From a virus: 64,000 bases of DNA. The stretch spans positions 37,376-101,375 of the IMG/VR virus record IMGVR_UViG_3300032224_001305; one strand, 5' to 3'. Made by a program: the position numbers and the translations under genes. The notes beneath the pieces are model-generated. The model did not search any database, was not told the origin of the DNA, and was given only the letters and a program-made list of their open reading frames with translations. Positions 1-64,000 of the stretch are shown in pieces (the first letter of the stretch is position 1; each line of letters starts with the position of its first letter).

Positions 1-147
1 GACGTGCATTACTCCTATACCAGTTTTTGCTAGCACTTCTGCAACGTGGGAGCCGATAGAACCGACACCAACGACAGTTGTTGTCATACCTGATACCTCT
101 TGAGGGATCAGTGTAGATTGGCGTGTGAAATCTAGCTTGACAGCCAT
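1..147 (-). CDS. ThiF/E1-like adenylating enzyme, N-terminal part (runs off window start; not in ORF track)
   Basis: Manual translation from ATG at 147 gives MAVKLDFTRQSTLIPQEVSGMTTTVVGVGSIGSHVAEVLAKTGIGVMHV, containing the F-x-RQ arginine finger and the GxGxxG nucleotide-binding loop typical of ThiF/MoeB/E1. Overlaps the end of the JAB gene. Confidence 0.88.
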   Translation of the reverse strand, partial: MAVKLDFTRQSTLIPQEVSGMTTTVVGVGSIGSHVAEVLAKTGIGVMHV

Positions 148-1004
148 TTGCGTGTCCAATATCCGATATTATCTCGGATCGTTTCGGGTTTCTTCTCAAC
201 GTTTATAACGGTGCTTTCCGTCTTTACCTGTCTTTCCTCTATTTTTTTAGCCTTTGCCGGCTCCTCTATAAATCTCACCGGAGGCACGTTCCTAGTGCCC
301 TGCCATCCCCACCAGGCAGGAAAGTCATCGTCGTCATCATGTAGTTTAGTCTTTACCGGCAGGTTGGTCTGAACTCCAGCCTGCCACGTTCTAGTGACCG
401 GAGCAGTAAAGGACTGTTTCTGTACGGTGACCACGTTGTGCATACGCTCAACTTTAGCCAGTGACTCTTCTATCCACTTATTAGTAACGGTGCCCTGATA
501 CAACACACCGTACGAGCAGTTGACTACGGTATTTCTGTACACGCTGTTGTTGTTACCGTGGCTGTTGGGATCATACGTATCTAGACGCAAGTACAGATTA
601 TTGCCAGGATCTTTACCAGCTAGCGCGGCTGCAGCACCACTTTTATTAGTGATAATACTCCACATAAAGGCGCCGTTAGCCAGACGATCGATAGTAGCTT
701 CGTCTGTGCCAGAGGGACTAGCTGTCATGTTCACGTGGCTGTGGAAGAACACACGCAGTCTAGAAGTATCAGCGCCCTGATTGATCAACTCTAGCTGCAG
801 CAAAGACAGAGACTGGTCGTCCATCTCAGTGTACACACCAGAGCACTTTTGCTTTGGTACATAAAACTCTTGAACGACATCGTCTCTGCCAGGCAGCAGC
901 AAGCCGAGAGCAGAGATCTCGATATCGCATGCCTCGGTAAGACGCCACATCTGTATCCACGCCTTGGGCGTGAACAGAAGCTTCTTCGTTTGCACTACAC
1001 TCAT
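132..1004 (-). CDS. JAB/MPN+ metallopeptidase (prokaryotic deubiquitinase-like)
   Basis: N-terminal Glu (EISALG) plus HSHVNMTASPSGTD, matching the JAMM motif HxH-x7-S-x2-D. Confidence 0.85.
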   Translation of the reverse strand: MSVVQTKKLLFTPKAWIQMWRLTEACDIEISALGLLLPGRDDVVQEFYVPKQKCSGVYTEMDDQSLSLLQLELINQGADTSRLRVFFHSHVNMTASPSGTDEATIDRLANGAFMWSIITNKSGAAAALAGKDPGNNLYLRLDTYDPNSHGNNNSVYRNTVVNCSYGVLYQGTVTNKWIEESLAKVERMHNVVTVQKQSFTAPVTRTWQAGVQTNLPVKTKLHDDDDDFPAWWGWQGTRNVPPVRFIEEPAKAKKIEERQVKTESTVINVEKKPETIRDNIGYWTRKWLSS

Positions 1005-2035
1005 GATACCGTCCTAGGTACGCAGCCAGAGTTGTTTAGGCCGCTGTTTGTTTCTAGAGATACTAGCGAGAACATATGTAGCTTTGCGCAACAAGTGGGA
1101 CATGAGCCACAATGTGACACTGCCGTTTCCTGAAAGCAGTTAGCGCAGAAAATACTCTCGTGTACATGCTCACAACCCTGAGCGGCCGGAGCTACGCCAA
1201 GATCGTTGCAGTGTGGACACACGATCCTACCCCAAGGACCTTTGGGATCCCTATCTATGAGATTGGTATACGCGCTCGCTGGATTAGCAAACAACAGACA
1301 ACCGCTTAGAAGTGCCAGCGCGTTGGCCACGTTTCCATGTAGTAAAGAGTCTGAGATACGTATAGCCTCGTCACCCGTACACACACTGTTGTTGTAGTTT
1401 ATGTGCGGGTGGTCGCGAAACGTCGTAACAACATCGTTACTATCTTTAGCAGTGACCTGTAGATTAGCGCCGTATCTCTGTACATCCCAGCCAAGTTTTA
1501 CTAGGTACGAACCATACTTTTCGTGCGATTTGAGACCGGTACCTCGCTGAATAATACGGAATACCTTTGTGCGAAACTCTACGTTGATTCTGGGGGGTTC
1601 AGTACCACTCTGAGTAGAGACAGTAACCGTAGGCACATCAACGGTACTGAGTAGCTCTGAGGCGTTGTCATAGTCAAACGTATCGCACAGATCTTTGTAG
1701 CTCTCAAACAGCGCTTTATTTTTAATGATATACTGAATAGCTTTTATAGTGCTTTGGTGACGGTCATTAAGCTCATCAGACTTGCGTTCGGCGTAGTAAA
1801 CTTCGTCAGCAAGTGCTTGTTCCTTTGTTGTGATTAGTCGAAGCTTTTCTTTAAGCTTTTCCTTCTCTTCTTTTATAGCGTCTATAAACGCCTGCTTCTT
1901 CTCTTTAACCTCCTTGAGTTCGGCGTCAGCAGTGTCGACAAGCTTCTTAGTCTGCTCCGCCTCTACCCGTTTTGACTCTATGGTACTGTCATCTACTTTG
2001 AAACAGCCCATCAAACGCGTTTTCAGTTCTGACAT
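1001..2035 (-). CDS. Prokaryotic E2-like conjugating enzyme with N-terminal coiled coil and C-terminal Cys-rich (Zn-binding) region
   Basis: HPHINYNNSVCTG resembles the UBC HPN...C active-site motif; C-terminal CxxC clusters; lies between the Ubl and JAB genes. Confidence 0.7.
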   Translation of the reverse strand: MSELKTRLMGCFKVDDSTIESKRVEAEQTKKLVDTADAELKEVKEKKQAFIDAIKEEKEKLKEKLRLITTKEQALADEVYYAERKSDELNDRHQSTIKAIQYIIKNKALFESYKDLCDTFDYDNASELLSTVDVPTVTVSTQSGTEPPRINVEFRTKVFRIIQRGTGLKSHEKYGSYLVKLGWDVQRYGANLQVTAKDSNDVVTTFRDHPHINYNNSVCTGDEAIRISDSLLHGNVANALALLSGCLLFANPASAYTNLIDRDPKGPWGRIVCPHCNDLGVAPAAQGCEHVHESIFCANCFQETAVSHCGSCPTCCAKLHMFSLVSLETNSGLNNSGCVPRTVS

Positions 2036-2052
2036 TGCTGACCCCTAAAAAC

Positions 2053-2097
2053 GCGAGAGGGCACCACATACTAGATGTATGCAGTGCCCCCTCACGC
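2053..2097 (-). terminator. Hairpin/terminator between Ubl and E2 genes
   Basis: gggcac(2059-2064)...gtgccc(2084-2089) stem, followed on the minus strand by TTTTTAG. Confidence 0.5.
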
Positions 2098-2123
2098 AGC
2101 CATAGACCTACGCCGCTACCAAA

Positions 2124-2534
2124 TTAGCCAGCGTTGACGTTGACCTGCACCATGATGGTGTGATTGCCTGCGGGCACCGGGTCGTTAGCCGACAGCGGGA
2201 CGAGCTGGCTGTCACGAACGTAAGCATAGCTAGCGGTGCTGGTATTCCAGCCAGCCGAAGCCACGATGTCCTTGATAGGCGTACCAGGGACGAAGTTCAC
2301 CGGAACCGCGTCCTTACCCAAGCTACCCTTGAGAAGGACGGTGTTACCGCCCTGAGCCTCAGCCAGCTTCTCGTTGTACGCCGCCTTGGCGCGCGTCATC
2401 TTAGCCGCAGCGGCAGTCAACTCATCCATGTTCTCGGTCGAGAACTCTTCTTCGAATGCCGCCTTGGCATCTTCGTACGCGTTGGTGGCTTCGTCCAGAA
2501 TGCGCTGCAGATCATCAATCGAGAGTGCGCCCAT
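2124..2534 (-). CDS. Ubiquitin-like (beta-grasp) protein with N-terminal helical/coiled-coil domain
   Basis: C-terminal ~70 aa has a ThiS/Ub-like pattern (PGTPIKDIV...LSANDPVPAGNHTIMVQVNVNAG) ending in Gly; operon context. Confidence 0.72.
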   Translation of the reverse strand: MGALSIDDLQRILDEATNAYEDAKAAFEEEFSTENMDELTAAAAKMTRAKAAYNEKLAEAQGGNTVLLKGSLGKDAVPVNFVPGTPIKDIVASAGWNTSTASYAYVRDSQLVPLSANDPVPAGNHTIMVQVNVNAG

Positions 2535-2535
2535 G

Positions 2536-2775
2536 TTATTTCTCCATGAAAAGCCTAACGGCTTTTGTTGTCCTAGCTTTGCTTGTTGTTGCGATAGTTA
2601 CAGATTTGTAAGTCTTTCCGCCGCATTCGGACGTAAGACGTATAGCCCACGGCAATCTTCCGTTGTCGGGTGCTTCTGCGTCTTCTGTCTGCAGATGAGC
2701 TACAAACAAAAGAGTCGTTACATTGCCTGATTGAACCGGTTCTCGGCTGTAAGATACAGTCCAGCCTTGGCTCAT
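2536..2775 (-). CDS. Hypothetical protein (first gene of the Ubl operon)
   Basis: ATG at 2775 with AAGGA RBS, downstream of the promoter motif at 2820-2845; stop abuts the Ubl start. Confidence 0.45.
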   Translation of the reverse strand: MSQGWTVSYSREPVQSGNVTTLLFVAHLQTEDAEAPDNGRLPWAIRLTSECGGKTYKSVTIATTSKARTTKAVRLFMEK

Positions 2776-2849
2776 TGCGTCCTTACTACTAGCTACCACC
2801 CGTAGTAGGTACAAGAGCATATAACATTATTTTTATTTGTTTTGCAGAC

Positions 2850-3053
2850 TTAGTCTACGGCGGTCACATCATCCGCGGCGTCAACGGTGACGGTGACATC
2901 CGTCGCTACCGAGACTTCTCCAGCCAGCGGAGCTGCGTCAGCATCTACAGCGTCTACTACATCGACATCTGCATTACCAGCGTCAACGTCAGCCGTAGAC
3001 TTGCTGCAGCCTGCGAAAACAATTACTAGTGATAAACAAGCTAAAACTTTCAT
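2850..3053 (-). CDS. Small acidic lipoprotein
   Basis: Hydrophobic signal ending in FAGC lipobox; D/V/A-rich tail. Confidence 0.6.
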   Translation of the reverse strand: MKVLACLSLVIVFAGCSKSTADVDAGNADVDVVDAVDADAAPLAGEVSVATDVTVTVDAADDVTAVD

Positions 3054-3071
3054 CTAAACTCCCAATCAGGG

Positions 3072-3395
<324 letters not shown>

Positions 3396-4091
3396 TTATA
3401 TTTTCTCCTTGTCTTGAAATATATCTCTGAATACTTTTGTGATGTTGCCTCTACTTACTGGCTCTGGCTGTTTCCTGCCCGTAGCCATTATGGACACATC
3501 TTTCTTTGACACTTTCTTAACTACACCAAATCGGTGCCCACCGATCTTAGAATAGAACTGGACCATATCACCGGCCCTAATAGCGTCAATAGAGACTTCT
3601 TCGTGAAAGAGAGGTGAACTCATATTTTTCTCACACCTCATAACTTTAGCTGCATAATTTTTAGCGCGACGTAACTTTGGACCCGCTCCCTTGGCCGCAG
3701 CAGTTCCAGCGTTGTAACCCATCAGGGTATGTCGGATGGTACATGTGGTATCTTTACCGCATGCTCCCCGCGCAAGTCTATACCACGCATTAGTTTTGCC
3801 TAGTAAAGACGCTGTCCTACTAAGGGCAACCGGGACCTTCTTCAAAGACGCACAGGGTACTTTCTTTGACGGGAGTACTTGAGTAACCCCGCACTCTCCG
3901 CTGGAACCTATTTGACTAGCGTCCCATTTGGACTCTACGTGTGCCACGCATATAAGTCTTTCTACAGGTACGTCAGATTCTTTGGCGGTGTTAACTAGAG
4001 CAGCTTCGTTCTCGCAAATTACTTGTACTTCCTTACTATTCAGTACGCCTGGATTTGCTGAGAGTACTGCGCAAAGTGCTAGATTTATCAA
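3396..4091 (-). CDS. Lytic transglycosylase (SLT family) with signal peptide and C-terminal SH3/KOW-like extension
   Basis: VES catalytic motif, GxxQV, YNAG. Confidence 0.8.
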   Translation of the reverse strand: MINLALCAVLSANPGVLNSKEVQVICENEAALVNTAKESDVPVERLICVAHVESKWDASQIGSSGECGVTQVLPSKKVPCASLKKVPVALSRTASLLGKTNAWYRLARGACGKDTTCTIRHTLMGYNAGTAAAKGAGPKLRRAKNYAAKVMRCEKNMSSPLFHEEVSIDAIRAGDMVQFYSKIGGHRFGVVKKVSKKDVSIMATGRKQPEPVSRGNITKVFRDIFQDKEKI

Positions 4092-4660
4092 GGTGCCTCA
4101 TCTAGTTTAGCCACCTCAGGACTTAACCTAATCCTATCTTTAGTTAGTTGGTCGGATAGATCAGTAAAGTCCAAAGATCGCTTGAGAATCAGCTGCGCCC
4201 AAGATGCAGGTACATCTTCCCCAAAGTAGACTATTGTGCATTCCTTTCCAGCATCTCTTAGAATCTTTTGGGTGTTAGACGCAGCCTCGATGTTTGTTAC
4301 AAGGGCTATCTCGCTGGCATCATTAGCCATAGCGTAAGCCAACATTTCTGGTAAGTAACTATCCTTAGACTCCCTAGTGGGTGAGTATTGTATAACCACA
4401 TAACCGGATTGTTCCAATCTCTTTATAAAATTTTGCTGTGGTTTATTTGCGTCTATGGCTGTTGTAAAACCGATGGCAGACACAGAGTCGGAAGCCTCTC
4501 CATCTAGATCTAGTAAGTATTTTATCTCGCCAAGTAGTTCCTTGTAGTCTATTAGCAAGTCTAAGCGTCTACTGGTGAAGTACAGCTGAGTTAAATCAAA
4601 CAGGATAAATACTTTGTTGCTTTGGGTCATTTTATTACCTATCAATATTATTGAGCGCAT
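4088..4660 (-). CDS. NYN/LabA-like (PIN-fold) protein, degenerate
   Basis: VFILFD..., IDYKELL, LEQSGYVV, IALVT...LRDAGKEC pattern of LabA/DUF88 NYN domains; several acidic catalytic residues appear to be missing. Confidence 0.5.
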   Translation of the reverse strand: MRSIILIGNKMTQSNKVFILFDLTQLYFTSRRLDLLIDYKELLGEIKYLLDLDGEASDSVSAIGFTTAIDANKPQQNFIKRLEQSGYVVIQYSPTRESKDSYLPEMLAYAMANDASEIALVTNIEAASNTQKILRDAGKECTIVYFGEDVPASWAQLILKRSLDFTDLSDQLTKDRIRLSPEVAKLDEAP

Positions 4661-4769
4661 ATATTAGCGCGAGCCCCTTGTACAGTACCGAACCTATAGT
4701 GTCAACGCGACATACCTTCGCAAGGGGTCACCAAGTATAGACCCAAAACACCTGTAGCTGTGTATGCTG

Positions 4770-5003
4770 GCTAAAAAATTGGCAGAGTACACATAGAAGG
4801 ATTTATTAGACCCTTCTATGTGTACTCCACCTTGGCAGTTAGCCCACGCACGACGTCCGTCTTTCTCCTTGTCACAGGATACTCAGCCGTATATCAATGC
4901 ACCGCCCGCGTTAGTCTCGTCAAACGGAGCGAACGGCCTCCGTAAGACACAGTTGGTAACACAAGTAACTAGCTAGGTACTAGTTATATGTGTCACCGAC
5001 ATT
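4770..5003 (-). ncRNA. Putative structured small RNA with its own promoter and terminator
   Basis: Promoter motif at 5009-5034, hairpins at 4952-5000 and 4914-4948, 16-bp terminal stem at 4785-4827, no credible ORF. Confidence 0.45.
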
Positions 5004-5037
5004 CTTCATATATCAGAAACTTTCTTATTTTTGCATT

Positions 5038-5122
5038 TGGTGCGAGAAGCGGGACTTGAACCCGCACGCCAAAAAGCGAAAGATTTTAAGTCTCTTGCGT
5101 CTACCGATTCCGCCATTCTCGC
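5038..5122 (-). tRNA. tRNA-Leu(TAA)
   Basis: Cloverleaf with long variable arm, anticodon loop CT-TAA-AA, encoded CCA. Confidence 0.93.
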
Positions 5123-5148
5123 GAAGCATAACGACTAACCATATACAG

Positions 5149-5221
<73 letters not shown>

Positions 5222-5261
5222 TTAGCTGGTAACGCGTACGCTACCAGAGTTTTATAAAATA

Positions 5262-5858
5262 TCAACACTGCGTAGATAGTTCTGCAAATCTATCGTTGTA
5301 GTAATTCTTTAACGTTCCACGCAAGTAAGGAAAGTCTCCTAAGAGCGCTGGCAAGTGCGTACGTAGTTTCGCCCGATCGTTGAACTTACCGATGTTAGTA
5401 GGATCAACTAAGTACGGCACCTTATTCCTATCAGCGTAGTCTCGTATAGAAGACCTATTAGTGTTTAGCATAGGTCTAAACACTTTTCCGTTTACTACTG
5501 GCGTATAGGAGGGATTACCCTTAAACGCCGTTATTAAATACCACTCTATTGCGTCATCCAATGTGTGTCCAGTAACTACCTGTGCTTCAGACATCTGGTA
5601 ATACTGGCTACGCATATCGTGCCACTCTGCCTCTGTACCATATGGTAGCTTAGTAACACAGAGCGGTAATTCGTGGTCAGAACAGTAGTCTTCCACTAGA
5701 CACCGACTTAGCTTTGAGAAGTCCGACTCACCGTGCTGAAAATGTAGTACAGTTATATCTTTCCTACCCACTCTACAGAAATGGAGTAGCGCCATAGAAT
5801 CTGGACCACCAGAGCATGCAACTACAACGCGCCTATCAATATTAGGGCTGAATAACAT
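5262..5858 (-). CDS. tilS: tRNA(Ile)-lysidine synthetase, minimal PP-loop form
   Basis: SGGPDS PP-loop, GHTLDD, RPML, DPTN...R..LR motifs; lies inside a tRNA cluster that includes tRNA-Ile2(CAT). True start is probably ATG 5858, since the longer ORF overlaps tRNA-Arg. Confidence 0.9.
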   Translation of the reverse strand: MLFSPNIDRRVVVACSGGPDSMALLHFCRVGRKDITVLHFQHGESDFSKLSRCLVEDYCSDHELPLCVTKLPYGTEAEWHDMRSQYYQMSEAQVVTGHTLDDAIEWYLITAFKGNPSYTPVVNGKVFRPMLNTNRSSIRDYADRNKVPYLVDPTNIGKFNDRAKLRTHLPALLGDFPYLRGTLKNYYNDRFAELSTQC

Positions 5859-5877
5859 TTGCACTCCTATAACATAA

Positions 5878-5954
<77 letters not shown>

Positions 5955-5967
5955 ACTGAAAACAATT

Positions 5968-6044
5968 TGGTCGGAGTGAAGGGATTCGAACCCATGACCC
6001 TCTGCTCCCAAAGCAGATGCGCTACCAGACTGCGCTACACTCCG
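5968..6044 (-). tRNA. tRNA-Pro(TGG)
   Basis: tctgc-tt-TGG-ga-gcaga, CCA end. Confidence 0.95.
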
Positions 6045-6190
6045 AAAGGCTCCTGCACAATTAAGCATCGTGCTAACGCGTGGAGTACACGACGATCTTA
6101 CTTCTGTCGCTGGACTAGGCCATACGGCGCCCGATGGGGGACGAGAGAAGAGATAGATCGCGACCCGGAGGTGAACACCCCATCTCCAGG

Positions 6191-6273
6191 TGGAAGGTGG
6201 TAGATTCGAACTACCGTAGGCTGACGCCGGCAGATTTACAGTCTGCTCCAATTGGCCACTCTGGCAACCTTCC
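6191..6273 (-). tRNA. tRNA-Tyr(GTA)
   Basis: gcaga-ct-GTA-aa-tctgc, long variable arm. Confidence 0.92.
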
Positions 6274-6306
6274 ATTGGGGTGCGCTCGCAGGATGATCCT
6301 AGACCG

Positions 6307-6870
6307 CTAACTTAACTGCTGATCTACGCAATGCTCGACAGACATAAAGTCCGTATGTGCTTTGCATCTAGGCTCGTACCCTTCTTTACCTCCGACCTTA
6401 ACTTCTTCCTGCTTCTCCACCAAAGTAATTGTGTAGTAGGCGTCGTTTCCGCAGAAGCAAACCGCGGGACAAAGCTCAATCTTTGTTGCCCACGGCAGTA
6501 TCTTTGCCATCTCTGGAAAGGCGCTACCTTCTGACGAGAGCTGCAAGGAGGAGACGTATATTTGCTTTCCTTGTTTGTATAACTCAACCAGAACGTCTGA
6601 CACCCCCGGTATCATAAAGGCTTCGTCAACCGCTATTACCTCTGCTTTACCTAGATGGTCAAAGATCTCTCTACCCTCGCTGATAGGAATAGACTCCCAG
6701 CGGTTTCCGTTATGAGAAACAACAGCCTTCGTTGCATACCTAGTATCAATGCTCGGCTTGAACAGTTTAATTACCTTCTTCTGGTATTTTGCTCTTTCCA
6801 GCTGCGAAAGCATTCTTGACGTTTTACCGCCGAACATTGGGCCGGTGAAGACTACAAACTCTTGTTTCAT
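6307..6870 (-). CDS. tdk: Thymidine kinase
   Basis: GPMFGGKT P-loop, FKPSIDTRY, VDEA, VGGKEGYEPRC. Confidence 0.93.
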   Translation of the reverse strand: MKQEFVVFTGPMFGGKTSRMLSQLERAKYQKKVIKLFKPSIDTRYATKAVVSHNGNRWESIPISEGREIFDHLGKAEVIAVDEAFMIPGVSDVLVELYKQGKQIYVSSLQLSSEGSAFPEMAKILPWATKIELCPAVCFCGNDAYYTITLVEKQEEVKVGGKEGYEPRCKAHTDFMSVEHCVDQQLS

Positions 6871-6889
6871 TTTTATACTCTAGTTGTAG

Positions 6890-6962
6890 TGCGCTCGGAG
6901 GGAATCGAACCCTCGACCAACAGATTAAAAGTCTGCTGCTCTACCGACTGAGCTACAAGCGC
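6890..6962 (-). tRNA. tRNA-Lys(TTT)
   Basis: gcaga-ct-TTT-aa-tctgt anticodon arm. Confidence 0.93.
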
Positions 6963-7109
6963 AGCCGCTATTTATTCTTAAGATACATCCCGATTAAATC
7001 TATTATGATTGATACACCGAAGCCAAACGCGGCTCCCCATACAAATCCCTCTATACCAGAAGCGCTAGCTAGATAATCCAAGCTACCTCCTACTAGATTA
7101 GTATCACTG

Positions 7110-7184
7110 TGGAGCGGGCGATGGGATTCGAACCCACGACGTTCAGCTTGGAAGGCTGACACTCTACCGCTGAGTTACACCCGC
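7110..7184 (-). tRNA. tRNA-Gly(TCC)
   Basis: tcagc-ct-TCC-aa-gctga, CCA end. Confidence 0.95.
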
Positions 7185-7200
7185 GTCCCCATTATAGATG

Positions 7201-7289
7201 TGGCGGAGGGAGAGGGATTCGAACCCCCGGACGCTTTTAACGTCGACGGTTTTCAAGACCGCTCCATTAAACCACTCTGGCATCCCTCC
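7201..7289 (-). tRNA. tRNA-Ser(TGA)
   Basis: gcggt-ct-TGA-aa-accgt, long variable arm, CCA end. Confidence 0.94.
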
Positions 7290-7345
7290 GGCTAGTACCG
7301 CCCGTGAGGACGGCACCGTTACACCTTGTACACGTGGTACATGTG

Positions 7346-7726
7346 CTATTTCTGAAACTGCTCAGGATCGTCCGCATCGGTGTCTACCTGTAGCATAGAC
7401 GCGACCAACTGACATATTTTCATTTTAGTGTAGTGGGTTTGGTTAGACAACGGACACTTACTCAAGAAGTAGCTTGTGTGTAGAAAGCCTGATGCAGGTG
7501 CTTCGAACACGTAAGATTCTCCTAACGTTCGTCCTAAGACGTAAACCGAGTTATCGTCCGGAGCAATACACGCTATGGCCTTGTATCTAGTTCCGTCGCC
7601 TGGTTGCCATTCCACCACAACCACGTTTTCTTTAATGCAAACTTTATTCGTTCCCGGCCTGCTATATGGACTGTACGCAGCATCTAACCTGCTACTCACG
7701 TTGTCGGCATATGTCGAATCAAACAT
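7346..7726 (-). CDS. Hypothetical protein
   Basis: GAGG RBS, 126 aa; contains WQPGDGTRY. Confidence 0.6.
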   Translation of the reverse strand: MFDSTYADNVSSRLDAAYSPYSRPGTNKVCIKENVVVVEWQPGDGTRYKAIACIAPDDNSVYVLGRTLGESYVFEAPASGFLHTSYFLSKCPLSNQTHYTKMKICQLVASMLQVDTDADDPEQFQK

Positions 7727-7741
7727 GGCTACCTCAAATAA

Positions 7742-8008
7742 TTAGGTCCAATCTCTAACCACTAGAAATACACCAGTGGCTACCGTGTAACCGACGCCCT
7801 CCATTAGAGCTATCTTTACTCGATCTTGTGCACTACGTGCTTCTACTATCAATATCGTAGGAACCATAGCTATAAGCGGGTAAGTAAAGCTAATGGCCAA
7901 TCCAAGGGTGTACACCTTGTTATTGGCCGCGTACGCTGCTACGTCGAACCACATCTGCAGTAGGAACGCAGCTAAAAAAGCGGCAACGTATTTAGCTTTA
8001 TTACTCAT
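7742..8008 (-). CDS. Small membrane protein (about 3 TM segments)
   Basis: Hydrophobic segments; start moved to ATG 8008 to avoid overlapping tRNA-Ala. Confidence 0.6.
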   Translation of the reverse strand: MSNKAKYVAAFLAAFLLQMWFDVAAYAANNKVYTLGLAISFTYPLIAMVPTILIVEARSAQDRVKIALMEGVGYTVATGVFLVVRDWT

Positions 8009-8029
8009 ATTAAATTCCTGGTTATTTGG

Positions 8030-8105
8030 TGGTGGACTCAAGGGGGATCGAACCCCTGACCCTCGGCTTGCAAAGCCGATGCTCTCCCAGCTGAGCTATG
8101 AGCCC
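8030..8105 (-). tRNA. tRNA-Ala(TGC)
   Basis: tcggc-tt-TGC-aa-gccga, G3-U70 pair, CCA end. Confidence 0.95.
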
Positions 8106-8200
8106 TTGGTAAAAAGCGCGTGATAGCCAATATCATGGCGATATACAGAGACACTCGCTCTGCATATCGGCCACTCGGCGTGGACTTTGACTATACGCGC

Positions 8201-8275
8201 TGGTGGATGCTGAGGGATTCGAACCCCCGACTGCCTCCGTGTAAAGGAGGAACTCTACCGCTGAGTTAAGCATCC
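8201..8275 (-). tRNA. tRNA-Val(TAC)
   Basis: cctcc-tt-TAC-ac-ggagg, CCA end. Confidence 0.95.
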
Positions 8276-8279
8276 TTAA

Positions 8280-8399
8280 GGAAAGTACCTGAGCGCCTTT
8301 ATAGGTAGCGCTTTCCTGCTGCAACAGGCATGCGTTTTACCAGTGAGCACTTGCAGGTGCTTACTCGATCTGTCGCATCTTTCTAAATCAGGTACTCCC
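8280..8399 (-). ncRNA. Putative multi-branched structured RNA between tRNA-Ile2 and tRNA-Val
   Basis: agtacctga/tcaggtact closing stem with three internal hairpins. Confidence 0.4.
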
Positions 8400-8401
8400 G
8401 G

Positions 8402-8475
8402 TGGGCCCTCTGGGATTTGAACCCAGTACCCGCAGTTTATGAGACTGCTGCTCTAACCGATTGAGCTAAGGGCCC
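8402..8475 (-). tRNA. tRNA-Ile2(CAT), lysidine-modified, reads AUA (elongator Met is less likely)
   Basis: GGGCCCTTAGCTCA 5' end resembling ileX-type tRNAs; ct-CAT-aa loop; no initiator GGG/CCC anticodon stem; tilS nearby. Confidence 0.8.
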
Positions 8476-8492
8476 GTTCACCTAACTGACAG

Positions 8493-8574
8493 TGCGTGTA
8501 GAGGGACTCGAACCCCCACGTCTCTCAACAACAGAACCTAAATCTGCCGCGTCTACCAATTCCGCCATACACGC
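8493..8574 (-). tRNA. tRNA-Leu(TAG)
   Basis: gcaga-tt-TAG-gt-tctgt, GGCGGAATTGGTAGACGC Leu D-arm. Confidence 0.92.
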
Positions 8575-8598
8575 CTAATGAACTCTACGCAGTATTCA

Positions 8599-8653
8599 TA
8601 TATCAAAGAACAACGCGCTTTTTGCACGCAAATACAAAGTCGATCTTGGTATA
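8599..8653. promoter_or_regulatory. Back-to-back phage promoters (GCAAA-N15/16-GRTATA) driving the tRNA cluster (-) and the 8695 operon (+)
   Basis: Minus strand: GCAAA at 8625, GATATA at 8604. Plus strand: GCAAA at 8628, GGTATA at 8648. Confidence 0.65.
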
Positions 8654-8694
8654 GGAGCTGTGCTGCACAAGCACCAAGCAGCTAGGAGGTATAC

Positions 8695-9291
8695 ATGCAG
8701 TTCGACTTGACGTCAATACAACCCAATGATCCGCTCAAGGACTTCTTATCTGCTGTGATGAGAATCGATAAAGCCAGTATCAATATGCACATGCAGAATC
8801 TGGCAGAGTTCGATATCGAAATTACTGTCAACGGGCGCTCGATAATGCCGGATGTGCTAATCAAGACGATGCTGGCGGCTAAAGACAGAGAGATTGCGAG
8901 TCTTCGTGAAAAGCTAACGCAGGAGTCAGTTAGTCGACTTCTACGGTCTAGCGCTTCTACTGGGCAAGTCTCTGCGCCAGTAAGCGCAGAACCTGAAGTA
9001 GTGCAAGCACCTGCTACACAGGCACAACCGGAGACACCTACAGTAAACTATGACGCTGACGTAACCGTTAGTCGAGATCTGGTCGTCTTCAAGAAAGAGG
9101 CCTTTAAGAAGTTCTACGAGTCTACGCAGCAGGGCGTAGAGTCTCTGTCGGATCTACTACTACAGCACATCAATCATACGCAGAGACGTAAGGGTGTAAT
9201 ACCCAGCGAGACGCTCGTGCGTCTGCTGACAGTAGAAAGTAAATTTGGTGTTGTCTCTAAGATGATGGAGCGTGTACGAAATGACTTTTGA
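8695..9291 (+). CDS. Hypothetical protein
   Basis: AGGAGG RBS, 198 aa. Confidence 0.75.
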   Translation: MQFDLTSIQPNDPLKDFLSAVMRIDKASINMHMQNLAEFDIEITVNGRSIMPDVLIKTMLAAKDREIASLREKLTQESVSRLLRSSASTGQVSAPVSAEPEVVQAPATQAQPETPTVNYDADVTVSRDLVVFKKEAFKKFYESTQQGVESLSDLLLQHINHTQRRKGVIPSETLVRLLTVESKFGVVSKMMERVRNDF

Positions 9292-9577
9292 ACCACCGCA
9301 GTTTGGCTTGCCTCCGCATGTGGTAAGTCACATACTGGTAAACCCGTCTCGCTGGACAAAGAAAGGCGACTTGCTGAAGAAGCAACTTCGCAAGTTGACC
9401 ACTAATGAAACAGCCATAAATAATTTTCTGACTCGGCACTCTGTCGGAAGTAGCAAGGTCTACTTCCCGATAGCTGCTAACCACGCGCCTAGGCTAGATA
9501 CAGCTAAGTACCCCACTAGGAATCACTACGAGGATGTAGTACCAGGCAGTGTCTACGCCTTGGTAGTTATTCCCTAG
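9281..9577 (+). CDS. Hypothetical protein
   Basis: Overlaps previous stop; followed by hairpin + T-run + TTAGCTA. Confidence 0.6.
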   Translation: MTFEPPQFGLPPHVVSHILVNPSRWTKKGDLLKKQLRKLTTNETAINNFLTRHSVGSSKVYFPIAANHAPRLDTAKYPTRNHYEDVVPGSVYALVVIP

Positions 9578-9692
9578 AAATAAAAGACGGCGCGATGATC
9601 TACCAAGGTCATCTCGTCGTTTTTTAGCTATTGACAGTCGTAGAGGCTACGTGGTAAACCGCTGCTGTATTGATGTGTATACAGTAAACTAG

Positions 9693-9941
9693 GTGAAACC
9701 AGTGGCAAGTTCGGCACAACTGACAATTTGGCAACACCGTGATTTGTGCTCAGTACGTCGTCATGACGAGCTGAACGGACTAGGTCCGTATCAACTTTTT
9801 ACTACTGATGACGTATGCAGATATTTAGATTGCGCCAACTATGATGGCTGCCTAACCTTTGCGGCGGCAAACAAATGGGGGTCCTTTTCTTGTAAAGGAT
9901 GCAGGAAGGCCCTACACGGAGAATTTGTAACAGAGGAGTAA
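9693..9941 (+). CDS. Small Cys-rich (Zn-binding) protein
   Basis: CxxxxC...CxxC residues. Confidence 0.5.
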   Translation: MKPVASSAQLTIWQHRDLCSVRRHDELNGLGPYQLFTTDDVCRYLDCANYDGCLTFAAANKWGSFSCKGCRKALHGEFVTEE

Positions 9942-9943
9942 TT

Positions 9944-10681
9944 ATGAATATTGAGGACCTAAAAGCCCGAGCCAGCGTAGTGTACGCTGACAAGGACCAG
10001 GAGTCACAGGCCAAAGAGGACTTTCAGTCGCACCTGAAGGGCTCAGCGCCCAGCAATCAAACGCAGCCTGACCCAGGCGGAAGACGGCTACCGTCTGAGC
10101 TACAAAGCCAATTGGCCAGTCTGGAAAAGGATATGCTTAAGGTCAATGCTACTGAGCAAAAGATTGACCTAGGACCGTTGCCCGAAGCAGCGCGTCGTAA
10201 GATTGCCGGAGCTGAAGACGACAACACAGGGAATAAGACCAATACACCACTCGACCAGGTTCTAAAAGAGAAGACCGAGAAAGCATGCGCGCCGATGGAT
10301 TTTGGCGAGCTTATCATGACAGGACGCGTTCAGCAGGATGTACCTGTCCTACCTGGCAAGCTAAAAGTAACATTTCAGTCTCTTACCGGAGCTGAGAGTT
10401 ATTGGGTTGAGCGCATGATGAGCGAGCAGCCTACAGAACTAGGACGCTCATGGGCGGTCTACATGCAGTTGGCTATGACGGTACACGCCGTCAACGGCTC
10501 GATGCGTGAGCCTTTTAATATCGACGGTAAGATCGACAGAGCAATCCTAGAGCGTCGTCTGTCCTTGCTGATGAAGATGAATACGCGCCTAATAGAATTA
10601 TTAATTGCCAATATGTTTTGGTTCTTCGACCGCGTTAATTCCCTTTACGACAATGATTTCGAATCCATAAAAAATGGATAG
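9944..10681 (+). CDS. Probable tail assembly chaperone (G-like)
   Basis: GAGGAG RBS; KVTFQSLTGAE pattern; ends at slippery heptamer A AAA AAT; upstream of the tape-measure-like gene. Confidence 0.55.
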   Translation: MNIEDLKARASVVYADKDQESQAKEDFQSHLKGSAPSNQTQPDPGGRRLPSELQSQLASLEKDMLKVNATEQKIDLGPLPEAARRKIAGAEDDNTGNKTNTPLDQVLKEKTEKACAPMDFGELIMTGRVQQDVPVLPGKLKVTFQSLTGAESYWVERMMSEQPTELGRSWAVYMQLAMTVHAVNGSMREPFNIDGKIDRAILERRLSLLMKMNTRLIELLIANMFWFFDRVNSLYDNDFESIKNG

Positions 10682-10995
10682 AGACCCCTCTAGGGTGGGC
10701 ACGGGCTAATTTGTTTTACGACAACTTAGTTAGGATGCCAGAGCCGGGTTCCCTAAAGGAGGTCGTGTGTATCATTGTTCAGAGGCACCGGCAGGAACAG
10801 GAAGTCTACAGACTTATCGCCCAGATGGAGTCATCAACAGAGGGAAGAAGTAAGGCTCTGAACAACTTCAAGAACTCGTTGGCTCCGTATGTAAACAAGC
10901 AGCGGGAGCAAGAGTCTAAGGCAATTGCTGACCGCATGAATAAGTACATACACACTGGGCAGTGGGTTATTAACTTGGATGACAAAAATGAATGA
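10669..10995 (+). CDS. Probable -1 frameshift extension of the tail chaperone (GT-like)
   Basis: The -1 frame is open from 10669 (KKWIETPLGWARANLFYD...); only a weak TTG start at 10711. Confidence 0.55.
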   Translation, partial: KKWIETPLGWARANLFYDNLVRMPEPGSLKEVVCIIVQRHRQEQEVYRLIAQMESSTEGRSKALNNFKNSLAPYVNKQREQESKAIADRMNKYIHTGQWVINLDDKNE

Positions 10996-11389
10996 GCCAC
11001 TACTTGTACTAATTGGCGTGGCGTCCAGATATCTGGTGGGAGAGGGCCTCGTACAAGAGGCTGTCTTCATGAACCAGGTAACAGGAGAAGAGTACGTACT
11101 AGGACTAGTCTCCGGGCAGTTCGAGGCATTACTCGAAATATTACGGTTAAACAATGGCGAGTCCACGTCAGGCCAAAACTCTCAAGATGCTGTGGAGGAA
11201 GAATCGGCTGCACGAAGCACCGCAGCTATTAGAATCGATCGTAAGCTCGGTTCTAACAGCGTACCCCTCCAACAAGAAGATGAAGAGGACACGGAACCGT
11301 CGTGGACGTCCGAGGAAGATACCGAAGAAGACGTTGTGGACGAAGCGACACCAGAAGCGATACGTTCTATCTTTGGCAGAGGATTTTAA
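10979..11389 (+). CDS. Hypothetical acidic protein
   Basis: Co-oriented ORF overlapping previous stop. Confidence 0.6.
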   Translation: MTKMNEPLLVLIGVASRYLVGEGLVQEAVFMNQVTGEEYVLGLVSGQFEALLEILRLNNGESTSGQNSQDAVEEESAARSTAAIRIDRKLGSNSVPLQQEDEEDTEPSWTSEEDTEEDVVDEATPEAIRSIFGRGF

Positions 11390-11755
11390 TCAACTTTGGC
11401 GGTGCCCGGTATGTAAGGGATGGTGGGTATCTGAACTTACATACTCGGGCTGCGCTACTTGTGAAAACCAAGTATTTCCAGAGGTAGTGTTGTTTAGGGA
11501 GAAAGTAGACTTACGGGAGTATTTGCAAAAATATATTGAGCTATGGCTTGAACGTACTTCGCTTATGCTTCTCGTAACGTCTGCTACTAATAGGCGCTCT
11601 GCAAAAAGAAGAATACCGTTATCTACTGTGTTTAGTGTGTTACAGCCGAAGGCTAAGCCTTCAGTAAGAAAATCGAAGAAGTGGTTTACACAAATATTTT
11701 CTGGAGGGTGCAGATATACAGGTTATGTTGACCATGATTTCTGCATGTATGACTT

Positions 11756-11941
11756 ATGGCCAAACACTTACGACGCCGCACTCCTACGCGTCTAATGCAG
11801 CTACGTGTACCAGAAGAGCTACACACTTGGCTGAAGGAGTACGCGTTTGTCAACAAAACTACTATGACAAACATAGTAACTGCCTATCTAACAAGACTAC
11901 GTGATAGGAAAGAGTCCCCGATGAAGGTGCCGGAGGTGTAA
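11756..11941 (+). CDS. Ribbon-helix-helix (Arc/CopG-like) DNA-binding protein
   Basis: MQLRVPEELHTWLKEYAFVNKTTMTNIV pattern. Confidence 0.7.
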   Translation: MAKHLRRRTPTRLMQLRVPEELHTWLKEYAFVNKTTMTNIVTAYLTRLRDRKESPMKVPEV

Positions 11942-11942
11942 A

Positions 11943-12542
11943 ATGGCTGCCACAGAATTACGTGTGGAAAAGCTAACAGTACCAAAGTCTTCTACTGAAG
12001 TTGCTGGCCTACTACAAAGGCTGCTCTCCATAAAAGGACTTGTGTCGTTCTCAGTTAGCCGTGAAGGTGTAGAGATAAAGCGTTATCGGTCTCTACATGA
12101 TCCACCGATATCGGATGAATCTCCTATCGAAGAGCCAGAGCTAGGAATAGCCCTAGCTACGCTAGAAGAGATAATAGAGATAGAAGACTGTCCTACCACA
12201 GAACTATCGCTGACAAGGGCGGCACACCTTATATCTTCTAGGGGATTCGCTCCGTCAATCCTAGTACTGCCCTCAGAGGAATACGTAAAAGTATTCCAAG
12301 ATATTACTGGACCCATAACTCCCGATTTCTCAGAAGGAGCCGGATCTGTATTTATCAGCGGCTATCGTGTAGAGATCTCCGACATGCTTGCTGATAATAC
12401 TTTTCTTATGCTGGGCTCGTTAGTTTCTACGTACCACCTGGATTCAGTACGGATGGCCGTACGTATATTCGTCAAAGGAGTAAACAATGGCGTCGACCAA
12501 GAAAGAGACAGTGTCATTGGAGAAGATGCAGCTACAGCTTAA
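11943..12542 (+). CDS. Hypothetical protein
   Basis: GGAGG RBS, operon context. Confidence 0.7.
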   Translation: MAATELRVEKLTVPKSSTEVAGLLQRLLSIKGLVSFSVSREGVEIKRYRSLHDPPISDESPIEEPELGIALATLEEIIEIEDCPTTELSLTRAAHLISSRGFAPSILVLPSEEYVKVFQDITGPITPDFSEGAGSVFISGYRVEISDMLADNTFLMLGSLVSTYHLDSVRMAVRIFVKGVNNGVDQERDSVIGEDAATA

Positions 12543-12960
12543 GCAGGCTCTTGAAACCACCAAAGCTTGCGAAGTGTTGGCCATGCAGTCTAGAAATGGT
12601 GACCTGCGAGCAGTGTTTAGAGTCACTGACCAACCTGCTTGGCTAAGAGTACTTTCTACATATCTAGCCAATGAGAACAAAGAGCAGTGGTACTCGTTCA
12701 TAGGTCAGGCCTATAAACTGAACAACGGTTCTCTTGTGACCGCATGGGTTATGTTTGTAGACGCTCCTCCCGGAGTATCTTTAGAAAGCGCGGTACAGGG
12801 TGCCTGTCGCTGCCTTACACAGACCGTGGCTAACACTACCGTATCAGACTCCGAGGCCTTATTTCCTGACGAAGCCACTATTCCAGCTGCATGGGCTATT
12901 GGTCCACAGGCGCTAAGTAGAATTAAACACACCGCAATCGACTCCAGCATGCGGAGGTAA
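12487..12960 (+). CDS. Hypothetical protein
   Basis: AAGGAG RBS. Confidence 0.7.
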   Translation: MASTKKETVSLEKMQLQLKQALETTKACEVLAMQSRNGDLRAVFRVTDQPAWLRVLSTYLANENKEQWYSFIGQAYKLNNGSLVTAWVMFVDAPPGVSLESAVQGACRCLTQTVANTTVSDSEALFPDEATIPAAWAIGPQALSRIKHTAIDSSMRR

Positions 12961-12963
12961 TAG

Positions 12964-13602
12964 ATGTCTAAGCTAGTAACTGCAGAACTACGCGCTAATT
13001 ATGTAGTGGAAGTAACGCTGCATTATTTACCAAAGCGCGTAAATATTAGAGGAAATATAAATCTGTATAAAAAGGGCGGAGAGTACGGACGTAGCGACTC
13101 TGTACTAGATATGTGCAGCGAAATGGGATGCCTGGGCGTGTTCACAGACTCTTTCCAGCTCACTGAAGTGGAGCTGGAAGAGATAATAAAAGGCGGTAAC
13201 CCAAATATCGAGTTCTGGCCAGAAAGCGCCAAGAACCGCTATGACAATTGGGGAGCCATGTTGGTTACATGTCCTAAGTGCAAGGTAATCTCCAGACGTA
13301 ATACTCTGTCCGATGCTTATGGATTCAACACCACGTTAAACAAGATAGCTCTAGCAGTTACCGGGTACTTTAGAGAGCTTGATAGCAATGCTGATATAGT
13401 TCTAAAAGTGCACAGAGCCCCTGGCAGCTTACAGACAGCCAAGCAGGATTTTCTATCCACCGGCAATAAGGGAAAATATGCCGAGGATCTAGAAAAGGCT
13501 CGCTTGAACCATCACGTTTTCTATCCGCTAGCTAAGCTGTTAAAAGATACTGCTGGAGGCGCTTCAGTAGAGTCCTGCATCGAGAGATTCTTACGAGCGT
13601 AG
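12964..13602 (+). CDS. Hypothetical protein with possible Zn ribbon
   Basis: CSEMGC...CPKC; GGAGG RBS. Confidence 0.65.
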   Translation: MSKLVTAELRANYVVEVTLHYLPKRVNIRGNINLYKKGGEYGRSDSVLDMCSEMGCLGVFTDSFQLTEVELEEIIKGGNPNIEFWPESAKNRYDNWGAMLVTCPKCKVISRRNTLSDAYGFNTTLNKIALAVTGYFRELDSNADIVLKVHRAPGSLQTAKQDFLSTGNKGKYAEDLEKARLNHHVFYPLAKLLKDTAGGASVESCIERFLRA

Positions 13603-13607
13603 AGCTG

Positions 13608-13895
13608 ATGAACATAAAAGAGGCACTAGTAAAGATAAGCTACCTGCGCCACAAGGACGCTGCCCTTGACTTTTTGCAGAAAGAACTCGAGAGAGTATTG
13701 CCAAATGACGCAGGAACGCGTACTAAGGAGCCGCTGAGTGCAGCGGGTGTGTCTCCAGAGCAAGTTCCTGACGATGTAATACAAGATGTATTGGCCACGT
13801 TGGGCGAGTTACGGTCCACACTACAAATAGAGCTCGAACAAATAGAGCGTATGGAGTTTACAGATGTCGGAAAAGGAAAATCCAACCGTAAGTGA
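13608..13895 (+). CDS. Hypothetical helical protein
   Basis: Operon context. Confidence 0.6.
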   Translation: MNIKEALVKISYLRHKDAALDFLQKELERVLPNDAGTRTKEPLSAAGVSPEQVPDDVIQDVLATLGELRSTLQIELEQIERMEFTDVGKGKSNRK

Positions 13896-14259
13896 CATTG
13901 CGACACTAGAAGCCAAAGTGGCTGAGATAGATAATAACGTTGTCCAAATAGCAATGTTCATAGACAAGCTAGCAAAGGAGCACATGGCAGCTACTAAGCT
14001 GCTACAGCGCACCGAGCACTTCTTGTTCTCGTTAATTAAGGTAGGACTAGATAGCGGCCTAGACTTCAATGCTATGCAGGATGCTATGGAAGACTACAAC
14101 AAGCATGAGGACTTGTTGGTATTCTGGGGCGTGCGTACTCAGGAAGAGTACGAAACACTCAAAGCGCAGTCACAAGCTGCTCAGGAAGCTGCACAGGTAC
14201 TGGCAGATGGACAGGCAGCTAGTATGGCTGACATCGAAGCTGAGGCTGAGAGCGTATAA
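13864..14259 (+). CDS. Hypothetical coiled-coil protein
   Basis: GGAG RBS; followed by terminator. Confidence 0.65.
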   Translation: MSEKENPTVSDIATLEAKVAEIDNNVVQIAMFIDKLAKEHMAATKLLQRTEHFLFSLIKVGLDSGLDFNAMQDAMEDYNKHEDLLVFWGVRTQEEYETLKAQSQAAQEAAQVLADGQAASMADIEAEAESV

Positions 14260-14280
14260 CAATCCGTGTGAGGGTGAGGT

Positions 14281-14362
14281 AAGGGGTCGCCGTAACTGGC
14301 GGCCCCTTTCTTTTTTGTAATAGGTAAAAGAATGACAAGAGCGCTAGCTCGTTGTCATTCAG
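14281..14362. terminator. Convergent pair of intrinsic terminators
   Basis: aaggggtcgcc/ggcggcccctt + T-run (+ strand); gaatgacaa/ttgtcattc followed by TTTTACCTA (- strand). Confidence 0.7.
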
Positions 14363-14547
14363 TCGCGCTCTCAGCCGAATACGGCTACAAGAAGCGCAAA
14401 GAACACATGAAATCCTACTAGGGCCAGAAGGGCCCCGAGAATTTCTTTCACCGAAAAATCTTCCAGGCCACCAGGTTCACCGCGCATACGCACCTCTAAG
14501 CGTGTTACTGTACGCTCATAATACTTATACCGTAATACGCCTATAAT

Positions 14548-14949
14548 TTAGCTAGGGTTTTCGTCTGCCATCCAGAAGGCCAGGTCGTTTATAGTATCGA
14601 CGGCCATACATCCCTCTTGGCTAGTTATAACCGGCTTATCTACTGATAATAATTTTTCAAGAATAGGAATAAACGAGACATTCTCGTCAACAATTTCCGC
14701 TCTGCGGTGAACAATCTTAAGCGGCTCCTTGTTTTCCAGTGCTCGCTCGAAGTTATCGGGCTCAAGTAGAAACAAACCAACGCGCTTGTCTTTCTTTAGT
14801 AGTAAGCATTGCGACGGGCGCTTTCCGTTCATTACACGCCCATAAATCACGTCTATCTCGTCGTGTATTGGTGCAATACGCCAATACATAGCCGTGAACT
14901 TGTCGTATATACCGTCTAGGTGCTCAGTCATATCTTCTTGTATGCTCAT
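14548..14949 (-). CDS. Hypothetical protein
   Basis: GAGG RBS, ATGA overlap with upstream gene. Confidence 0.65.
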   Translation of the reverse strand: MSIQEDMTEHLDGIYDKFTAMYWRIAPIHDEIDVIYGRVMNGKRPSQCLLLKKDKRVGLFLLEPDNFERALENKEPLKIVHRRAEIVDENVSFIPILEKLLSVDKPVITSQEGCMAVDTINDLAFWMADENPS

Positions 14950-15587
14950 ATCGGTTCCTCTAACAATTTACCGGCCCTTATATCTCCGTAACCATACTCG
15001 TACATCTGTAGCACAGGTAAAAACGCTTTACGTTCCTCGTAAAGGTCCTGTACAAGCTTCCTGGGTATTTCTCTACCAGCATAATCCATAAAGTCCGGGT
15101 AGAAGCCTAGCTGCGCCCGTCTGGCTACATGGTTGTCGTAGTAGTCTATTTCTAAAGTGGTGGCTAGGTCGGCTACCTTGCCGTGCAATGTGCACCAGGC
15201 GTGGTACTTGACCTCGTCCCCATCCTTCAAGAAACCCTCGTAGTACCTGAGTTTGTGCGCGTCGTCTTCCATAAGCATCTTCTGGTGCAATGTAAACGCG
15301 TATTGTGGGTCTAACTGCCTATTTTTTAACGTATAACCTACTTTTGTGAAAATAAGAGATACGTAGCGCTTTTCTTCCACAGACATGACGTGGTTAGGAA
15401 AAGAAATCCAGCCAAGAGCACATACAAGCTCTCTACTAGTATGTTCTAGCTGCAGATTCTCGCGTTCTAGGCTGTAACGCTTCTCTCTTATTGTCCTGTT
15501 GATTTCCAACGCTACAGACACGCCTCTAGAGAGGCTGGATAGCTCTTTTGGCCGTGTTTTTCTTATGAAATCTTGCCTAGTTGTCAT
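14946..15587 (-). CDS. Hypothetical protein (YYEGF...HAWC motif)
   Basis: 213-aa ORF. Confidence 0.6.
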   Translation of the reverse strand: MTTRQDFIRKTRPKELSSLSRGVSVALEINRTIREKRYSLERENLQLEHTSRELVCALGWISFPNHVMSVEEKRYVSLIFTKVGYTLKNRQLDPQYAFTLHQKMLMEDDAHKLRYYEGFLKDGDEVKYHAWCTLHGKVADLATTLEIDYYDNHVARRAQLGFYPDFMDYAGREIPRKLVQDLYEERKAFLPVLQMYEYGYGDIRAGKLLEEPI

Positions 15588-15769
15588 TTTGAAGCCCGTA
15601 AATGCTCAATTTTACGTTAAAAATGGCTATTTTTGCTCATGGAGGCCTATTTTGGCCTATTTTTACTGAATTTATCACTAAGAAGCATAAAAAGGCCATT
15701 TATAATGACCATTTCTCTGTAATGATAGCTAAGTACGAGGTGGTTGTAAACCACCCCGTACCAACACCT

Positions 15770-16189
15770 CTACGCCTCGGCCATAGGTGCCATAATCGCG
15801 CCCTCGATATCCTTATCGAAATACGTAGAGTCGGAGTCAACCAGTTCGATGCTACTAAGCTCTTTATCGTGGATGATAAGTGTCAGAGGACCCATCGTGG
15901 CATATTCCTCTATCAACTTGGCGGCCTTTTCTTTACCTACGATGCCCTCTAGAAGTAAATCGAGGAAAGCGACTATGCGATTTACAAACTCGTCGTGTAG
16001 GCCCGTCAGACGTATGTTAAACCGCAGCTCGAAATAGAACGCTGGGCACTTACGTAGAACTTCGTACATACCTTTTAGCTGCTTGCGTTCATCTGCACAA
16101 TCGGGACAGTCTCCGCATCCTACACACGTCAGAAACAGCATAGTCGCTATCCATTCGCTGACTTCTTCCAATGAAAGCTCATTACCCAT
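15770..16189 (-). CDS. Hypothetical protein with CxxCxxCxxC
   Basis: GAGG RBS before MGNEL. Confidence 0.55.
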   Translation of the reverse strand: MGNELSLEEVSEWIATMLFLTCVGCGDCPDCADERKQLKGMYEVLRKCPAFYFELRFNIRLTGLHDEFVNRIVAFLDLLLEGIVGKEKAAKLIEEYATMGPLTLIIHDKELSSIELVDSDSTYFDKDIEGAIMAPMAEA

Positions 16190-16559
16190 AATCAACCTCG
16201 CTGGCGCAAGAGCGCCATCTATTTGGCAAACGGCGCTCCTGCACCAGCGGTAACTATGCCACATAGTAGTCCATGCCCACTACGCTATATTTATTACTCG
16301 TGGATATTACGCCAACGAGTCATAGCTCATCAGTCCTAGTTCTAGCGCCAGGAAATGCACAATCGCCTGACCGAACTCGGACACCAATGGCATGATCTCT
16401 TCGCTGATGAAACGCATAACGCTGGATGTGAGAATACCCAGAGCCTGCTTGAACATACCGACGAAGAAGTCAAAAATGGTAGAGAGCATATTCTAATCCC
16501 CTTTAAGTTTGGCGGCTTTATCAATGAAGGTGCGCCTGCCGCCTATAGGCTATCTCACC

Positions 16560-17474
16560 TTAAACCACCGTTCTAGGAAGCCGTATGGTAGGCATTCCTG
16601 AACTGAACATTCGATCTATGAAGACCTCGTTCAAGAGCTCTTCAGCAGCGTAAGCAGTAATATTATCGTGAATAGTCTTACCATCTAGAGACACAACCGG
16701 GTTCACCACCACGGTGTATCTATTGTCTTTGTTAATACCAATCCAGAACCACGCACAGTTTTTGACGTTGCGCATATTATTCAGCCCGCCCATAAGACCG
16801 GTGCTATCTTTTGCTTTTATGACAGTAAACGCGTGGGAAGCGGTGAAAGCGCTAAGAATAATCTCTAGAGGATTATTTGGACCATTAATACCGCGGAACA
16901 ATTGCTGATGAACGTACTGTTCACGCACGGTTACTGGAGAGGTACCGTAGGACTCAAGGTACTTACCGCGCACCTCTCTAAAATGCACTCTAGGAGACGT
17001 AAAAGACAGTAAGGAGGAACTGGGCAGTTTAGGCAGATCCTTTTTCACTTGCTGGCACATGCGAACTGCTATTTCGTTTACCAGTTCCGGATCGGCACTA
17101 ATGTATTCAAGAATTCCTGGCAGGAACCTATTCAAGAACACAGCCATAGACGTGCAACTACCTACCTGAATTCTTTTAGGAGAAGCCGCGTCCGCTGTCT
17201 CCCGCCAAGGAGTGTGTCCACTACGACCACGTGCCTGCCTATACCAGAGCACAATTCTGACACTGTCCGGAGTCTCACTAGCTATATCGATGGTTTTCAG
17301 TACTACTATCGCAGACTGATTTCCCATTATGCTGATGCCCTGCCTACACGTGAAAGTGGCCCTATCATCTAACACATGCGCATCAAATGCCAATCGCCCA
17401 ATGGTGGGCAGAATGACTTTCAGGTACTTAGTAGTTTCTAGATATAGAGACATCCGCAACACCTCCGTCAACAA
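16560..17474 (-). CDS. Hypothetical protein
   Basis: 304-aa ORF. Confidence 0.6.
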   Translation of the reverse strand: MLTEVLRMSLYLETTKYLKVILPTIGRLAFDAHVLDDRATFTCRQGISIMGNQSAIVVLKTIDIASETPDSVRIVLWYRQARGRSGHTPWRETADAASPKRIQVGSCTSMAVFLNRFLPGILEYISADPELVNEIAVRMCQQVKKDLPKLPSSSLLSFTSPRVHFREVRGKYLESYGTSPVTVREQYVHQQLFRGINGPNNPLEIILSAFTASHAFTVIKAKDSTGLMGGLNNMRNVKNCAWFWIGINKDNRYTVVVNPVVSLDGKTIHDNITAYAAEELLNEVFIDRMFSSGMPTIRLPRTVV

Positions 17475-17594
17475 CTAAAGTTTATTGGTGCGCAATAATC
17501 TTTTGACTGCGCATGTACATATACCTGCAAATAAGCCAAAGTTGCGGCTGAACGGAACGAGTGTGCTACACTGCCACCACTTGCGGAGTGTAAG

Positions 17595-20500
17595 ATGGCC
17601 ATAAACTCAAGCGATATATCACAGAGAATAGCCCAAGACGCCGCTGCCATGCAGGCGCAGCATATGGCTGCACTACAGGCACAATACCCAGCCACAGGAG
17701 TAGGTCCTGGACTACAGCAGCCAATGCCGTCTGACTTTCAGGCCGGTATACCAAATATGGCCGCATCTGCCGCTACGTATGCGGGTGGTGTACCAGGTGG
17801 TCTCACCACAGGTATCGGACTAGCTGCTGCCTTTGGTTACGCACCAAGAATCCTAGATCCTTTCACTCAAGCCATACACGCAGGTAAGACTGCTTCCGCT
17901 ATGCGCGGCGGTTTCATGGCTAGCGGTGCTGGCGCCGCAGCAGGTATTGGTGCAGCCGCTGTAACATTAGGTGGATACTATGCCGCAGGCGCAGCAGCTG
18001 ATTACTTAGCCTTCGATCCATTTAAGACCGGCGCACAAATGCGCGGCCAAACATTAGGCGCAATCCACTCATTTATGCCGCAAGCACCGATGTCATCTAT
18101 GGCATCCACCGCGGCCATGATGGAAAACATACAACGCCAATCTGGTGGTATGTATGGCATAGGTGACTTATCTAACTTAATGGGAATGGGCGTGTCCGGC
18201 GGTGATATCCGCACCATGGACATGAATTCATTTCAATCCGACTTTAAGACATTAATAAGCAAGACTAAGGAAGTCGCGCAGGCACTATCGTCGTCTCTAA
18301 CAGAAGCCTACGGGGCTATGAAAGAGATAAAGTCGTTAGGCGTGTCTGACGTAGCCGGCACTGCATATGGTATGCGCGGATTAGGCGTAGCCGCAGGTAT
18401 ATCTCCCGCAGAGATGATGGGTATAGCTCGCGGCGGATCTATGCTCGCAAAGCAATCAGGTATTAGCCGTGATATTGGTGTATCTGGTGCAATGTCTTCC
18501 GCAGCCACATTTGGCTACATAGGCCAACGCAAATTATTAGGAGAAGACTTTGGTTTAGAGGACTTAGGCACTTTCCAAAACGCGGGCTATCGATTCTTCG
18601 GTTCTATGCAAGGACAAAAAGTCCTAGCGGCCATGATGAATCAGCGCGGCGAGATAGATGAATCCATCGCCCAGCAGATAGCACAAGGAACGATCTCTAA
18701 GTCAGAGATCAACCGCCTGTCAAATATCACGCTAAATAAAAGACAAGATTTATTCGGCGCGCACAGTTCCGAATTAGTCGCCACCTACCTGAGCCAATAC
18801 GGGCCGCAAGGTATTGTTAACCCGCTGTCCACCATGACGCAGGGTATGGCTAATCCATTATCAGCTAGACAAGGACTCACTGGACTCAACCAAGAGCAGA
18901 TGCACGAGCTGAGTCTACTAAACTCAAGTAGCGCGTCTCTAAAGCAGCAAATAGCAAACGCCGCCGTAGAAGGGTTCGCTCAAGGAACACAGAAGCTAGG
19001 TCTACAAGATCAGCTAACTCTAGCCGTAAGCAAAATGACGGCACCGGTGAGAGAGAAGTTCCAGCAAATGGGCGCATCAGTAGCTCAGTCAATTGCTGAG
19101 TCCATAGAGGATGTAACCAAAGACTTCGTAACAAGACCTACTACCGTCACGGCTGACTACAGTGGCGTGCGTGCCATGAGATCGGCCTTATCTACAGGCA
19201 ACTTCTCACGAGCCTCAAATATCGAATCCATGTTGTCTGGTGGCGGTGGGCTAGGTATGCGCCAGTATCAACTGGGACCTAGATCCGGTGGATTCCTGCA
19301 GAGAAATCTACCGCGAGCTCTGTCTGCAGAAGCATATGGAGAAGAGATAGATCTTCTGCCTACTACCCTAGGTATACACGGACTAGATAGCTACCAGTCT
19401 ACTGGTGACCTATTAGAGGGTGCGGCATTGGGCGTTGGCCTAGGTGGAAGACTAGCCGGAGCTTCTTACAGAAACGCGGGAATGCTTGCCAACGCAACTC
19501 TAGGTAGGGCGGGCAGATACTTAACAGGCCTGGGAGCAGAAGCCGCTGCTGAAGGCGGACTTGCCGGCGTAGGTCTTGCCGCTGGTTCCGTAAGAATGGC
19601 AGGCGGCGCATTAAGACTAGCCTCACTAGGTGCACGTGTCCTAGGTCCAGTAGGTGCCGCACTAGCAGTTAAAGACTCCTGGGAGTTAGGTGCAAAAGCA
19701 GGCCACTACATAAACGCTCTAACAGGTATGGAGAGCTTTGCCGACGCCGACTACACAAAGCGCGGACAAATGATGCGCATGGCACAGGAAGCAGGATTAG
19801 CTGATCCGAACGAAGTTATGCGCATGTCCGACGCTGTGCACGCATCCTCCGGAGGGAAAGACCTCATAGAGATCGCGGGTACGGCGCAAGTTAGATATGT
19901 AGAAAATCCTAGCTACGATCCAAACTACATCCCCCCAGTCGACGCCACTACAGGGTACGTTACACACGAAAACCCTGTCATAAACGACCCAATGCGTATG
20001 TACTTCAAAAGAGATGCGTCTAGGACACTAGCCAACATAAATAAATTCGACACTAATAAAACAATTTCTGCCCTTACTCAGGCCACCGACGGCGCGTTTG
20101 TATCACAGCTCAGAGGTATCGCCGGAGACCAGACAAAGAGCACTACGCAAAAAGAACAGGAACTGCGTGGTCTGATGCTCCAGCGTGGTGCAGATCTACA
20201 GAGACAAGGAAAGGGTACGTCTGCTAGCGACCTTATTAATAGTAATAAAGGCGCAATTTTCGCTCTCATGAAGGAAGGCGGTCACTACGACGAAACCAAT
20301 GAAACATACGTTCAGCAAGTATCTAGTAAGCTAGACGAAGCTAGAAATGGAAATAGACTACAGAATGTAGCCGCAGACTTTATGTCTGGGCAGATGAACA
20401 CATACCAGGGACTAGTAGCCGAAGTACTGACTGAAGGTAAGTATGGGATAGGTAATAAAGACGCGTTCGCTCAAGAAGTAAATAGACGCTTTACGGAGAG

Positions 20501-21365
20501 ATTTACTGGTGCTGAAGCAGTACAGGCACAAAATGCGCTGGCCATATTTAAAGACGCCCAACCAATACTAATAGGTGCTGGTCTAGAACCCTTGCAGAAG
20601 GCCGCACACGAAATAAACCTAGCCTACCGCAATCAATACAGAAAAGAAGGCGGAGAAGTAAAAGAGTTTATGTCAATGGCCGCTGGTTCTGCAGGTATGA
20701 CTGGTGTCGTATCCGAAGCGTCTAAGTCTTTGTTCGCTGCTCTTGGTAACGATAACGTTGGACCAGTGCAGCGCACTCAAGCCATGACTGAGTTCTACGA
20801 GAAGATGATTGACAGCAAGGCGACCGCCGAACAGCTAGGCGCCTTCACGTCACGTATGGGTATGTCTAGAACTGAGCTAGGTATAGACATAGCCGCCGCT
20901 GGTGCTGGCTATACCCGTATGTTAGGTCTCGAAGAGCAATTCTTTGGTAAGGGTAGAAAGGGCAAAGGCAAGCAGTGGGCCGAAGCGTTCTTGGGTACGT
21001 CTCTATCTGGCGTAGGACTTGAGGACTGGGTAAGTGGTAAATCTAAGACAGCCACTGCTGACGCACGCCAGAGAATAGAAAAGGGCATCATAGATATGAT
21101 GGTCACTACTTCAGGTGGTGCCCTATCACCAGACCAAATACGCACTGCGGAGTCCAACGTACAAAAAGTGCTCGACCACATGAAGGGCGGCGGCACTGGA
21201 GATGTAAAAGAGTTGGCCAAACTCTTCCAAGCTCCGTCGGGTAATGCAACGCCTCCGCCTAATGCCGCACAGCAAGCCAAGTTAATGGCCGACTTCAACA
21301 CGACGATAGACAGCGTCACTAAGAAGATGCAAAAGCTTGCAGACGTAATACCCGCAGGTAGCTAA
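17595..21365 (+). CDS. Tape-measure-like virion protein (1256 aa)
   Basis: Long Ala/Gly/Met-rich helical protein with hydrophobic Gly-rich segments, downstream of the chaperone pair. Confidence 0.6.
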   Translation: MAINSSDISQRIAQDAAAMQAQHMAALQAQYPATGVGPGLQQPMPSDFQAGIPNMAASAATYAGGVPGGLTTGIGLAAAFGYAPRILDPFTQAIHAGKTASAMRGGFMASGAGAAAGIGAAAVTLGGYYAAGAAADYLAFDPFKTGAQMRGQTLGAIHSFMPQAPMSSMASTAAMMENIQRQSGGMYGIGDLSNLMGMGVSGGDIRTMDMNSFQSDFKTLISKTKEVAQALSSSLTEAYGAMKEIKSLGVSDVAGTAYGMRGLGVAAGISPAEMMGIARGGSMLAKQSGISRDIGVSGAMSSAATFGYIGQRKLLGEDFGLEDLGTFQNAGYRFFGSMQGQKVLAAMMNQRGEIDESIAQQIAQGTISKSEINRLSNITLNKRQDLFGAHSSELVATYLSQYGPQGIVNPLSTMTQGMANPLSARQGLTGLNQEQMHELSLLNSSSASLKQQIANAAVEGFAQGTQKLGLQDQLTLAVSKMTAPVREKFQQMGASVAQSIAESIEDVTKDFVTRPTTVTADYSGVRAMRSALSTGNFSRASNIESMLSGGGGLGMRQYQLGPRSGGFLQRNLPRALSAEAYGEEIDLLPTTLGIHGLDSYQSTGDLLEGAALGVGLGGRLAGASYRNAGMLANATLGRAGRYLTGLGAEAAAEGGLAGVGLAAGSVRMAGGALRLASLGARVLGPVGAALAVKDSWELGAKAGHYINALTGMESFADADYTKRGQMMRMAQEAGLADPNEVMRMSDAVHASSGGKDLIEIAGTAQVRYVENPSYDPNYIPPVDATTGYVTHENPVINDPMRMYFKRDASRTLANINKFDTNKTISALTQATDGAFVSQLRGIAGDQTKSTTQKEQELRGLMLQRGADLQRQGKGTSASDLINSNKGAIFALMKEGGHYDETNETYVQQVSSKLDEARNGNRLQNVAADFMSGQMNTYQGLVAEVLTEGKYGIGNKDAFAQEVNRRFTERFTGAEAVQAQNALAIFKDAQPILIGAGLEPLQKAAHEINLAYRNQYRKEGGEVKEFMSMAAGSAGMTGVVSEASKSLFAALGNDNVGPVQRTQAMTEFYEKMIDSKATAEQLGAFTSRMGMSRTELGIDIAAAGAGYTRMLGLEEQFFGKGRKGKGKQWAEAFLGTSLSGVGLEDWVSGKSKTATADARQRIEKGIIDMMVTTSGGALSPDQIRTAESNVQKVLDHMKGGGTGDVKELAKLFQAPSGNATPPPNAAQQAKLMADFNTTIDSVTKKMQKLADVIPAGS

Positions 21366-21665
21366 GGCAATGGCTCTCCGCCGCCAGCTACAGCGTCGGG
21401 CGGCGCTGGATACTCTGACGCACGTCTGAAAGATAACGTGACGGCCTTGCTTGTATCTGTATATGCGAAAATAGGTCTGACCGGAGTTTCTTGGATATGG
21501 AATGGTGTGGCCAACGCTATAGGACTATATGGCTACGCAGAAGGTGTTCTAGCGCAAGAGGTATTAGAGAAGTATCCAGACACTGTTGGTGTTGACGAGA
21601 GTGGTTGGTTATTCGTTCGATACGATTTACTTAACGACATGATAGGAAGAGTATCTAATATCTGA
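21366..21665 (+). CDS. Peptidase S74-type intramolecular chaperone domain, in frame with the preceding gene across one TAA stop
   Basis: YSDARLKDNV...GVLAQEV...YP..V...G..V.Y motifs; no in-frame start upstream of SDARLK. Confidence 0.7.
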   Translation, partial: GNGSPPPATASGGAGYSDARLKDNVTALLVSVYAKIGLTGVSWIWNGVANAIGLYGYAEGVLAQEVLEKYPDTVGVDESGWLFVRYDLLNDMIGRVSNI

Positions 21666-21675
21666 GGTAATAAAA

Positions 21676-21978
21676 ATGAACAAACTGCGCCGACAATTGC
21701 TGAAGATAGCTGGAGCCTATGGCCAGATAACAGACCCGCAGTCTTCTGCTGGTATACGTCCTGATTCTGAATATCCAGGACCGGGCGAATATGAGCCCTT
21801 AGTACGTACAGACACTTCTCGCAAAGGCGCGTACCCAACGTCTAAGTACAGCGTAAGAGACGAAGAGACGCCGCAGAGATTTGCTCCAAAAAATAATCTA
21901 ACGGCGGGTTTGTTCTCAGACCCAAAGAAGGTTACTGACGAGCAGTTGATGCGCTATAAAGATTTAGCCCGTAAGTAA
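21676..21978 (+). CDS. Putative virion protein with RxxLxKxA leader
   Basis: MNKLRRQLLKIAG. Confidence 0.6.
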   Translation: MNKLRRQLLKIAGAYGQITDPQSSAGIRPDSEYPGPGEYEPLVRTDTSRKGAYPTSKYSVRDEETPQRFAPKNNLTAGLFSDPKKVTDEQLMRYKDLARK

Positions 21979-21993
21979 TTACTCGTAATAAAG

Positions 21994-22467
21994 GTGGCGG
22001 ACATGGCAAACGTACGTGAGCAGCTGATAAAGATAGCAACTGAACTAAACAAGGAAGCAGCGCGCCCTTTGACCTCATCCGAGTGGTCTGGTCGTGCAGC
22101 TGGCGAACACCTCTTCAACGCTAGATTGTGGGACGCCGAAAGAAAGCGTGCCGAAGGTGCTGCCAGTAGACTACGTACGCAATTTACGGGAGACAGTCCT
22201 GCAGCTTTATATGGCCAAGGCTTAGCTAAGAAGATGGATACAGCCGCTTCTGACTATGCCTTTGGTGCAGCTAACAACTTAGAGCACGCTAAGTACATGG
22301 CTGACGTGGGTGCTTCTCACAAGGCTAGACAGATAGCCGAAGCAGGCATACCCGCAGAACAAGCGGCTAATAACCTCAGTAAGTTCTTAGCCGCATCAAG
22401 AGCACCAGAGAAAGCAACTGCCGCTCCTTCGTTGATGAAGCGCCTACTCGCCAAGATTGCTCGTTAG
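21994..22467 (+). CDS. Putative virion protein with RxxLxKxA leader
   Basis: REQLIKIA...KEAA. Confidence 0.6.
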   Translation: MADMANVREQLIKIATELNKEAARPLTSSEWSGRAAGEHLFNARLWDAERKRAEGAASRLRTQFTGDSPAALYGQGLAKKMDTAASDYAFGAANNLEHAKYMADVGASHKARQIAEAGIPAEQAANNLSKFLAASRAPEKATAAPSLMKRLLAKIAR

Positions 22468-22491
22468 TATTTTCTATTAATAAGGTGCGTC

Positions 22492-22800
22492 ATGAATACG
22501 AGACTCAGACTGGTAAAGATGGCGGCTAGGTTACAGCTTGGTATACCAAAGCCACCACCTCCGGTGTCACAACCGCCCGCACCAGAGAATGTGCCTCCGC
22601 CTCCTCCACCCCCTGAGCCAACTGAGATGCCGGGTATGGACTACTCGCGCAACATGCAGCAGCTCCTAAAGACGTACGGGTTAAAGTCTGCCATCAACCC
22701 AAATAAGATACTGAAGGGGTTGTCTGATGTGCAGGACATTAGCCAGTACGTAGACCAGCCCGCACCACCCCCCGCAACACAAGCACCAGCACCTCAGTAA
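22492..22800 (+). CDS. Pro-rich putative virion protein with RxxLxKxA leader
   Basis: RLRLVKMAA. Confidence 0.6.
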   Translation: MNTRLRLVKMAARLQLGIPKPPPPVSQPPAPENVPPPPPPPEPTEMPGMDYSRNMQQLLKTYGLKSAINPNKILKGLSDVQDISQYVDQPAPPPATQAPAPQ

Positions 22801-22809
22801 GGAGCCTGT

Positions 22810-23235
22810 ATGACACGCGTTCTCAGTTTAATATCTATCGTAATATTCTTCTTACTTCCATCCACGGCGTACTCATACGACTGGAAGGTAGTGAAGGTGC
22901 TTGACGGAGACACCGTGAAGTTTGAGGTCAAGTTCCTACCTAAGGAGCTAGGCACCAATCTAAGCGTGCGCGTGCTGGGCATAGACACACCAGAGAAAGC
23001 TCCGCGTGCTAAATGTGACAAAGAGGCGCAGCTAGGTCTGAAAGCTACTGAGTTCACCAAGCAGGCGGTAGGGCAAGCTAAGAAGATCGAAGTAGACATC
23101 ACCGAGTGGGACAAATACGGCGGTCGTGTACTAGGGCACATCAAGCTAGACGGTAAGCGGTTGTCAGACCTTCTGATAGATGCGGGTCTTGCTAGACCGT
23201 ACCACGGTGAGAAGAAGTCTGACTGGTGTAAGTAG
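22810..23235 (+). CDS. Thermonuclease (SNase family) with signal peptide
   Basis: VLDGDT, VRVLGIDTPE, DKYGGRVLG, GLA motifs. Confidence 0.92.
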   Translation: MTRVLSLISIVIFFLLPSTAYSYDWKVVKVLDGDTVKFEVKFLPKELGTNLSVRVLGIDTPEKAPRAKCDKEAQLGLKATEFTKQAVGQAKKIEVDITEWDKYGGRVLGHIKLDGKRLSDLLIDAGLARPYHGEKKSDWCK

Positions 23236-23238
23236 TAG

Positions 23239-24027
23239 TTAATCTCTACTTAGCAATTTAGACAGCACCAGGGCATTATCGCCTATTTTGCCGTGATACC
23301 ACGGACTTCTAAACGGCCTAACCGTTACCATCTCAAAGTGGCCGTCACTCTCTAGTGCTCGCACTGAGTTCTGCGTTTCTGTTCTGGCCATGTATAGGAT
23401 CTCTACTCTGTCTGGGATATTGCGCAGGCAAGCTTTCCAAGCCCGATTCAACCAATCGCCATACGTAGAGTCTGACCATAGGACTAGGTATGGGTCCATG
23501 TCACATAGCCCGCCACTGGTTGCCGCGTATGCAATAGACTTACCTCCCCTAGAGTGACCGACCACTACCAGTCTCTGCGGTAGACTCCTCTTCATGGCAG
23601 GCACTTTATTCATAGCAGCTTCTACCATGCGCTTGAAAGAACCTGGTGTCGTCCATGCTCTACGGGCCTCTATTGATCTCTCATAGGTGCTCCACGGCAG
23701 CTCAGGCTCTATCAGCGTGAAACTAAAGCCACGTTTAACTAATGTGCGGAGCTGTGGGTACATGTTGTGCTTAAAATCATGGAAGCCGTGCATACCATGG
23801 CCCCACACTATCACGTAGTGGTATTTGGCATCCGGGTTCTCATGATGAACCACTAACGTCACCCTCTTTTTATTACGGTGCAGGATATCCAGCTCATCAT
23901 TACCTTCCATATAGCCGACCCATGACCACAGGTCTTCTGCCGCAGCAGATTTAACGTCGTTTGCTATTTCCGGTAATACTCCGTGCTGTATTGACAACCA
24001 CCCTGCTAGAAGCCACCACATGAACAT
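23239..24027 (-). CDS. Alpha/beta hydrolase fold protein
   Basis: GHSRGG nucleophile elbow; C-terminal His. Confidence 0.7.
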   Translation of the reverse strand: MFMWWLLAGWLSIQHGVLPEIANDVKSAAAEDLWSWVGYMEGNDELDILHRNKKRVTLVVHHENPDAKYHYVIVWGHGMHGFHDFKHNMYPQLRTLVKRGFSFTLIEPELPWSTYERSIEARRAWTTPGSFKRMVEAAMNKVPAMKRSLPQRLVVVGHSRGGKSIAYAATSGGLCDMDPYLVLWSDSTYGDWLNRAWKACLRNIPDRVEILYMARTETQNSVRALESDGHFEMVTVRPFRSPWYHGKIGDNALVLSKLLSRD

Positions 24028-24162
24028 CTCCTTGCTAATTCTTACAACGACAATATCATCTCTAATATTTGGTGTTAAGAGCTTTCAAAGCGTAGCGTAT
24101 TGGCATTACACCCTTTACTTAGTATCCTAGTGAACGTGTTACCTACTCTTCGTGAGGAAATT

Positions 24163-25077
24163 ATGCTACGTCACGACAAAAAAGCGCGTCTTCTAGCCAA
24201 GGTAGCCGGTAAGGGCGGCAAAGGTGACGCTAGCGTTTTCACCAGTACTGGCGTAGACGCCGCCATATCACACCATAAGCACAACAAGGGAACATGGGCG
24301 TCGGGCACAGACCTACAGCCCGTAGTTCCAGTTCCCTTAGAGACAAAGCGCCCCATATTGGCGGACGACTTTCCTAAGAACCTTGCTGAGATAGTCAACG
24401 CTAAGTACCAGGCCTTGCGTGAAGAAGCACACCACACTGAGGAGATGCACAAGACTCCTAGCGGTGAGAAGGCTCCCTCAGCAGAGACACTGGTTGACGT
24501 AGTTCCCACGGGAGCCGGTAGATTGCGTCTACAGGCTATTGCCGATGGGCTGACCTCATCAAAGAATACGACTGGCGGTGACTACGATCCGCTCTACCCA
24601 CGCAAGGTCACCTTTGGCAATGCCAAGGCCGACAAGCCCATAGCGGTAGGACAGGACAAGGTCGCTAGCCACGAGGGTTGCTGCAACAAGTGTGGTGCCA
24701 AGTGCGCTAAGTGCTCTGCCGAAGAAGAGAAGAAAGAGCATTCAAAGAAGGCCAGCGCAGTTATGGGTAGCCAACTTGGTCAGTTCATCGCTGGCGCTCC
24801 TGGTGCAGCCCTAGGCGCAGCGGCTCTGACCGATAAGAAGAAGAATCGTGGTAAGGCCGCGCTATATTCTGGCCTTGGTTCAGTGGGCGGTACACTGGCC
24901 GGTGCTCTTGGCGGAGCAGGCGCAGGAGCCATAGCTGGACCACACGTTGCCGTACCGTTGGCACTATTAGGTGCCGTAGCTGGTGGTCATGTAGGCGCAG
25001 GCTACGGAGCTCATAAAGCAGAGCACGGTTCTAAGGTTAGAGCCAAGCTAAAGAAGAACAACAAGAAGAGCAAGTGA
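24163..25077 (+). CDS. Putative virion protein with Gly-zipper C-terminus
   Basis: GAGG RBS before MLRH; RLLAKVAG, KVAS, KKAS motifs; GxxxG repeats. Confidence 0.6.
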   Translation: MLRHDKKARLLAKVAGKGGKGDASVFTSTGVDAAISHHKHNKGTWASGTDLQPVVPVPLETKRPILADDFPKNLAEIVNAKYQALREEAHHTEEMHKTPSGEKAPSAETLVDVVPTGAGRLRLQAIADGLTSSKNTTGGDYDPLYPRKVTFGNAKADKPIAVGQDKVASHEGCCNKCGAKCAKCSAEEEKKEHSKKASAVMGSQLGQFIAGAPGAALGAAALTDKKKNRGKAALYSGLGSVGGTLAGALGGAGAGAIAGPHVAVPLALLGAVAGGHVGAGYGAHKAEHGSKVRAKLKKNNKKSK

Positions 25078-25107
25078 TAACCGCACTTAGCTGTTAGGAG
25101 ACAGACA

Positions 25108-25620
25108 ATGAACAGAGAGCGTTTACTACGTATGGCCGCACTAGCAAACGGCGCGCCGGTTGAGAAGACTGCAGCTGATATTTCTTCATGCAAGGACACG
25201 CTGTGCCACGTACTAGGCGCTCTTCTGGCCCTGCGCCAGATGCACCAGTCGATACACTGGACGCTGTCAGGACCCAACTACTACGGTGACCACCAGCTAT
25301 TTGGTCGCCTATATGACGCGCAGGACGACGACATCGACACGATCGGTGAGAAGATCGTCGCTTTCTGCGGCCCTGACCCAGTAGAGGCGGGTTACCTGTC
25401 GAATCTACAGGCAGAATATATCAAGAAGTGGTCTTCGGGTGATGCGATCAAAGCAGCCCTAGCCGCTGAGCAGGACTTCCAGGCCATCATCAAGGACGTA
25501 TACGACAAGCTTGAGGAGAACGACGAGCTGACACTAGGCTTGGACGACTTCTTGATGACCGTGGCTGACAAGCACGAGACGCACATCTACCTGCTACAGC
25601 AGAGACTAGGTGGTAAGTAA
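25108..25620 (+). CDS. dps: Dps/ferritin-like protein with RxxLxRxA...KTAA leader
   Basis: HWTLSGPNYYGDHQLFGRLY...DTIGEK ferroxidase motifs. Confidence 0.85.
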   Translation: MNRERLLRMAALANGAPVEKTAADISSCKDTLCHVLGALLALRQMHQSIHWTLSGPNYYGDHQLFGRLYDAQDDDIDTIGEKIVAFCGPDPVEAGYLSNLQAEYIKKWSSGDAIKAALAAEQDFQAIIKDVYDKLEENDELTLGLDDFLMTVADKHETHIYLLQQRLGGK

Positions 25621-25643
25621 TTTTCTAACCAGTAGAGGGCTGC

Positions 25644-26171
25644 ATGTCTAACAGAGACCAGCTAGTAAAATTTGCTTTCGCTACTGGCCTTGTAAAAGAG
25701 GCCGTTAATCCTATGGCTGCTGTAGAAACTGTGGCTAAGGGATACGGCGCAGCAGCGAAAGGCCTAGGGGCAGACATAAAGTCTGGCGCGGGGCAGTTCT
25801 TTGAGAATGTGCTGGGCAAGAACGTTGCTGGTGCTAAAGCAGCGCGTACAGAGGCCAAAGCTGCCATAGGTAAGCTAGACACAGAGCTTACGGAAGCAGC
25901 CAAAGCTGGTAAGCCTGTTGAGGCACGTTTCGGTGAGTTTGCTCCTCTGAGAGACAACTTAGAAGCGGCAAAGACAGGAGTAGGCGAGGCAGAAATGGCC
26001 ACCAGAAAAGCTAGACTAGCTGCTGGTGCCGGTGCTGGCGCGATAGGTGCTGGCCTATTAGGCTTGAAGATGTACCGCAACGCTGCTGCCAAAGCTATGA
26101 ACCGCAAGCTGCTAATGGGTGCTGGTGCCGCAGGCTTGGGCGGTTTGGCTCTTGGTTCGGCACTGGACTAA
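25644..26171 (+). CDS. Ala/Gly-rich putative virion protein
   Basis: RDQLVKFA...KEA leader; C-terminal hydrophobic Gly-rich segments. Confidence 0.6.
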   Translation: MSNRDQLVKFAFATGLVKEAVNPMAAVETVAKGYGAAAKGLGADIKSGAGQFFENVLGKNVAGAKAARTEAKAAIGKLDTELTEAAKAGKPVEARFGEFAPLRDNLEAAKTGVGEAEMATRKARLAAGAGAGAIGAGLLGLKMYRNAAAKAMNRKLLMGAGAAGLGGLALGSALD

Positions 26172-26173
26172 TA

Positions 26174-26398
26174 ATGACGTCTCACTTACGTAGTAGATTA
26201 GTGAAGCTGGCGTCCTCTCTGTACAAGGGGGACGTCCGCTTTATTAATAGAACAAAAGTCACTACGGAAGTGGGTACGAATCAGGTAGTGACCTCTAAGT
26301 TATTGGGCCTGCCAGATCCTACGGATCTAAGCGTCGTCCCCGTGGGACCTAGCAACCCGCAGAGTGAGACGACACCATGGACCAAGACTCTTACCTAG
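26174..26398 (+). CDS. Small protein with RxxLxKxA leader
   Basis: RSRLVKLAS. Confidence 0.55.
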   Translation: MTSHLRSRLVKLASSLYKGDVRFINRTKVTTEVGTNQVVTSKLLGLPDPTDLSVVPVGPSNPQSETTPWTKTLT

Positions 26399-27219
26399 CA
26401 AAACAAGCCGCACATGCAGACGATAGGCTACGTGAGCGTACCAAGGCTCACCCTGCCGTCTTGCATGAGCTACGTAAGAAATTACGAAGAATAAAACTAG
26501 AGCGCGGAACCCACCATGCTAGGATACCTGGCGGTGGCTACGCTGTTCTAAAAGATATTGGCGACCGTCATGTAGTAGCTACAGTACTAGCTAGCAACAT
26601 GAATCCGCCTGGCAAAGACGTAAGTCAGCGCCTACGAGGTAAGCGTATGCTGTTTAAACGAGCGCAGCTCATCAAAATGGCCGACAGAATTGCTAGCCAG
26701 ATTGGCCCTGTAAAACCACCGGCGCAGACTGTTACAGTCAAGGGTATTGCTCCACCGCCACCAGCTTCGTCAATGGGAGGAGTGCCAAATGCTCCGCCTG
26801 TAAAGCCGATGTCAACTAGATCGGCCAGCCCTACTACAGAGCTGGGCGGTATGCCCAACGTGACGTCTAATCCAATCCCGTCACTACCGCCTATACAGTC
26901 ATCGGCATCACTAAAGCCGCAAGTGGGTTCTAATGTGGACGCTGTAATAAAGAAGGCGTCCAGACTGTCTAGATTCATGAAAGCTCCTAGAGACACTGAC
27001 AGCAAGCCAGACTGGTTTCCCAAAGCCATATTGGCCGGCGCAGTACTTGGTGGTTTACACGGAGTTATACGACCGCACTCAGCCTTCTCAGGTGGTATAG
27101 AGCAGGGGAAGATCACGCTGAAGAATAGATTAGCTGGTGGTTTAGTGGGCTCTACTGTTGGCGCAGGTCTTGGTTGGATGCCGCAGATTGTCTATGAAGG
27201 CCTCAACGGTAAAGACTGA
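26377..27219 (+). CDS. Multi-segment putative virion protein
   Basis: KQAA, RAQLIKMA, KKAS motifs separate a HAxxRxxER segment, a Pro-rich linker and a Gly-zipper. Confidence 0.55.
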   Translation: MDQDSYLAKQAAHADDRLRERTKAHPAVLHELRKKLRRIKLERGTHHARIPGGGYAVLKDIGDRHVVATVLASNMNPPGKDVSQRLRGKRMLFKRAQLIKMADRIASQIGPVKPPAQTVTVKGIAPPPPASSMGGVPNAPPVKPMSTRSASPTTELGGMPNVTSNPIPSLPPIQSSASLKPQVGSNVDAVIKKASRLSRFMKAPRDTDSKPDWFPKAILAGAVLGGLHGVIRPHSAFSGGIEQGKITLKNRLAGGLVGSTVGAGLGWMPQIVYEGLNGKD

Positions 27220-27261
27220 TAGCTAAACAAACAGAGGCCCCCTTGGGCTTGTTTGCGTGCG

Positions 27262-27522
27262 CTACCGCCAAGAAACCTCTCGGAAAGCCCGCGCTTTATG
27301 CGGGTCCATCCAAGTTAGTTTCATCGCAATGTCCGGACGTGTATTACGCATAATACGCGCCTCGCTTTTTGCCTTTTCGACGTCGTCCCACTGCTGTGCG
27401 TACATCCAGCAATTGTTGGTAGCGTCGTAGACACGAAGCACTACGACTCGATGTAGGCGCGCCAGTTCTTCTTCGTGTTCTTCTTTTTCCCTTTCCCACT
27501 TATCCAACCAGTGTTGCTTCAT
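27262..27522 (-). CDS. Hypothetical protein
   Basis: Overlaps kinase gene end. Confidence 0.55.
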   Translation of the reverse strand: MKQHWLDKWEREKEEHEEELARLHRVVVLRVYDATNNCWMYAQQWDDVEKAKSEARIMRNTRPDIAMKLTWMDPHKARAFREVSWR

Positions 27523-28039
27523 AGCTATTTACCCCCACATATTCGATTTTGGGCCAAAACACCGGCCACTCGGCCGCCATCTTGGTGAAGTTGCTTGCCT
27601 GCCGCTGAATACCACTTGCTGGAACTCCGTGCAGGTTCCTGTCCGCATAGCTCTGGTAATCAAGCCAACCTCCCCTAGGGAGCATGGTGATTACCTCCAC
27701 CGCGTATTCGTACGCGTTGGACAGTGCCATGTATGGCGCCACCTCTGCAATACTGCAGTTGGTGTTGTCCACCACCACAAACGACTTACCAGTGGACACG
27801 CACTCTACGAACTTGCGCAGACATTCGCCATGCGCTTTTGGCAACTGCTTTGGGTCGAAGTTGTAGTTGCCGTGTCTATCGATGAAGTAGTTGTCCGCAG
27901 ACACTACGTGCGGCGGATCAATCCCGTACTTCTCCACCCATGCAAATTGTCCAGTACCCGGGTCTACCCTGTAAAGGTTCTTGACCCAGGTCGATTTACC
28001 AGAGCCAGAGGGACCCGAAAGAATAACGACGTGTTTCAT
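27500..28039 (-). CDS. AAA_33 / N4BP2-like P-loop polynucleotide kinase
   Basis: GPSGSGKST, SADNYF, AH..C, VVDNTN, RNLHGVP. Confidence 0.88.
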   Translation of the reverse strand: MKHVVILSGPSGSGKSTWVKNLYRVDPGTGQFAWVEKYGIDPPHVVSADNYFIDRHGNYNFDPKQLPKAHGECLRKFVECVSTGKSFVVVDNTNCSIAEVAPYMALSNAYEYAVEVITMLPRGGWLDYQSYADRNLHGVPASGIQRQASNFTKMAAEWPVFWPKIEYVGVNSYEATLVG

Positions 28040-28158
28040 GTTGTCCTACATGGCGCAGTAGCACCGTTCGGACTTCTTATACCAGCCTGTGCCGTAAAGT
28101 TTGCTAATAGCTAAACAACAACGGCGCCCATATGAGCGCCGCCGTGTTTATTACCTAA

Positions 28159-28485
28159 CTATAGATCGTCGGACTTGGCATACGCGCGCAAGTAGACATC
28201 CTTACTTGCCAGTTGTGCCGTAGTGCTTGGTTCAAGCTTTGCATAAAACGCGCTGCTATCTACGCCGTACACAACGACGCCGCCTTGCCCATCACCAGTG
28301 GTAATGAACGTCTTGACTGCCTCAACGGCCTCGTCTACGTCCTTTACCGCCTTTACTGTGATCAGGTCGGATACGAGCTCCAGACTGGTTAGCTTCTTCT
28401 TAGTTAGGCTCTTGGTCGTGTCGACTAATAGCACAGCTCGGCCCGAACCAGTTAGATCCTGTATGTCTACGATTGACGACTTCAT
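28159..28485 (-). CDS. Hypothetical protein
   Basis: AAGGAG RBS. Confidence 0.55.
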   Translation of the reverse strand: MKSSIVDIQDLTGSGRAVLLVDTTKSLTKKKLTSLELVSDLITVKAVKDVDEAVEAVKTFITTGDGQGGVVVYGVDSSAFYAKLEPSTTAQLASKDVYLRAYAKSDDL

Positions 28486-28913
28486 AACACTCCTTGCTTC
28501 ATGTAGTTTACCTCGATATCTGCGCTGAATGACACATCAGGCGATAGGATTGTACATCGGCGGCAGCGTCCGTACTTATTACTGAGTGTTAAATCGTTGC
28601 AAGAAGTTCTATCGTGCGTAGGCAATAACACATTAAGAAGCTCCGCGCCGTTTTCCAACAACTTACTGCGTAACAGCTCTGCTGCTTTCTCCGCAGCAGC
28701 TCTTTGCGCTCTGCACTCCTCGGCCACTCTACTACTTGATAGTGCCATAAGCTGGGCACCAGACATTGTGTCTATGTCCACGACTAATTCCCTCCAGTCA
28801 TACGGTACGGGAGCGCACAGCGACATCGGGTCCTCCGGTAGTGTTAGGGATTGGTACGTACCGGAGGAAGTGTACACCGAGTGCCGCTCTGTTGGTCCTA
28901 GTACCAAGCCCAC
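28482..28913 (-). CDS. Hypothetical protein (H..SC...C.RC)
   Basis: Operon context. Confidence 0.55.
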   Translation of the reverse strand: MGLVLGPTERHSVYTSSGTYQSLTLPEDPMSLCAPVPYDWRELVVDIDTMSGAQLMALSSSRVAEECRAQRAAAEKAAELLRSKLLENGAELLNVLLPTHDRTSCNDLTLSNKYGRCRRCTILSPDVSFSADIEVNYMKQGVL

Positions 28914-29557
28914 ATTGAGAACCCTTTATTAGCCCAGAACCTAAGCCACTTACAAGCCTGGTAAATTGTTAGGTAATTTCTAAGCGGGTATTCTGGGAAG
29001 TTGTAGGTCTTTGGCAGATATTCTTTATTACCCGTCATAAGCGCCTCTGCAATCCCTTTGATCTCGGGAGAAAAGAGCTCGGCTGACTTCTTGGCGGCTG
29101 CCTCAAGTTTGTCCGCATACTCTAACATTTTATCAGCGGTCATATCCTTGTATGCTTCGCCAATGAGGTCGCCACCTACTGTACTTGAACAGTGCCTCAG
29201 CACATTGCCGCGAAAACCAACGTCTGTTGTGGCAATACCGATGACCTCACCGAAGCCGTCTTGTGTGGCAGCCAACTCTCCGATGTAAATGCCGTCGCAT
29301 TCTTTTAGGGCTTCCTCCCACGACAGTCCACCAGGATTAGCCGCATGGTCCGCACGCAGCCATTCCGTAGCCGCGGCGTCTCTACCAACGCGTGGGCAAC
29401 CAATGACCTCATATGGGCTGATGGAGATGGCGTCCATCAGCTTACGTAGTTCCTTCTTCCTATCAGAGGTTGCTTGGTAGTATTCCTCTTCTAGCGCAAC
29501 TCCTTCATCAAGGTGCTCATCAATAAACTTTCTGTTCAGTACCCAATCAAGACCCAT
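28898..29557 (-). CDS. Hypothetical protein (MGLD-start phage family)
   Basis: GGAGG RBS. Confidence 0.65.
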   Translation of the reverse strand: MGLDWVLNRKFIDEHLDEGVALEEEYYQATSDRKKELRKLMDAISISPYEVIGCPRVGRDAAATEWLRADHAANPGGLSWEEALKECDGIYIGELAATQDGFGEVIGIATTDVGFRGNVLRHCSSTVGGDLIGEAYKDMTADKMLEYADKLEAAAKKSAELFSPEIKGIAEALMTGNKEYLPKTYNFPEYPLRNYLTIYQACKWLRFWANKGFSMWAWY

Positions 29558-29646
29558 AACGCACCTCCATTAAATAAGAAAGGGTAGCCACATACAGTGA
29601 CTACCCCTTCTTACTTTTACCAGCAATGACTAAGGCTTTTGCTATA

Positions 29647-30015
29647 TTAAGCAGGTACACTAATCTTTGGCGCGCTTTCTAGTGCAGAAACAAGCGCTTC
29701 CACCTCAGATGAGTAGTCCGAGAGTATCGGTACGATACCTATACGACCAACTCGCCACTGCTTGCCTTTGATACGGCTAATTGGATGTACGTACAGACTA
29801 TTGTCCTGCCACGCACGCCGCACCAGTTCTAGCAACCCCCCTAGCGTGGTCGGGTCGTCTAACATAGGTAGGCACTCAAACTCTAGAGCCACTAACCCGC
29901 TATCGGGTACGCGCCAAGTCACACCATCGCTTGTTTGATAAGCCATACCAGGCAACCAGCGCCAGCCTTTGCACTTGATTACCCTCTTTGCCAATGTTTT
30001 GTATCTCATATCCAC
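29647..30015 (-). CDS. Hypothetical protein, paralog of 36960-37322
   Basis: LAKR...W.W.PGM...P.LDDP.TLG.LL.LVR.AW...E.EALV.ALE shared. Confidence 0.7.
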   Translation of the reverse strand: MDMRYKTLAKRVIKCKGWRWLPGMAYQTSDGVTWRVPDSGLVALEFECLPMLDDPTTLGGLLELVRRAWQDNSLYVHPISRIKGKQWRVGRIGIVPILSDYSSEVEALVSALESAPKISVPA

Positions 30016-30121
30016 CCCTGATATAAGAATACCTGTGCCAGGTGGAATCGGAAGTATTATCTGACAGGATATGCCGTAGATACTACGAATAAAGCATCTA
30101 CGGCATACCCAGACACAATGA

Positions 30122-32338
30122 TTAGCCGATGTTCAGTTCGATTGGGCAAGCACCTCCAGAGCAGGCAAGTGCTTCCTCATCGTAACCTTCTTCCGTAACA
30201 GCATCGGTTATCTGCGCTGATAATTCTGCGTACTTCTTAGCGTCGATGCGCTCCTCAGGTACGTAAGCGTACGCAGAGAAGTCATCGTCCTGAGCCATCA
30301 CAGAGCAACAACGCACCGTAGACTGGAACTTGAGCACCATTTCCGTGAACTGCTCAAACGCAACCTTCTTAGGGTTGTACTTAAGAGTATACGAGCACTG
30401 GTTGCCACGAGGACCCAGCCAGTACTTCTCAATTAGCTGCAGCCACTTGTATTGCTCTTCTGGTGTGGCATCTCCGGCGGCAGTGAAGTCTTCGCCCATC
30501 AGATTACCTATCGGCAACTCTGTCGGGAAACCAACTACCCAATGGCCTGGGTACGATGCTGACACATCCTTGTGCGGATATCCTTTGGCTATCAGACTAT
30601 TGAGCTCGTCAGTGCCTATACCATACTGCACCCAACGCACATAGTGACCGTAGGCAGGGAGGTGCGCACCCTCTGTGCAGAACATCACCTTGCTAATGGT
30701 GCCTGAAGGCTTAACAGTGGTGACCGTGTGAGGATGCACGAGGGTGTCGTTCTGGAGTCTACCTACGAAGCCGTCGTACACCAGCTTGTGTCTAGCCGCG
30801 TTTAGCTTATCCACGTACTTGTCAGCGGTTTCTTCTATATGCTTACGTAGACTGTCCACAAACTCCCAGAACTCCTTGCCCTTCTCAGTGGGGGTTACTA
30901 GGTCAGACCACGTGCAGCCATAGTACTTGTACGCAAATTCGTGGACACCTGTTAGACCAATACCTATGCGGTTAGTGCGACGGACTTCTGCTGCATACAG
31001 ATTGTCCATGCTGTTGACGCGTACTAGGAACTTGGCCATCTCACCGCCAGCATGTAGCGCTTCCTCAGCTGACTCAGCATTAGCCAAGCAAACGTCAGCT
31101 ATGGTGCAGTAGGCGCCCCAGCAGGCCAGAATAATCTCGCCACATGGGTTGGGCAGGAACGGGTATCTCTTCTTCTTAGCTACTTCAAGCGTGTAACCCA
31201 ACATCTCCATAGTTTTATTATGCAGAGTTAACTTACCAGCAATCTTCTCGTCAAAGAGTGTGCGGATATCTAGAGCATCGACACCAGCCGGGTTCCAAGA
31301 CATCAGATGCGCGTTGATAAACCCAGGCTCGCCTGTTCCGTCAAAGTAACCAGCGGAGACCATAGCTTCAAACACACGACGACCGTGGCTGGGCTTGGGC
31401 GAACTGGCTTGCTCCCAGAACTCCTCATCTAGCACAACTGAGTTGTTGGCGGAGCGTAGAAACCCGCCGCGCTTGATGTCGATGAAGTCGAAGATGTCTC
31501 TATCACGCCAAGTCTTAGCAGCCAGACGGGCGGCACGGCGAACACCGCCCACTGCAACGCAAGCAGCCAAGTAGTGGTCTACGAACATAGCCTGCTTCCA
31601 AGGGCGCATACCTGAGCCCTTAATGCCTGCTACCTGCATCAGCGCCTTTATCAGCGGAACCGGCCCCGAGGACGGTCTATTCTGCTGTCCTCTGATAGGA
31701 GAGTTCTTGTGACGGATCTTGGAGAAGTCAAAGATGAATAGTTTCTCCTTGTGCTTCTCCTGCCATGCCGCGGTCTCTAGTATCTCTACTACCTTTACCC
31801 AACCTTCGGCTGTGTCTTCCACTGTAAACCAACGTACAGCCTCTGAGTCCGACGCATACTTGTGACGTGCATCGCGAGCGTTCTCGATCCAGTCCTCGTA
31901 GTCAGGGTGACCGCCCATGTCCCACTGGTCTGGTCCCTCTAGCACGAAGCGCACGTTGGGCATGTTATCCCAGTTTACGCGACACATGTCCGAATCGTAC
32001 AGACGGCTGACGCCAGAGCCCTTCATTAGCAGCCAGAACTTGATAAAGCTGGCCATTGCCGTGCTGCAGTTAGTGAAGGACTCCATAAGCTTTGCTGGCT
32101 GGTCGGAATCGCCGTGCTGTAGGTGTCTACCCGACGTAGGAGCAACGCCAGATAGTATCGCCTTATACAGATCGTTGAATTCCTCCTCGCTACCATTTTC
32201 AGCTAGTGACCAATTGCCTAAGGCAACTCTGTGCGCTACTTCTTCCCAGCTCTCATGAGAGCCGTCCTCTTTCTTTCTGGCGTACTTGTTATTGAATACC
32301 GATTTAGCCATGCCATTTGGAACGTCAAATACACGCAT
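30122..32338 (-). CDS. nrdJ: Class II (adenosylcobalamin-dependent) ribonucleotide reductase
   Basis: NC, NPCGEI finger loop, TVKPSGT, C-terminal CSGGACP; no beta subunit nearby. Confidence 0.9.
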   Translation of the reverse strand: MRVFDVPNGMAKSVFNNKYARKKEDGSHESWEEVAHRVALGNWSLAENGSEEEFNDLYKAILSGVAPTSGRHLQHGDSDQPAKLMESFTNCSTAMASFIKFWLLMKGSGVSRLYDSDMCRVNWDNMPNVRFVLEGPDQWDMGGHPDYEDWIENARDARHKYASDSEAVRWFTVEDTAEGWVKVVEILETAAWQEKHKEKLFIFDFSKIRHKNSPIRGQQNRPSSGPVPLIKALMQVAGIKGSGMRPWKQAMFVDHYLAACVAVGGVRRAARLAAKTWRDRDIFDFIDIKRGGFLRSANNSVVLDEEFWEQASSPKPSHGRRVFEAMVSAGYFDGTGEPGFINAHLMSWNPAGVDALDIRTLFDEKIAGKLTLHNKTMEMLGYTLEVAKKKRYPFLPNPCGEIILACWGAYCTIADVCLANAESAEEALHAGGEMAKFLVRVNSMDNLYAAEVRRTNRIGIGLTGVHEFAYKYYGCTWSDLVTPTEKGKEFWEFVDSLRKHIEETADKYVDKLNAARHKLVYDGFVGRLQNDTLVHPHTVTTVKPSGTISKVMFCTEGAHLPAYGHYVRWVQYGIGTDELNSLIAKGYPHKDVSASYPGHWVVGFPTELPIGNLMGEDFTAAGDATPEEQYKWLQLIEKYWLGPRGNQCSYTLKYNPKKVAFEQFTEMVLKFQSTVRCCSVMAQDDDFSAYAYVPEERIDAKKYAELSAQITDAVTEEGYDEEALACSGGACPIELNIG

Positions 32339-32588
32339 GTAAGCTCCTGCCGATGGTGAAGCAGCAACGTCGCCAGGTAGGACGAGGTAACTACTAAATT
32401 ATTTAGGATTTCCGCGTAATCATTACAGAAAATGCAAGTAGCAACACCCAGAAGGACCACGCCCGGGTATCATACAGCTACTTAGCCGCGTAGCAACTTC
32501 TGCTAGCCTACGTCTTTAATCTTATTACCCAAGATATACATAACCTGGGTGTTGTTGTGGTGTAACTGCTTGATAAGACTATCTGCCG

Positions 32589-33053
32589 TTATCCTTCTGC
32601 GGACTCTGCTAACCATTTGGCGTCTATCTCGAAGAGATCTTCCTCATCGCCGCACAGTGCGTCCATTTTATCCATGGCGTCTTTGTCGCCTTCTAGTATC
32701 AGTCCTATGCCTAGTTCCTCGTTTACATACGACCAGGCCTCCATAACTTTATTATCCTGCATTAAATGTATGACCGAGTCCCACGGTACAAACGTCATGT
32801 GTGACTTACCGCCAAAGGTAAGAACGGCGCGTATACCTTTGTCGTCTACCTTAAACTGCGGCATATTAAATCTGGCTGAATAATCTAAGGACAATAGAAC
32901 ACCGTCTGACGACTTATCCTTAGCCGCCCCAGGGAGTTCCACACCTTCGTGGACCATACAGAACGTTACGCGGACCTTTCCGCTATCCATCAACGTCTCA
33001 AATGCTATGCGCTTATCACCATTGATATCTTGCATGTCTATCCTATTAAGCAT
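32589..33053 (-). CDS. ClpXP adaptor SspB-like protein
   Basis: GVELP...L.L.YS.RF...VDDKGIRAVLTFGG....FVPWDSV followed by an acidic tail. Confidence 0.72.
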   Translation of the reverse strand: MLNRIDMQDINGDKRIAFETLMDSGKVRVTFCMVHEGVELPGAAKDKSSDGVLLSLDYSARFNMPQFKVDDKGIRAVLTFGGKSHMTFVPWDSVIHLMQDNKVMEAWSYVNEELGIGLILEGDKDAMDKMDALCGDEEDLFEIDAKWLAESAEG

Positions 33054-33269
33054 TGGTCTTGCTTCCAGTTGCGGGACATTTCCACGAACAGTCCCACCAG
33101 AGTGCGACCACAATACATCCAGCAGCCAGAAAAACATACCCAGCAGCCCTTTTCGCTTATCTCTCCGGGCTTGCTCCAGAAGATAACTGCTGTATTTCCT
33201 ATTCTAAATCGCATCACACACCTACTAGGTAAGCAGAAGGTGCAGTCATATGACCACACCTTCCACTGT

Positions 33270-33563
33270 TTATGCCTCTGCCGGTCCCGCCTCGAACCCG
33301 CCGCGCAGTTCAAGCTTACACAGCAACTCTGACAACTGAGCAATACACTCCTCCAATACCTTAGCCTTGTTCGGCGGAGCGTAAGCTGATTGCACTAACA
33401 GTGCTCCCATAATGCCACTGACGTTTGTGATTGCGTCCTCGAATCGAGCAAAGTGTACGTCTTCCTGCGTAAAGCACCGCAGGTTGTTGACATGACGACG
33501 CCAGTCGGCATCGGTCTCCGTCTCCATGACTTTATCAAACACCTCTTTGATCTCGATATCCAT
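33270..33563 (-). CDS. Hypothetical protein
   Basis: AGGAG RBS. Confidence 0.55.
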   Translation of the reverse strand: MDIEIKEVFDKVMETETDADWRRHVNNLRCFTQEDVHFARFEDAITNVSGIMGALLVQSAYAPPNKAKVLEECIAQLSELLCKLELRGGFEAGPAEA

Positions 33564-33851
33564 GGCAGCTCCTAGCTCCTGTTATTGGAGCAAAAGTCTT
33601 ATACCTATTTTTAGGGGTCTACTTGCGGTACGAAGATGGCATCGAGTGGAGGATCGTCCTCGCAGCCCTTCTTGAACACTTCTACGCTCACACCCTTTGC
33701 AGTTCGGTAGATGTATACAGATAATCCATCTACACCTATCCAACAGGACGGAGCCTCGTCTGACATCTCATAATCAACTTCACCCGTCAGAGTCACTGGC
33801 TCGTAACTGACGATACCTGTCAGCGTCAATCTGGCTTCTTGCTCCGCTGCG

Positions 33852-34223
33852 CTATCCTGCATCTGTGGCTCCTGCATCGCTTGTGGCCGCGTCAAACTCA
33901 TAACCACGGCTCATCCACGCCTCTGGCCGTAGGTTGACTAGCCAGTCTGCTACGGTAGGGATGCGCCCTCCACAATCTTCCAGCACGTGCTGCTCACCGA
34001 TATATCTGACCGGAATATTCTTGCCCGCTGAGTTAGTAATGGTCACGCCAAACACACGCTCAGCTTCGAAGATACCCTGACTATGATGGCGCAAAGCGCG
34101 GTGTCTAAAATCGGCCCAATGCTCCTTAGTCGCATCGAACCAATTATGGATAGCCTGATAGTCCTCAGGTACACCGCCGTACTTCTTGGCAGAAGATACA
34201 GCATGATAATACGTGCTAGTCAT
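33852..34223 (-). CDS. DUF6915-like protein (His-rich, HD-like)
   Basis: HAVSSAKKYGG...IHNWFD.TK..WADFRHRALRHH..GI...EQHV.ED. Confidence 0.75.
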   Translation of the reverse strand: MTSTYYHAVSSAKKYGGVPEDYQAIHNWFDATKEHWADFRHRALRHHSQGIFEAERVFGVTITNSAGKNIPVRYIGEQHVLEDCGGRIPTVADWLVNLRPEAWMSRGYEFDAATSDAGATDAG

Positions 34224-34684
34224 AGAACGCCCCCACGAGGCTTGGACTTCTTGCTCTTACTTGCTACCGGTGCTTCTTGTTCTTCAGGCTCCAGATTAGG
34301 GTCATCGCCCTCACCAATAGACTCATTTTCGACAGTAATGACATTCCATCCGATGTCGCCACCTACTCGACCATCTGCGTAAGCCCATAGATCGCCCTGC
34401 GAGCCGTCATTGATTTCCCAACCGCCTGGTAGCGCCACTATCAAGTAGTCCTCTAGTACGTCAATTACGGCGCGTGACAGTACCTTTTCGACTTTATTAT
34501 TGTCGTAGGCAATAAGGGTATCTATATTTCCGCTATCACCACATCCAGAGAAGCAAGCATTCACCTTGTAAATGCCGTTCTCCGTGCAAGCAGTAATAAA
34601 TGCTTGTTTGTGGCGTGCTGTGCGCTCTTCTTGCTCGCGTTGGTATCGAGCCCTAAAGTCGGTCATATCAAATCGATCGCTCAT
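34220..34684 (-). CDS. DUF6878-like protein
   Basis: FSGCGDSG...GWEINDGSQG; adjacent to the DUF6915-like gene. Confidence 0.7.
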   Translation of the reverse strand: MSDRFDMTDFRARYQREQEERTARHKQAFITACTENGIYKVNACFSGCGDSGNIDTLIAYDNNKVEKVLSRAVIDVLEDYLIVALPGGWEINDGSQGDLWAYADGRVGGDIGWNVITVENESIGEGDDPNLEPEEQEAPVASKSKKSKPRGGVL

Positions 34685-35543
34685 CTACGTCTCCTTCTAT
34701 TCAGTTCTCGATCGTTACAAGCTTCTGCCAGCTCTTGCCTAGTTTTATATGGGTGGTGTTTTATTTGGCTCCACGCTTCATCTAGACATGCACGCCAATC
34801 ATCTAATTCATTGGAACGAATACCGCGCTGCCTAGCTATTTCGTTAGCCTTAGCCGCTAGATTCATCATAATCTGTAATGGATCTACGACATTACTTCTC
34901 ATACTGGTCGCAGCTTACTCCAACCAGTCAAGTCATCTACAAAGAAGAACCAATGACCCAAATGTTCTGTGGCAACGCCGATGAATCTAGGCAATTCGTC
35001 TTCTGATAGGACTTCGGATACCCATAAACAAGAATTATTTAGAATAAGTACGCTGCCGTCTTGGTGAGTAATACGCATTACGTACTTGAAGTTTTCGAGT
35101 TCTCTACTGAGACTAAACTCATTAAATTTAGCTTTTTCCTGCTCTACCACAGAATTGGTGGACTCAGACACGTTCCCCTCCTTAATCGCGCACGTGCAAC
35201 GCTGGTCTTCGTAACCAGCGTCACACAATGCGCATTGATACCATGAGCTCATACAATGTCTAATCCTGTATCATCTGTTACAGGAATTCCTGCTTCTTTC
35301 ATATGCTTAGCTATCAGTCGGTAGTCTTCTTTCTGGTAATTATCAAACTCTTTGAAGCCTACCGACATACCTGACTCCCACGGCATTCTATTCGTGAGAA
35401 TAAATGAGCCACTGCTCTTTTTGAAGATAAGGCCGGACCTAGGAACAGCCCAGGTTCCGCCTTCTTTAATAGTGCTGAATAAATGTTTAGACCATGCCAC
35501 ATAGCTTTGAGACATGTCACCTCCATATTTTTATACCAATATC

Positions 35544-36242
35544 TCAGTGGACTTTGCTGCGCTCTAATTCTTCTTCCGCTAGTTTAATTAGGCAGCCATA
35601 CGTGGCCGGATCTGATAAGTCAGGCTCCGCGTGTAATTCTTCCATACGACTGGTCGGTACGTAGATGATAGCGACACTACCATCAGTATCTTCGGCTGCC
35701 CCACACACGGTCTCTACTTCGTCTTTCTCCATCACGCTTATTAGGCGCAGAGATACCTTTTCTCCACCTATAGCGATGCAGAACTTTACTCCAGGAGAAC
35801 GTGCCCAACTATATCCTATCGAAGACGTATCTAGACCCTTGGGCAATGTAGGCGCATCCTTAATTTCTACACAACTTAGCAGCTCTGCGCGTAGGTCTTT
35901 CGCATCGGCCGTGAGTTCGCTCTCATCACATAGAACATACTCTTTCCACAAGAAACGAAGCCACTGCATGAGCGTAGCGTTTGTTTCTCGCAGTTCGCGC
36001 GTTAGTCCATCTCTTTCACCGCGCAAATGTTCGATCTCGTTTGACATCGTTACGCCACAATTGCACCAATCATACCAAGTGGGGCAGTCAGCAGGGCTAG
36101 TATGCTCACCGTTGTAACACTCCTGCCAGAAGTCGATCTCTTCCTGCGGTTCCATACAATCTTTGCATGGCTGTTTCTTCTCTATATAGAAGTCACAAAT
36201 TCTGGATGGGTGTTTGTCCTGCATAGAGTCGTTATCACTCAT
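35544..36242 (-). CDS. Hypothetical protein (CPTWYDWCNC; C-terminal PDLSDPAT motif)
   Basis: 232-aa ORF; shares the PDL.DPAT motif with 29647 and 36960. Confidence 0.55.
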   Translation of the reverse strand: MSDNDSMQDKHPSRICDFYIEKKQPCKDCMEPQEEIDFWQECYNGEHTSPADCPTWYDWCNCGVTMSNEIEHLRGERDGLTRELRETNATLMQWLRFLWKEYVLCDESELTADAKDLRAELLSCVEIKDAPTLPKGLDTSSIGYSWARSPGVKFCIAIGGEKVSLRLISVMEKDEVETVCGAAEDTDGSVAIIYVPTSRMEELHAEPDLSDPATYGCLIKLAEEELERSKVH

Positions 36243-36750
36243 TTGTCTTCTCCGGTTCTTTGCTTTTACGGTAACTGGCGCGATTAGCTTCTCGCCGGCA
36301 TATTACGCAATAACGCCTATATGTACCGTCTTTACGCTTAGAGAACCTATAGTTTTCTTCTGTCCATGGGTGTCCTTTGGCGCATGTCTCTTTCAGCGCA
36401 CCATAAGTTCCACGCATTATGTTAGTTTGGTTAGAAACCAATTCTAGGTGTGACGGATTAACACAGCCGTGGTTACGGCATAAGTGGTCTATGACCATGC
36501 CTTCTTCTGGTTCTCTGCCGTGCTCCACTGCCCACGCCGCACGATGGGCGGTAACAGATCTGCTAGAAGATGTATGGAAACTTCCGTATCCCTTAGGGTC
36601 ACAGCTGCCAGTCCACATCCAACAGGAGTCTGGACCGCCTGAAGTATCTGTCTTTGATAAAACGCGTTGTTTGACGGAGGCAGATGTCCAGTCCACTACT
36701 ACGACAACGCGTCCCTTGCTGCTCAGTCTGGTTGGATTTGGTTTCTGCAT
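36235..36750 (-). CDS. HNH homing-type endonuclease
   Basis: CWMWTG...GYG...AHR...DHLCRNHGCVNPSHL...N; C-terminal Cys-His Zn finger. Confidence 0.9.
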   Translation of the reverse strand: MQKPNPTRLSSKGRVVVVVDWTSASVKQRVLSKTDTSGGPDSCWMWTGSCDPKGYGSFHTSSSRSVTAHRAAWAVEHGREPEEGMVIDHLCRNHGCVNPSHLELVSNQTNIMRGTYGALKETCAKGHPWTEENYRFSKRKDGTYRRYCVICRREANRASYRKSKEPEKTNE

Positions 36751-36959
36751 TAATACTATGCTCCCTATTTAGCGACCGCCTTCTACAATGGCAGACTCCA
36801 TATTTGCGGCAATAACATCTGCCTCCTCTTTAGTATTACAGATAATATCCTCAGCATCGCTTTGGGTATCGCAAACGAGCCACTTGCCGGTTGGCTCCCA
36901 GCAAGAGCAACACCTACACCCCTTTTCAATCTGGTACTCGGGCTCGACTTCGTAGCGAC

Positions 36960-37322
36960 TCATGCCGCAGCCTCCAGTGCGCCGACGAGCGCCTCGGCTT
37001 CGGTTGTCCCAGTGCAGATCCAGTCATCATCGCCATCCGCCACAGCCCAGCCGACATCCGTTGTCGGAAGGGTGTTGATTCTTTGATCGTTCCAAGCCCA
37101 CCGCACCAGCGCCAGCAAGCATCCCAGCGTCGCGGGGTCGTCGAGATCGGGCATGTGTTCTGCGTTGATTTTCCACAGTAGCGGCCCAACTTGGCTGTAT
37201 TCACCGTGCGGTAGACCATCAGGGTTGATTGCCGTAATGCGGAAATCGTCAGTAGTCAACATCCCCGGCATCCACTTCCAGTGCTTACAGGCTACCGCAC
37301 GTTTTGCTAGTTCAAGGTTCAT
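36960..37322 (-). CDS. Hypothetical protein, paralog of 29647-30015
   Basis: PDLDDPATLGCLLALVR. Confidence 0.7.
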   Translation of the reverse strand: MNLELAKRAVACKHWKWMPGMLTTDDFRITAINPDGLPHGEYSQVGPLLWKINAEHMPDLDDPATLGCLLALVRWAWNDQRINTLPTTDVGWAVADGDDDWICTGTTEAEALVGALEAAA

Positions 37323-38496
37323 AGCTCTTTATCCCCCAGCCCGACCAGACGCCGGGCAGTTTCTCGGGCCTCAAACTCTTGCGCCGCCCCGCAGTCGCAC
37401 GGGCATTCCGCTCGCGTCACGCACCATTGCGCGTGCGGGCCAACTGCCCAGTGCCGGATCGCCTCGCGCAGTTGGGCGATCGCGCCCTCAAGCACAGACA
37501 ACATCTCCTTGGAGTCCTCAAGTTTCTGCCGCAAGCACTTGGGGCACTCGCTGGTCACAGTCCAGTGGTGTTCGCACGCCATAGCTTCCTCCTCGCACTT
37601 GCCGTCGCAGACATGGACGCGCTCGCACACCTCGCAGAAGTGCTCCCAACCGCAGGGGTTTTGCTTGGTGCAGAGGTAGTCCTCGAAGTAGCACCGCTTG
37701 GTCTGGCTCACGGCTCCTCCCACATGGCTGCTTGCAGCGCCTTGTCCGCTGCGTTCATCGCCTTCGCCACGCGAACGAGGTCTGCATAGTCGTTCCAGTC
37801 ACCGCGCTGGTAGTACCAGCCGATCTCGCGAGTCACCCAGCCGCGACCGCCACGGTCGTAGACCACCCAGTCGGGCACGCCATCGGCCATCTCACCGGGG
37901 CACTCCCACACATCATGGGAGCCGCTGGTGTTCGGACTCCAGTCGCCGCACGCGATAGATCCCAGTGCTTGTTCCAGTGTCATCTAATCCCCCTTCAGCG
38001 CGATCAACACCGATCGCGCTAGTGCGCGCTCTTGCGCCGTCGCCTCGTCGGGGCCGGTGCAAGACAGGATCCACTCGCACAGGCCGATTGCGCGGTGAAT
38101 CCGTCCGTCTGTGACCAGCGACGCGTTGGCCCACTCGATGTTCTCGGCGTGCCTCTCGGCAAGCTCCGACGTGAGGTGTGCGATCTTCTCGTCACGCGGA
38201 TCAGGCTTGGGCACTTGGCCGTCATGGCAGTCGTCGCACCAGTGCATGTAGGCTTCAGCACCCATGTGGACGACGTGGTAGCCGTAGTCTGTGTCGCGGC
38301 AGCACTTGCCGCTACAAAATGGGCACGCATTGGCGCGGAACTCACAGTCCTCGTTCGCCTTGTCCAGCCACCACTTTTGGACCACCAGCATCGGTGCCAA
38401 CGCGATCTTCTGCTCGATCGCCCACCGCTCGCAGTCGGGTGCCCCACAGCGTGGGCAGACATGGCTCTCTCTAGCAATCCAGTCGTCGGTTCCCAT
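37319..38496 (-). CDS. Three small Cys/Trp-rich hypothetical genes (37319-37723, 37708-37983, 37984-38496) in a GC-richer patch
   Basis: Abutting minus-strand ORFs with RBSs. Confidence 0.5.
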
Positions 38497-38537
38497 TACT
38501 AACCTCCCCTTCCTCTGCGTTTATTATCAAAAGTACT

Positions 38538-39032
38538 TTACGTCTTCTTCGTCGTAAACTTTACGCACAGTCGCTCAGCCGCGTCGTAGCTGACCTCCCA
38601 ATCCGAGGAGTTCTGCCACGCGTCACTCCCCCAGCCATGTCGATCAATATCGGCCTGGGTATTGCTCTCCGCTTCCTCCTGGCTGGTGGCGGATACATAG
38701 ACGTGCGCGCCGATTGGTACCCACGCCTCTATATCTACCTCGTAGATCTGTGTTTCCCTCACCGTGACCGGGTTCTCCCAATCAAATTTGGGTAATTTAT
38801 CTACTACTGGCGCATCGCAATCAAAGCGTACCCACTCAGCCTTACCGGCTTTTGCCCACCGGCAGATTGGACGTAACCAAGCAGGCAACGACGATAATTC
38901 TTCCTGCCCGACCCAGACAAAGCCGCCGTACTCATTGGTCGCACAAGAAGTGATCGGCTTTATCTCCTCTAGCGCATCTGAACTAGGCATATGAGCCGTA
39001 GAAAGCTCTAACACGCGTAAAGTGCTGTTCAT
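38538..39032 (-). CDS. Hypothetical protein (LSTAH...FD.DA motif, DUF5983-like)
   Basis: LELSTAH, YG..V, WVRFDCDA...LPKFDW. Confidence 0.55.
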   Translation of the reverse strand: MNSTLRVLELSTAHMPSSDALEEIKPITSCATNEYGGFVWVGQEELSSLPAWLRPICRWAKAGKAEWVRFDCDAPVVDKLPKFDWENPVTVRETQIYEVDIEAWVPIGAHVYVSATSQEEAESNTQADIDRHGWGSDAWQNSSDWEVSYDAAERLCVKFTTKKT

Positions 39033-39232
39033 GTTATCTCCAAGGTAATGAGTTGAGTCCTATCTGACTGTTCAGTTGAACTGTAAAGATTTTTAGCGGT
39101 TCCGCTCGTCGCAGAACTTCTGGCACTCTTCTTTGGTGCGAAACACCATACGTAGGGTACGTAGATATCTACCCTTACCATCTGGTATAGATGCTACCCA
39201 GCAATTATTACCGGTCTGTCGTGGTTCAAACA

Positions 39233-39634
39233 TTAGGCCTCCTTTTGCTTTTCACTAATACGGTTGATAACCACCACCGCTTCTGACGGCGGGTCGTTTG
39301 GGATGACGACGCACTCGTCACGGTACACGCGGTAATCGCGGTCGCCGTCCATCTCCTTCGGATCCATCAAGCAGAGCGGGCCACCCATCCACCCGAAGTT
39401 GTGGTTGCCGTCCTTACTGGCAAACCACATCACGCCACCCACGTCGTCCGGGCTTGGCGGGATGCTGCCGAGCAGTTCGAGCGCCTCTTCCGACACTCCC
39501 AAGTTCTTCCGCGTGTCGCGGACGACACAGCCGAATCGGGTTGGACTGTCTGGGAAGAACTCGTCTGTCTCGGTAAATGGCGGGGTCGTCTCAATAACCA
39601 ACTGGCCCATATGGGCCGTGATCTTCACCTTCAT
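39233..39634 (-). CDS. Hypothetical protein (GC-richer)
   Basis: GGAG RBS. Confidence 0.55.
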   Translation of the reverse strand: MKVKITAHMGQLVIETTPPFTETDEFFPDSPTRFGCVVRDTRKNLGVSEEALELLGSIPPSPDDVGGVMWFASKDGNHNFGWMGGPLCLMDPKEMDGDRDYRVYRDECVVIPNDPPSEAVVVINRISEKQKEA

Positions 39635-40370
39635 GTACTCTCCAATAGCGCTAAAATATTACGCTAGATACTAATAACCTACAGGAACGTACAAGTTCCA
39701 GATCGCTAGTCGGACTGCTTATACAAGCTTACTTAGGCGTGCTTTCTATCTTTACTACAGGTAGCGGCTCACTGTTACGCTGCCAGTTCATAACAGGATC
39801 AAAACATACTGACCAACCGCCCTCAGGATTACGGTGGTACGCTATAGCACGCCGCAGGCTTTTGGCGACTACATCCGCCTGGACTATCTGAGGGTGTAGA
39901 CGGTCGGACAGAATCCCGTAGTGCATATTCTCATGCGTCTTACCGGTAAACGTCATGACGGACAGGGCAGATAGTATCTGACTGATAGGTCCATAATGAG
40001 CTCCGGCTGTGTCGGCGTCACGATTAGTTAACGCAGCAAAAGCACTAACCTCTCGCCAGTCCCCGGCAGCCACACGGTAGGCCAGGTCACTGGCTGCGAT
40101 CAAGGCTTGAGCCTGCGACACTGTCATAGTAACTGATACGACAAGGTCCTTATCTTCATCCATCTTTTTCTCCGTCCGTACTAGGCAACATTTCAAACTG
40201 ATACCCACTAGGCAGCAACCTAGGAGGAGAGATAGCCACTTCTTTGATCCGCACTTCACTATTGCGCAGCTCTTCTTCTGTAACTTGGGCGGGGCCGGAG
40301 AACTTTAACTCTCGACCATCTCTGAGATGTATGGTTACTAGCTGTATCTCACGTGCGCTAGACATGACGA

Positions 40371-40586
40371 CTACCCCTTACCACTGTGATTAGGTTTCTT
40401 ATCAGGAGTTCTGCTTGGTGCGCGCCTGTACATCTCCTTAGCTGGCCAGAAGTGCGTACACTTGTTCTCGTCTGAGTCTGCCTCAAACTTGGAGTAAGAC
40501 TGCCATCTACTTGGAGGCGCTGCGTGTCGCCAACAATCGTTTTTTAGGCGGCAATCTCTATTAAGACACATTGTTATATCTGCCAT
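40371..40586 (-). CDS. Small Cys-rich phage protein (DITMC...C..C.R)
   Basis: AGGAG RBS; promoter motif upstream. Confidence 0.6.
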   Translation of the reverse strand: MADITMCLNRDCRLKNDCWRHAAPPSRWQSYSKFEADSDENKCTHFWPAKEMYRRAPSRTPDKKPNHSGKG

Positions 40587-40722
40587 ACTAAAGTTCTCCT
40601 GCGGTCACGTGACTTATACCGAAAATGTCGTTGATATTACATGTAACAGCTAAGCAACAACCGACACTTTTAATGCCGGTTGCGCTGATGAGTTCGGTAT
40701 TACGAATAATAATTACTACTCG

Positions 40723-41154
40723 TTAGCCTGCACTCATGAAATCAAATTGTAACTGCGAACCTTTATCGGCCCAATGGTAGCCGTATTTATTGCACAACTG
40801 CTCATCGTTTAACAGGTTGATTATACCCAGCGCAATAGTATCTGCTTCTTTGTACGCTTTTTCGCCCAACACATCAGAGGGACTGGTCAACACAAAAGTC
40901 AACCTAGTCTTTCCTCTATAGGAGTACGACTCTACAAAGCACGCCCAAGTCGGACCACCCGATTCACCATCGCTAGCGGTGACTATTGGATAAATCGAAT
41001 TTAGTCTTTCAGCTACGAACTTTATAATGAACGGTGACTTACCGTGGCCGCAGCATGAATAAAACGTACGCACACCTGCGCACTTATTCAGAATGGTAAC
41101 CAGGTTTATACATTCAGGGTCGAGCTTTGATGTGCTCTTCATAGACAGCCTCAT
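40723..41154 (-). CDS. Tyw3-like fold protein
   Basis: LD..C..LV..LN...G..T..SC.GH motif. Confidence 0.5.
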   Translation of the reverse strand: MRLSMKSTSKLDPECINLVTILNKCAGVRTFYSCCGHGKSPFIIKFVAERLNSIYPIVTASDGESGGPTWACFVESYSYRGKTRLTFVLTSPSDVLGEKAYKEADTIALGIINLLNDEQLCNKYGYHWADKGSQLQFDFMSAG

Positions 41155-42468
41155 CTAGTCACTTGGGCTAATACAAACCCAATGGTAAAGCCGAACATTG
41201 CTACGATAAGGAGCAAAATAGCGAGAGCGATTCTTCTAAAAGGCTTGCCGATCTGCTCTTCTAAACTGACAAGTTCATTTCCTTGCTGGTTACTCATTAT
41301 AACCCTCCTTCCAATAACGCTTAAGTTCCTTTAGCGCCTTATCTCTATCTGAAGTAAGCACCTTTTTCTTACCCTGCTTGTCTAGTCTATTCGCTATAGA
41401 AGCGGTCTGACACGCATCGCAGAACCCGTGCCAGTTACTACTCTTACCGCACAAATACTCAGAGCCGTGTCGAGCGAAAACTTGCCCACATCCCCTAAAA
41501 GTCTTGTTAGGAGCGCTGGCTGCGTCATCAGCAGCAACGAATTTAGCTACTAACAACAGCAACTTATCTATCTTGTTCAATGTTGTGCTCAACTTGTGCT
41601 CCGGCTGTACGTGTAAGTCCTAATTAACCAGCTGTGCGAAGTAACTCTTCTATACGCTTAGTAATGGCGTCTACCTCAGCAGTGGTTTTATCAACCCTGC
41701 TAAGCAATTCGTCAAATAAATCAAGAGCGGCTTTCTGTTCTTTATCTTCGGCCGCGTCCTTGTTTTCCGGTTCCATAACAACTCCGAAAGAAGGTAAAAA
41801 GAAGTACTACGCATATGACAATGCGCAGTACTTCTTTGTCAAGCGACCTAGTTCGCACTAACCGTGCGTTTCTTGCTTACGGAGACAAGCATGATAGGCA
41901 CCACGATTATCGCGGCGAATAAAAGTGCGGCAACCGTGGCTCTTACGCCTGACTGATGATAGAACACAACTGAGTTATCTTCATTGAGCATCGCCGCACA
42001 ACCTCGGAGGAGGGTCTCTCCACTGGTCCGTCCCAGGCGACACGATGCCGCGTAGAACGAGCTCTTTGTTCTTGTATACAGGCCTAGGCTGTTCCCACGG
42101 ACTTACCATATTGATAGGTCCTTCTTCGAAGTTGTTCTGTATCTCTAGGCTTGGGGATGATAGAGAACAAGAAAACGACGTTCCGTCCTCAAAAGTGATT
42201 ACTACGTTAGTTTTCATTATGCGCATCACCTGTAAGTAATTCGTTTATCTTGCACTTTATCTGCAGTAATTCTTTACGCAGCCATGCAAAAGGATCTTCG
42301 CCGTCTGGGCAGGTTATCACGCCTCTGGCGGATTCTACCTTCCCATCGTCCATAATGTACACGCCTAGGTAGTCGTCGTGCTCAGTAGAGAATAGCTGCA
42401 CTTCGTACCCGTCAAAGCTTTCTCCAGAGACTTCTTCCCAGTTCGCGCCTGGTAGAGCTTGTTGTGCC

Positions 42469-42870
42469 TTATGCAGCAATTCCTTCTTGGTCATTGGCTG
42501 CCTCCTCAACAATGGCGGCAAAGGTCTTCTTAAACTTCTCAGCAGCCTCTTTGATATTTCCGCCTGACATTCTCGCTCGGTATTCTGCGTCGTGCAGACG
42601 GCCTTTCTTGATTCTATTTAACCACACACGTCGCGCCTCTTGGCTGACATTTGTGCGCAGTCCAACCCATTTAGATAACTCATGGATCGGTGTAGTACCG
42701 CCGTACGTCCCGTCGAATACCTTTGCACGAAACTGCAACTCTTTTAGGTTGCTTTCAGTGATCTCACACATACCAGTGGCCATTAGCAGAGTACCCATAA
42801 AGAAACCGTACTTTTCAATAGTCTCTCGATCGTCTAGCAAAGACTCGGGCCAATAACAGTTCAGACTCAT
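42469..42870 (-). CDS. Hypothetical protein
   Basis: AGGAG RBS before MSLN. Confidence 0.55.
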   Translation of the reverse strand: MSLNCYWPESLLDDRETIEKYGFFMGTLLMATGMCEITESNLKELQFRAKVFDGTYGGTTPIHELSKWVGLRTNVSQEARRVWLNRIKKGRLHDAEYRARMSGGNIKEAAEKFKKTFAAIVEEAANDQEGIAA

Positions 42871-43457
42871 AATGTCTCCTAAGCGATAAATGGTTAAATT
42901 AGTCGTCGCGCTCACGAATACGTTCGGCCTCTGCGCGGTGCTCAATACAGTCTCCACACAGGTAGTAATCTAGATCGGGATGGTAGAACACGAGGATATT
43001 TGGGCGCACCCGCCATGATCCCGTTTCATCGTTCTTAGTGCAGTCATCGCACAAGGACGAATCCTTGCGTTCGACAATCCACTCAGAGTCTTCAAGCTCT
43101 GGAAACACACTTAGAGACAGCAACTCTAAGCAGCGCTCTTTTTCATCAGGCCCATCGAAAAAAGGGTCTTTCATAACGCCTCCTTACGCAAGTAAATAAG
43201 TACCGTTAGGTACTGTAAGATTTATACCAGAATATTCGCGGTAATAGCTAAAAACGTCGTCGGCTCTATTGGCCTACGACGTTCGTTGTCACACCAGCGC
43301 CTCGAACTTCCACGGGACATTTTTATCTCCAGTGTCCCAGATTTCGTGCAGCAGCATCGCGATAAATTCCATGGTGCCCTCCTTCTTAAGTCCTTCCCTT
43401 CCATATTTCTTATACCAGTTTATAGTATTCTTATTGCCGTGTAACTTGGGGGCTAAG

Positions 43458-43937
43458 ATGTTCGACAGACAGCAGTTGGTAAAGATGGCTAAGGTGCTCA
43501 CTACAGCAGGTAGAGAGCACATTGCCGAGAAGAATTTTGCTCTTTCTGGAGAGCGCTACCCAATACACGACATCGCACATGCGCGTAACGCGCTTGCTCG
43601 CGTGGCTCAGAGCGGAACTCCGGCTGAACAAGCCAAGGTAAGAGCCGCCGTAGCACGCAAGTATCCGAGCCTAGCTAACAAAGAAAAGAACGCCGCTAAG
43701 ATGGGCGCCCCTGGTCGTATGTTAGACCATGGCACAGTCAAGTCGGATTCTAACGAAGGCGAGATGATGAAGAGCGTCCTAGCCACCATAGCTAGAGACG
43801 CTACTGAACTGCACAACATGCTAGAAGACGGCGACGACGTTCCTGCATGGGCATTGACCAAAGTAGCCCAGGCTCAGCAGCAGGTGTCAGGTGTACGAGA
43901 TTGGTTGCAGAACGAGATTGCATCTAAGGGTAAGTAA
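43458..43937 (+). CDS. Putative head-associated protein with RxxLxKxA leader (DUF6582-like segment)
   Basis: RQQLVKMA; FA...YPIHD.AHARNALAR; EG.M..S.L...A..L...L.D....P.W..K. Confidence 0.6.
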   Translation: MFDRQQLVKMAKVLTTAGREHIAEKNFALSGERYPIHDIAHARNALARVAQSGTPAEQAKVRAAVARKYPSLANKEKNAAKMGAPGRMLDHGTVKSDSNEGEMMKSVLATIARDATELHNMLEDGDDVPAWALTKVAQAQQQVSGVRDWLQNEIASKGK

Positions 43938-45262
43938 TGCCCTACCGTTCTCTACAGCAGCAAAGAGCTATGTGGGCTCGGCGTAAGAAAGACGCCGAGT
44001 TCCATGCTCGTTTTAAGAAGCACGCCGCCCACGATTCTGCTGCTCTGAAGATGGAGGCGGAGGACATCTACAAGTACCGCCTACCGGACGGGTCACCGGG
44101 ATTAGTGCTTTCCGCCGCTGGTAAGGCTATGCCTGCTGCTAAGTACCGGAAGTACAATGAAGACTATTTACACGTACTAGCTCAAATAGACAGCGGAAAG
44201 ATCCACAACACTAAACAGTTACATACACACATGCGTCCGTTCATTCAGGCGGCCAAAGGCGCCGTAAAGACTGCAGCCAAGGATGTGCGTACTTGGAACT
44301 CCAAGAGCGGAGAGACGTACGTAAAGGTTCGTTTATTAGCTAACAAAAAAGATGCACAGCACGGAGCAGAACGTATTTGGGCTCGTCTAGCAAAAGGCGA
44401 CCTAAATAAGGGCTCTGGATATCTAGCTAATACTCCTTTGCTAAATACGAAACGTTATGGCGCGCATGTTGCTTGGGATGGTGGTAAAAACAAGGAGCTG
44501 GCCGTGATAAAGCAGGCAAGCGCTGTGCGAAGTATATTACTGAAAATAGCCGGTGCAGGTTTTGTACCGCCCCCTGCTGTAGCTGCCGCCGCTGCTCGTG
44601 GGTTAGAATTGCGTAGCAAAGCTTCGCCTTCTAATAAGGGAGGCCTAACTGTATCACAAGCGCATGAGCAAGGCATTGGCTCCGGCGTGCAGCGAGCAGT
44701 TGATCTAAAGAACCGACGTGCTCTCTCACCAGAGACAATACGTCGCATGGTGGCATTCTTTTCACGCCACCAGAAAAACAAAGCGATTGACCCAGGTAAG
44801 ACACCGGACCAAGACAAGGGATATCAGGCCTGGTTGTTGTGGGGTGGCGATCCTGGACGTGCGTGGTCCACACGTATTGCTAACTCCCTCAGAAATGAGG
44901 GAGAGATGTCTAAGAAGTCTACTATTACAAAGGTCGCTGAACGACCTGCGAACATGAAAGAGCACTTACAGAACGCTCTCGCAAAGTATAAAGCTGGTAA
45001 GGAGTTAGGTGCTACAGAAGAAGCTAGATTGAAGGCAAGAGGGCTTATCCCGAGAAAAGACGGTTCAGTTCACCGCGGTAAACTAGGTATGGGCAAGACT
45101 GCGTCTAAGTCATCGCAGGAAAATGTCCCTACACAACCAGATTTGTGGGCCGAAGCTGTGCAAGAAGCGAAGCGTCGGTTCAAGATTTATCCATCTGCAT
45201 ACGCAAATGGATGGGCGGCTAAGTGGTACAAAGAACGTGGTGGAAGCTGGAAGAAAGCGTAA
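43937..45262 (+). CDS. Polyprotein-like head-associated protein made of short modules separated by KxA motifs
   Basis: KHAA, KTAA, KQAS, KIAG, KVAE, KTAS; modules include PP.AV...A.RGL...AW.LWGG and YPSAYANGW..K.YK..GG.W. Confidence 0.55.
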   Translation: MPYRSLQQQRAMWARRKKDAEFHARFKKHAAHDSAALKMEAEDIYKYRLPDGSPGLVLSAAGKAMPAAKYRKYNEDYLHVLAQIDSGKIHNTKQLHTHMRPFIQAAKGAVKTAAKDVRTWNSKSGETYVKVRLLANKKDAQHGAERIWARLAKGDLNKGSGYLANTPLLNTKRYGAHVAWDGGKNKELAVIKQASAVRSILLKIAGAGFVPPPAVAAAAARGLELRSKASPSNKGGLTVSQAHEQGIGSGVQRAVDLKNRRALSPETIRRMVAFFSRHQKNKAIDPGKTPDQDKGYQAWLLWGGDPGRAWSTRIANSLRNEGEMSKKSTITKVAERPANMKEHLQNALAKYKAGKELGATEEARLKARGLIPRKDGSVHRGKLGMGKTASKSSQENVPTQPDLWAEAVQEAKRRFKIYPSAYANGWAAKWYKERGGSWKKA

Positions 45263-45286
45263 GCCAACCGAACTCGGGAGACACCC

Positions 45287-45505
45287 ATGAGCGTAGAGAT
45301 AACAATGAAAGATATTCTGCAGATTGCTAGCTTCGTTGTGGTTGCCGCCGGTATCATCTGGCGCTTCAGTAATATTTTGGCTGATATAAAAACAGATCTG
45401 AAACTTATAGCTCAGAAACTAAATGATCTAGGTCCTAAATTGGACGATCACGAGGCCCGTATCAGAGTTCTTGAGAGCAAACTGAGAACCGGCGAGCACG
45501 CCTAA
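45287..45505 (+). CDS. Small TM + coiled-coil protein (holin-like)
   Basis: One TM helix, then DHEARIRVLE; lies upstream of the endolysin. Confidence 0.5.
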   Translation: MSVEITMKDILQIASFVVVAAGIIWRFSNILADIKTDLKLIAQKLNDLGPKLDDHEARIRVLESKLRTGEHA

Positions 45506-45518
45506 GCACTAGGACACC

Positions 45519-45914
45519 ATGCGCAGCATCCGCATATCGCTAATAAAGATTGCCGCCGCGTCTAAGAAAGACGTAGGCCACGGTGGTCTTGACGAATGGT
45601 TTAGCGGACATGGTAAGGACAGAGGAAAAGCCCAATGGGGCGACTGGGTATCTATTAGCCCCATACGTAAGAGATTGCGTAGCGGCAGACTGGTAGAGCC
45701 CGGCGACATAGTCGGTCAATGCGGCATCTCTAAAGACCCAGACTGGGCCGAGTACACCAAAAACGGCAATGACCCGTTAAAGTGTATGCCACGAAAGAAG
45801 GCGCAGGCTCTGACAAAAGAACAACGTGCCGCACTAGCTCGCGGAAAAGCTAGCGCAGAAAGAATCTCCAGCAACACTGGAGAGCCGGTACGAACACGCA
45901 CGTTTTCCAAGTAG
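45519..45914 (+). CDS. Putative virion protein with leader (DUF5872-like)
   Basis: RISLIKIAA; GL..WF...WV.I...CG...KC.P. Confidence 0.5.
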   Translation: MRSIRISLIKIAAASKKDVGHGGLDEWFSGHGKDRGKAQWGDWVSISPIRKRLRSGRLVEPGDIVGQCGISKDPDWAEYTKNGNDPLKCMPRKKAQALTKEQRAALARGKASAERISSNTGEPVRTRTFSK

Positions 45915-45938
45915 TTCACATTCAATCCGGAGGATAGC

Positions 45939-46865
45939 ATGGTACTCAAGAGAGGATCAAAGGGTGACGACGTACTTAAACTACAGAAGGGTCTAGCGTC
46001 GTTGGGATACAACGTAGGTACGCCCGACGGTGCTTTTGGCCAAAAGACTGAAGACGCCGTAGAGGACTTCCAGGACTCTGTAGATTTGACGTCTGACGGT
46101 GTGTTCGGCAAAGGCTCGATGACGGCCTACAATGCCAAAGTTGCTCCTGAGTTCCAGTTTGCCGTAGCTGTGACTGCCGACCCGGTAGATATTCCGGCTG
46201 ATAAGAAGAACAAGTGGGTAAGCGTTCCCTGCCACGTAGCAGGCGGCGGCTTCTCCAGCACAACTCTGCGCGACGACGCTGCTGCTTCGTTTAAGGCGAT
46301 GTATGACGAGGTCACAGCCCTAGGCGGCAAGTTATCATCAGCAGGCGGTAAGCGTCCGCTATCAGCTGGTGGCGGCAAGGCGCAGTCAAAGACCTCGATG
46401 CACTATCTAGGTAGAGCGCACGACATGTCACTTGGTGCGGGTATGCAAGACCCGACCAAAGATAGCGCTGTATGTGTCCGTGTAGGTCCCGATAGCCGCA
46501 AGTGGATCGTATGGCTACGCACAGAAAACCCCAACGTTCCAGTTGTAACGCTACAAGGTGTAAAGTGCAGCACAGTCAATGGCAAGACGGTCCTCACGAC
46601 CGTTCCTGTCACTGGGCGCTTCTTTAACTTCACCGAGTTGGCCGCTAAGCATGGCTGGAGCGGCATTGGTGGACGTAAATTCTTCTTCCAAGGTGGAACC
46701 TACTCCGGCGCAGAGTGGTGGCACTTCCAGTGGGAAGTAGGATTGGTTAAAGGCCAGACGACGTTTGGTAACGAACTGCTACGTCTATACAGCCCAGCTG
46801 AGTGCAAAGCGCTAGCGTGGTGGGACGAAGTCAAGGATGCCGTATTTGGCGAAGACTTTAACTAA
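45939..46865 (+). CDS. Endolysin: peptidoglycan-binding domain + M15-family Zn peptidase
   Basis: LKRGSKGDDV..LQ..L...DG.FG..T...FQ; SMHYLGRAHD and EWWHF. Confidence 0.88.
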   Translation: MVLKRGSKGDDVLKLQKGLASLGYNVGTPDGAFGQKTEDAVEDFQDSVDLTSDGVFGKGSMTAYNAKVAPEFQFAVAVTADPVDIPADKKNKWVSVPCHVAGGGFSSTTLRDDAAASFKAMYDEVTALGGKLSSAGGKRPLSAGGGKAQSKTSMHYLGRAHDMSLGAGMQDPTKDSAVCVRVGPDSRKWIVWLRTENPNVPVVTLQGVKCSTVNGKTVLTTVPVTGRFFNFTELAAKHGWSGIGGRKFFFQGGTYSGAEWWHFQWEVGLVKGQTTFGNELLRLYSPAECKALAWWDEVKDAVFGEDFN

Positions 46866-46877
46866 GAAGGTGTCGTC

Positions 46878-47114
46878 GTGCGAGAGTACATAGACAAGGC
46901 CACGCTAGAACTAAAACAGAAGTCTCTAAACGACATCCAGCAAGAGACTGCAAAGGTTTGGGCTGGCCGAGCTTGCGCCGCAGCGCAATTAGGCAACGCA
47001 GCGGACGCGCTAGAGTACTCGCATGAAGCTATAGAGCACGCGGCTTTATCAGGCAATGATAAACTGCTAGGACAGGTAAGAGCGCTCATGCGCCACTTCG
47101 GCGTCCCTGTCTAG
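46878..47114 (+). CDS. Hypothetical protein
   Basis: AAGG RBS, GTG start. Confidence 0.55.
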   Translation: MREYIDKATLELKQKSLNDIQQETAKVWAGRACAAAQLGNAADALEYSHEAIEHAALSGNDKLLGQVRALMRHFGVPV

Positions 47115-47186
47115 CTCTAACGTTTTTTAGACGATACGTAAGCCCCTATACTGTTCTGTGTTACAGCAGAACAGTATAGGTGTATC

Positions 47187-49055
47187 ATGTCTAAGAGAAA
47201 TATCGTGTTAGTTCTGTCTCTTCTGCTGTATAGTTGCGGCGATGACTTAGGTTGGTCCAACCAGCCTACCGATACCACCATAGACTGTGATACCACACAC
47301 GAGGAAGATACCGATGAGGATACTCTTCAAGGCATTGATACCGGTATTGACGATATTAACAGCGCTGACATTTGGAGCAGCGACAATAGCGATGCTGACG
47401 ACGCTGAAGGTACTGAAATCCTTGTCAGCGTAGACAGTGCTGATGACGTAGAAGCCCCGACAGACGCAACTTCTATAGAAGACTCTACGTCAGAAGAAGA
47501 TACAGTTATTTCTGACGTAGGAGATATAGTTTCCATACCGGCAGAATGTACTGTCTCATCAGACTGCGCCAATGACCAACCCTGCGCATACGCTTGGTGT
47601 GATGACGGTAAGTGCAAGAAAGATTTAACACTTCTAGATAGCACGCCGTGTCAACTAGACGGCTCTGTTTGTACAATAGATAAGTGTTTAGATGGCAAAT
47701 GCCTAAGCGCTGGTAGTTTATTTTGTGAAGATAACAATCCCTGCACAGATAACCTATGCGATGCGGAGAAGGGGTGTGAGGCTTGGGCTAATATTGGTGC
47801 GTGTGATGATGGCTCAACTTGTACCGGCTTAGACGTATGCTCAGGAGGTTCTTGCCAACCTGGTCCAACAATAGACTGTGATGACGCTAATCCATGTACA
47901 TCTGATAGCTGCTCTGAAGATTTTGGATGTATTCATGATAATAACTCTGCGCCATGCAACGACGGAGTAGAGTGTACGTTGGACGACGCCTGCTCTAATG
48001 GCATGTGCTTGCCCGGAGATCCGACATCTTGCGAGGACCAGAATCCATGCACTGATGACACATGTGACATCTTGTCTGGATGCGTTAACGAGCCCAACGA
48101 TGTCACATGTACCGACCAGAACGCTTGTACAGAACAAGACAAGTGCGAGCTGGCTATGTGCCTAGGAGTGTCCGTAGTCTGCGAGGACGGAAACGCCTGT
48201 ACGTCAGATCTATGTGACACCGTAGTAGGCTGTGTAAGTCTGCCTATTGCAGCGACATGCACAGACAACTCATCCTGTACCGAAGGGGACAACTGCGAGC
48301 AAGGTATATGCACCAGTATTCCGATCATATGTAATGACCAAAACGAATGTACGGCAGATACTTGTGATATATCCGCAGGCTGTACATACAATGCTCAGCC
48401 CAACGGTACTAAATGCGGAGGCGGTACGTGCGCCAACGGCGTATGTACTTGTCTAACAGGGTTCGGTTGCGCTGCTCCTAAGTTTATTTACAACGGAGAT
48501 GTGACAGCAGGTATGCTTGGAGGAATGGGCGGAGTCGTAGGTCCTAAGATGGGCTGCGCTACCACAGACGTACTTATAGGCATAGGGTTTGATTTCAGTA
48601 ACAACACTAAGACCGCCACCAGAACAACTGTAGTTTGTGGCACTGTCACGGCAGACCAGACTGGGAACGTAACCACAACCCAAACCACTACTCAGAAAAA
48701 CGGTGGCTCTGGATGTTCAGGATGGGAGCCGACGGCACCTACTCCAATAACGAAATGCCCTAACGGCTGGGTTATCGTAGGTATAACTGGTAATAAACCT
48801 GGTTCTACTTTGTTCAATAGCGTGAGCATAGTGTGCTCACAGCTTAGTGTTGGAGGCGTGCCCGTTGGTACAGAGCAGACAATTGCTGTGCCTGGTATGC
48901 CTGGAACTGGAACTCCTCAAAGTGTTAAGTGTCCCGTAGGCACTATAGCTAGATACTTCGAGACACGCGCTGGATGTGGACAAGACGCCCTAACTCTTTA
49001 TTGCGCCAAAGCTAATCCTGACTGCACAGGCCAGCCTCTCATATGTAAGGACTAA
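47187..49055 (+). CDS. Lipoprotein with acidic linker, tandem Cys-rich CxDxNxCTxDxC repeats and a C-terminal beta-prism/lectin-like domain
   Basis: LYSC lipobox; repeated CEDNNPCTDNLC-type units; three C-terminal repeats of CPxGxVxxG type. Confidence 0.75.
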   Translation: MSKRNIVLVLSLLLYSCGDDLGWSNQPTDTTIDCDTTHEEDTDEDTLQGIDTGIDDINSADIWSSDNSDADDAEGTEILVSVDSADDVEAPTDATSIEDSTSEEDTVISDVGDIVSIPAECTVSSDCANDQPCAYAWCDDGKCKKDLTLLDSTPCQLDGSVCTIDKCLDGKCLSAGSLFCEDNNPCTDNLCDAEKGCEAWANIGACDDGSTCTGLDVCSGGSCQPGPTIDCDDANPCTSDSCSEDFGCIHDNNSAPCNDGVECTLDDACSNGMCLPGDPTSCEDQNPCTDDTCDILSGCVNEPNDVTCTDQNACTEQDKCELAMCLGVSVVCEDGNACTSDLCDTVVGCVSLPIAATCTDNSSCTEGDNCEQGICTSIPIICNDQNECTADTCDISAGCTYNAQPNGTKCGGGTCANGVCTCLTGFGCAAPKFIYNGDVTAGMLGGMGGVVGPKMGCATTDVLIGIGFDFSNNTKTATRTTVVCGTVTADQTGNVTTTQTTTQKNGGSGCSGWEPTAPTPITKCPNGWVIVGITGNKPGSTLFNSVSIVCSQLSVGGVPVGTEQTIAVPGMPGTGTPQSVKCPVGTIARYFETRAGCGQDALTLYCAKANPDCTGQPLICKD

Positions 49056-49057
49056 CA

Positions 49058-50092
49058 ATGTGGCGCAAAGTCGTAACGCTTTCGCTACTTACGCTACCGT
49101 GTGCTGTCAGCGCTTACGCTGCGGACTGGTCTATAGATGCTGGATATTACCGCCGCGAGTACTCTATAGAAGACCAACTAGGTGCCACAAGCCCTAGTAA
49201 AAACTTAAAGCTTGTAAGTGGACAAGGACCGTCATTACACGCTTCTGTAGGCTGGCACACTAAGTACTTTCAGTTTGGCGTGCAGACACAGGCGGCTTAC
49301 TTATTTCTTAACGGACAGCCGAAGCAAGAGTACGTGGTAAAGGGTACTCATGTAGATACAGCAAAACTTACTAGTCCGTTAGTCACTATGGACGCTGTCC
49401 TAGGTTTTAGAACGGACAAACTCTCACTGGCGGTAGCTATAGGACCAGCCGTGCAGGCAGTGTCGCCTAGATGGGGCGCGCCGTTTGACTACGATGTTGT
49501 GAGTCACGTAGGTATCAAAACAGCATTTCCGTACTCGGGTATGGATGTATGCTTAGAAGTGGATCTGTTTGTGGTACCAACTGTAGTAGCTAAAAACGCT
49601 TTTGCTGTATCACCCGCAGTAAATATTACCTTTGGTAAGGCGGACGAGCCGCGCATCACGCCTATAGCGCCAGCGTCTGCGCCAACTATTGTGACCGCAG
49701 CTCCACATGAAACGGTAATAGCGCTACCTAAGGAAGAAACTCCCGCCGCATTACCAAACGCGCCTACTCCAGCGGAGCAACTACCCGACCCAGTTACGCA
49801 GACTATCAGTAAGGAAGAACTGCATAAAAAAGCTGCAGTAAAACCGCATAAGCGGGCTGATGAAGATACCGCAGTTAACTTCATAGCTAAAGTATTGAAA
49901 TCCAACCAAAAACTAGACGTGCAGATAAAAGTAGGGACTGAGTTCAGCGGTAAGCTGAGACAACGCGCCGAAGAGATTAAAAAGCAACTTCTGGCCCAAG
50001 GAATAAACGGTAACCGTATCAGGCTATCTTTTAATACTGGTAATAAAGTAGAATCGAAGGACGTGAAGTTCACTTTTGTGCTAAGCAGATAA
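49058..50092 (+). CDS. Outer-membrane beta-barrel protein with Pro-rich linker and degenerate OmpA-like C-terminal domain
   Basis: Signal peptide, alternating beta-strand pattern, L...RAEEIKKQL..QGI...RI motif. Confidence 0.6.
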   Translation: MWRKVVTLSLLTLPCAVSAYAADWSIDAGYYRREYSIEDQLGATSPSKNLKLVSGQGPSLHASVGWHTKYFQFGVQTQAAYLFLNGQPKQEYVVKGTHVDTAKLTSPLVTMDAVLGFRTDKLSLAVAIGPAVQAVSPRWGAPFDYDVVSHVGIKTAFPYSGMDVCLEVDLFVVPTVVAKNAFAVSPAVNITFGKADEPRITPIAPASAPTIVTAAPHETVIALPKEETPAALPNAPTPAEQLPDPVTQTISKEELHKKAAVKPHKRADEDTAVNFIAKVLKSNQKLDVQIKVGTEFSGKLRQRAEEIKKQLLAQGINGNRIRLSFNTGNKVESKDVKFTFVLSR

Positions 50093-50102
50093 AGAGGTTG
50101 AG

Positions 50103-50552
50103 ATGTTCAAGGATATTATCGAGAAGATCTTTTCGTCGTCGGCCCAAGTGGATATTACCGATGATAAAAATCGATTCAACCTGGTCTATCAGAAGATGCT
50201 CAACACGCGGTGGTATATAACCATCATTACGTTGTTGACGCTAATGCTCATACTTATGGGTGTTTTGTCCGCGACTATCTTCAACGCACACATAGCACAG
50301 GAGTGGAAAGAGCTGCTGTTCTTGCTGTTGGGTGCATTTATTGGTAGTTATAACCGCGTAATAGATTATTGGTTCAACAATAGCCAGCGCGATGACAAGC
50401 TGATAGAAAAGATGGATCAAGAGAACGACACTGACGATCTAGTAAAAGCTAAACTAGCGTCAGCGTCGAGAAAAGGAAACGGAGAGGCCCCTGTGGGAGA
50501 AGGCTCAGTAGTGCCGGTTGCTACAGAAACTGCCCCTAAGGCTGCGGAGTAA
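50103..50552 (+). CDS. Two-TM membrane protein
   Basis: Two hydrophobic helices; LLGAFIG...VIDYWF. Confidence 0.6.
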   Translation: MFKDIIEKIFSSSAQVDITDDKNRFNLVYQKMLNTRWYITIITLLTLMLILMGVLSATIFNAHIAQEWKELLFLLLGAFIGSYNRVIDYWFNNSQRDDKLIEKMDQENDTDDLVKAKLASASRKGNGEAPVGEGSVVPVATETAPKAAE

Positions 50553-50573
50553 GCTAATACAATTGAGCCGTAT

Positions 50574-51134
50574 ATGGAGTCGAACATGCGTTTCAGCAGA
50601 CACCAACTAGTTAAATTCGCCGCCAAAGCCACAGGTCCTTCTAACGTGGATCTGTATGGGTCACTGACCCAAAATGGCTCATACGCCGATAGAATCGCGG
50701 GACTGAATCCTAAAAAAATGCCTTATGCTGACAGACTGTACATGTCAGGCAGCCCAGAGGGTCAGGCGTTGGCGGCTAAGTACAATATTGACGTGTCTCC
50801 GGGCATGATCGCCAAGATGGAAGGCGTACGTCGTCAACAGCAGCAAATGATGGCTACAGGTCCTTCGCCCAAGTCGGCACCAGCAGCAAGAACCACGGCT
50901 GCACCCGCGGCACCCGCGGCGCAAGTACCACAGGAAGGACAAGCCCCGCTGAAGTTAGATATAAAGATGCCTGCTAGTGTAGCTAAGCGCGTAGCTGCGG
51001 ATACCGCGGCCTACAAGGCGAAGCAGCAGGCGAAAGTAACACCGGGTGCACCGTCGGCCACACAGGCTCCGTCGGTACCTCCGTCTCCGACTATGGAAGC
51101 TCCGGTAGACACCTCTAAGCCGGTTGTATTCTAG
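50574..51134 (+). CDS. Ala/Pro-rich putative virion protein with leader
   Basis: RHQLVKFAA. Confidence 0.55.
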   Translation: MESNMRFSRHQLVKFAAKATGPSNVDLYGSLTQNGSYADRIAGLNPKKMPYADRLYMSGSPEGQALAAKYNIDVSPGMIAKMEGVRRQQQQMMATGPSPKSAPAARTTAAPAAPAAQVPQEGQAPLKLDIKMPASVAKRVAADTAAYKAKQQAKVTPGAPSATQAPSVPPSPTMEAPVDTSKPVVF

Positions 51135-52151
51135 TAGTTCTCTAATAGTTAGTGCTACCAATGAAGACGGCGTCAGCGAGAAATCGCGCGCCGTTTTTCT
51201 GTGATAGCTAAGTAACGACAAAAGTTTGTGCTTGTCGTTACTTGTAGCATAGCTACGGTGTCTTGAGCATACCGACGATCTCTTTTACTACTGCTGCCGG
51301 AGCAGTACCAAATTGGTACTCCAGATACTTATGTAGCTCTCCGCGCAGTCCCTTCTTCTTTAGCGTTAAGATATATCGTGCCTCTGGCAGACATTCGTCG
51401 TCTGGTATGTACGAGTCGCTTATGAACTTACATGTCAGATACGCATTCAGTCTTTTCTCTAAAGGCGTACCTCCGGCCATAGTTGTCTCTGTCACTTTCT
51501 TGACCATCGAGTAGTTTTTCATTAGAAACCTGCATTAGTTCATTCATTTCTCCGCTAAAATTTGTACAGGGGCTTCCTTGCTTTCTCTGTAGAGCAAGGT
51601 GGGCCTTTTCTTTTTAGGCAGCCTAATCTTTTTGTTATTAGCGCCTAATAAGTCGAGTGAAGAGCGCACACGCATCTCCCACGGTTCATTCTCGCTGGGC
51701 GGGTTTTTGTCCCACAACGTGAGAACGCGCTTAGGATGTATATGACCGTATCCCATTATTACCAGCGTCTTCTCTACCCTTAGTAGAAGAGCTTCGTTGT
51801 AAGTGTTCATATGGACCCTTTAGTGGTTTTAGTACTGCTTGGCCTGGTGATACGTTATGTCCAAGCCGATTATCAACATGAATGTAGTGAATACTCCGAA
51901 CGCCGCCAACTGGTAGTCACTCTGTAGCCAGAGCATAGACGTCAGAGCACACACTACTACAGTGGTGATACCGATCAAGCACAAGAGCAAAGAGTATAGA
52001 TAACCCCAGAACACGTTCACGGCATTCTCCCTAGAGTAATAGTTGTCGTCCTGCATGGGCTTATACCCGACGATAGTGTATTTTTGCGAGACCGCACCCG
52101 TTCTTTTTATCACTATTTGTAGTATCCTAACTTCTGCGCAGGAGGTACTTA

Positions 52152-52475
52152 ATGCCATTCACATCAGAAAAACAGCGCCGCTTCATGTTTGCGGAGCATC
52201 CTAGAATTGCTAAGCGCTGGGCGCATGAAGCCCCAGACAAAGACCAAGGGTTGCCCACTTACGCGCATGGAGGAACAACCACTTCTCCAGAAGTTAAGAG
52301 CAAGTGGGAGAGAGTTAAGCGCTTAGTTCGACGCCGTGATATGGAAAAGAAAGCCGACATCGGCTCTCGTCTGTTTAGAATACGCGCCTTGTACAGCTAC
52401 CTGACGGGCAAGCCGCTACCTAAGGACGGTTCGGCAGTTGTACCTATGTCTGCCATGCAGAATAGAGCGAAGTAA
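52152..52475 (+). CDS. Putative head-associated protein (MPF.S..QRR..A..P.IA.RW family)
   Basis: AGGAGG RBS; internal EKKA. Confidence 0.55.
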   Translation: MPFTSEKQRRFMFAEHPRIAKRWAHEAPDKDQGLPTYAHGGTTTSPEVKSKWERVKRLVRRRDMEKKADIGSRLFRIRALYSYLTGKPLPKDGSAVVPMSAMQNRAK

Positions 52476-52478
52476 ATA

Positions 52479-52718
52479 ATGAGCACCTGGGTAGTCTACC
52501 TGCTTAAGAACGACAGCAACCGTACCTACGTAGGTTGTACTACAGACGTAGACCGAAGATTGCGTCAGCATAACGGTGAGCTATCCGGAGGGGCGAAGTA
52601 CACTAAGCGTGGTAGACCCTGGACACTAGTGAAAGTGGCCGGGGCTTATCCAAATCGCTCTGAGGCGCAGAAAGCAGAATATGCTGCCAAACGGAATCGG
52701 GAGTTCAGATATGCCTAA
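52479..52718 (+). CDS. GIY-YIG nuclease (SLX1-like)
   Basis: VYLL...TYVGCT.D..RRLRQHNG...GGAKYT..GRPW...E. Confidence 0.88.
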   Translation: MSTWVVYLLKNDSNRTYVGCTTDVDRRLRQHNGELSGGAKYTKRGRPWTLVKVAGAYPNRSEAQKAEYAAKRNREFRYA

Positions 52719-54051
52719 GAAACAACCTGCTCCTGGTATTCCAGACCGTAGAGTAATAAAGGAAATAAAAGAGCCTGCTGGTAACTGGAAGTACGTATTC
52801 CAGAAGCACGAGGCGTTCAGGGCGGGACCGCATTTCGATATCAGATTGGCCCCGTCTGACGTGTCACACTCTTGGGCTACTCGTAGAATACCGGAGCCCG
52901 GAAAGGCTACTTTGGCCAAGCAGCAGCCTACTCACGCAGTGTCTTGGCATGACTTCGAAGGTGACATACCTAGAGGTCTTTATGGTGGCGGCAAAGTCTC
53001 CACTCATGCCAAAGGTACAGCTGATGTAGTAGAGGTCAGCAAAGACAAGGTGCTCTTTAATATCCACGAAGGACGCACTACCAAAGAAATGGTATTGCTC
53101 AGACCTAGGGCAGCTAGACCTAAGGATTGGTTATTTCTAAATAGAAGCACCGTCCCCGGTAAATACCAGATACCGCACGAGAAGCCCAAATATAAGAGCC
53201 TGCCGTATACGTTTTCATTGAGCGATACCGAAGGGCCACTCCAGCCAAAAGTAGATGGAGCGCACTCGCTACTGTTACTAGAAGGCGGTAAGCGTCCACG
53301 GGTATTCTCGTATCGAGAATCCAAGCGCGGCGATGCTCTAGAGTACACCCACAAGATACCGGGGCTTTTCTCGCAAAGAGTTCCTGCTGGTGTACCTAGA
53401 ACAGTTCTTCGCGCAGAGACTTACTTATCTGATCCGAAAGGAAAGGCCCAACCAGCCTTTAGAACAGCAGGCATCCTGAACTCAAACGTGGACAAGGCAC
53501 GCGCCGCGCAGACTAGAGATAAGTTGCGCGTGATGCCATTTGACGTTGTAGGACAAGAAAACAAGCCCTACGCTACTAGACTAGCACTCATAAAGAAGTA
53601 TACCGCAGGACTCAATGCTGTACACGAACCTCCTACAGCAATAGAAGCCGACGAAAAGCGTAAACTATTACTGGCAATAAAGAGCCGCAAGCATCCACTT
53701 ACGGCAGAAGGAATTGTCCACTGGTCACCAACAGGACCACAGAAAGCCAAGATAGTAGATGAAGCCGACGTCTACATCAGAGGCGTTCAGCCGGGACAAG
53801 GTAAATATAAAGATAGTGCTGGCGTGTTTACCTACTCCAGTACGCCACGTGGTCCGATCCTAGGTAAAGTAGGAACTGGCATATCAGATAGACTACGTAA
53901 GGACATGTGGAAGAACCGCTCATCCTATGTAGGCTCGGTAGCCAGAGTGGGTTATGAAAAGAAGTCTACTAAGGGAACGTTATTTGCCCCTAGATTGGTA
54001 GATATTCACGTAGATAAAAGCTTGCGCGGAGTTAAGGCACAGAAGCGTTGA
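52711..54051 (+). CDS. ATP-dependent DNA ligase fused to a LigD-type 3'-phosphoesterase domain
   Basis: QKH.A.RAG.HFD.RL...SWA...H (PE domain); QPKVDG adenylation motif, FDV, EGIV, KAK, OB-fold KVGTG. Confidence 0.82.
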   Translation: MPKKQPAPGIPDRRVIKEIKEPAGNWKYVFQKHEAFRAGPHFDIRLAPSDVSHSWATRRIPEPGKATLAKQQPTHAVSWHDFEGDIPRGLYGGGKVSTHAKGTADVVEVSKDKVLFNIHEGRTTKEMVLLRPRAARPKDWLFLNRSTVPGKYQIPHEKPKYKSLPYTFSLSDTEGPLQPKVDGAHSLLLLEGGKRPRVFSYRESKRGDALEYTHKIPGLFSQRVPAGVPRTVLRAETYLSDPKGKAQPAFRTAGILNSNVDKARAAQTRDKLRVMPFDVVGQENKPYATRLALIKKYTAGLNAVHEPPTAIEADEKRKLLLAIKSRKHPLTAEGIVHWSPTGPQKAKIVDEADVYIRGVQPGQGKYKDSAGVFTYSSTPRGPILGKVGTGISDRLRKDMWKNRSSYVGSVARVGYEKKSTKGTLFAPRLVDIHVDKSLRGVKAQKR

Positions 54052-54104
54052 TAGGTAAGAACAAACGCGCACCACCAATCGATAGTGCGCGTTGTTCTAC
54101 TGTT

Positions 54105-54329
54105 TTACTCCTGTCCTTCTCGCTCTCGACGCAAGCTCTCTATCTTCCTGTTCAAATACCAAGCCGCTTTCTCCAAATCCTCTAGCGTCTTGGACTTGTC
54201 TTTGTGGCCAGCCCTAGAGATATATTTGACCGTGTTGCCCAGACAGAAGTCTAGCTTCCAGTCCTCAATAACATCTATGGCCTCAAACTTACCTACGTTG
54301 TAGTGCTTAGGATGGTCAACCGAGCTCAT
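54105..54329 (-). CDS. DUF3310 family protein (T7 gp1.7-like)
   Basis: VDHPKHY...E.IDVI....F.LGN.VKY..RAG.K....DL.KA.WYL. Confidence 0.88.
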   Translation of the reverse strand: MSSVDHPKHYNVGKFEAIDVIEDWKLDFCLGNTVKYISRAGHKDKSKTLEDLEKAAWYLNRKIESLRREREGQE

Positions 54330-54340
54330 GTTTATCCTTA

Positions 54341-55225
54341 TTAGACGGGCAGTTGCTTCAACGTTACTTGCCGCAACACTTCGCTTTTGATGATTGGCTG
54401 AACCAGTAGCAGAACTGTTTTATTGGGCAGTTCATTAATATCAGCCGCCAGTTCTATAGTTGCCGCAAGGTCGCTAGCTTCAGTGGAACCACGTAGTAGG
54501 GACGTATCGAAACTTGGCACCAGCTTGTAAGTGTCAGTTCCAACTACCTGCTGAAAGAGTAGATATGGCGTCTTGGTAGGCTTGTCTACTACAGGAGCCG
54601 GTGCTGGAACTGGGACGGGAACAGGAGCCGCCACTACTTGCGGTTCCTCTGTCTCTTCTAGTTCCTCTGAAATATCTTGCTGTTGCGTCTCCAGTGCCTT
54701 CTTCCTAGGGTAGGGCTCTGGCAGCGATCTGAACAAGTTCTGGTCGTTCGTAAGCGCCTCCACAGCGTTGTCCAGACTACGCTTGTCGTACATTATTTTG
54801 TTGGATACTTGTCGACTGATAACAAGACTAGAACGCAGAATCGTCAGACACTTGTGGTAAGGAAACCCAAGGTACTTAATCGCATCTGCCTGACTCAAGT
54901 CAGTCGGAGCGTTTAGAGCGACTTCATCAGATTTATTAACGTCAATACCTGCGATACGCATAGCGTTCATTTTCGAGCCGAAAGCTAGAATGACCAGAGG
55001 AACTCCGCTTTTCTTAGCCAGCTCCGCAGCGAACTTAGACAGCTGATGTGACTGGTAGACCACCATGCTGGCTACCTTGTCATACGTCCCTTTCTTGGGC
55101 GGAAATGGAATACGCGACCTATACCGCACGTGTCCAACAATCTCGAACCCGAACTCCTCACCGTAACTTGCCAGTTCGTCTTTATGCTTGTCGGAACCGC
55201 CGACAAGAAACACTCTAATTGGCAT
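54341..55225 (-). CDS. Candidate retron partner: DUF2325-like N-terminal domain + excisionase/MerR-type HTH + C-terminal domain
   Basis: ATG 55225 with GGAGG RBS overlaps the RT stop; VFLVGG...SH......AKKSGVP; LSQADAIKYLG.......R...I...V....YD..SLD. Confidence 0.55.
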   Translation of the reverse strand: MPIRVFLVGGSDKHKDELASYGEEFGFEIVGHVRYRSRIPFPPKKGTYDKVASMVVYQSHQLSKFAAELAKKSGVPLVILAFGSKMNAMRIAGIDVNKSDEVALNAPTDLSQADAIKYLGFPYHKCLTILRSSLVISRQVSNKIMYDKRSLDNAVEALTNDQNLFRSLPEPYPRKKALETQQQDISEELEETEEPQVVAAPVPVPVPAPAPVVDKPTKTPYLLFQQVVGTDTYKLVPSFDTSLLRGSTEASDLAATIELAADINELPNKTVLLLVQPIIKSEVLRQVTLKQLPV

Positions 55226-56525
55226 TATCACCCTCCACATAAAATCGCAGGAATAGTTTGTTTTTAGTTGCTCTATCAATAATTACACCACTGGGCCGTA
55301 AGAAACTCCGCGTAATTCTGTCAATCTCCACTTTTATCTCTTTTAGAGCAGACATATCGCGCACCTGACTCAGCTCAGAGTCCGTGAGCACGCGTTTGAT
55401 TCCAAGCCGCCTAAGTTGGCTGACTAGGCGTCGGCTATTTCTGTTGTGCATCACAGTGTCTAGCAATACCAGACCGGCCTCGGTCAATATAGCCAGAGTT
55501 ACTGCTGATGACCGCCAACCGTATTCTATAGTAGTGTTGCCGACAGTCAGACGTCTGTTCCAGTTATCGTTACATACGATGCACACACGCGGATCTATTG
55601 CCCAATTCAGTAGCGCTTTTCCTCCTTTACCTAGGAGTAATCTGGAGGGTTTTCCGTAGTTTACGTGTGCCGCTGCCAGAACAATCTCCGGAGCTACTTG
55701 TATACTAAAGTTGCTTCCGACTACTTCATGGATGCTTACTTGCTTAGGAGGTGGAGTTACCACCGGTATTCCGAACTCTATGCAAATGCGGGACAGGTTA
55801 GTGTCTGCATCCGGCGGAACCTTTAGTTTCTGCCACTCCTCAAGACCTTTGGTGGAACTCTCGTTACCCTGATGCTTGGCTGCGCGAAGCTTTCTCTTGG
55901 ACTCTCTGGTAGGGTATACCGCGTCAGAGCCCACACTCACGCCGGTAACTTTTCTATAGCCCGCCGACGCTTTGTACAAAGTGGTCTTATGCGCGGCTAG
56001 CTCAAAGCCACTTTCGATAACTTTATCACGCACTAGTTCTTTTATGCGTTCTACCAATGACCCGTCATCAAACGAAATGGTCAGGTCGTCTGCGTAACGG
56101 GTGTAGACGATTTCTGTAGAAATAAGACGCAGGCCCACAGACAAACCTGCGTCTAGCTTGATGGCCGCAATGTTTGCGATAGCAGGGCTGGTGGGAAGTC
56201 CCTGTCTAGCTACATTGTCTACAAAACATTTGTCGTAATAACTTTCGGCAAATCTATCGCACACCGCCGTGACTTTACTGCGCGTGACGGTATCGAAAAA
56301 GTCCTTTAGGTCAAAGCACAACGTGAACTGCTTACCGATGTGTGCCTTGGCGTTTGTAACCGCCGATCTAAGAGGCATGAAGCCGTGTACGGTGTTATTG
56401 CACAACGAATACTGAAGTTTGTTCAGTTCTGGTAGTAACACCTTTAGATCTTTCTTCTCAGCTTCGGTAGGCACGCATACGTGCCGGTAACTTCCGTTTC
56501 TCTTTGGGATTGCGACTATTCTCAT
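55215..56525 (-). CDS. Retron-type reverse transcriptase with ~190-aa C-terminal extension
   Basis: IPKRNG..R, HGF...S.V.NAKAH (region X), DLKDFF, QG.PTSP..AN, YTRYADD, VTG (region Y). ATG 56525 is the likely start; GTG 56534 is an alternative. Confidence 0.92.
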   Translation of the reverse strand: MRIVAIPKRNGSYRHVCVPTEAEKKDLKVLLPELNKLQYSLCNNTVHGFMPLRSAVTNAKAHIGKQFTLCFDLKDFFDTVTRSKVTAVCDRFAESYYDKCFVDNVARQGLPTSPAIANIAAIKLDAGLSVGLRLISTEIVYTRYADDLTISFDDGSLVERIKELVRDKVIESGFELAAHKTTLYKASAGYRKVTGVSVGSDAVYPTRESKRKLRAAKHQGNESSTKGLEEWQKLKVPPDADTNLSRICIEFGIPVVTPPPKQVSIHEVVGSNFSIQVAPEIVLAAAHVNYGKPSRLLLGKGGKALLNWAIDPRVCIVCNDNWNRRLTVGNTTIEYGWRSSAVTLAILTEAGLVLLDTVMHNRNSRRLVSQLRRLGIKRVLTDSELSQVRDMSALKEIKVEIDRITRSFLRPSGVIIDRATKNKLFLRFYVEGDNAN

Positions 56526-56550
56526 GGTAGGCACCTAAGAAGAAAAGGGA

Positions 56551-56586
56551 ATGCACCGCCGTATAGATACCCATACGGCGATGCAC
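56551..56586 (-). terminator. Terminator-like hairpin between ncRNA unit 1 and the RT
   Basis: cgccgtat/atacggcg stem followed by TTCCCTTTTCTT on the minus strand. Confidence 0.55.
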
Positions 56587-56596
56587 CCACACATTG

Positions 56597-56785
56597 GCTA
56601 TAGTGCAAAAGAGTGCGTTTATTTATTTAAAGCTCGGTAGGAGCTTTAAATAAATAATTGAGCAACCTTGTAGTATTACGTCAGCCACTTCTGTACACAC
56701 GGCGAAACACCGTGGGTGCTGCTGACGTTGTTCAGCCACTAAAGCTTTCACAGATCGCTACCTAGACGCTTTCTGTGCACAGTAC
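56597..56785 (-). ncRNA. Retron-like msr/msd unit 1
   Basis: Arms gctatagtg(56597-56605)/cactaaagc(56737-56745); perfect 17-bp msd stem 56619-56657; cgaaaca loop 56703-56709; ctacctag 56758-56765. Confidence 0.78.
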
Positions 56786-56786
56786 A

Positions 56787-56812
56787 TATACCGTGTTTCA
56801 CGTTTTATTTGC
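56787..56812 (-). promoter_or_regulatory. Phage promoter for ncRNA unit 1
   Basis: GCAAA-N15-GGTATA. Confidence 0.6.
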
Positions 56813-56822
56813 AGGACTATAC

Positions 56823-56860
56823 GCTAAAAACAAGTACGCATGGATGTCCATACGTACTTG
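56823..56860 (-). terminator. Intrinsic terminator after ncRNA unit 2
   Basis: caagtacg.atgga/tccat.cgtacttg hairpin followed by TTTTTAGC on the minus strand. Confidence 0.65.
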
Positions 56861-56866
56861 CTTGCC

Positions 56867-57075
56867 ATCGGCGCAAATGATGAGTTTAAGATGTCTGGGT
56901 GTAGTAATAATTTTCTCAAAATTATTACGTAACCCAGGACATATTAAAGTACACCATAGTATTCCTAGTAAAGACTTTTTGTAGACATATCGAAGCAACA
57001 TGACTGCTCTTTACCTATTCAGCCGCCGATACGGCCTATCTACAAGCCTACCTAGGGACTTGTAGAATTCAGTGT
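56867..57075 (-). ncRNA. Retron-like msr/msd unit 2
   Basis: Arms atcggcg(56867-56873)/cgccgat(57024-57030); msd hairpin 56885-56948; cgaagca 56991-56997; ctacctag 57048-57055. Confidence 0.78.
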
Positions 57076-57101
57076 AGATGTGCATTACCGCACACCCGCG
57101 T

Positions 57102-57277
57102 TTGGTGCGAATAAGTTCTGGATCATGTCACAGCGGGATGTTAAGCCCGTGGTGACATGATCTCGAACTGTTTGTGAGATATTACTGCCCATTTAGTAAC
57201 GTGTCGAAGCAACTACGTTTAGGACCAGTATTCGCAATAGCCACCAATCACTTTATTACCCAGACATAAAGCACATG
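57102..57277 (-). ncRNA. Retron-like msr/msd unit 3
   Basis: Arms ttggtg(57102-57107)/caccaa(57242-57247); msd hairpin 57114-57169; cgaagca 57205-57211; ttacccag 57256-57263. Confidence 0.72.
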
Positions 57278-57494
57278 ACCAGCGCGAAGATCGTTTAATC
57301 CTGGAAAGTAGTGTAGGATCAGTAGCGGCTTTAGCTGCGGATGATCCGGAACGGTTTCCAGGAATCAACTAGAACACTACCTATGTCACTGACGCTAAAT
57401 CCCAGCCGAAACAGTGTGGACGTCAGTAACTTTTTCAGCCGCTGGTGCAGCCTACGCATAAGATCTACCTAGATAACCTTACAGCGCACAGTAC
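57278..57494 (-). ncRNA. Retron-like msr/msd unit 4
   Basis: Arms accagcg(57278-57284)/cgctggt(57440-57446); msd hairpin 57299-57363; cgaaaca 57407-57413; ctacctag 57465-57472. Confidence 0.78.
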
Positions 57495-57495
57495 T

Positions 57496-57521
57496 TTTAT
57501 CACATTTTTTCTGTGTTTTGC
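57496..57521 (-). promoter_or_regulatory. Phage promoter for ncRNA units 4-3-2
   Basis: GCAAA-N15-GATAAA. Confidence 0.55.
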
Positions 57522-57523
57522 AC

Positions 57524-58315
57524 TCAGTAATCTACAAGGGCTCGTAACTGAACCCAGCCTTTGTAGTTACGTTGTATATCGGGCGTGTCTCCGTGTACTG
57601 CTGGACTATACGGAGTAGCCTGGTGCTCTAGCGGTGACCAGTGCTTAACTACTTCCATATTACGGCCTTTCTTTAGGTCGGTCGGGTAGTTCAGTTCTGG
57701 TAATAAAAACGAAACCCGACCACATCTAGCAGCGCTAACGTAGGCGTCGTTTAGTTGGTTGTCAGTTCTTTCTTCTTCAGGTACTAGCGGTAGATGCCAA
57801 CCGCCAACATCTACTTCTTTTGGCGTACTGGCTGTTAGGGCCTCATACATACTTCTAGCCAACATAGCCGTCTCTGACTGCACGCCTACCCCAAACGCAC
57901 GTACGTCAAAGAAATTGAACGTCTCTGTAGCAGACAAGATTACTACCACATGCGCAAACGGCTCTAATATTCTGTTTAATACTTCCTTATGCAGGTTCAG
58001 TTCTAACCCTTTTTGGTGCTGTGCCAGCGCGTATTCCATACACTCTAGCCACCACGCAGTCGCCGTTTCCGACGATACTTCTTTGTGTGCCTTCATCCCT
58101 GGTTCGTTCTCTCCCCAGAACATAGGCATGGCTGGGTTCTCTCTAACTAGTCGTGCTAGTTTAGCCGCAGGTATTGCGCGAGACGAGGATGTGTTCCTAG
58201 AAAAGGCTCTGTGCGTGAGCACGTGTGCGTGAATGAAACGCGGGTAAATCAACCTAAAGGTAGTTAGCCGGTGCCCACTATTTGTACTATCTGTAATCAC
58301 TTCAGCGCTTATCAT
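57524..58315 (-). CDS. thyX: Flavin-dependent thymidylate synthase (phage Thy1 type)
   Basis: YPRFIH...THR.FSRN.SSSRAIP, LHK...NR.LEPF, SAARC.RVS, H.SPLEH.A. Confidence 0.85.
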   Translation of the reverse strand: MISAEVITDSTNSGHRLTTFRLIYPRFIHAHVLTHRAFSRNTSSSRAIPAAKLARLVRENPAMPMFWGENEPGMKAHKEVSSETATAWWLECMEYALAQHQKGLELNLHKEVLNRILEPFAHVVVILSATETFNFFDVRAFGVGVQSETAMLARSMYEALTASTPKEVDVGGWHLPLVPEEERTDNQLNDAYVSAARCGRVSFLLPELNYPTDLKKGRNMEVVKHWSPLEHQATPYSPAVHGDTPDIQRNYKGWVQLRALVDY

Positions 58316-58782
58316 ATAATTCTCCACCATTCTGGTTCGGCAGTCCGCCACGTGGCGAACAGCACTTTCTCGTTTATATAATACTTTCGATAAGAAATAA
58401 CTGGGTCGTCTGTTTTGTATTGGTCTGGCATAGCCAGTGCAAAAGGCGTGAGACCGTTATCAGGGCACATCGCTGGCACATTTTCACATAGGCGCACTAT
58501 GTTAGCGGCTGTATGTACTCCGCCGTACCGCCTTGTAAACTCCTTGCCTATTTCATCGGCGTGTTCCCATAACCATGCGCAGTTATCCTTAGACTCCATC
58601 GCCCATAACGTACATTTATGTTTAGGGTGCGCAGTCTTGTAGAGTCGCTGTTCTGTTGCTCCGTAATGTCTGCCCACAGTGCTAAGAATTTGTGCCGATT
58701 CAAGCACCATTTTTACTACGTGTTTGTCACATAGATACCTTGCCGCCTGCCTAGGGTCGGCGTCTAGGACAAAGATATTCAT
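58312..58782 (-). CDS. Pyrimidine-dimer DNA glycosylase-like protein (DenV/Pyr_excise family)
   Basis: MNIF.LD.DP..AA...CDKHVVKM.LESAQ.LST...H..H.CT.W...YR.YY. Confidence 0.78.
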   Translation of the reverse strand: MNIFVLDADPRQAARYLCDKHVVKMVLESAQILSTVGRHYGATEQRLYKTAHPKHKCTLWAMESKDNCAWLWEHADEIGKEFTRRYGGVHTAANIVRLCENVPAMCPDNGLTPFALAMPDQYKTDDPVISYRKYYINEKVLFATWRTAEPEWWRII

Positions 58783-59040
58783 GCTGGTATTCACCTAATA
58801 GGTAAAGAAACGCGCCACTCCGTAACGATGGCGCGTTGTGTGTAGGGATATTGGTGGGATAGAAGACGGGAAGTAACGAGGAGAAAATGAAAGGAGACTA
58901 GGACTATATACGGATTTGTGGCCCTACATGTTTATTATACCTGATATTGGCAACTTTATTGCTAGTGCGCTAACCTGTTGGTCTGCTACGGGGCATAATT
59001 TACATACTGTGTACGTGTGTTCCTAAATGAGGCGACATCG

Positions 59041-59880
59041 ATGGCAATAAGCAAAATTCTGAAAGAGTCGTACTTTCCTCTAGAGAAGGTTGCCGTAGAC
59101 GCCACTAACGCATCTCCTACGCAGTCTTTTTTTAACACCGCACGTGACTGGGCAGGTAGAGCCAGAAACTACTTTTCCGGTACAGAAGCCCCTACGCCTA
59201 CAACCGGAGTAAACGCCTCTTTCAATGTACCAACATACACACCGCCTAAGACCGCACCAGCTTCCGGTTCACAACCGATAACGCCTCAGTATCTACGGCA
59301 GAACTTGGCATGGACGGGTGTGGACTTCAGCGCTCCGGCAACACAACCTGCAGCCGCTAAAAGCTCGCCCATAACCATGAAAGCTAACATGGGTTATAGC
59401 TGGTTGGCCAATCAACTAAGTAAGCAAGACCCTAGGTTTAATTGGTCCGCTGAGAACGTACGCCAAGCTACTGGCGGAAGAATGCTGCGGGCAGGAGAGA
59501 CTTTCGATCCTGCAAAGTTTATTACTGGTGATAAGTCAGTTTCTCAAATAGCTGGAGCAGAAAAGGCTACTTACGTTGACCCAGCTGCTAGAAAGAGAGA
59601 AGAAGCCACTGTGAAACGCATACTAGCCGCCAACGCCGCCAAGCGACAGGACGCTAAAGATGTGGCATCGGGTGCAACGCGTCCTGCAACTCCTCAAGAG
59701 ACGCAAGATTTTAACGCGTCTAGAGCAGCCTTTATGGATGCCCAAGCTGAGGCCCTTAGAAATAGAAAGTCTGCTACAAGCGTTGCCACACCCGCCCCAA
59801 CTACTGCAGATACTAAGCAAGCACCCCAACCAACGGGCGCTAAAGCGCCTCAACCAGTAGATAAACCTACTGGTGGCTAG
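59041..59880 (+). CDS. Ala/Pro/Thr-rich putative virion protein (possible LysM-like middle)
   Basis: LEKVA motif; GAGG RBS. Confidence 0.5.
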   Translation: MAISKILKESYFPLEKVAVDATNASPTQSFFNTARDWAGRARNYFSGTEAPTPTTGVNASFNVPTYTPPKTAPASGSQPITPQYLRQNLAWTGVDFSAPATQPAAAKSSPITMKANMGYSWLANQLSKQDPRFNWSAENVRQATGGRMLRAGETFDPAKFITGDKSVSQIAGAEKATYVDPAARKREEATVKRILAANAAKRQDAKDVASGATRPATPQETQDFNASRAAFMDAQAEALRNRKSATSVATPAPTTADTKQAPQPTGAKAPQPVDKPTGG

Positions 59881-59922
59881 ATTAACACCAGTGCCCGTAC
59901 GCGCCTTAAGGAGATAGTACAA

Positions 59923-60378
59923 ATGTTTTTTCTAGCTCAGGTTGTACTGCCCGCAGTACCTACGGCAACATCAGCTACAGGTATAGACATAAACCAGATC
60001 GCTCAGCTAAGTGGCGGCAATCCAGTAATGGTAGTTGCACTAGGAGCGGTAGCGCTTCTTGGTGGAAAGAAGGTATGGGACTTCTTCCAGAAGAAGCAGG
60101 AACTGGCGCACGAACAGAAGATGGAAGAACTAAAGACCATGAAAACTGGTCATGAGGCTTGTGTCGCCAAACAGCAGGCATTAGAGGAAGCACTTCAGGT
60201 GCTAAAGAACAAGTTATCCGAGCTTGAGTCTAAGACAAACGCCTCTGAAAAGAAGGTCGAAGAAGTAGTGGCCACCAGTGAAGCTAAGGTGGAAGAACTA
60301 AAGACTAAAGTGTCTAAGTTAAAAAAGAAGGTCGTTGAAGTTACCAGCGAAGAGAAAGATAAGAAGAAAAAGACTTGA
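59923..60378 (+). CDS. TM + coiled-coil protein
   Basis: AAGGAG RBS; one TM, then a Lys/Glu-rich coil. Confidence 0.65.
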   Translation: MFFLAQVVLPAVPTATSATGIDINQIAQLSGGNPVMVVALGAVALLGGKKVWDFFQKKQELAHEQKMEELKTMKTGHEACVAKQQALEEALQVLKNKLSELESKTNASEKKVEEVVATSEAKVEELKTKVSKLKKKVVEVTSEEKDKKKKT

Positions 60379-61031
60379 GCGAAGACACCAAACACTGCGT
60401 AGTTAAGCCTGGTGAGTCGGTGATAGTAATCGACCGCGGGTATTTATTACCAGATGGAACTACATCGTCGTCTATAGCCAACTGTGACTTTCAAGACGGC
60501 TCTTCTATAGCGTTCAGTTACCAAAAGGACCCGCCTAAGGTAGAGAACCCTGTAGAGGTAACGACTTCTTCTGCTGTGACAGAGACGGATCAACCAGATG
60601 AAGTCACTACCGTCGCGACCGTTGCTGTAGAAGCAACTACTCCTCTTTCACCTGTAGTATCCGAACCTACGTTAGATGTTTCTACCGGTCTGGTTATAGC
60701 AGCAGCCACTGTTGCAACAGCCGCCGCTGTTAGTGCAGCGTCAGCGTCTATGCGTAAAGGCAACTCTAGAAAGAAGCCTAAGGAAACTAAGAGTAACAAA
60801 TCGCAGAAACAGCAAGAGCGAGAGAAAGAAGAGCAGGAAAAGTGTTCTACTGCATCAGACGTAGTATCAGACAAAATAAATGCAGTACTAGCCTCGGCTG
60901 ACGCTAGCCATATCCACAGAGTGTCAATAAAAGAGCCGAAGTCTTTATACGCCGACATAGAAGAACTTCAGCAGGAAGTATCTATATTAACCAAGGTGCT
61001 AAAAAAGAAGAGAAAGGACAGAGACTCGTGA
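60375..61031 (+). CDS. Membrane-associated hypothetical protein
   Basis: Overlapping TTG start; Ala-rich TM segment. Confidence 0.5.
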   Translation: MSEDTKHCVVKPGESVIVIDRGYLLPDGTTSSSIANCDFQDGSSIAFSYQKDPPKVENPVEVTTSSAVTETDQPDEVTTVATVAVEATTPLSPVVSEPTLDVSTGLVIAAATVATAAAVSAASASMRKGNSRKKPKETKSNKSQKQQEREKEEQEKCSTASDVVSDKINAVLASADASHIHRVSIKEPKSLYADIEELQQEVSILTKVLKKKRKDRDS

Positions 61032-61221
61032 TGGGTTGATCCACCACGAGCCTCGTCCTCTAGTAACACACCTTGGTGTTTATTCTTCCGAATAATATGG
61101 CCACTTACCTTTAGGCCATACTCCGTGCTGCAACCTGTACCATTGTTTGAAGTACAGGCCTCCTGGTACGTTTGTATATAAAAACCAGGCGCCTTTGTAC
61201 TCTACTACACACTGACCGTCT

Positions 61222-61797
61222 TTAAGTGGCGGCAGGTACGACTCTTTTAGGGACCTCAAAAGTAGTGTTATCAACGAGTGCTTTCTCCAGCAAGGCCATA
61301 GCGTTGACCAAATTGTCGGTGCAGTTGATTTGCTTGGCATCCACAAGTGTGCTGAACGTATCAAGAACTCCCGAACAGACATTGAAGAAAAAGTCTGTAG
61401 CTTCCGCCGGAAGCTCTAGACCTACCGAAAATGTATATGTATCCTTGCTAGTCGAAAGCGCCCGTATTGATAGAGTGTTTACGTTCGCATTGCCTTGTGC
61501 ATCGTACGTATCAGTACTCTCACTGATCTCTAGCAAGTTCTCTTTGCATAGCACTGTGAAGGACTGGCCTTCACACTCTATCTCCGCCTGAATAACCAAG
61601 TTACCGTCTGTAACGGACCCAGACCATACACTAGTGCCTAGCTCCCTTTCTGCCGCCACCCACGATCTGTACAAGAACTCTTTAAGAGTGGTTGGCATGT
61701 TTGTTGCTGTTGATGCGTAATCAACAACACCAGCATCTCGTAGTTCGTCCTCGATCTCATCCAGTAGGTAACTCAGTACTTCTTCACCTTCGAACAT
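61222..61797 (-). CDS. Hypothetical protein
   Basis: GAGGGG RBS, 191 aa. Confidence 0.6.
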   Translation of the reverse strand: MFEGEEVLSYLLDEIEDELRDAGVVDYASTATNMPTTLKEFLYRSWVAAERELGTSVWSGSVTDGNLVIQAEIECEGQSFTVLCKENLLEISESTDTYDAQGNANVNTLSIRALSTSKDTYTFSVGLELPAEATDFFFNVCSGVLDTFSTLVDAKQINCTDNLVNAMALLEKALVDNTTFEVPKRVVPAAT

Positions 61798-62125
61798 GTT
61801 CCCCTCGTCGCGTTGTTGCGAAATTTTGGTAGAGTAAGTTTGCGCTTTTTCTTTTTATTACTGTTGATACTAAACAGTGCGGACAGCTCTTGCAGAGTGT
61901 ACGCTGGATTTAAAAGGTCTTTCGTTTGCTCATAAGAGAGATGGACGGTAAACATGGTCGTACCTAGTATCTGTGTGGTCCACTCTCATATAACAATTTA
62001 TTGTCTAGGTTTGCGGCCGCGATACATTGCTTGCTTGTAAATACTGCGTTACGCTTACGTTGCGATAATATCGCGCCCGTAGACGTCACGGGTAGACTGT
62101 GTTGCAACATAGAGGAGTACTTAAA

Positions 62126-62557
62126 ATGACACTAGTAGAGCAGTACATGAACGCTGGTATTGACAAGGAAGCCGGAGTCCTGGGTCAGCGCATTAAGATG
62201 CGCGCCAAGGCGATTCTTGGTGGCGGTAAGGCGGAAGCCGAGCGCGCTATGGCGGTCGGTCGCGGTGGCAAGGGCCAGATTGGTCCGGTCACGGCGCGTT
62301 CGTCACAGATGGCTGAGAACTTCCTACAGAAGGGCCGTAATGCCCGTATGGATGCAGGCCTAGGCGCCGCTGCTGCGCTAGGCGCGGCTGGTCTGGTTGG
62401 TGGTGCAGGTATGGCTGCTAAGAAGCTGCTAGCCAAGAAGACCATGGGCCAGAAGCTGATCAGCGCCCTGAAGGCTAACCGCAAGGCGCTAGCCATCGGT
62501 GGTGGCGCGGCGGCGGGCCTCGGTGGTCTGGCGGCGTACAAGAAGGCCAAGGGTTAA
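62126..62557 (+). CDS. Gly/Ala/Lys-rich putative virion protein
   Basis: GAGGAG RBS; IDKEAG; strongly biased codons; followed by hairpin ggccggga/tccggcc. Confidence 0.65.
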   Translation: MTLVEQYMNAGIDKEAGVLGQRIKMRAKAILGGGKAEAERAMAVGRGGKGQIGPVTARSSQMAENFLQKGRNARMDAGLGAAAALGAAGLVGGAGMAAKKLLAKKTMGQKLISALKANRKALAIGGGAAAGLGGLAAYKKAKG

Positions 62558-62649
62558 TCAATAACCTGACGACGTCTTTTCAGCAGGGCCGGGAGTGGGA
62601 AACTACTTCCGGCCTTGTTGTTTCTACTTTACACGATAGAATATTACCC

Positions 62650-62871
62650 ATGATTAAGGGCGATCCAGAAATACCAGTTTCCAAAGATACCATAACCCAT
62701 AATTTTGGGGCGGCTACCCAGCGTATACATTTATTTGCTACGCTACCCGTGGACGAGGTGGTTCGCTATCAATCCAAGATTGTAGCGTTCCTGCTATACA
62801 CCGGAACGTCCCTTACCAATGTAGAACTAGACCCTGTGCCTAGAGGTATAAAAGACATATTGAGAGGTTAG
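62650..62871 (+). CDS. Hypothetical protein
   Basis: 73-aa ORF. Confidence 0.45.
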   Translation: MIKGDPEIPVSKDTITHNFGAATQRIHLFATLPVDEVVRYQSKIVAFLLYTGTSLTNVELDPVPRGIKDILRG

Positions 62872-62873
62872 AT

Positions 62874-64000
62874 ATGCCAGCGCCCTTTGAAGCCATAGCT
62901 GATGCGATCCTAAAAAGAAAAGCTAAGGACAGCGCCTTGGCTGGAATAGCACAGGCCGCTTCTACCATTGCTGGTGGAGAAATTGGCAAGCGTGTAGGCA
63001 CACATATAGCTAAGAAGTCAACTAATGCAGAACTCGCCTCTCTGCAAAAAGAACTAAGCGCAGGTAGAGAGTGGGCTGCTAAGAAGTTTGGGAAAGAAGC
63101 CCCTGAATTCGTAATGTTCCGGCAGTATACAGAATCCGCTAAGTCTAACAACGTACCTGGCGCTCTGAATACCATCAAAGACCAGATGCAGTACAATGCT
63201 CTACGCAGACTCGAACAGGGTCATACAGAACAATTAGCGGCGCATATGTCAAAGTATGAGACACCTGGAAAGGGGTTGGGAATGGTTGCTGGATACGCCG
63301 TAGGCAAGGCTGCTCCTGAGATAGTACATCGTTTTAAAGTAAAGCAGCTAGCTAAGAAACTACGTACTGGTGCAGTAGCCGGTGGCGGAGCCGCAGCCGG
63401 CGGTCTTATTTTGTATAATAAGAAGAAGGGAAAAGTTAAGAAGGCATACCTACAAAAGGTATCTGCTACGCCTTTCCTCCCGGCTGCCGGTAGATCGTTA
63501 GTTGAAGGCGCTGGTGCTCTATTCGGAAAGCTGGTTGGTAGAGGCGCAGAAGCCACCGCTGGAAGAGCTGCAGAATATGGTGCAGGCAACCTAGCACAAC
63601 GGGCGACAGAACTAGCTGGAGAAAGAGCGCTAGGAATAAAGGGCGGCAACACCCTATTCAAACCTGGCGTAAATATGGGAGAGGCGGGTAGGAGTCTAGC
63701 AGAATCTGGTGCTGTAGGGACCGTACCAAAAACTACCATGCCAGTAATGGCCCCACAGACGACCCGAGACTATTTTAGCCTCAGCGCAAACCCAGTCACT
63801 ACAAACTACAAAAATGTAGGGACAGCTGTTGCTACACCAATGCCTGGACAGACTGGGTTTGGCGTTCTGAATAGTGCGTTTAATCCTGACGCCGCCGCAC
63901 TAGCTTTTCGTCCGTTAGAAGTTGCTAGAGCACAGAGAGCGACCGGACGAGCCATACTTGGACAAGGAGCTGCTGTGCAGACAGCCGCTAGAGAAGCCGC
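62874..64000 (+). CDS. Gly/Ala-rich putative virion protein, runs off window end (not in ORF track)
   Basis: GAGG RBS, ATG 62874, open frame MPAPFEAIADAILKRKA... to the window end; KKAYLQKVSA motif. Confidence 0.65.
   Translation, partial: MPAPFEAIADAILKRKAKDSALAGIAQAASTIAGGEIGKRVGTHIAKKSTNAELASLQKELSAGREWAAKKFGKEAPEFVMFRQYTESAKSNNVPGALNTIKDQMQYNALRRLEQGHTEQLAAHMSKYETPGKGLGMVAGYAVGKAAPEIVHRFKVKQLAKKLRTGAVAGGGAAAGGLILYNKKKGKVKKAYLQKVSATPFLPAAGRSLVEGAGALFGKLVGRGAEATAGRAAEYGAGNLAQRATELAGERALGIKGGNTLFKPGVNMGEAGRSLAESGAVGTVPKTTMPVMAPQTTRDYFSLSANPVTTNYKNVGTAVATPMPGQTGFGVLNSAFNPDAAALAFRPLEVARAQRATGRAILGQGAAVQTAAREA

Follow-up and report, generated by a model that had tools for sequence, protein, structure and literature searches.

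A tailed-phage operon with the genes of a putative ubiquitin-like protein-conjugation cascade

Organisation and origin of the locus

Four co-oriented genes lie at one end of the window (the whole 64,000-nt stretch analysed here, from IMG/VR record IMGVR_UViG_3300032224_001305). They encode a ubiquitin-like protein (Ubl), an E2-like protein (E2), a JAMM/JAB metallopeptidase (JAB) and an E1. All four are on the minus strand and are present where an earlier note on this DNA had placed them: Ubl at 2124..2534, E2 at 1001..2035, JAB at 132..1004 and the 5' end of the E1 gene at 1..159. The rest of the E1 gene is left of the window (L002:14482-15159). The earlier note had called for this remainder and for the genes downstream of the operon; both were obtained from the parent contig.

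The E2 stop and the JAB start share an ATGA, and the 3' end of JAB is overlapped by the E1 start over 16-28 nt. Read from the sequence, E2, JAB and E1 are translationally coupled; no RNA data were found. A possible small ORF (2536..2820, minus strand, 94 aa) stops 1 nt ahead of the Ubl start; it encodes ~78 aa if it is read from an internal ATG with an AAGGA Shine-Dalgarno sequence. This ORF has no family match in Pfam, NCBIfam or PHROGs, and its membership of the operon is uncertain.

The source contig, from a large freshwater phage, carries genes for a large terminase (phrog_675, 1e-49) and a head protease, together with a weak match to a major head protein; by this gene content the phage is a tailed one. 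CheckV places the completeness of the 101-kb contig at 56%. Downstream of the operon, the parent contig encodes two unknown proteins, two HTH proteins, ParB, an AAA+ ATPase and a RecA-like protein; the ParB gene is a few kb from the operon. The neighbouring AAA+ ATPase is CDC48/PAN-like. Twelve tRNA genes and a gene for a PP-loop ATPase are found 3-6 kb from the operon.

The ubiquitin-like protein

The Ubl (136 aa) had been described as a Gly-terminated beta-grasp protein with an N-terminal helical domain, and structure prediction agrees. In the AF2 model (pLDDT 80), residues 6-61 form an acidic helical hairpin and residues 63-133 a beta-grasp domain of topology beta-beta-alpha-beta-beta-beta; a flexible tail follows, ending in NVNAG, with Gly136 directly before the stop. 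Residues about 63-136 overlay ubiquitin 1-76 (VIA; Z 8.8, rmsd 1.9 A), the terminal Gly being co-terminal with ubiquitin G76. Bacterial multi-ubiquitin 9d5b gives Z 9.2 with the same model. The best Foldseek match is Caldiarchaeum ubiquitin (6fno, 6fnn, 6fj7; E 2e-4), and further matches include TtuB, SUMO and ubiquitin. The NVNAG end is present in all four close homologues, the window's own record excluded. With this fold and its flexible Gly-ended tail, the protein qualifies as a ubiquitin-like beta-grasp modifier. The tail ends in a single Gly (Ala-Gly) and has no Gly-Gly, which counts against a role in protein conjugation.

Between Ubl and E2 is an intrinsic-terminator-like hairpin (2052..2096, minus strand), made up of a 21-bp stem, a 5-nt loop and a U5 tail (UUUUU). 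Its folding energy is -39.5 kcal/mol (z = -6.5); none of 200 shuffled sequences is equally stable. The terminator-like hairpin that the earlier note had claimed behind the Ubl gene is hence a strong one.

The E2-like protein

The E2 has 344 aa (AF2 pLDDT 78.9) and can be divided into three parts. The N-terminal region (residues 1-120; 1676..2035, minus strand) contains one long helix of about 90-100 residues, spanning residues 16-105 in the AF2 model. A wide VIA search with residues 12-113 returns only coiled coils; the region, claimed as a coiled coil from the sequence, remains a candidate.

The second part (residues 125-270; 1226..1663, minus strand) is a UBC-like catalytic core. The best 50 Foldseek matches are nearly all E2 or UEV proteins, with probability up to 0.96. 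VIA matches are likewise nearly all E2 or UEV, with Z 5-6.3 over 107-116 residues; for a set including UBE2L6, UbcH7, UBE2S and UbcH5, the alignments span 105-122 residues at Z 5.1-6.3, with an rmsd of 3.7-5 A. The structural scores are middling and the match list is uniform; on the strength of the model, the UBC alpha/beta fold criterion is met. The middling Z (5-6.3, at rmsd ~4 A) is counted against the conjugation reading. The earlier note had asked for structure predictions of Ubl and E2, and would have considered its reading refuted if 1001..2035 lacked a UBC fold; a beta-grasp and, at residues ~125-270, a UBC-like fold were obtained.

The active-site motif is HPHINYNNSVC, or HPH-x7-C, with HPH at residues 209-211 and the candidate catalytic Cys219 at nt 1381-1379; an NP motif follows at residues 251-252. 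An HPN-type motif 7-8 residues ahead of the catalytic Cys, with a downstream N-P, is thus present; the usual Asn of HPN is His in the window E2. Eight residues are invariant in 19 family sequences (H209, P210, H211, C219, N251, C273, C297 and C300). The family is rare: a set of 1.84 billion proteins yields no more than 20 cluster representatives. Pfam UQ_con does not match the window E2, so the gathering-score criterion is not met; one family member gives 17.3 bits (cut-off 27 bits, E 0.004) over the HPN-Cys region.

The third part is a Cys/His-rich tail (residues 271-344; 1004..1225, minus strand) with the pattern C273-x2-C276-x11-C288-x-H290-x6-C297-x2-C300-x8-C309-x2-C312, followed by C315, C316, H320 and C338. 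In close homologues, 10 Cys and one His of this tail are invariant at near-RING spacing. The spacing agrees with the RING consensus except for 6 residues, not 2-3, between ligands 4 and 5. Profile matches are weak: TRIM21 RING for the tail (E 0.006), and zf_RING-like and zf-AN1 in single family members. The tail is a candidate RING-like, zinc-binding, E3-like domain on spacing and weak matches only; a RING fold is unproven.

The JAMM peptidase

JAB has 290 aa, with a catalytic domain at about residues 1-180 and a low-complexity C-terminal extension that ends in a conserved GYW-x-R-x-WL. The zinc-site motif HSHVNMTASPSGTD fits H-x-H-x7-S-x2-D (H88-S-H90-x7-S98-x2-D101; nt 743-702) and is accompanied by Glu29; E29, H88, H90, S98 and D101 are conserved in an alignment of 13 JAB sequences. 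The site is therefore complete, as expected of the JAMM peptidase that had been claimed at 132-1004, and fulfils the JAMM/MPN+ zinc-site criterion. A profile search matches JAB to Pyrococcus JAMM1 (5lda) with E 0.01 and the motif aligned. Pfam Prok-JAB scores 22.5 bits on the window JAB, below the 25-bit cut-off, and 28.8 bits on the L008 orthologue, above it. The sub-cut-off Pfam scores of the window JAB and E2 are counted against the conjugation reading.

The E1

E1 is 225 aa long from a TTG at 159 and 221 aa from an ATG at 147. The latter start, proposed in the earlier note, is preferred because the closest homologues have 218-228 aa (98% coverage) and because the L007 orthologue begins MTLDFVRQ, similar to MAVKLDFTRQ in the window. 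The protein is a single-domain ThiF-type adenylase, and all 28 close homologues have 167-228 aa. Pfam ThiF matches residues 25-219 with 63.9 bits (cut-off 28.1 bits; 1.6e-17) and phrog_15670 matches with 2e-17. The ATP-site residues G31, G33, G36, D55, D57, K78, D116 and R121 are invariant in the family alignment, as is Cys178 in EPCTA. The adenylation domain, the GxGxxG motif and the Mg/ATP Asp satisfy the criterion for the E1/ThiF/MoeB superfamily.

E1 has no separate catalytic-cysteine domain, which counts against the conjugation reading, and has neither a rhodanese domain nor CxxC zinc motifs. Its ATP motif is NIANQ; the usual Arg of NLxRQ is missing, and its chemistry may therefore differ. 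The best NCBIfam matches are ThiF models, far below cut-off. Many PADLOC 'E1-E2' (Cap2) models match the Rossmann region (E 1e-8 to 8e-15), which in sequence searches also finds Cap2 structures.

Recurrence in other loci and phages

The order E2-JAB-E1 is found again in four independent metagenomic loci (L005, L007, L008 and L009), and JAB and E1 are adjacent without an E2 in nine further metagenomic loci. L008 and L009 have three E2 paralogues each, one of those in L008 with a canonical HPN. Both also encode ThiS/ubiquitin-like proteins of 76-78 aa that end in EGA or QGA; matches of these short Ubls to ThiS are weak. In the cultured phages FpV4 (gp50-gp51) and crAss001 (gp76-gp77), an E1 homologue is beside a gene with a weak JAB match or a metalloprotease annotation. 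In cultured crAss-like and Flavobacterium phages, such gene pairs are annotated 'thiamine biosynthesis protein' and 'metalloprotease'.

Many JAB-E1 loci adjoin an unrelated-looking protein of 480-890 aa and have no recognisable Ubl or E2. This raises the question of whether the JAB-E1 pair performs a different chemistry, such as adenylation of a peptide C-terminus or a small molecule in the manner of MccB or PaaA, with the E2-like protein as a non-catalytic scaffold and the beta-grasp protein as a substrate or chaperone. MccB and PaaA are the best solved-structure sequence matches of E1 (E about 6e-7 and 4e-6), and the missing canonical Arg of the ATP motif points the same way. However, these matches are limited to residues 14-86 in the Rossmann part, a generic nucleotide-binding fold. 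The invariant HPH, Cys and Asn of the E2 subfamily would be unexpected in a scaffold. E1 substrates classically present a free C-terminal Gly at the end of a flexible tail, as the Ubl does. Such alternative chemistry is very unlikely.

Sulfur transfer

The Ubl could instead be a sulfur carrier of the ThiS/MoaD/TtuB type, which would be thiocarboxylated after adenylation by E1 and used to thiolate tRNA or to make a cofactor; the task of the peptidase JAB would then be processing or recycling, as it is in the Thermus TtuB and archaeal SAMP systems. By fold, TtuB ranks with the best matches to the Ubl, the relatives' Ubls have their weak ThiS matches, and E1 consists of one minimal domain of the ThiF/MoeB kind, for which ThiF models lead the NCBIfam matches, albeit far below cut-off. 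The twelve tRNA genes and the PP-loop ATPase 3-6 kb away are also compatible with this role. However, the E2, with its invariant catalytic-type Cys, is coupled to JAB and E1, and we know of no role for an E2 in sulfur transfer. The absence of a rhodanese domain and CxxC zinc motifs from E1 is a further objection.

The PP-loop protein was considered as a TtuA-like sulfur partner and rejected: it is TilS-like by score (TilS N-domain 93.4 bits, TtuA 28.8 bits) and has no Cys clusters. Profiles for rhodanese, IscS-type cysteine desulfurase, MoaE and ThiG have no match on the contig; at 56% completeness, absence from the whole phage is unproven. No partner sulfurtransferase or synthase, TtuA included, is thus available on this contig to define a sulfur-carrier pathway. 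The genes retrieved downstream of the operon include none for thiamine, Moco or thio-tRNA synthesis. Such genes would have refuted the earlier note; its claim that sulfur-transfer and cofactor genes are lacking holds for the contig. A sulfur-carrier function is very unlikely.

Proposed function

We consider it likely that the operon is a self-contained, phage-encoded cascade for ubiquitin-like protein conjugation; the chemistry is inferred and there is no biochemical evidence. Its most likely function is reversible conjugation of the Ubl to proteins during infection, again an inferred activity. The Ubl fold, the E2 fold and the downstream genes support the protein-conjugation reading of the earlier note; conjugate formation, an E3-like tail, the targets and any anti-defence role remain inference.

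To the observed folds, motifs, gene order, conservation and phage origin, the following scheme adds chemical steps that are all inferred. The small E1, probably a ThiF/MoeB-style homodimer, would adenylate Gly136 of the Ubl using ATP. Next, the E2 would receive the Ubl on Cys219 in thioester linkage, maybe via the invariant Cys178 of E1, and would move it onto amino groups of target proteins. Since the operon lacks a distinct gene for an E3, the zinc-binding RING-like tail and the N-terminal coiled coil of the E2 may take the part of E3 or adaptor within one protein; the E3-like role of the tail is likewise inferred. Removal or editing of conjugates would fall to the JAMM peptidase, which, in relatives with a Gly-Ala-ended Ubl, would also expose the Gly. 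The hairpin after the Ubl gene and the overlapping E2, JAB and E1 genes would yield much Ubl and little, stoichiometric enzyme.

Targets are unknown. The position of the operon next to replication and partition genes (ParB, HTH, AAA+ and RecA-like) suggests a leading guess: in the course of infection it tags proteins of the phage or the host, be it for takeover, to regulate what the phage itself encodes, or as counter-defence.

Counter-defence alone would require less. Host immunity by Bil and type II CBASS needs E1/E2 conjugation and JAB trimming (PMC11601596). JAB might strip host Ubl or CD-NTase conjugates in these systems, with the Ubl and E2 as decoys or competitive sinks. The Ubl is apparently in excess, given the terminator, a JAB-E1 core recurs in the nine metagenomic loci, and FpV4 and crAss001 have their E1 homologue beside a weak-JAB or metalloprotease-annotated gene. 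Yet a deconjugase alone would be enough for this purpose, while the catalytic residues of E1, E2 and JAB are all conserved and their genes coupled. In addition, PADLOC defence models pick up no sequence similarity in Ubl, E2 or JAB. A dedicated counter-defence device is unlikely.

A broader reading of the conjugation cascade is speculative, though possible. On this view there is a widespread, unrecognised class of phage Ubl systems, of which the operon would be the clearest example, combining E2, RING-like E3 and coiled-coil adaptor in one polypeptide, tagging host or phage replication proteins and possibly feeding the CDC48/PAN-like AAA+ ATPase.

Significance

No description of a complete four-gene tagging set (Ubl, E2, JAMM and mini-E1) was found in the literature for phages. 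To our knowledge, bacterial ubiquitin-like conjugation has so far been seen on the side of the host, as an antiphage weapon (Bil, type II CBASS and probably Bub). Eukaryotic viruses have E2s, E3s and ubiquitins of their own. If a lytic-type phage does carry a complete cascade, the other side wields the same chemistry, as eukaryotic viruses do. If tagging does feed the CDC48/PAN-like ATPase, this would be a minimal viral ubiquitin-unfoldase pathway in bacteria. The 221-aa E1 and the E2 with its RING-like tail are unusually compact and therefore make an attractive minimal system, useful for the study of E1-to-E2-to-target transfer where neither a Cys domain nor a separate E3 takes part. The gene pairs of crAss001 and FpV4 provide laboratory systems in which the biology can be tested.

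Comparison with known systems

Bil (BilA-BilB-BilC-BilD), a bacterial ISG15-like antiphage system, shares the gene order Ubl, E2, JAB, E1 with the phage operon. Neither has a separate E3 gene, and the gene-set criterion is met. The Bil E2 is proposed to choose targets itself (PMC11601596). Unlike in Bil, the phage E1 is a single adenylation domain of 221-225 aa (the Bil E1-architecture criterion is not met), the E2 has a long helix and a Cys-rich tail, and the Ubl is one beta-grasp behind a helical hairpin. PADLOC models match neither Ubl nor E2 nor JAB. Bil is found in bacterial chromosomes, whereas this operon is on a tailed-phage contig.

Type II CBASS has in common with the operon the Rossmann similarity of E1 to Cap2 and a JAB (Cap3) as partner peptidase. 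Cap2 is an E2-E1 fusion, while the phage E2 and E1 are separate with JAB between them. The phage has a dedicated Ubl in place of a CD-NTase C-terminus. No CD-NTase or effector genes were seen among the neighbours scanned, and the type II CBASS criterion is not met.

Bub (6E/DUF6527) comprises bacterial Ubl-E1-E2 operons whose Ubls have varied N-terminal domains; bacterial multi-ubiquitin Ubls such as 9d5b match the fold of the phage Ubl well. Bub is characterised by Ser and Tyr oxyesters, no catalytic Cys, fusions and a DUF6527 protease (PMC11601596). In contrast, Cys219 of the phage E2 is invariant and the genes are unfused, so the Bub criterion is not met; DUF6527 has no match among operon or flanking proteins.

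PRTRC, or Iyer 2006 class 6d (Ubl, JAB, E1-like, E2-like, helical protein and ParB), has a small stand-alone ThiF-type E1 of ~225-245 aa. It resembles the phage locus in JAB, Ubl, an E2-like protein and a ParB gene near by. Class 6d E2-like proteins lack the classical His (PMC1779556), whereas the phage E2 has HPH. NCBIfam scores fall short of the PRTRC criterion (PRTRC ThiF 44.2 against 144.75 bits, PRTRC ParB 52.8 against 278.6), and the PRTRC A, B, C, E and F models give no matches. On the architecture of E1, on fusions, on catalytic residues or on HMM scores, the operon fails to qualify as Bil, CBASS, Bub or PRTRC.

In lambda/T1 tail assembly, the Ubl TAPI, with a C-terminal Gly, adjoins TAPK (JAB-NlpC/P60) (PMC1779556). 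This pair is in the tail module without E1 and E2; the phage operon has both and is among replication and partition genes.

The Caldiarchaeum subterraneum operon encodes ubiquitin, E1, E2, a small RING finger and Rpn11; in Foldseek, its ubiquitin ranks first among the matches of the Ubl model. An HPN-type motif and Cys in the E2 are common to both operons, as is a JAMM peptidase. The Caldiarchaeum pathway includes a RING-type zinc finger (PMC5654768). This RING is a separate gene, whereas the RING-like pattern of the phage, not proven to be a RING fold, is fused to the E2. The two operons differ, finally, in that the genome bearing the operon described here is that of a phage.

Organisation of the operon

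Four co-oriented minus-strand genes were described at the left edge of the window in the earlier note, and all four are present. They encode a candidate ubiquitin-like protein (Ubl; 2534-2124, 136 aa), an E2-like protein (2035-1001, 344 aa), a JAB protein of the JAMM peptidase type (1004-132, 290 aa) and a ThiF-type E1. The E1 gene starts at 159 (TTG) or 147 (ATG) and continues past the window edge; in L002, the stretch of the parent contig left of the window, it occupies 14482-15159 (minus strand) and encodes 225 aa when read from the TTG and 221 aa when read from the ATG. The ATG start, which the earlier note had favoured, agrees better with the homologues than the TTG.

The E2 stop codon and the JAB start codon share the sequence ATGA, and the 3' end of the JAB gene is overlapped by the E1 start. 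The hairpin reported between the Ubl and E2 genes is also borne out; it has a 21-bp stem followed by UUUUU (-39.5 kcal/mol, z = -6.5, with none of 200 shuffled sequences as stable). From the hairpin and the gene overlaps, Ubl is predicted to be transcribed abundantly, and the three enzymes to be expressed together at a lower level; there are no expression data.

A 94-aa ORF (2536-2820, minus strand) stops a single nucleotide short of the Ubl start codon and has no family match; an internal ATG with an AAGGA Shine-Dalgarno sequence would reduce it to about 78 aa. This ORF may be a fifth member of the operon, or no gene at all. Directly upstream of the operon is a 107-aa protein composed almost entirely of Asp and Glu (3072-3395, minus strand).

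The ubiquitin-like protein

Ubl is not recognised by the family libraries searched (Pfam, NCBIfam, PADLOC and PHROGs). Only four close homologues are found in 5.8 billion clusters, all with an NVNAG terminus. The AlphaFold model, for which these homologues and three short distant relatives served as input (pLDDT 80), shows two long helices (6-29 and 33-61) ahead of a beta-beta-alpha-beta-beta-beta domain (65-131), and the chain finishes in a floppy tail. Its best Foldseek matches are Caldiarchaeum ubiquitin (E 2e-4), the sulfur carrier TtuB, SUMO, NEDD8 and ubiquitin. Using VIA-align, residues 64-136 superpose onto ubiquitin 1-76 (Z 8.8, rmsd 1.9 A), onto bacterial multi-ubiquitin proteins (Z 9.2 and 8.7, 19% identity) and onto TtuB (Z 8.7). 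These matches of the predicted structure support the proposed beta-grasp fold and place the C-terminal Gly at the position of ubiquitin G76. The fold by itself cannot tell a modifier from a sulfur carrier. Complex prediction for E1 with the Ubl beta-grasp domain scores 0.30 against a mark of 0.32, and is no evidence either way.

The E2-like protein

Members of the E2 family are few, with 20 sequences recovered from 1.84 billion representatives by an exhaustive HMMER search. H209, P210, H211, C219, N251, C273, C297 and C300 are invariant in an alignment of 19 sequences. The local sequence is HPHI-x6-C-x-GD, followed about 30 residues on by YNP-x-S-x-Y; this stretch resembles the HPN...Cys...NP signature of classical E2s.

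In the AlphaFold model (pLDDT 78.9), a single helix (16-105) is followed by an alpha/beta domain and a Cys-rich tail. Nearly all Foldseek matches in the PDB are E2 or UEV proteins; E-values are weak (0.05-0.4) because the long helix dilutes the score. VIA-align of residues about 125-270 on these matches gives Z 5.1-6.3 over 105-122 residues. In one family member, a sub-threshold Pfam UQ_con match (E 0.004) falls exactly on the HPN-Cys region. On the combined strength of motif, Foldseek, VIA-align and UQ_con evidence, the UBC fold suggested for this protein is accepted as a model-based assignment, with Cys219 as the candidate catalytic residue; there is no biochemistry.

A structure search with the whole model is dominated by coiled coils owing to the long helix, and is uninformative on the core and tail. 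Ten Cys and one His in the tail are invariant among the six closest members. The spacing of the first eight ligands is RING-like, apart from the six residues that separate ligands 4 and 5. Profile matches are weak, both to the TRIM21 RING (E 0.006) and, in single family members, to zf_RING-like or zf-AN1. An E3-like role for the tail is plausible from its sequence but untested.

The JAB peptidase and E1

JAB scores 22.5 bits against Pfam Prok-JAB, just below the 25-bit cut-off; the orthologue in the metagenomic locus L008 is above it (28.8 bits). E29, H88, S89, H90, S98 and D101 are kept in a 13-sequence alignment, and the profile aligns the motif to Pyrococcus JAMM1, a SAMP2 isopeptidase (5lda; E 0.01). 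The C-terminus is a 110-residue low-complexity extension with a conserved GYW-x-R-x-WL at its end.

E1 matches Pfam ThiF (63.9 bits over residues 25-219) and phrog_15670 (2e-17). The family alignment conserves GxGxxG, D55, D57, K78, D116, R121 and R141, as well as C178 in an EPCTA motif just past a variable crossover-type loop. The family as a whole lacks the usual Arg of the NLxRQ motif, and E1 has no rhodanese domain, CxxC zinc site or separate Cys domain. All 28 close homologues examined are of similar size (167-228 aa). The nearest solved proteins by sequence are MccB, PaaA, TcdA, UBA5, UBA3 and Cap2, with similarity limited to the Rossmann part. An E1 with a different chemistry cannot be excluded, nor can a pure counter-defence or decoy role for the operon; both are a poorer fit to the conserved catalytic residues.

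Neighbouring genes and source phage

Cofactor or thio-tRNA synthesis genes downstream of E1 would have counted against the earlier note. The genes there instead encode two proteins of unknown function, two HTH proteins, ParB, a CDC48/PAN-like AAA+ ATPase and a RecA-like protein. The reading of Ubl as a sulfur carrier, which its fold alone leaves possible, is weakened by three observations: a catalytic-type E2 is coupled to JAB and E1; rhodanese, cysteine desulfurase, MoaE and ThiG are not found on the incomplete contig; and the tRNA block contains a PP-loop gene that resembles TilS (93.4 bits) rather than TtuA (28.8 bits).

The two unknown genes (231 and 337 aa) have no match in Pfam, NCBIfam, PHROGs, PADLOC or the protein atlas; a syntenic homologue is found in the metagenomic locus L007 for the 337-aa gene only. 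The CDC48/PAN/FtsH-like ATPase (L002:8537-10150, minus strand; phrog_8638, 4.5e-136) lies 4 kb downstream of E1 and overlaps a RecA/KaiC-like gene (L002:7713-8540, minus strand), together at 30.1-32.5 kb of the contig. Its link to the operon is not specific, since this AAA+ family is found in many phages without a Ubl operon.

The window covers bases 37376-101375 of a 101,375-bp IMG/VR virus contig with a CheckV completeness of 56%. The contig encodes a large terminase (phrog_675, E 1e-49), a head maturation protease (E 4e-11) and a weak match to a major head protein; the window contains 12 tRNA genes, a B12-type ribonucleotide reductase, a ligase, an endolysin domain and a reverse transcriptase. 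Judged by this gene content, the source is a large tailed phage with few PHROGs relatives. Freshwater and drinking-water metagenomes from three to four studies contain short near-identical contigs at low depth; these represent only a low-level presence of the source phage or close kin.

Ten of the twelve tRNA genes (5038-8574) have U34 anticodons. The TilS-like protein (5262-5858, minus strand; 198 aa) consists of the N-terminal PP-loop domain only, falls just short of the 93.6-bit cut-off and adjoins a tRNA with a CAU anticodon. Between the operon and the tRNA block, 3396-4660 (minus strand) encodes one protein with an SLT-like lytic transglycosylase N-domain match (Pfam E 0.002) and another with an NYN-domain match (E 7e-4), both sub-threshold. 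Elsewhere in the window are a phage reverse transcriptase gene (55215-56534, minus strand; Pfam RVT_1 6.6e-25), a protein combining a LigD 3'-phosphoesterase domain with a DNA ligase OB domain (52681-54051, plus strand), and, unusually for a phage, a 622-aa protein with four Dictyostelium-type CTDC Cys-rich repeats (47187-49055, plus strand; Pfam 3.5e-14).

Relatives in metagenomes and cultured phages

The closest homologues of Ubl, JAB and E1 come from a 158-kb sister contig and from contigs of 8.4 kb. A metagenome scan with the JAB alignment identifies 13 loci. The gene order E2-JAB-E1 is found in L005, L007, L008 and L009; in nine further loci, JAB-E1 is preceded by an unrecognisable protein of 480-890 aa. 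In L007 (705-3014), the JAB frame is in two pieces (705-977 and 1860-3014). The roughly 0.9 kb between them, which contains a further ORF, may represent an intein, an intron or a mobile insertion.

Three E2 paralogues (HPH or HPN, then Cys) are encoded in each of L008 and L009, on phage-like contigs at L008:7662-9940 and at L009:3607-4398 and 7481-9867. Such multiplicity suggests a set of E2s with different targets that share a single E1, JAB and Ubl. Beside the E2s in each locus is a 76-78 aa protein, read as a ThiS/ubiquitin-type beta-grasp, which ends in EGA or QGA; in L015, a small beta-grasp-like protein ending in KGA follows E1. In such relatives JAB would have an obvious role in maturation because one residue comes after the Ubl Gly, although no biochemistry is available. 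In the window's subfamily, the Ubl Gly is already terminal.

E1 homologues in cultured phages are annotated as thiamine biosynthesis proteins. The gene order is gp52, gp51 (weak JAB match), gp50 (E1) in Flavobacterium phage FpV4 and gp78, gp77 ('metalloprotease'), gp76 (E1) in crAss001; both loci adjoin primase, UDG and exonuclease genes. A further E1 homologue occurs in Xanthomonas jumbo phages. Upstream of it in PhiXhv-12 are a 140-aa protein ending in ...ASGG (L003:1706-2128) and an 892-aa protein with HPH-x13-C (L003:2208-4886). These are possible Ubl- and E2-like partners, without support from profile comparison. Comparison with the E2 family using hhalign does not support FpV4 gp52, crAss001 gp78 or the 892-aa protein as E2s, and the Ubl and E2 profiles have no match in the three phage genomes.

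The E2 model has fold matches in BFVD to uncharacterised phage proteins of 370-590 aa (E 4e-4 to 0.02). These hint at distant E2 relatives; as model matches with no established tie to JAB-E1 neighbours, they are suggestive only. A tblastn search with E2 has no match in 50,697 cultured-phage records. Pattern scans of IMG/VR with E2 and with the JAB alignment find no relatives besides, presumably, the source record itself. Scans of GTDB genomes (E2 subset, JAB alignment) also find none; these used one or two short peptide patterns, and absence is not shown.

Comparison with known systems

No description of a phage-encoded Ubl-E2-JAB-E1 cascade was found in the literature, a jumbo-phage survey included; coverage is incomplete and novelty is unproven. 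The gene order is identical to that of Bil (Ubl, E2, JAB, E1; PMC11601596), but E1 lacks the architecture by which BilD is defined. The Cap2-type fusion and CD-NTase genes of type II CBASS are also absent. The chemistry of Bub (Ser/Tyr, DUF6527) is not applicable because the E2 Cys is invariant; PRTRC models score far under cut-off. Class 6d E2-like proteins lack the His that the phage E2 has (PMC1779556). The Caldiarchaeum operon (PMC5654768) resembles the phage operon in its ubiquitin-like, E2 and Rpn11 parts; its RING is a separate gene, in contrast to the RING-like tail fused to the phage E2. As a result of these comparisons, the phage operon is filed with the prokaryotic Ubl-E1-E2-JAB operons as a variant, distinguished by being phage-borne, by its minimal E1 and by the fusion of E2 to a coiled coil and a RING-like tail.
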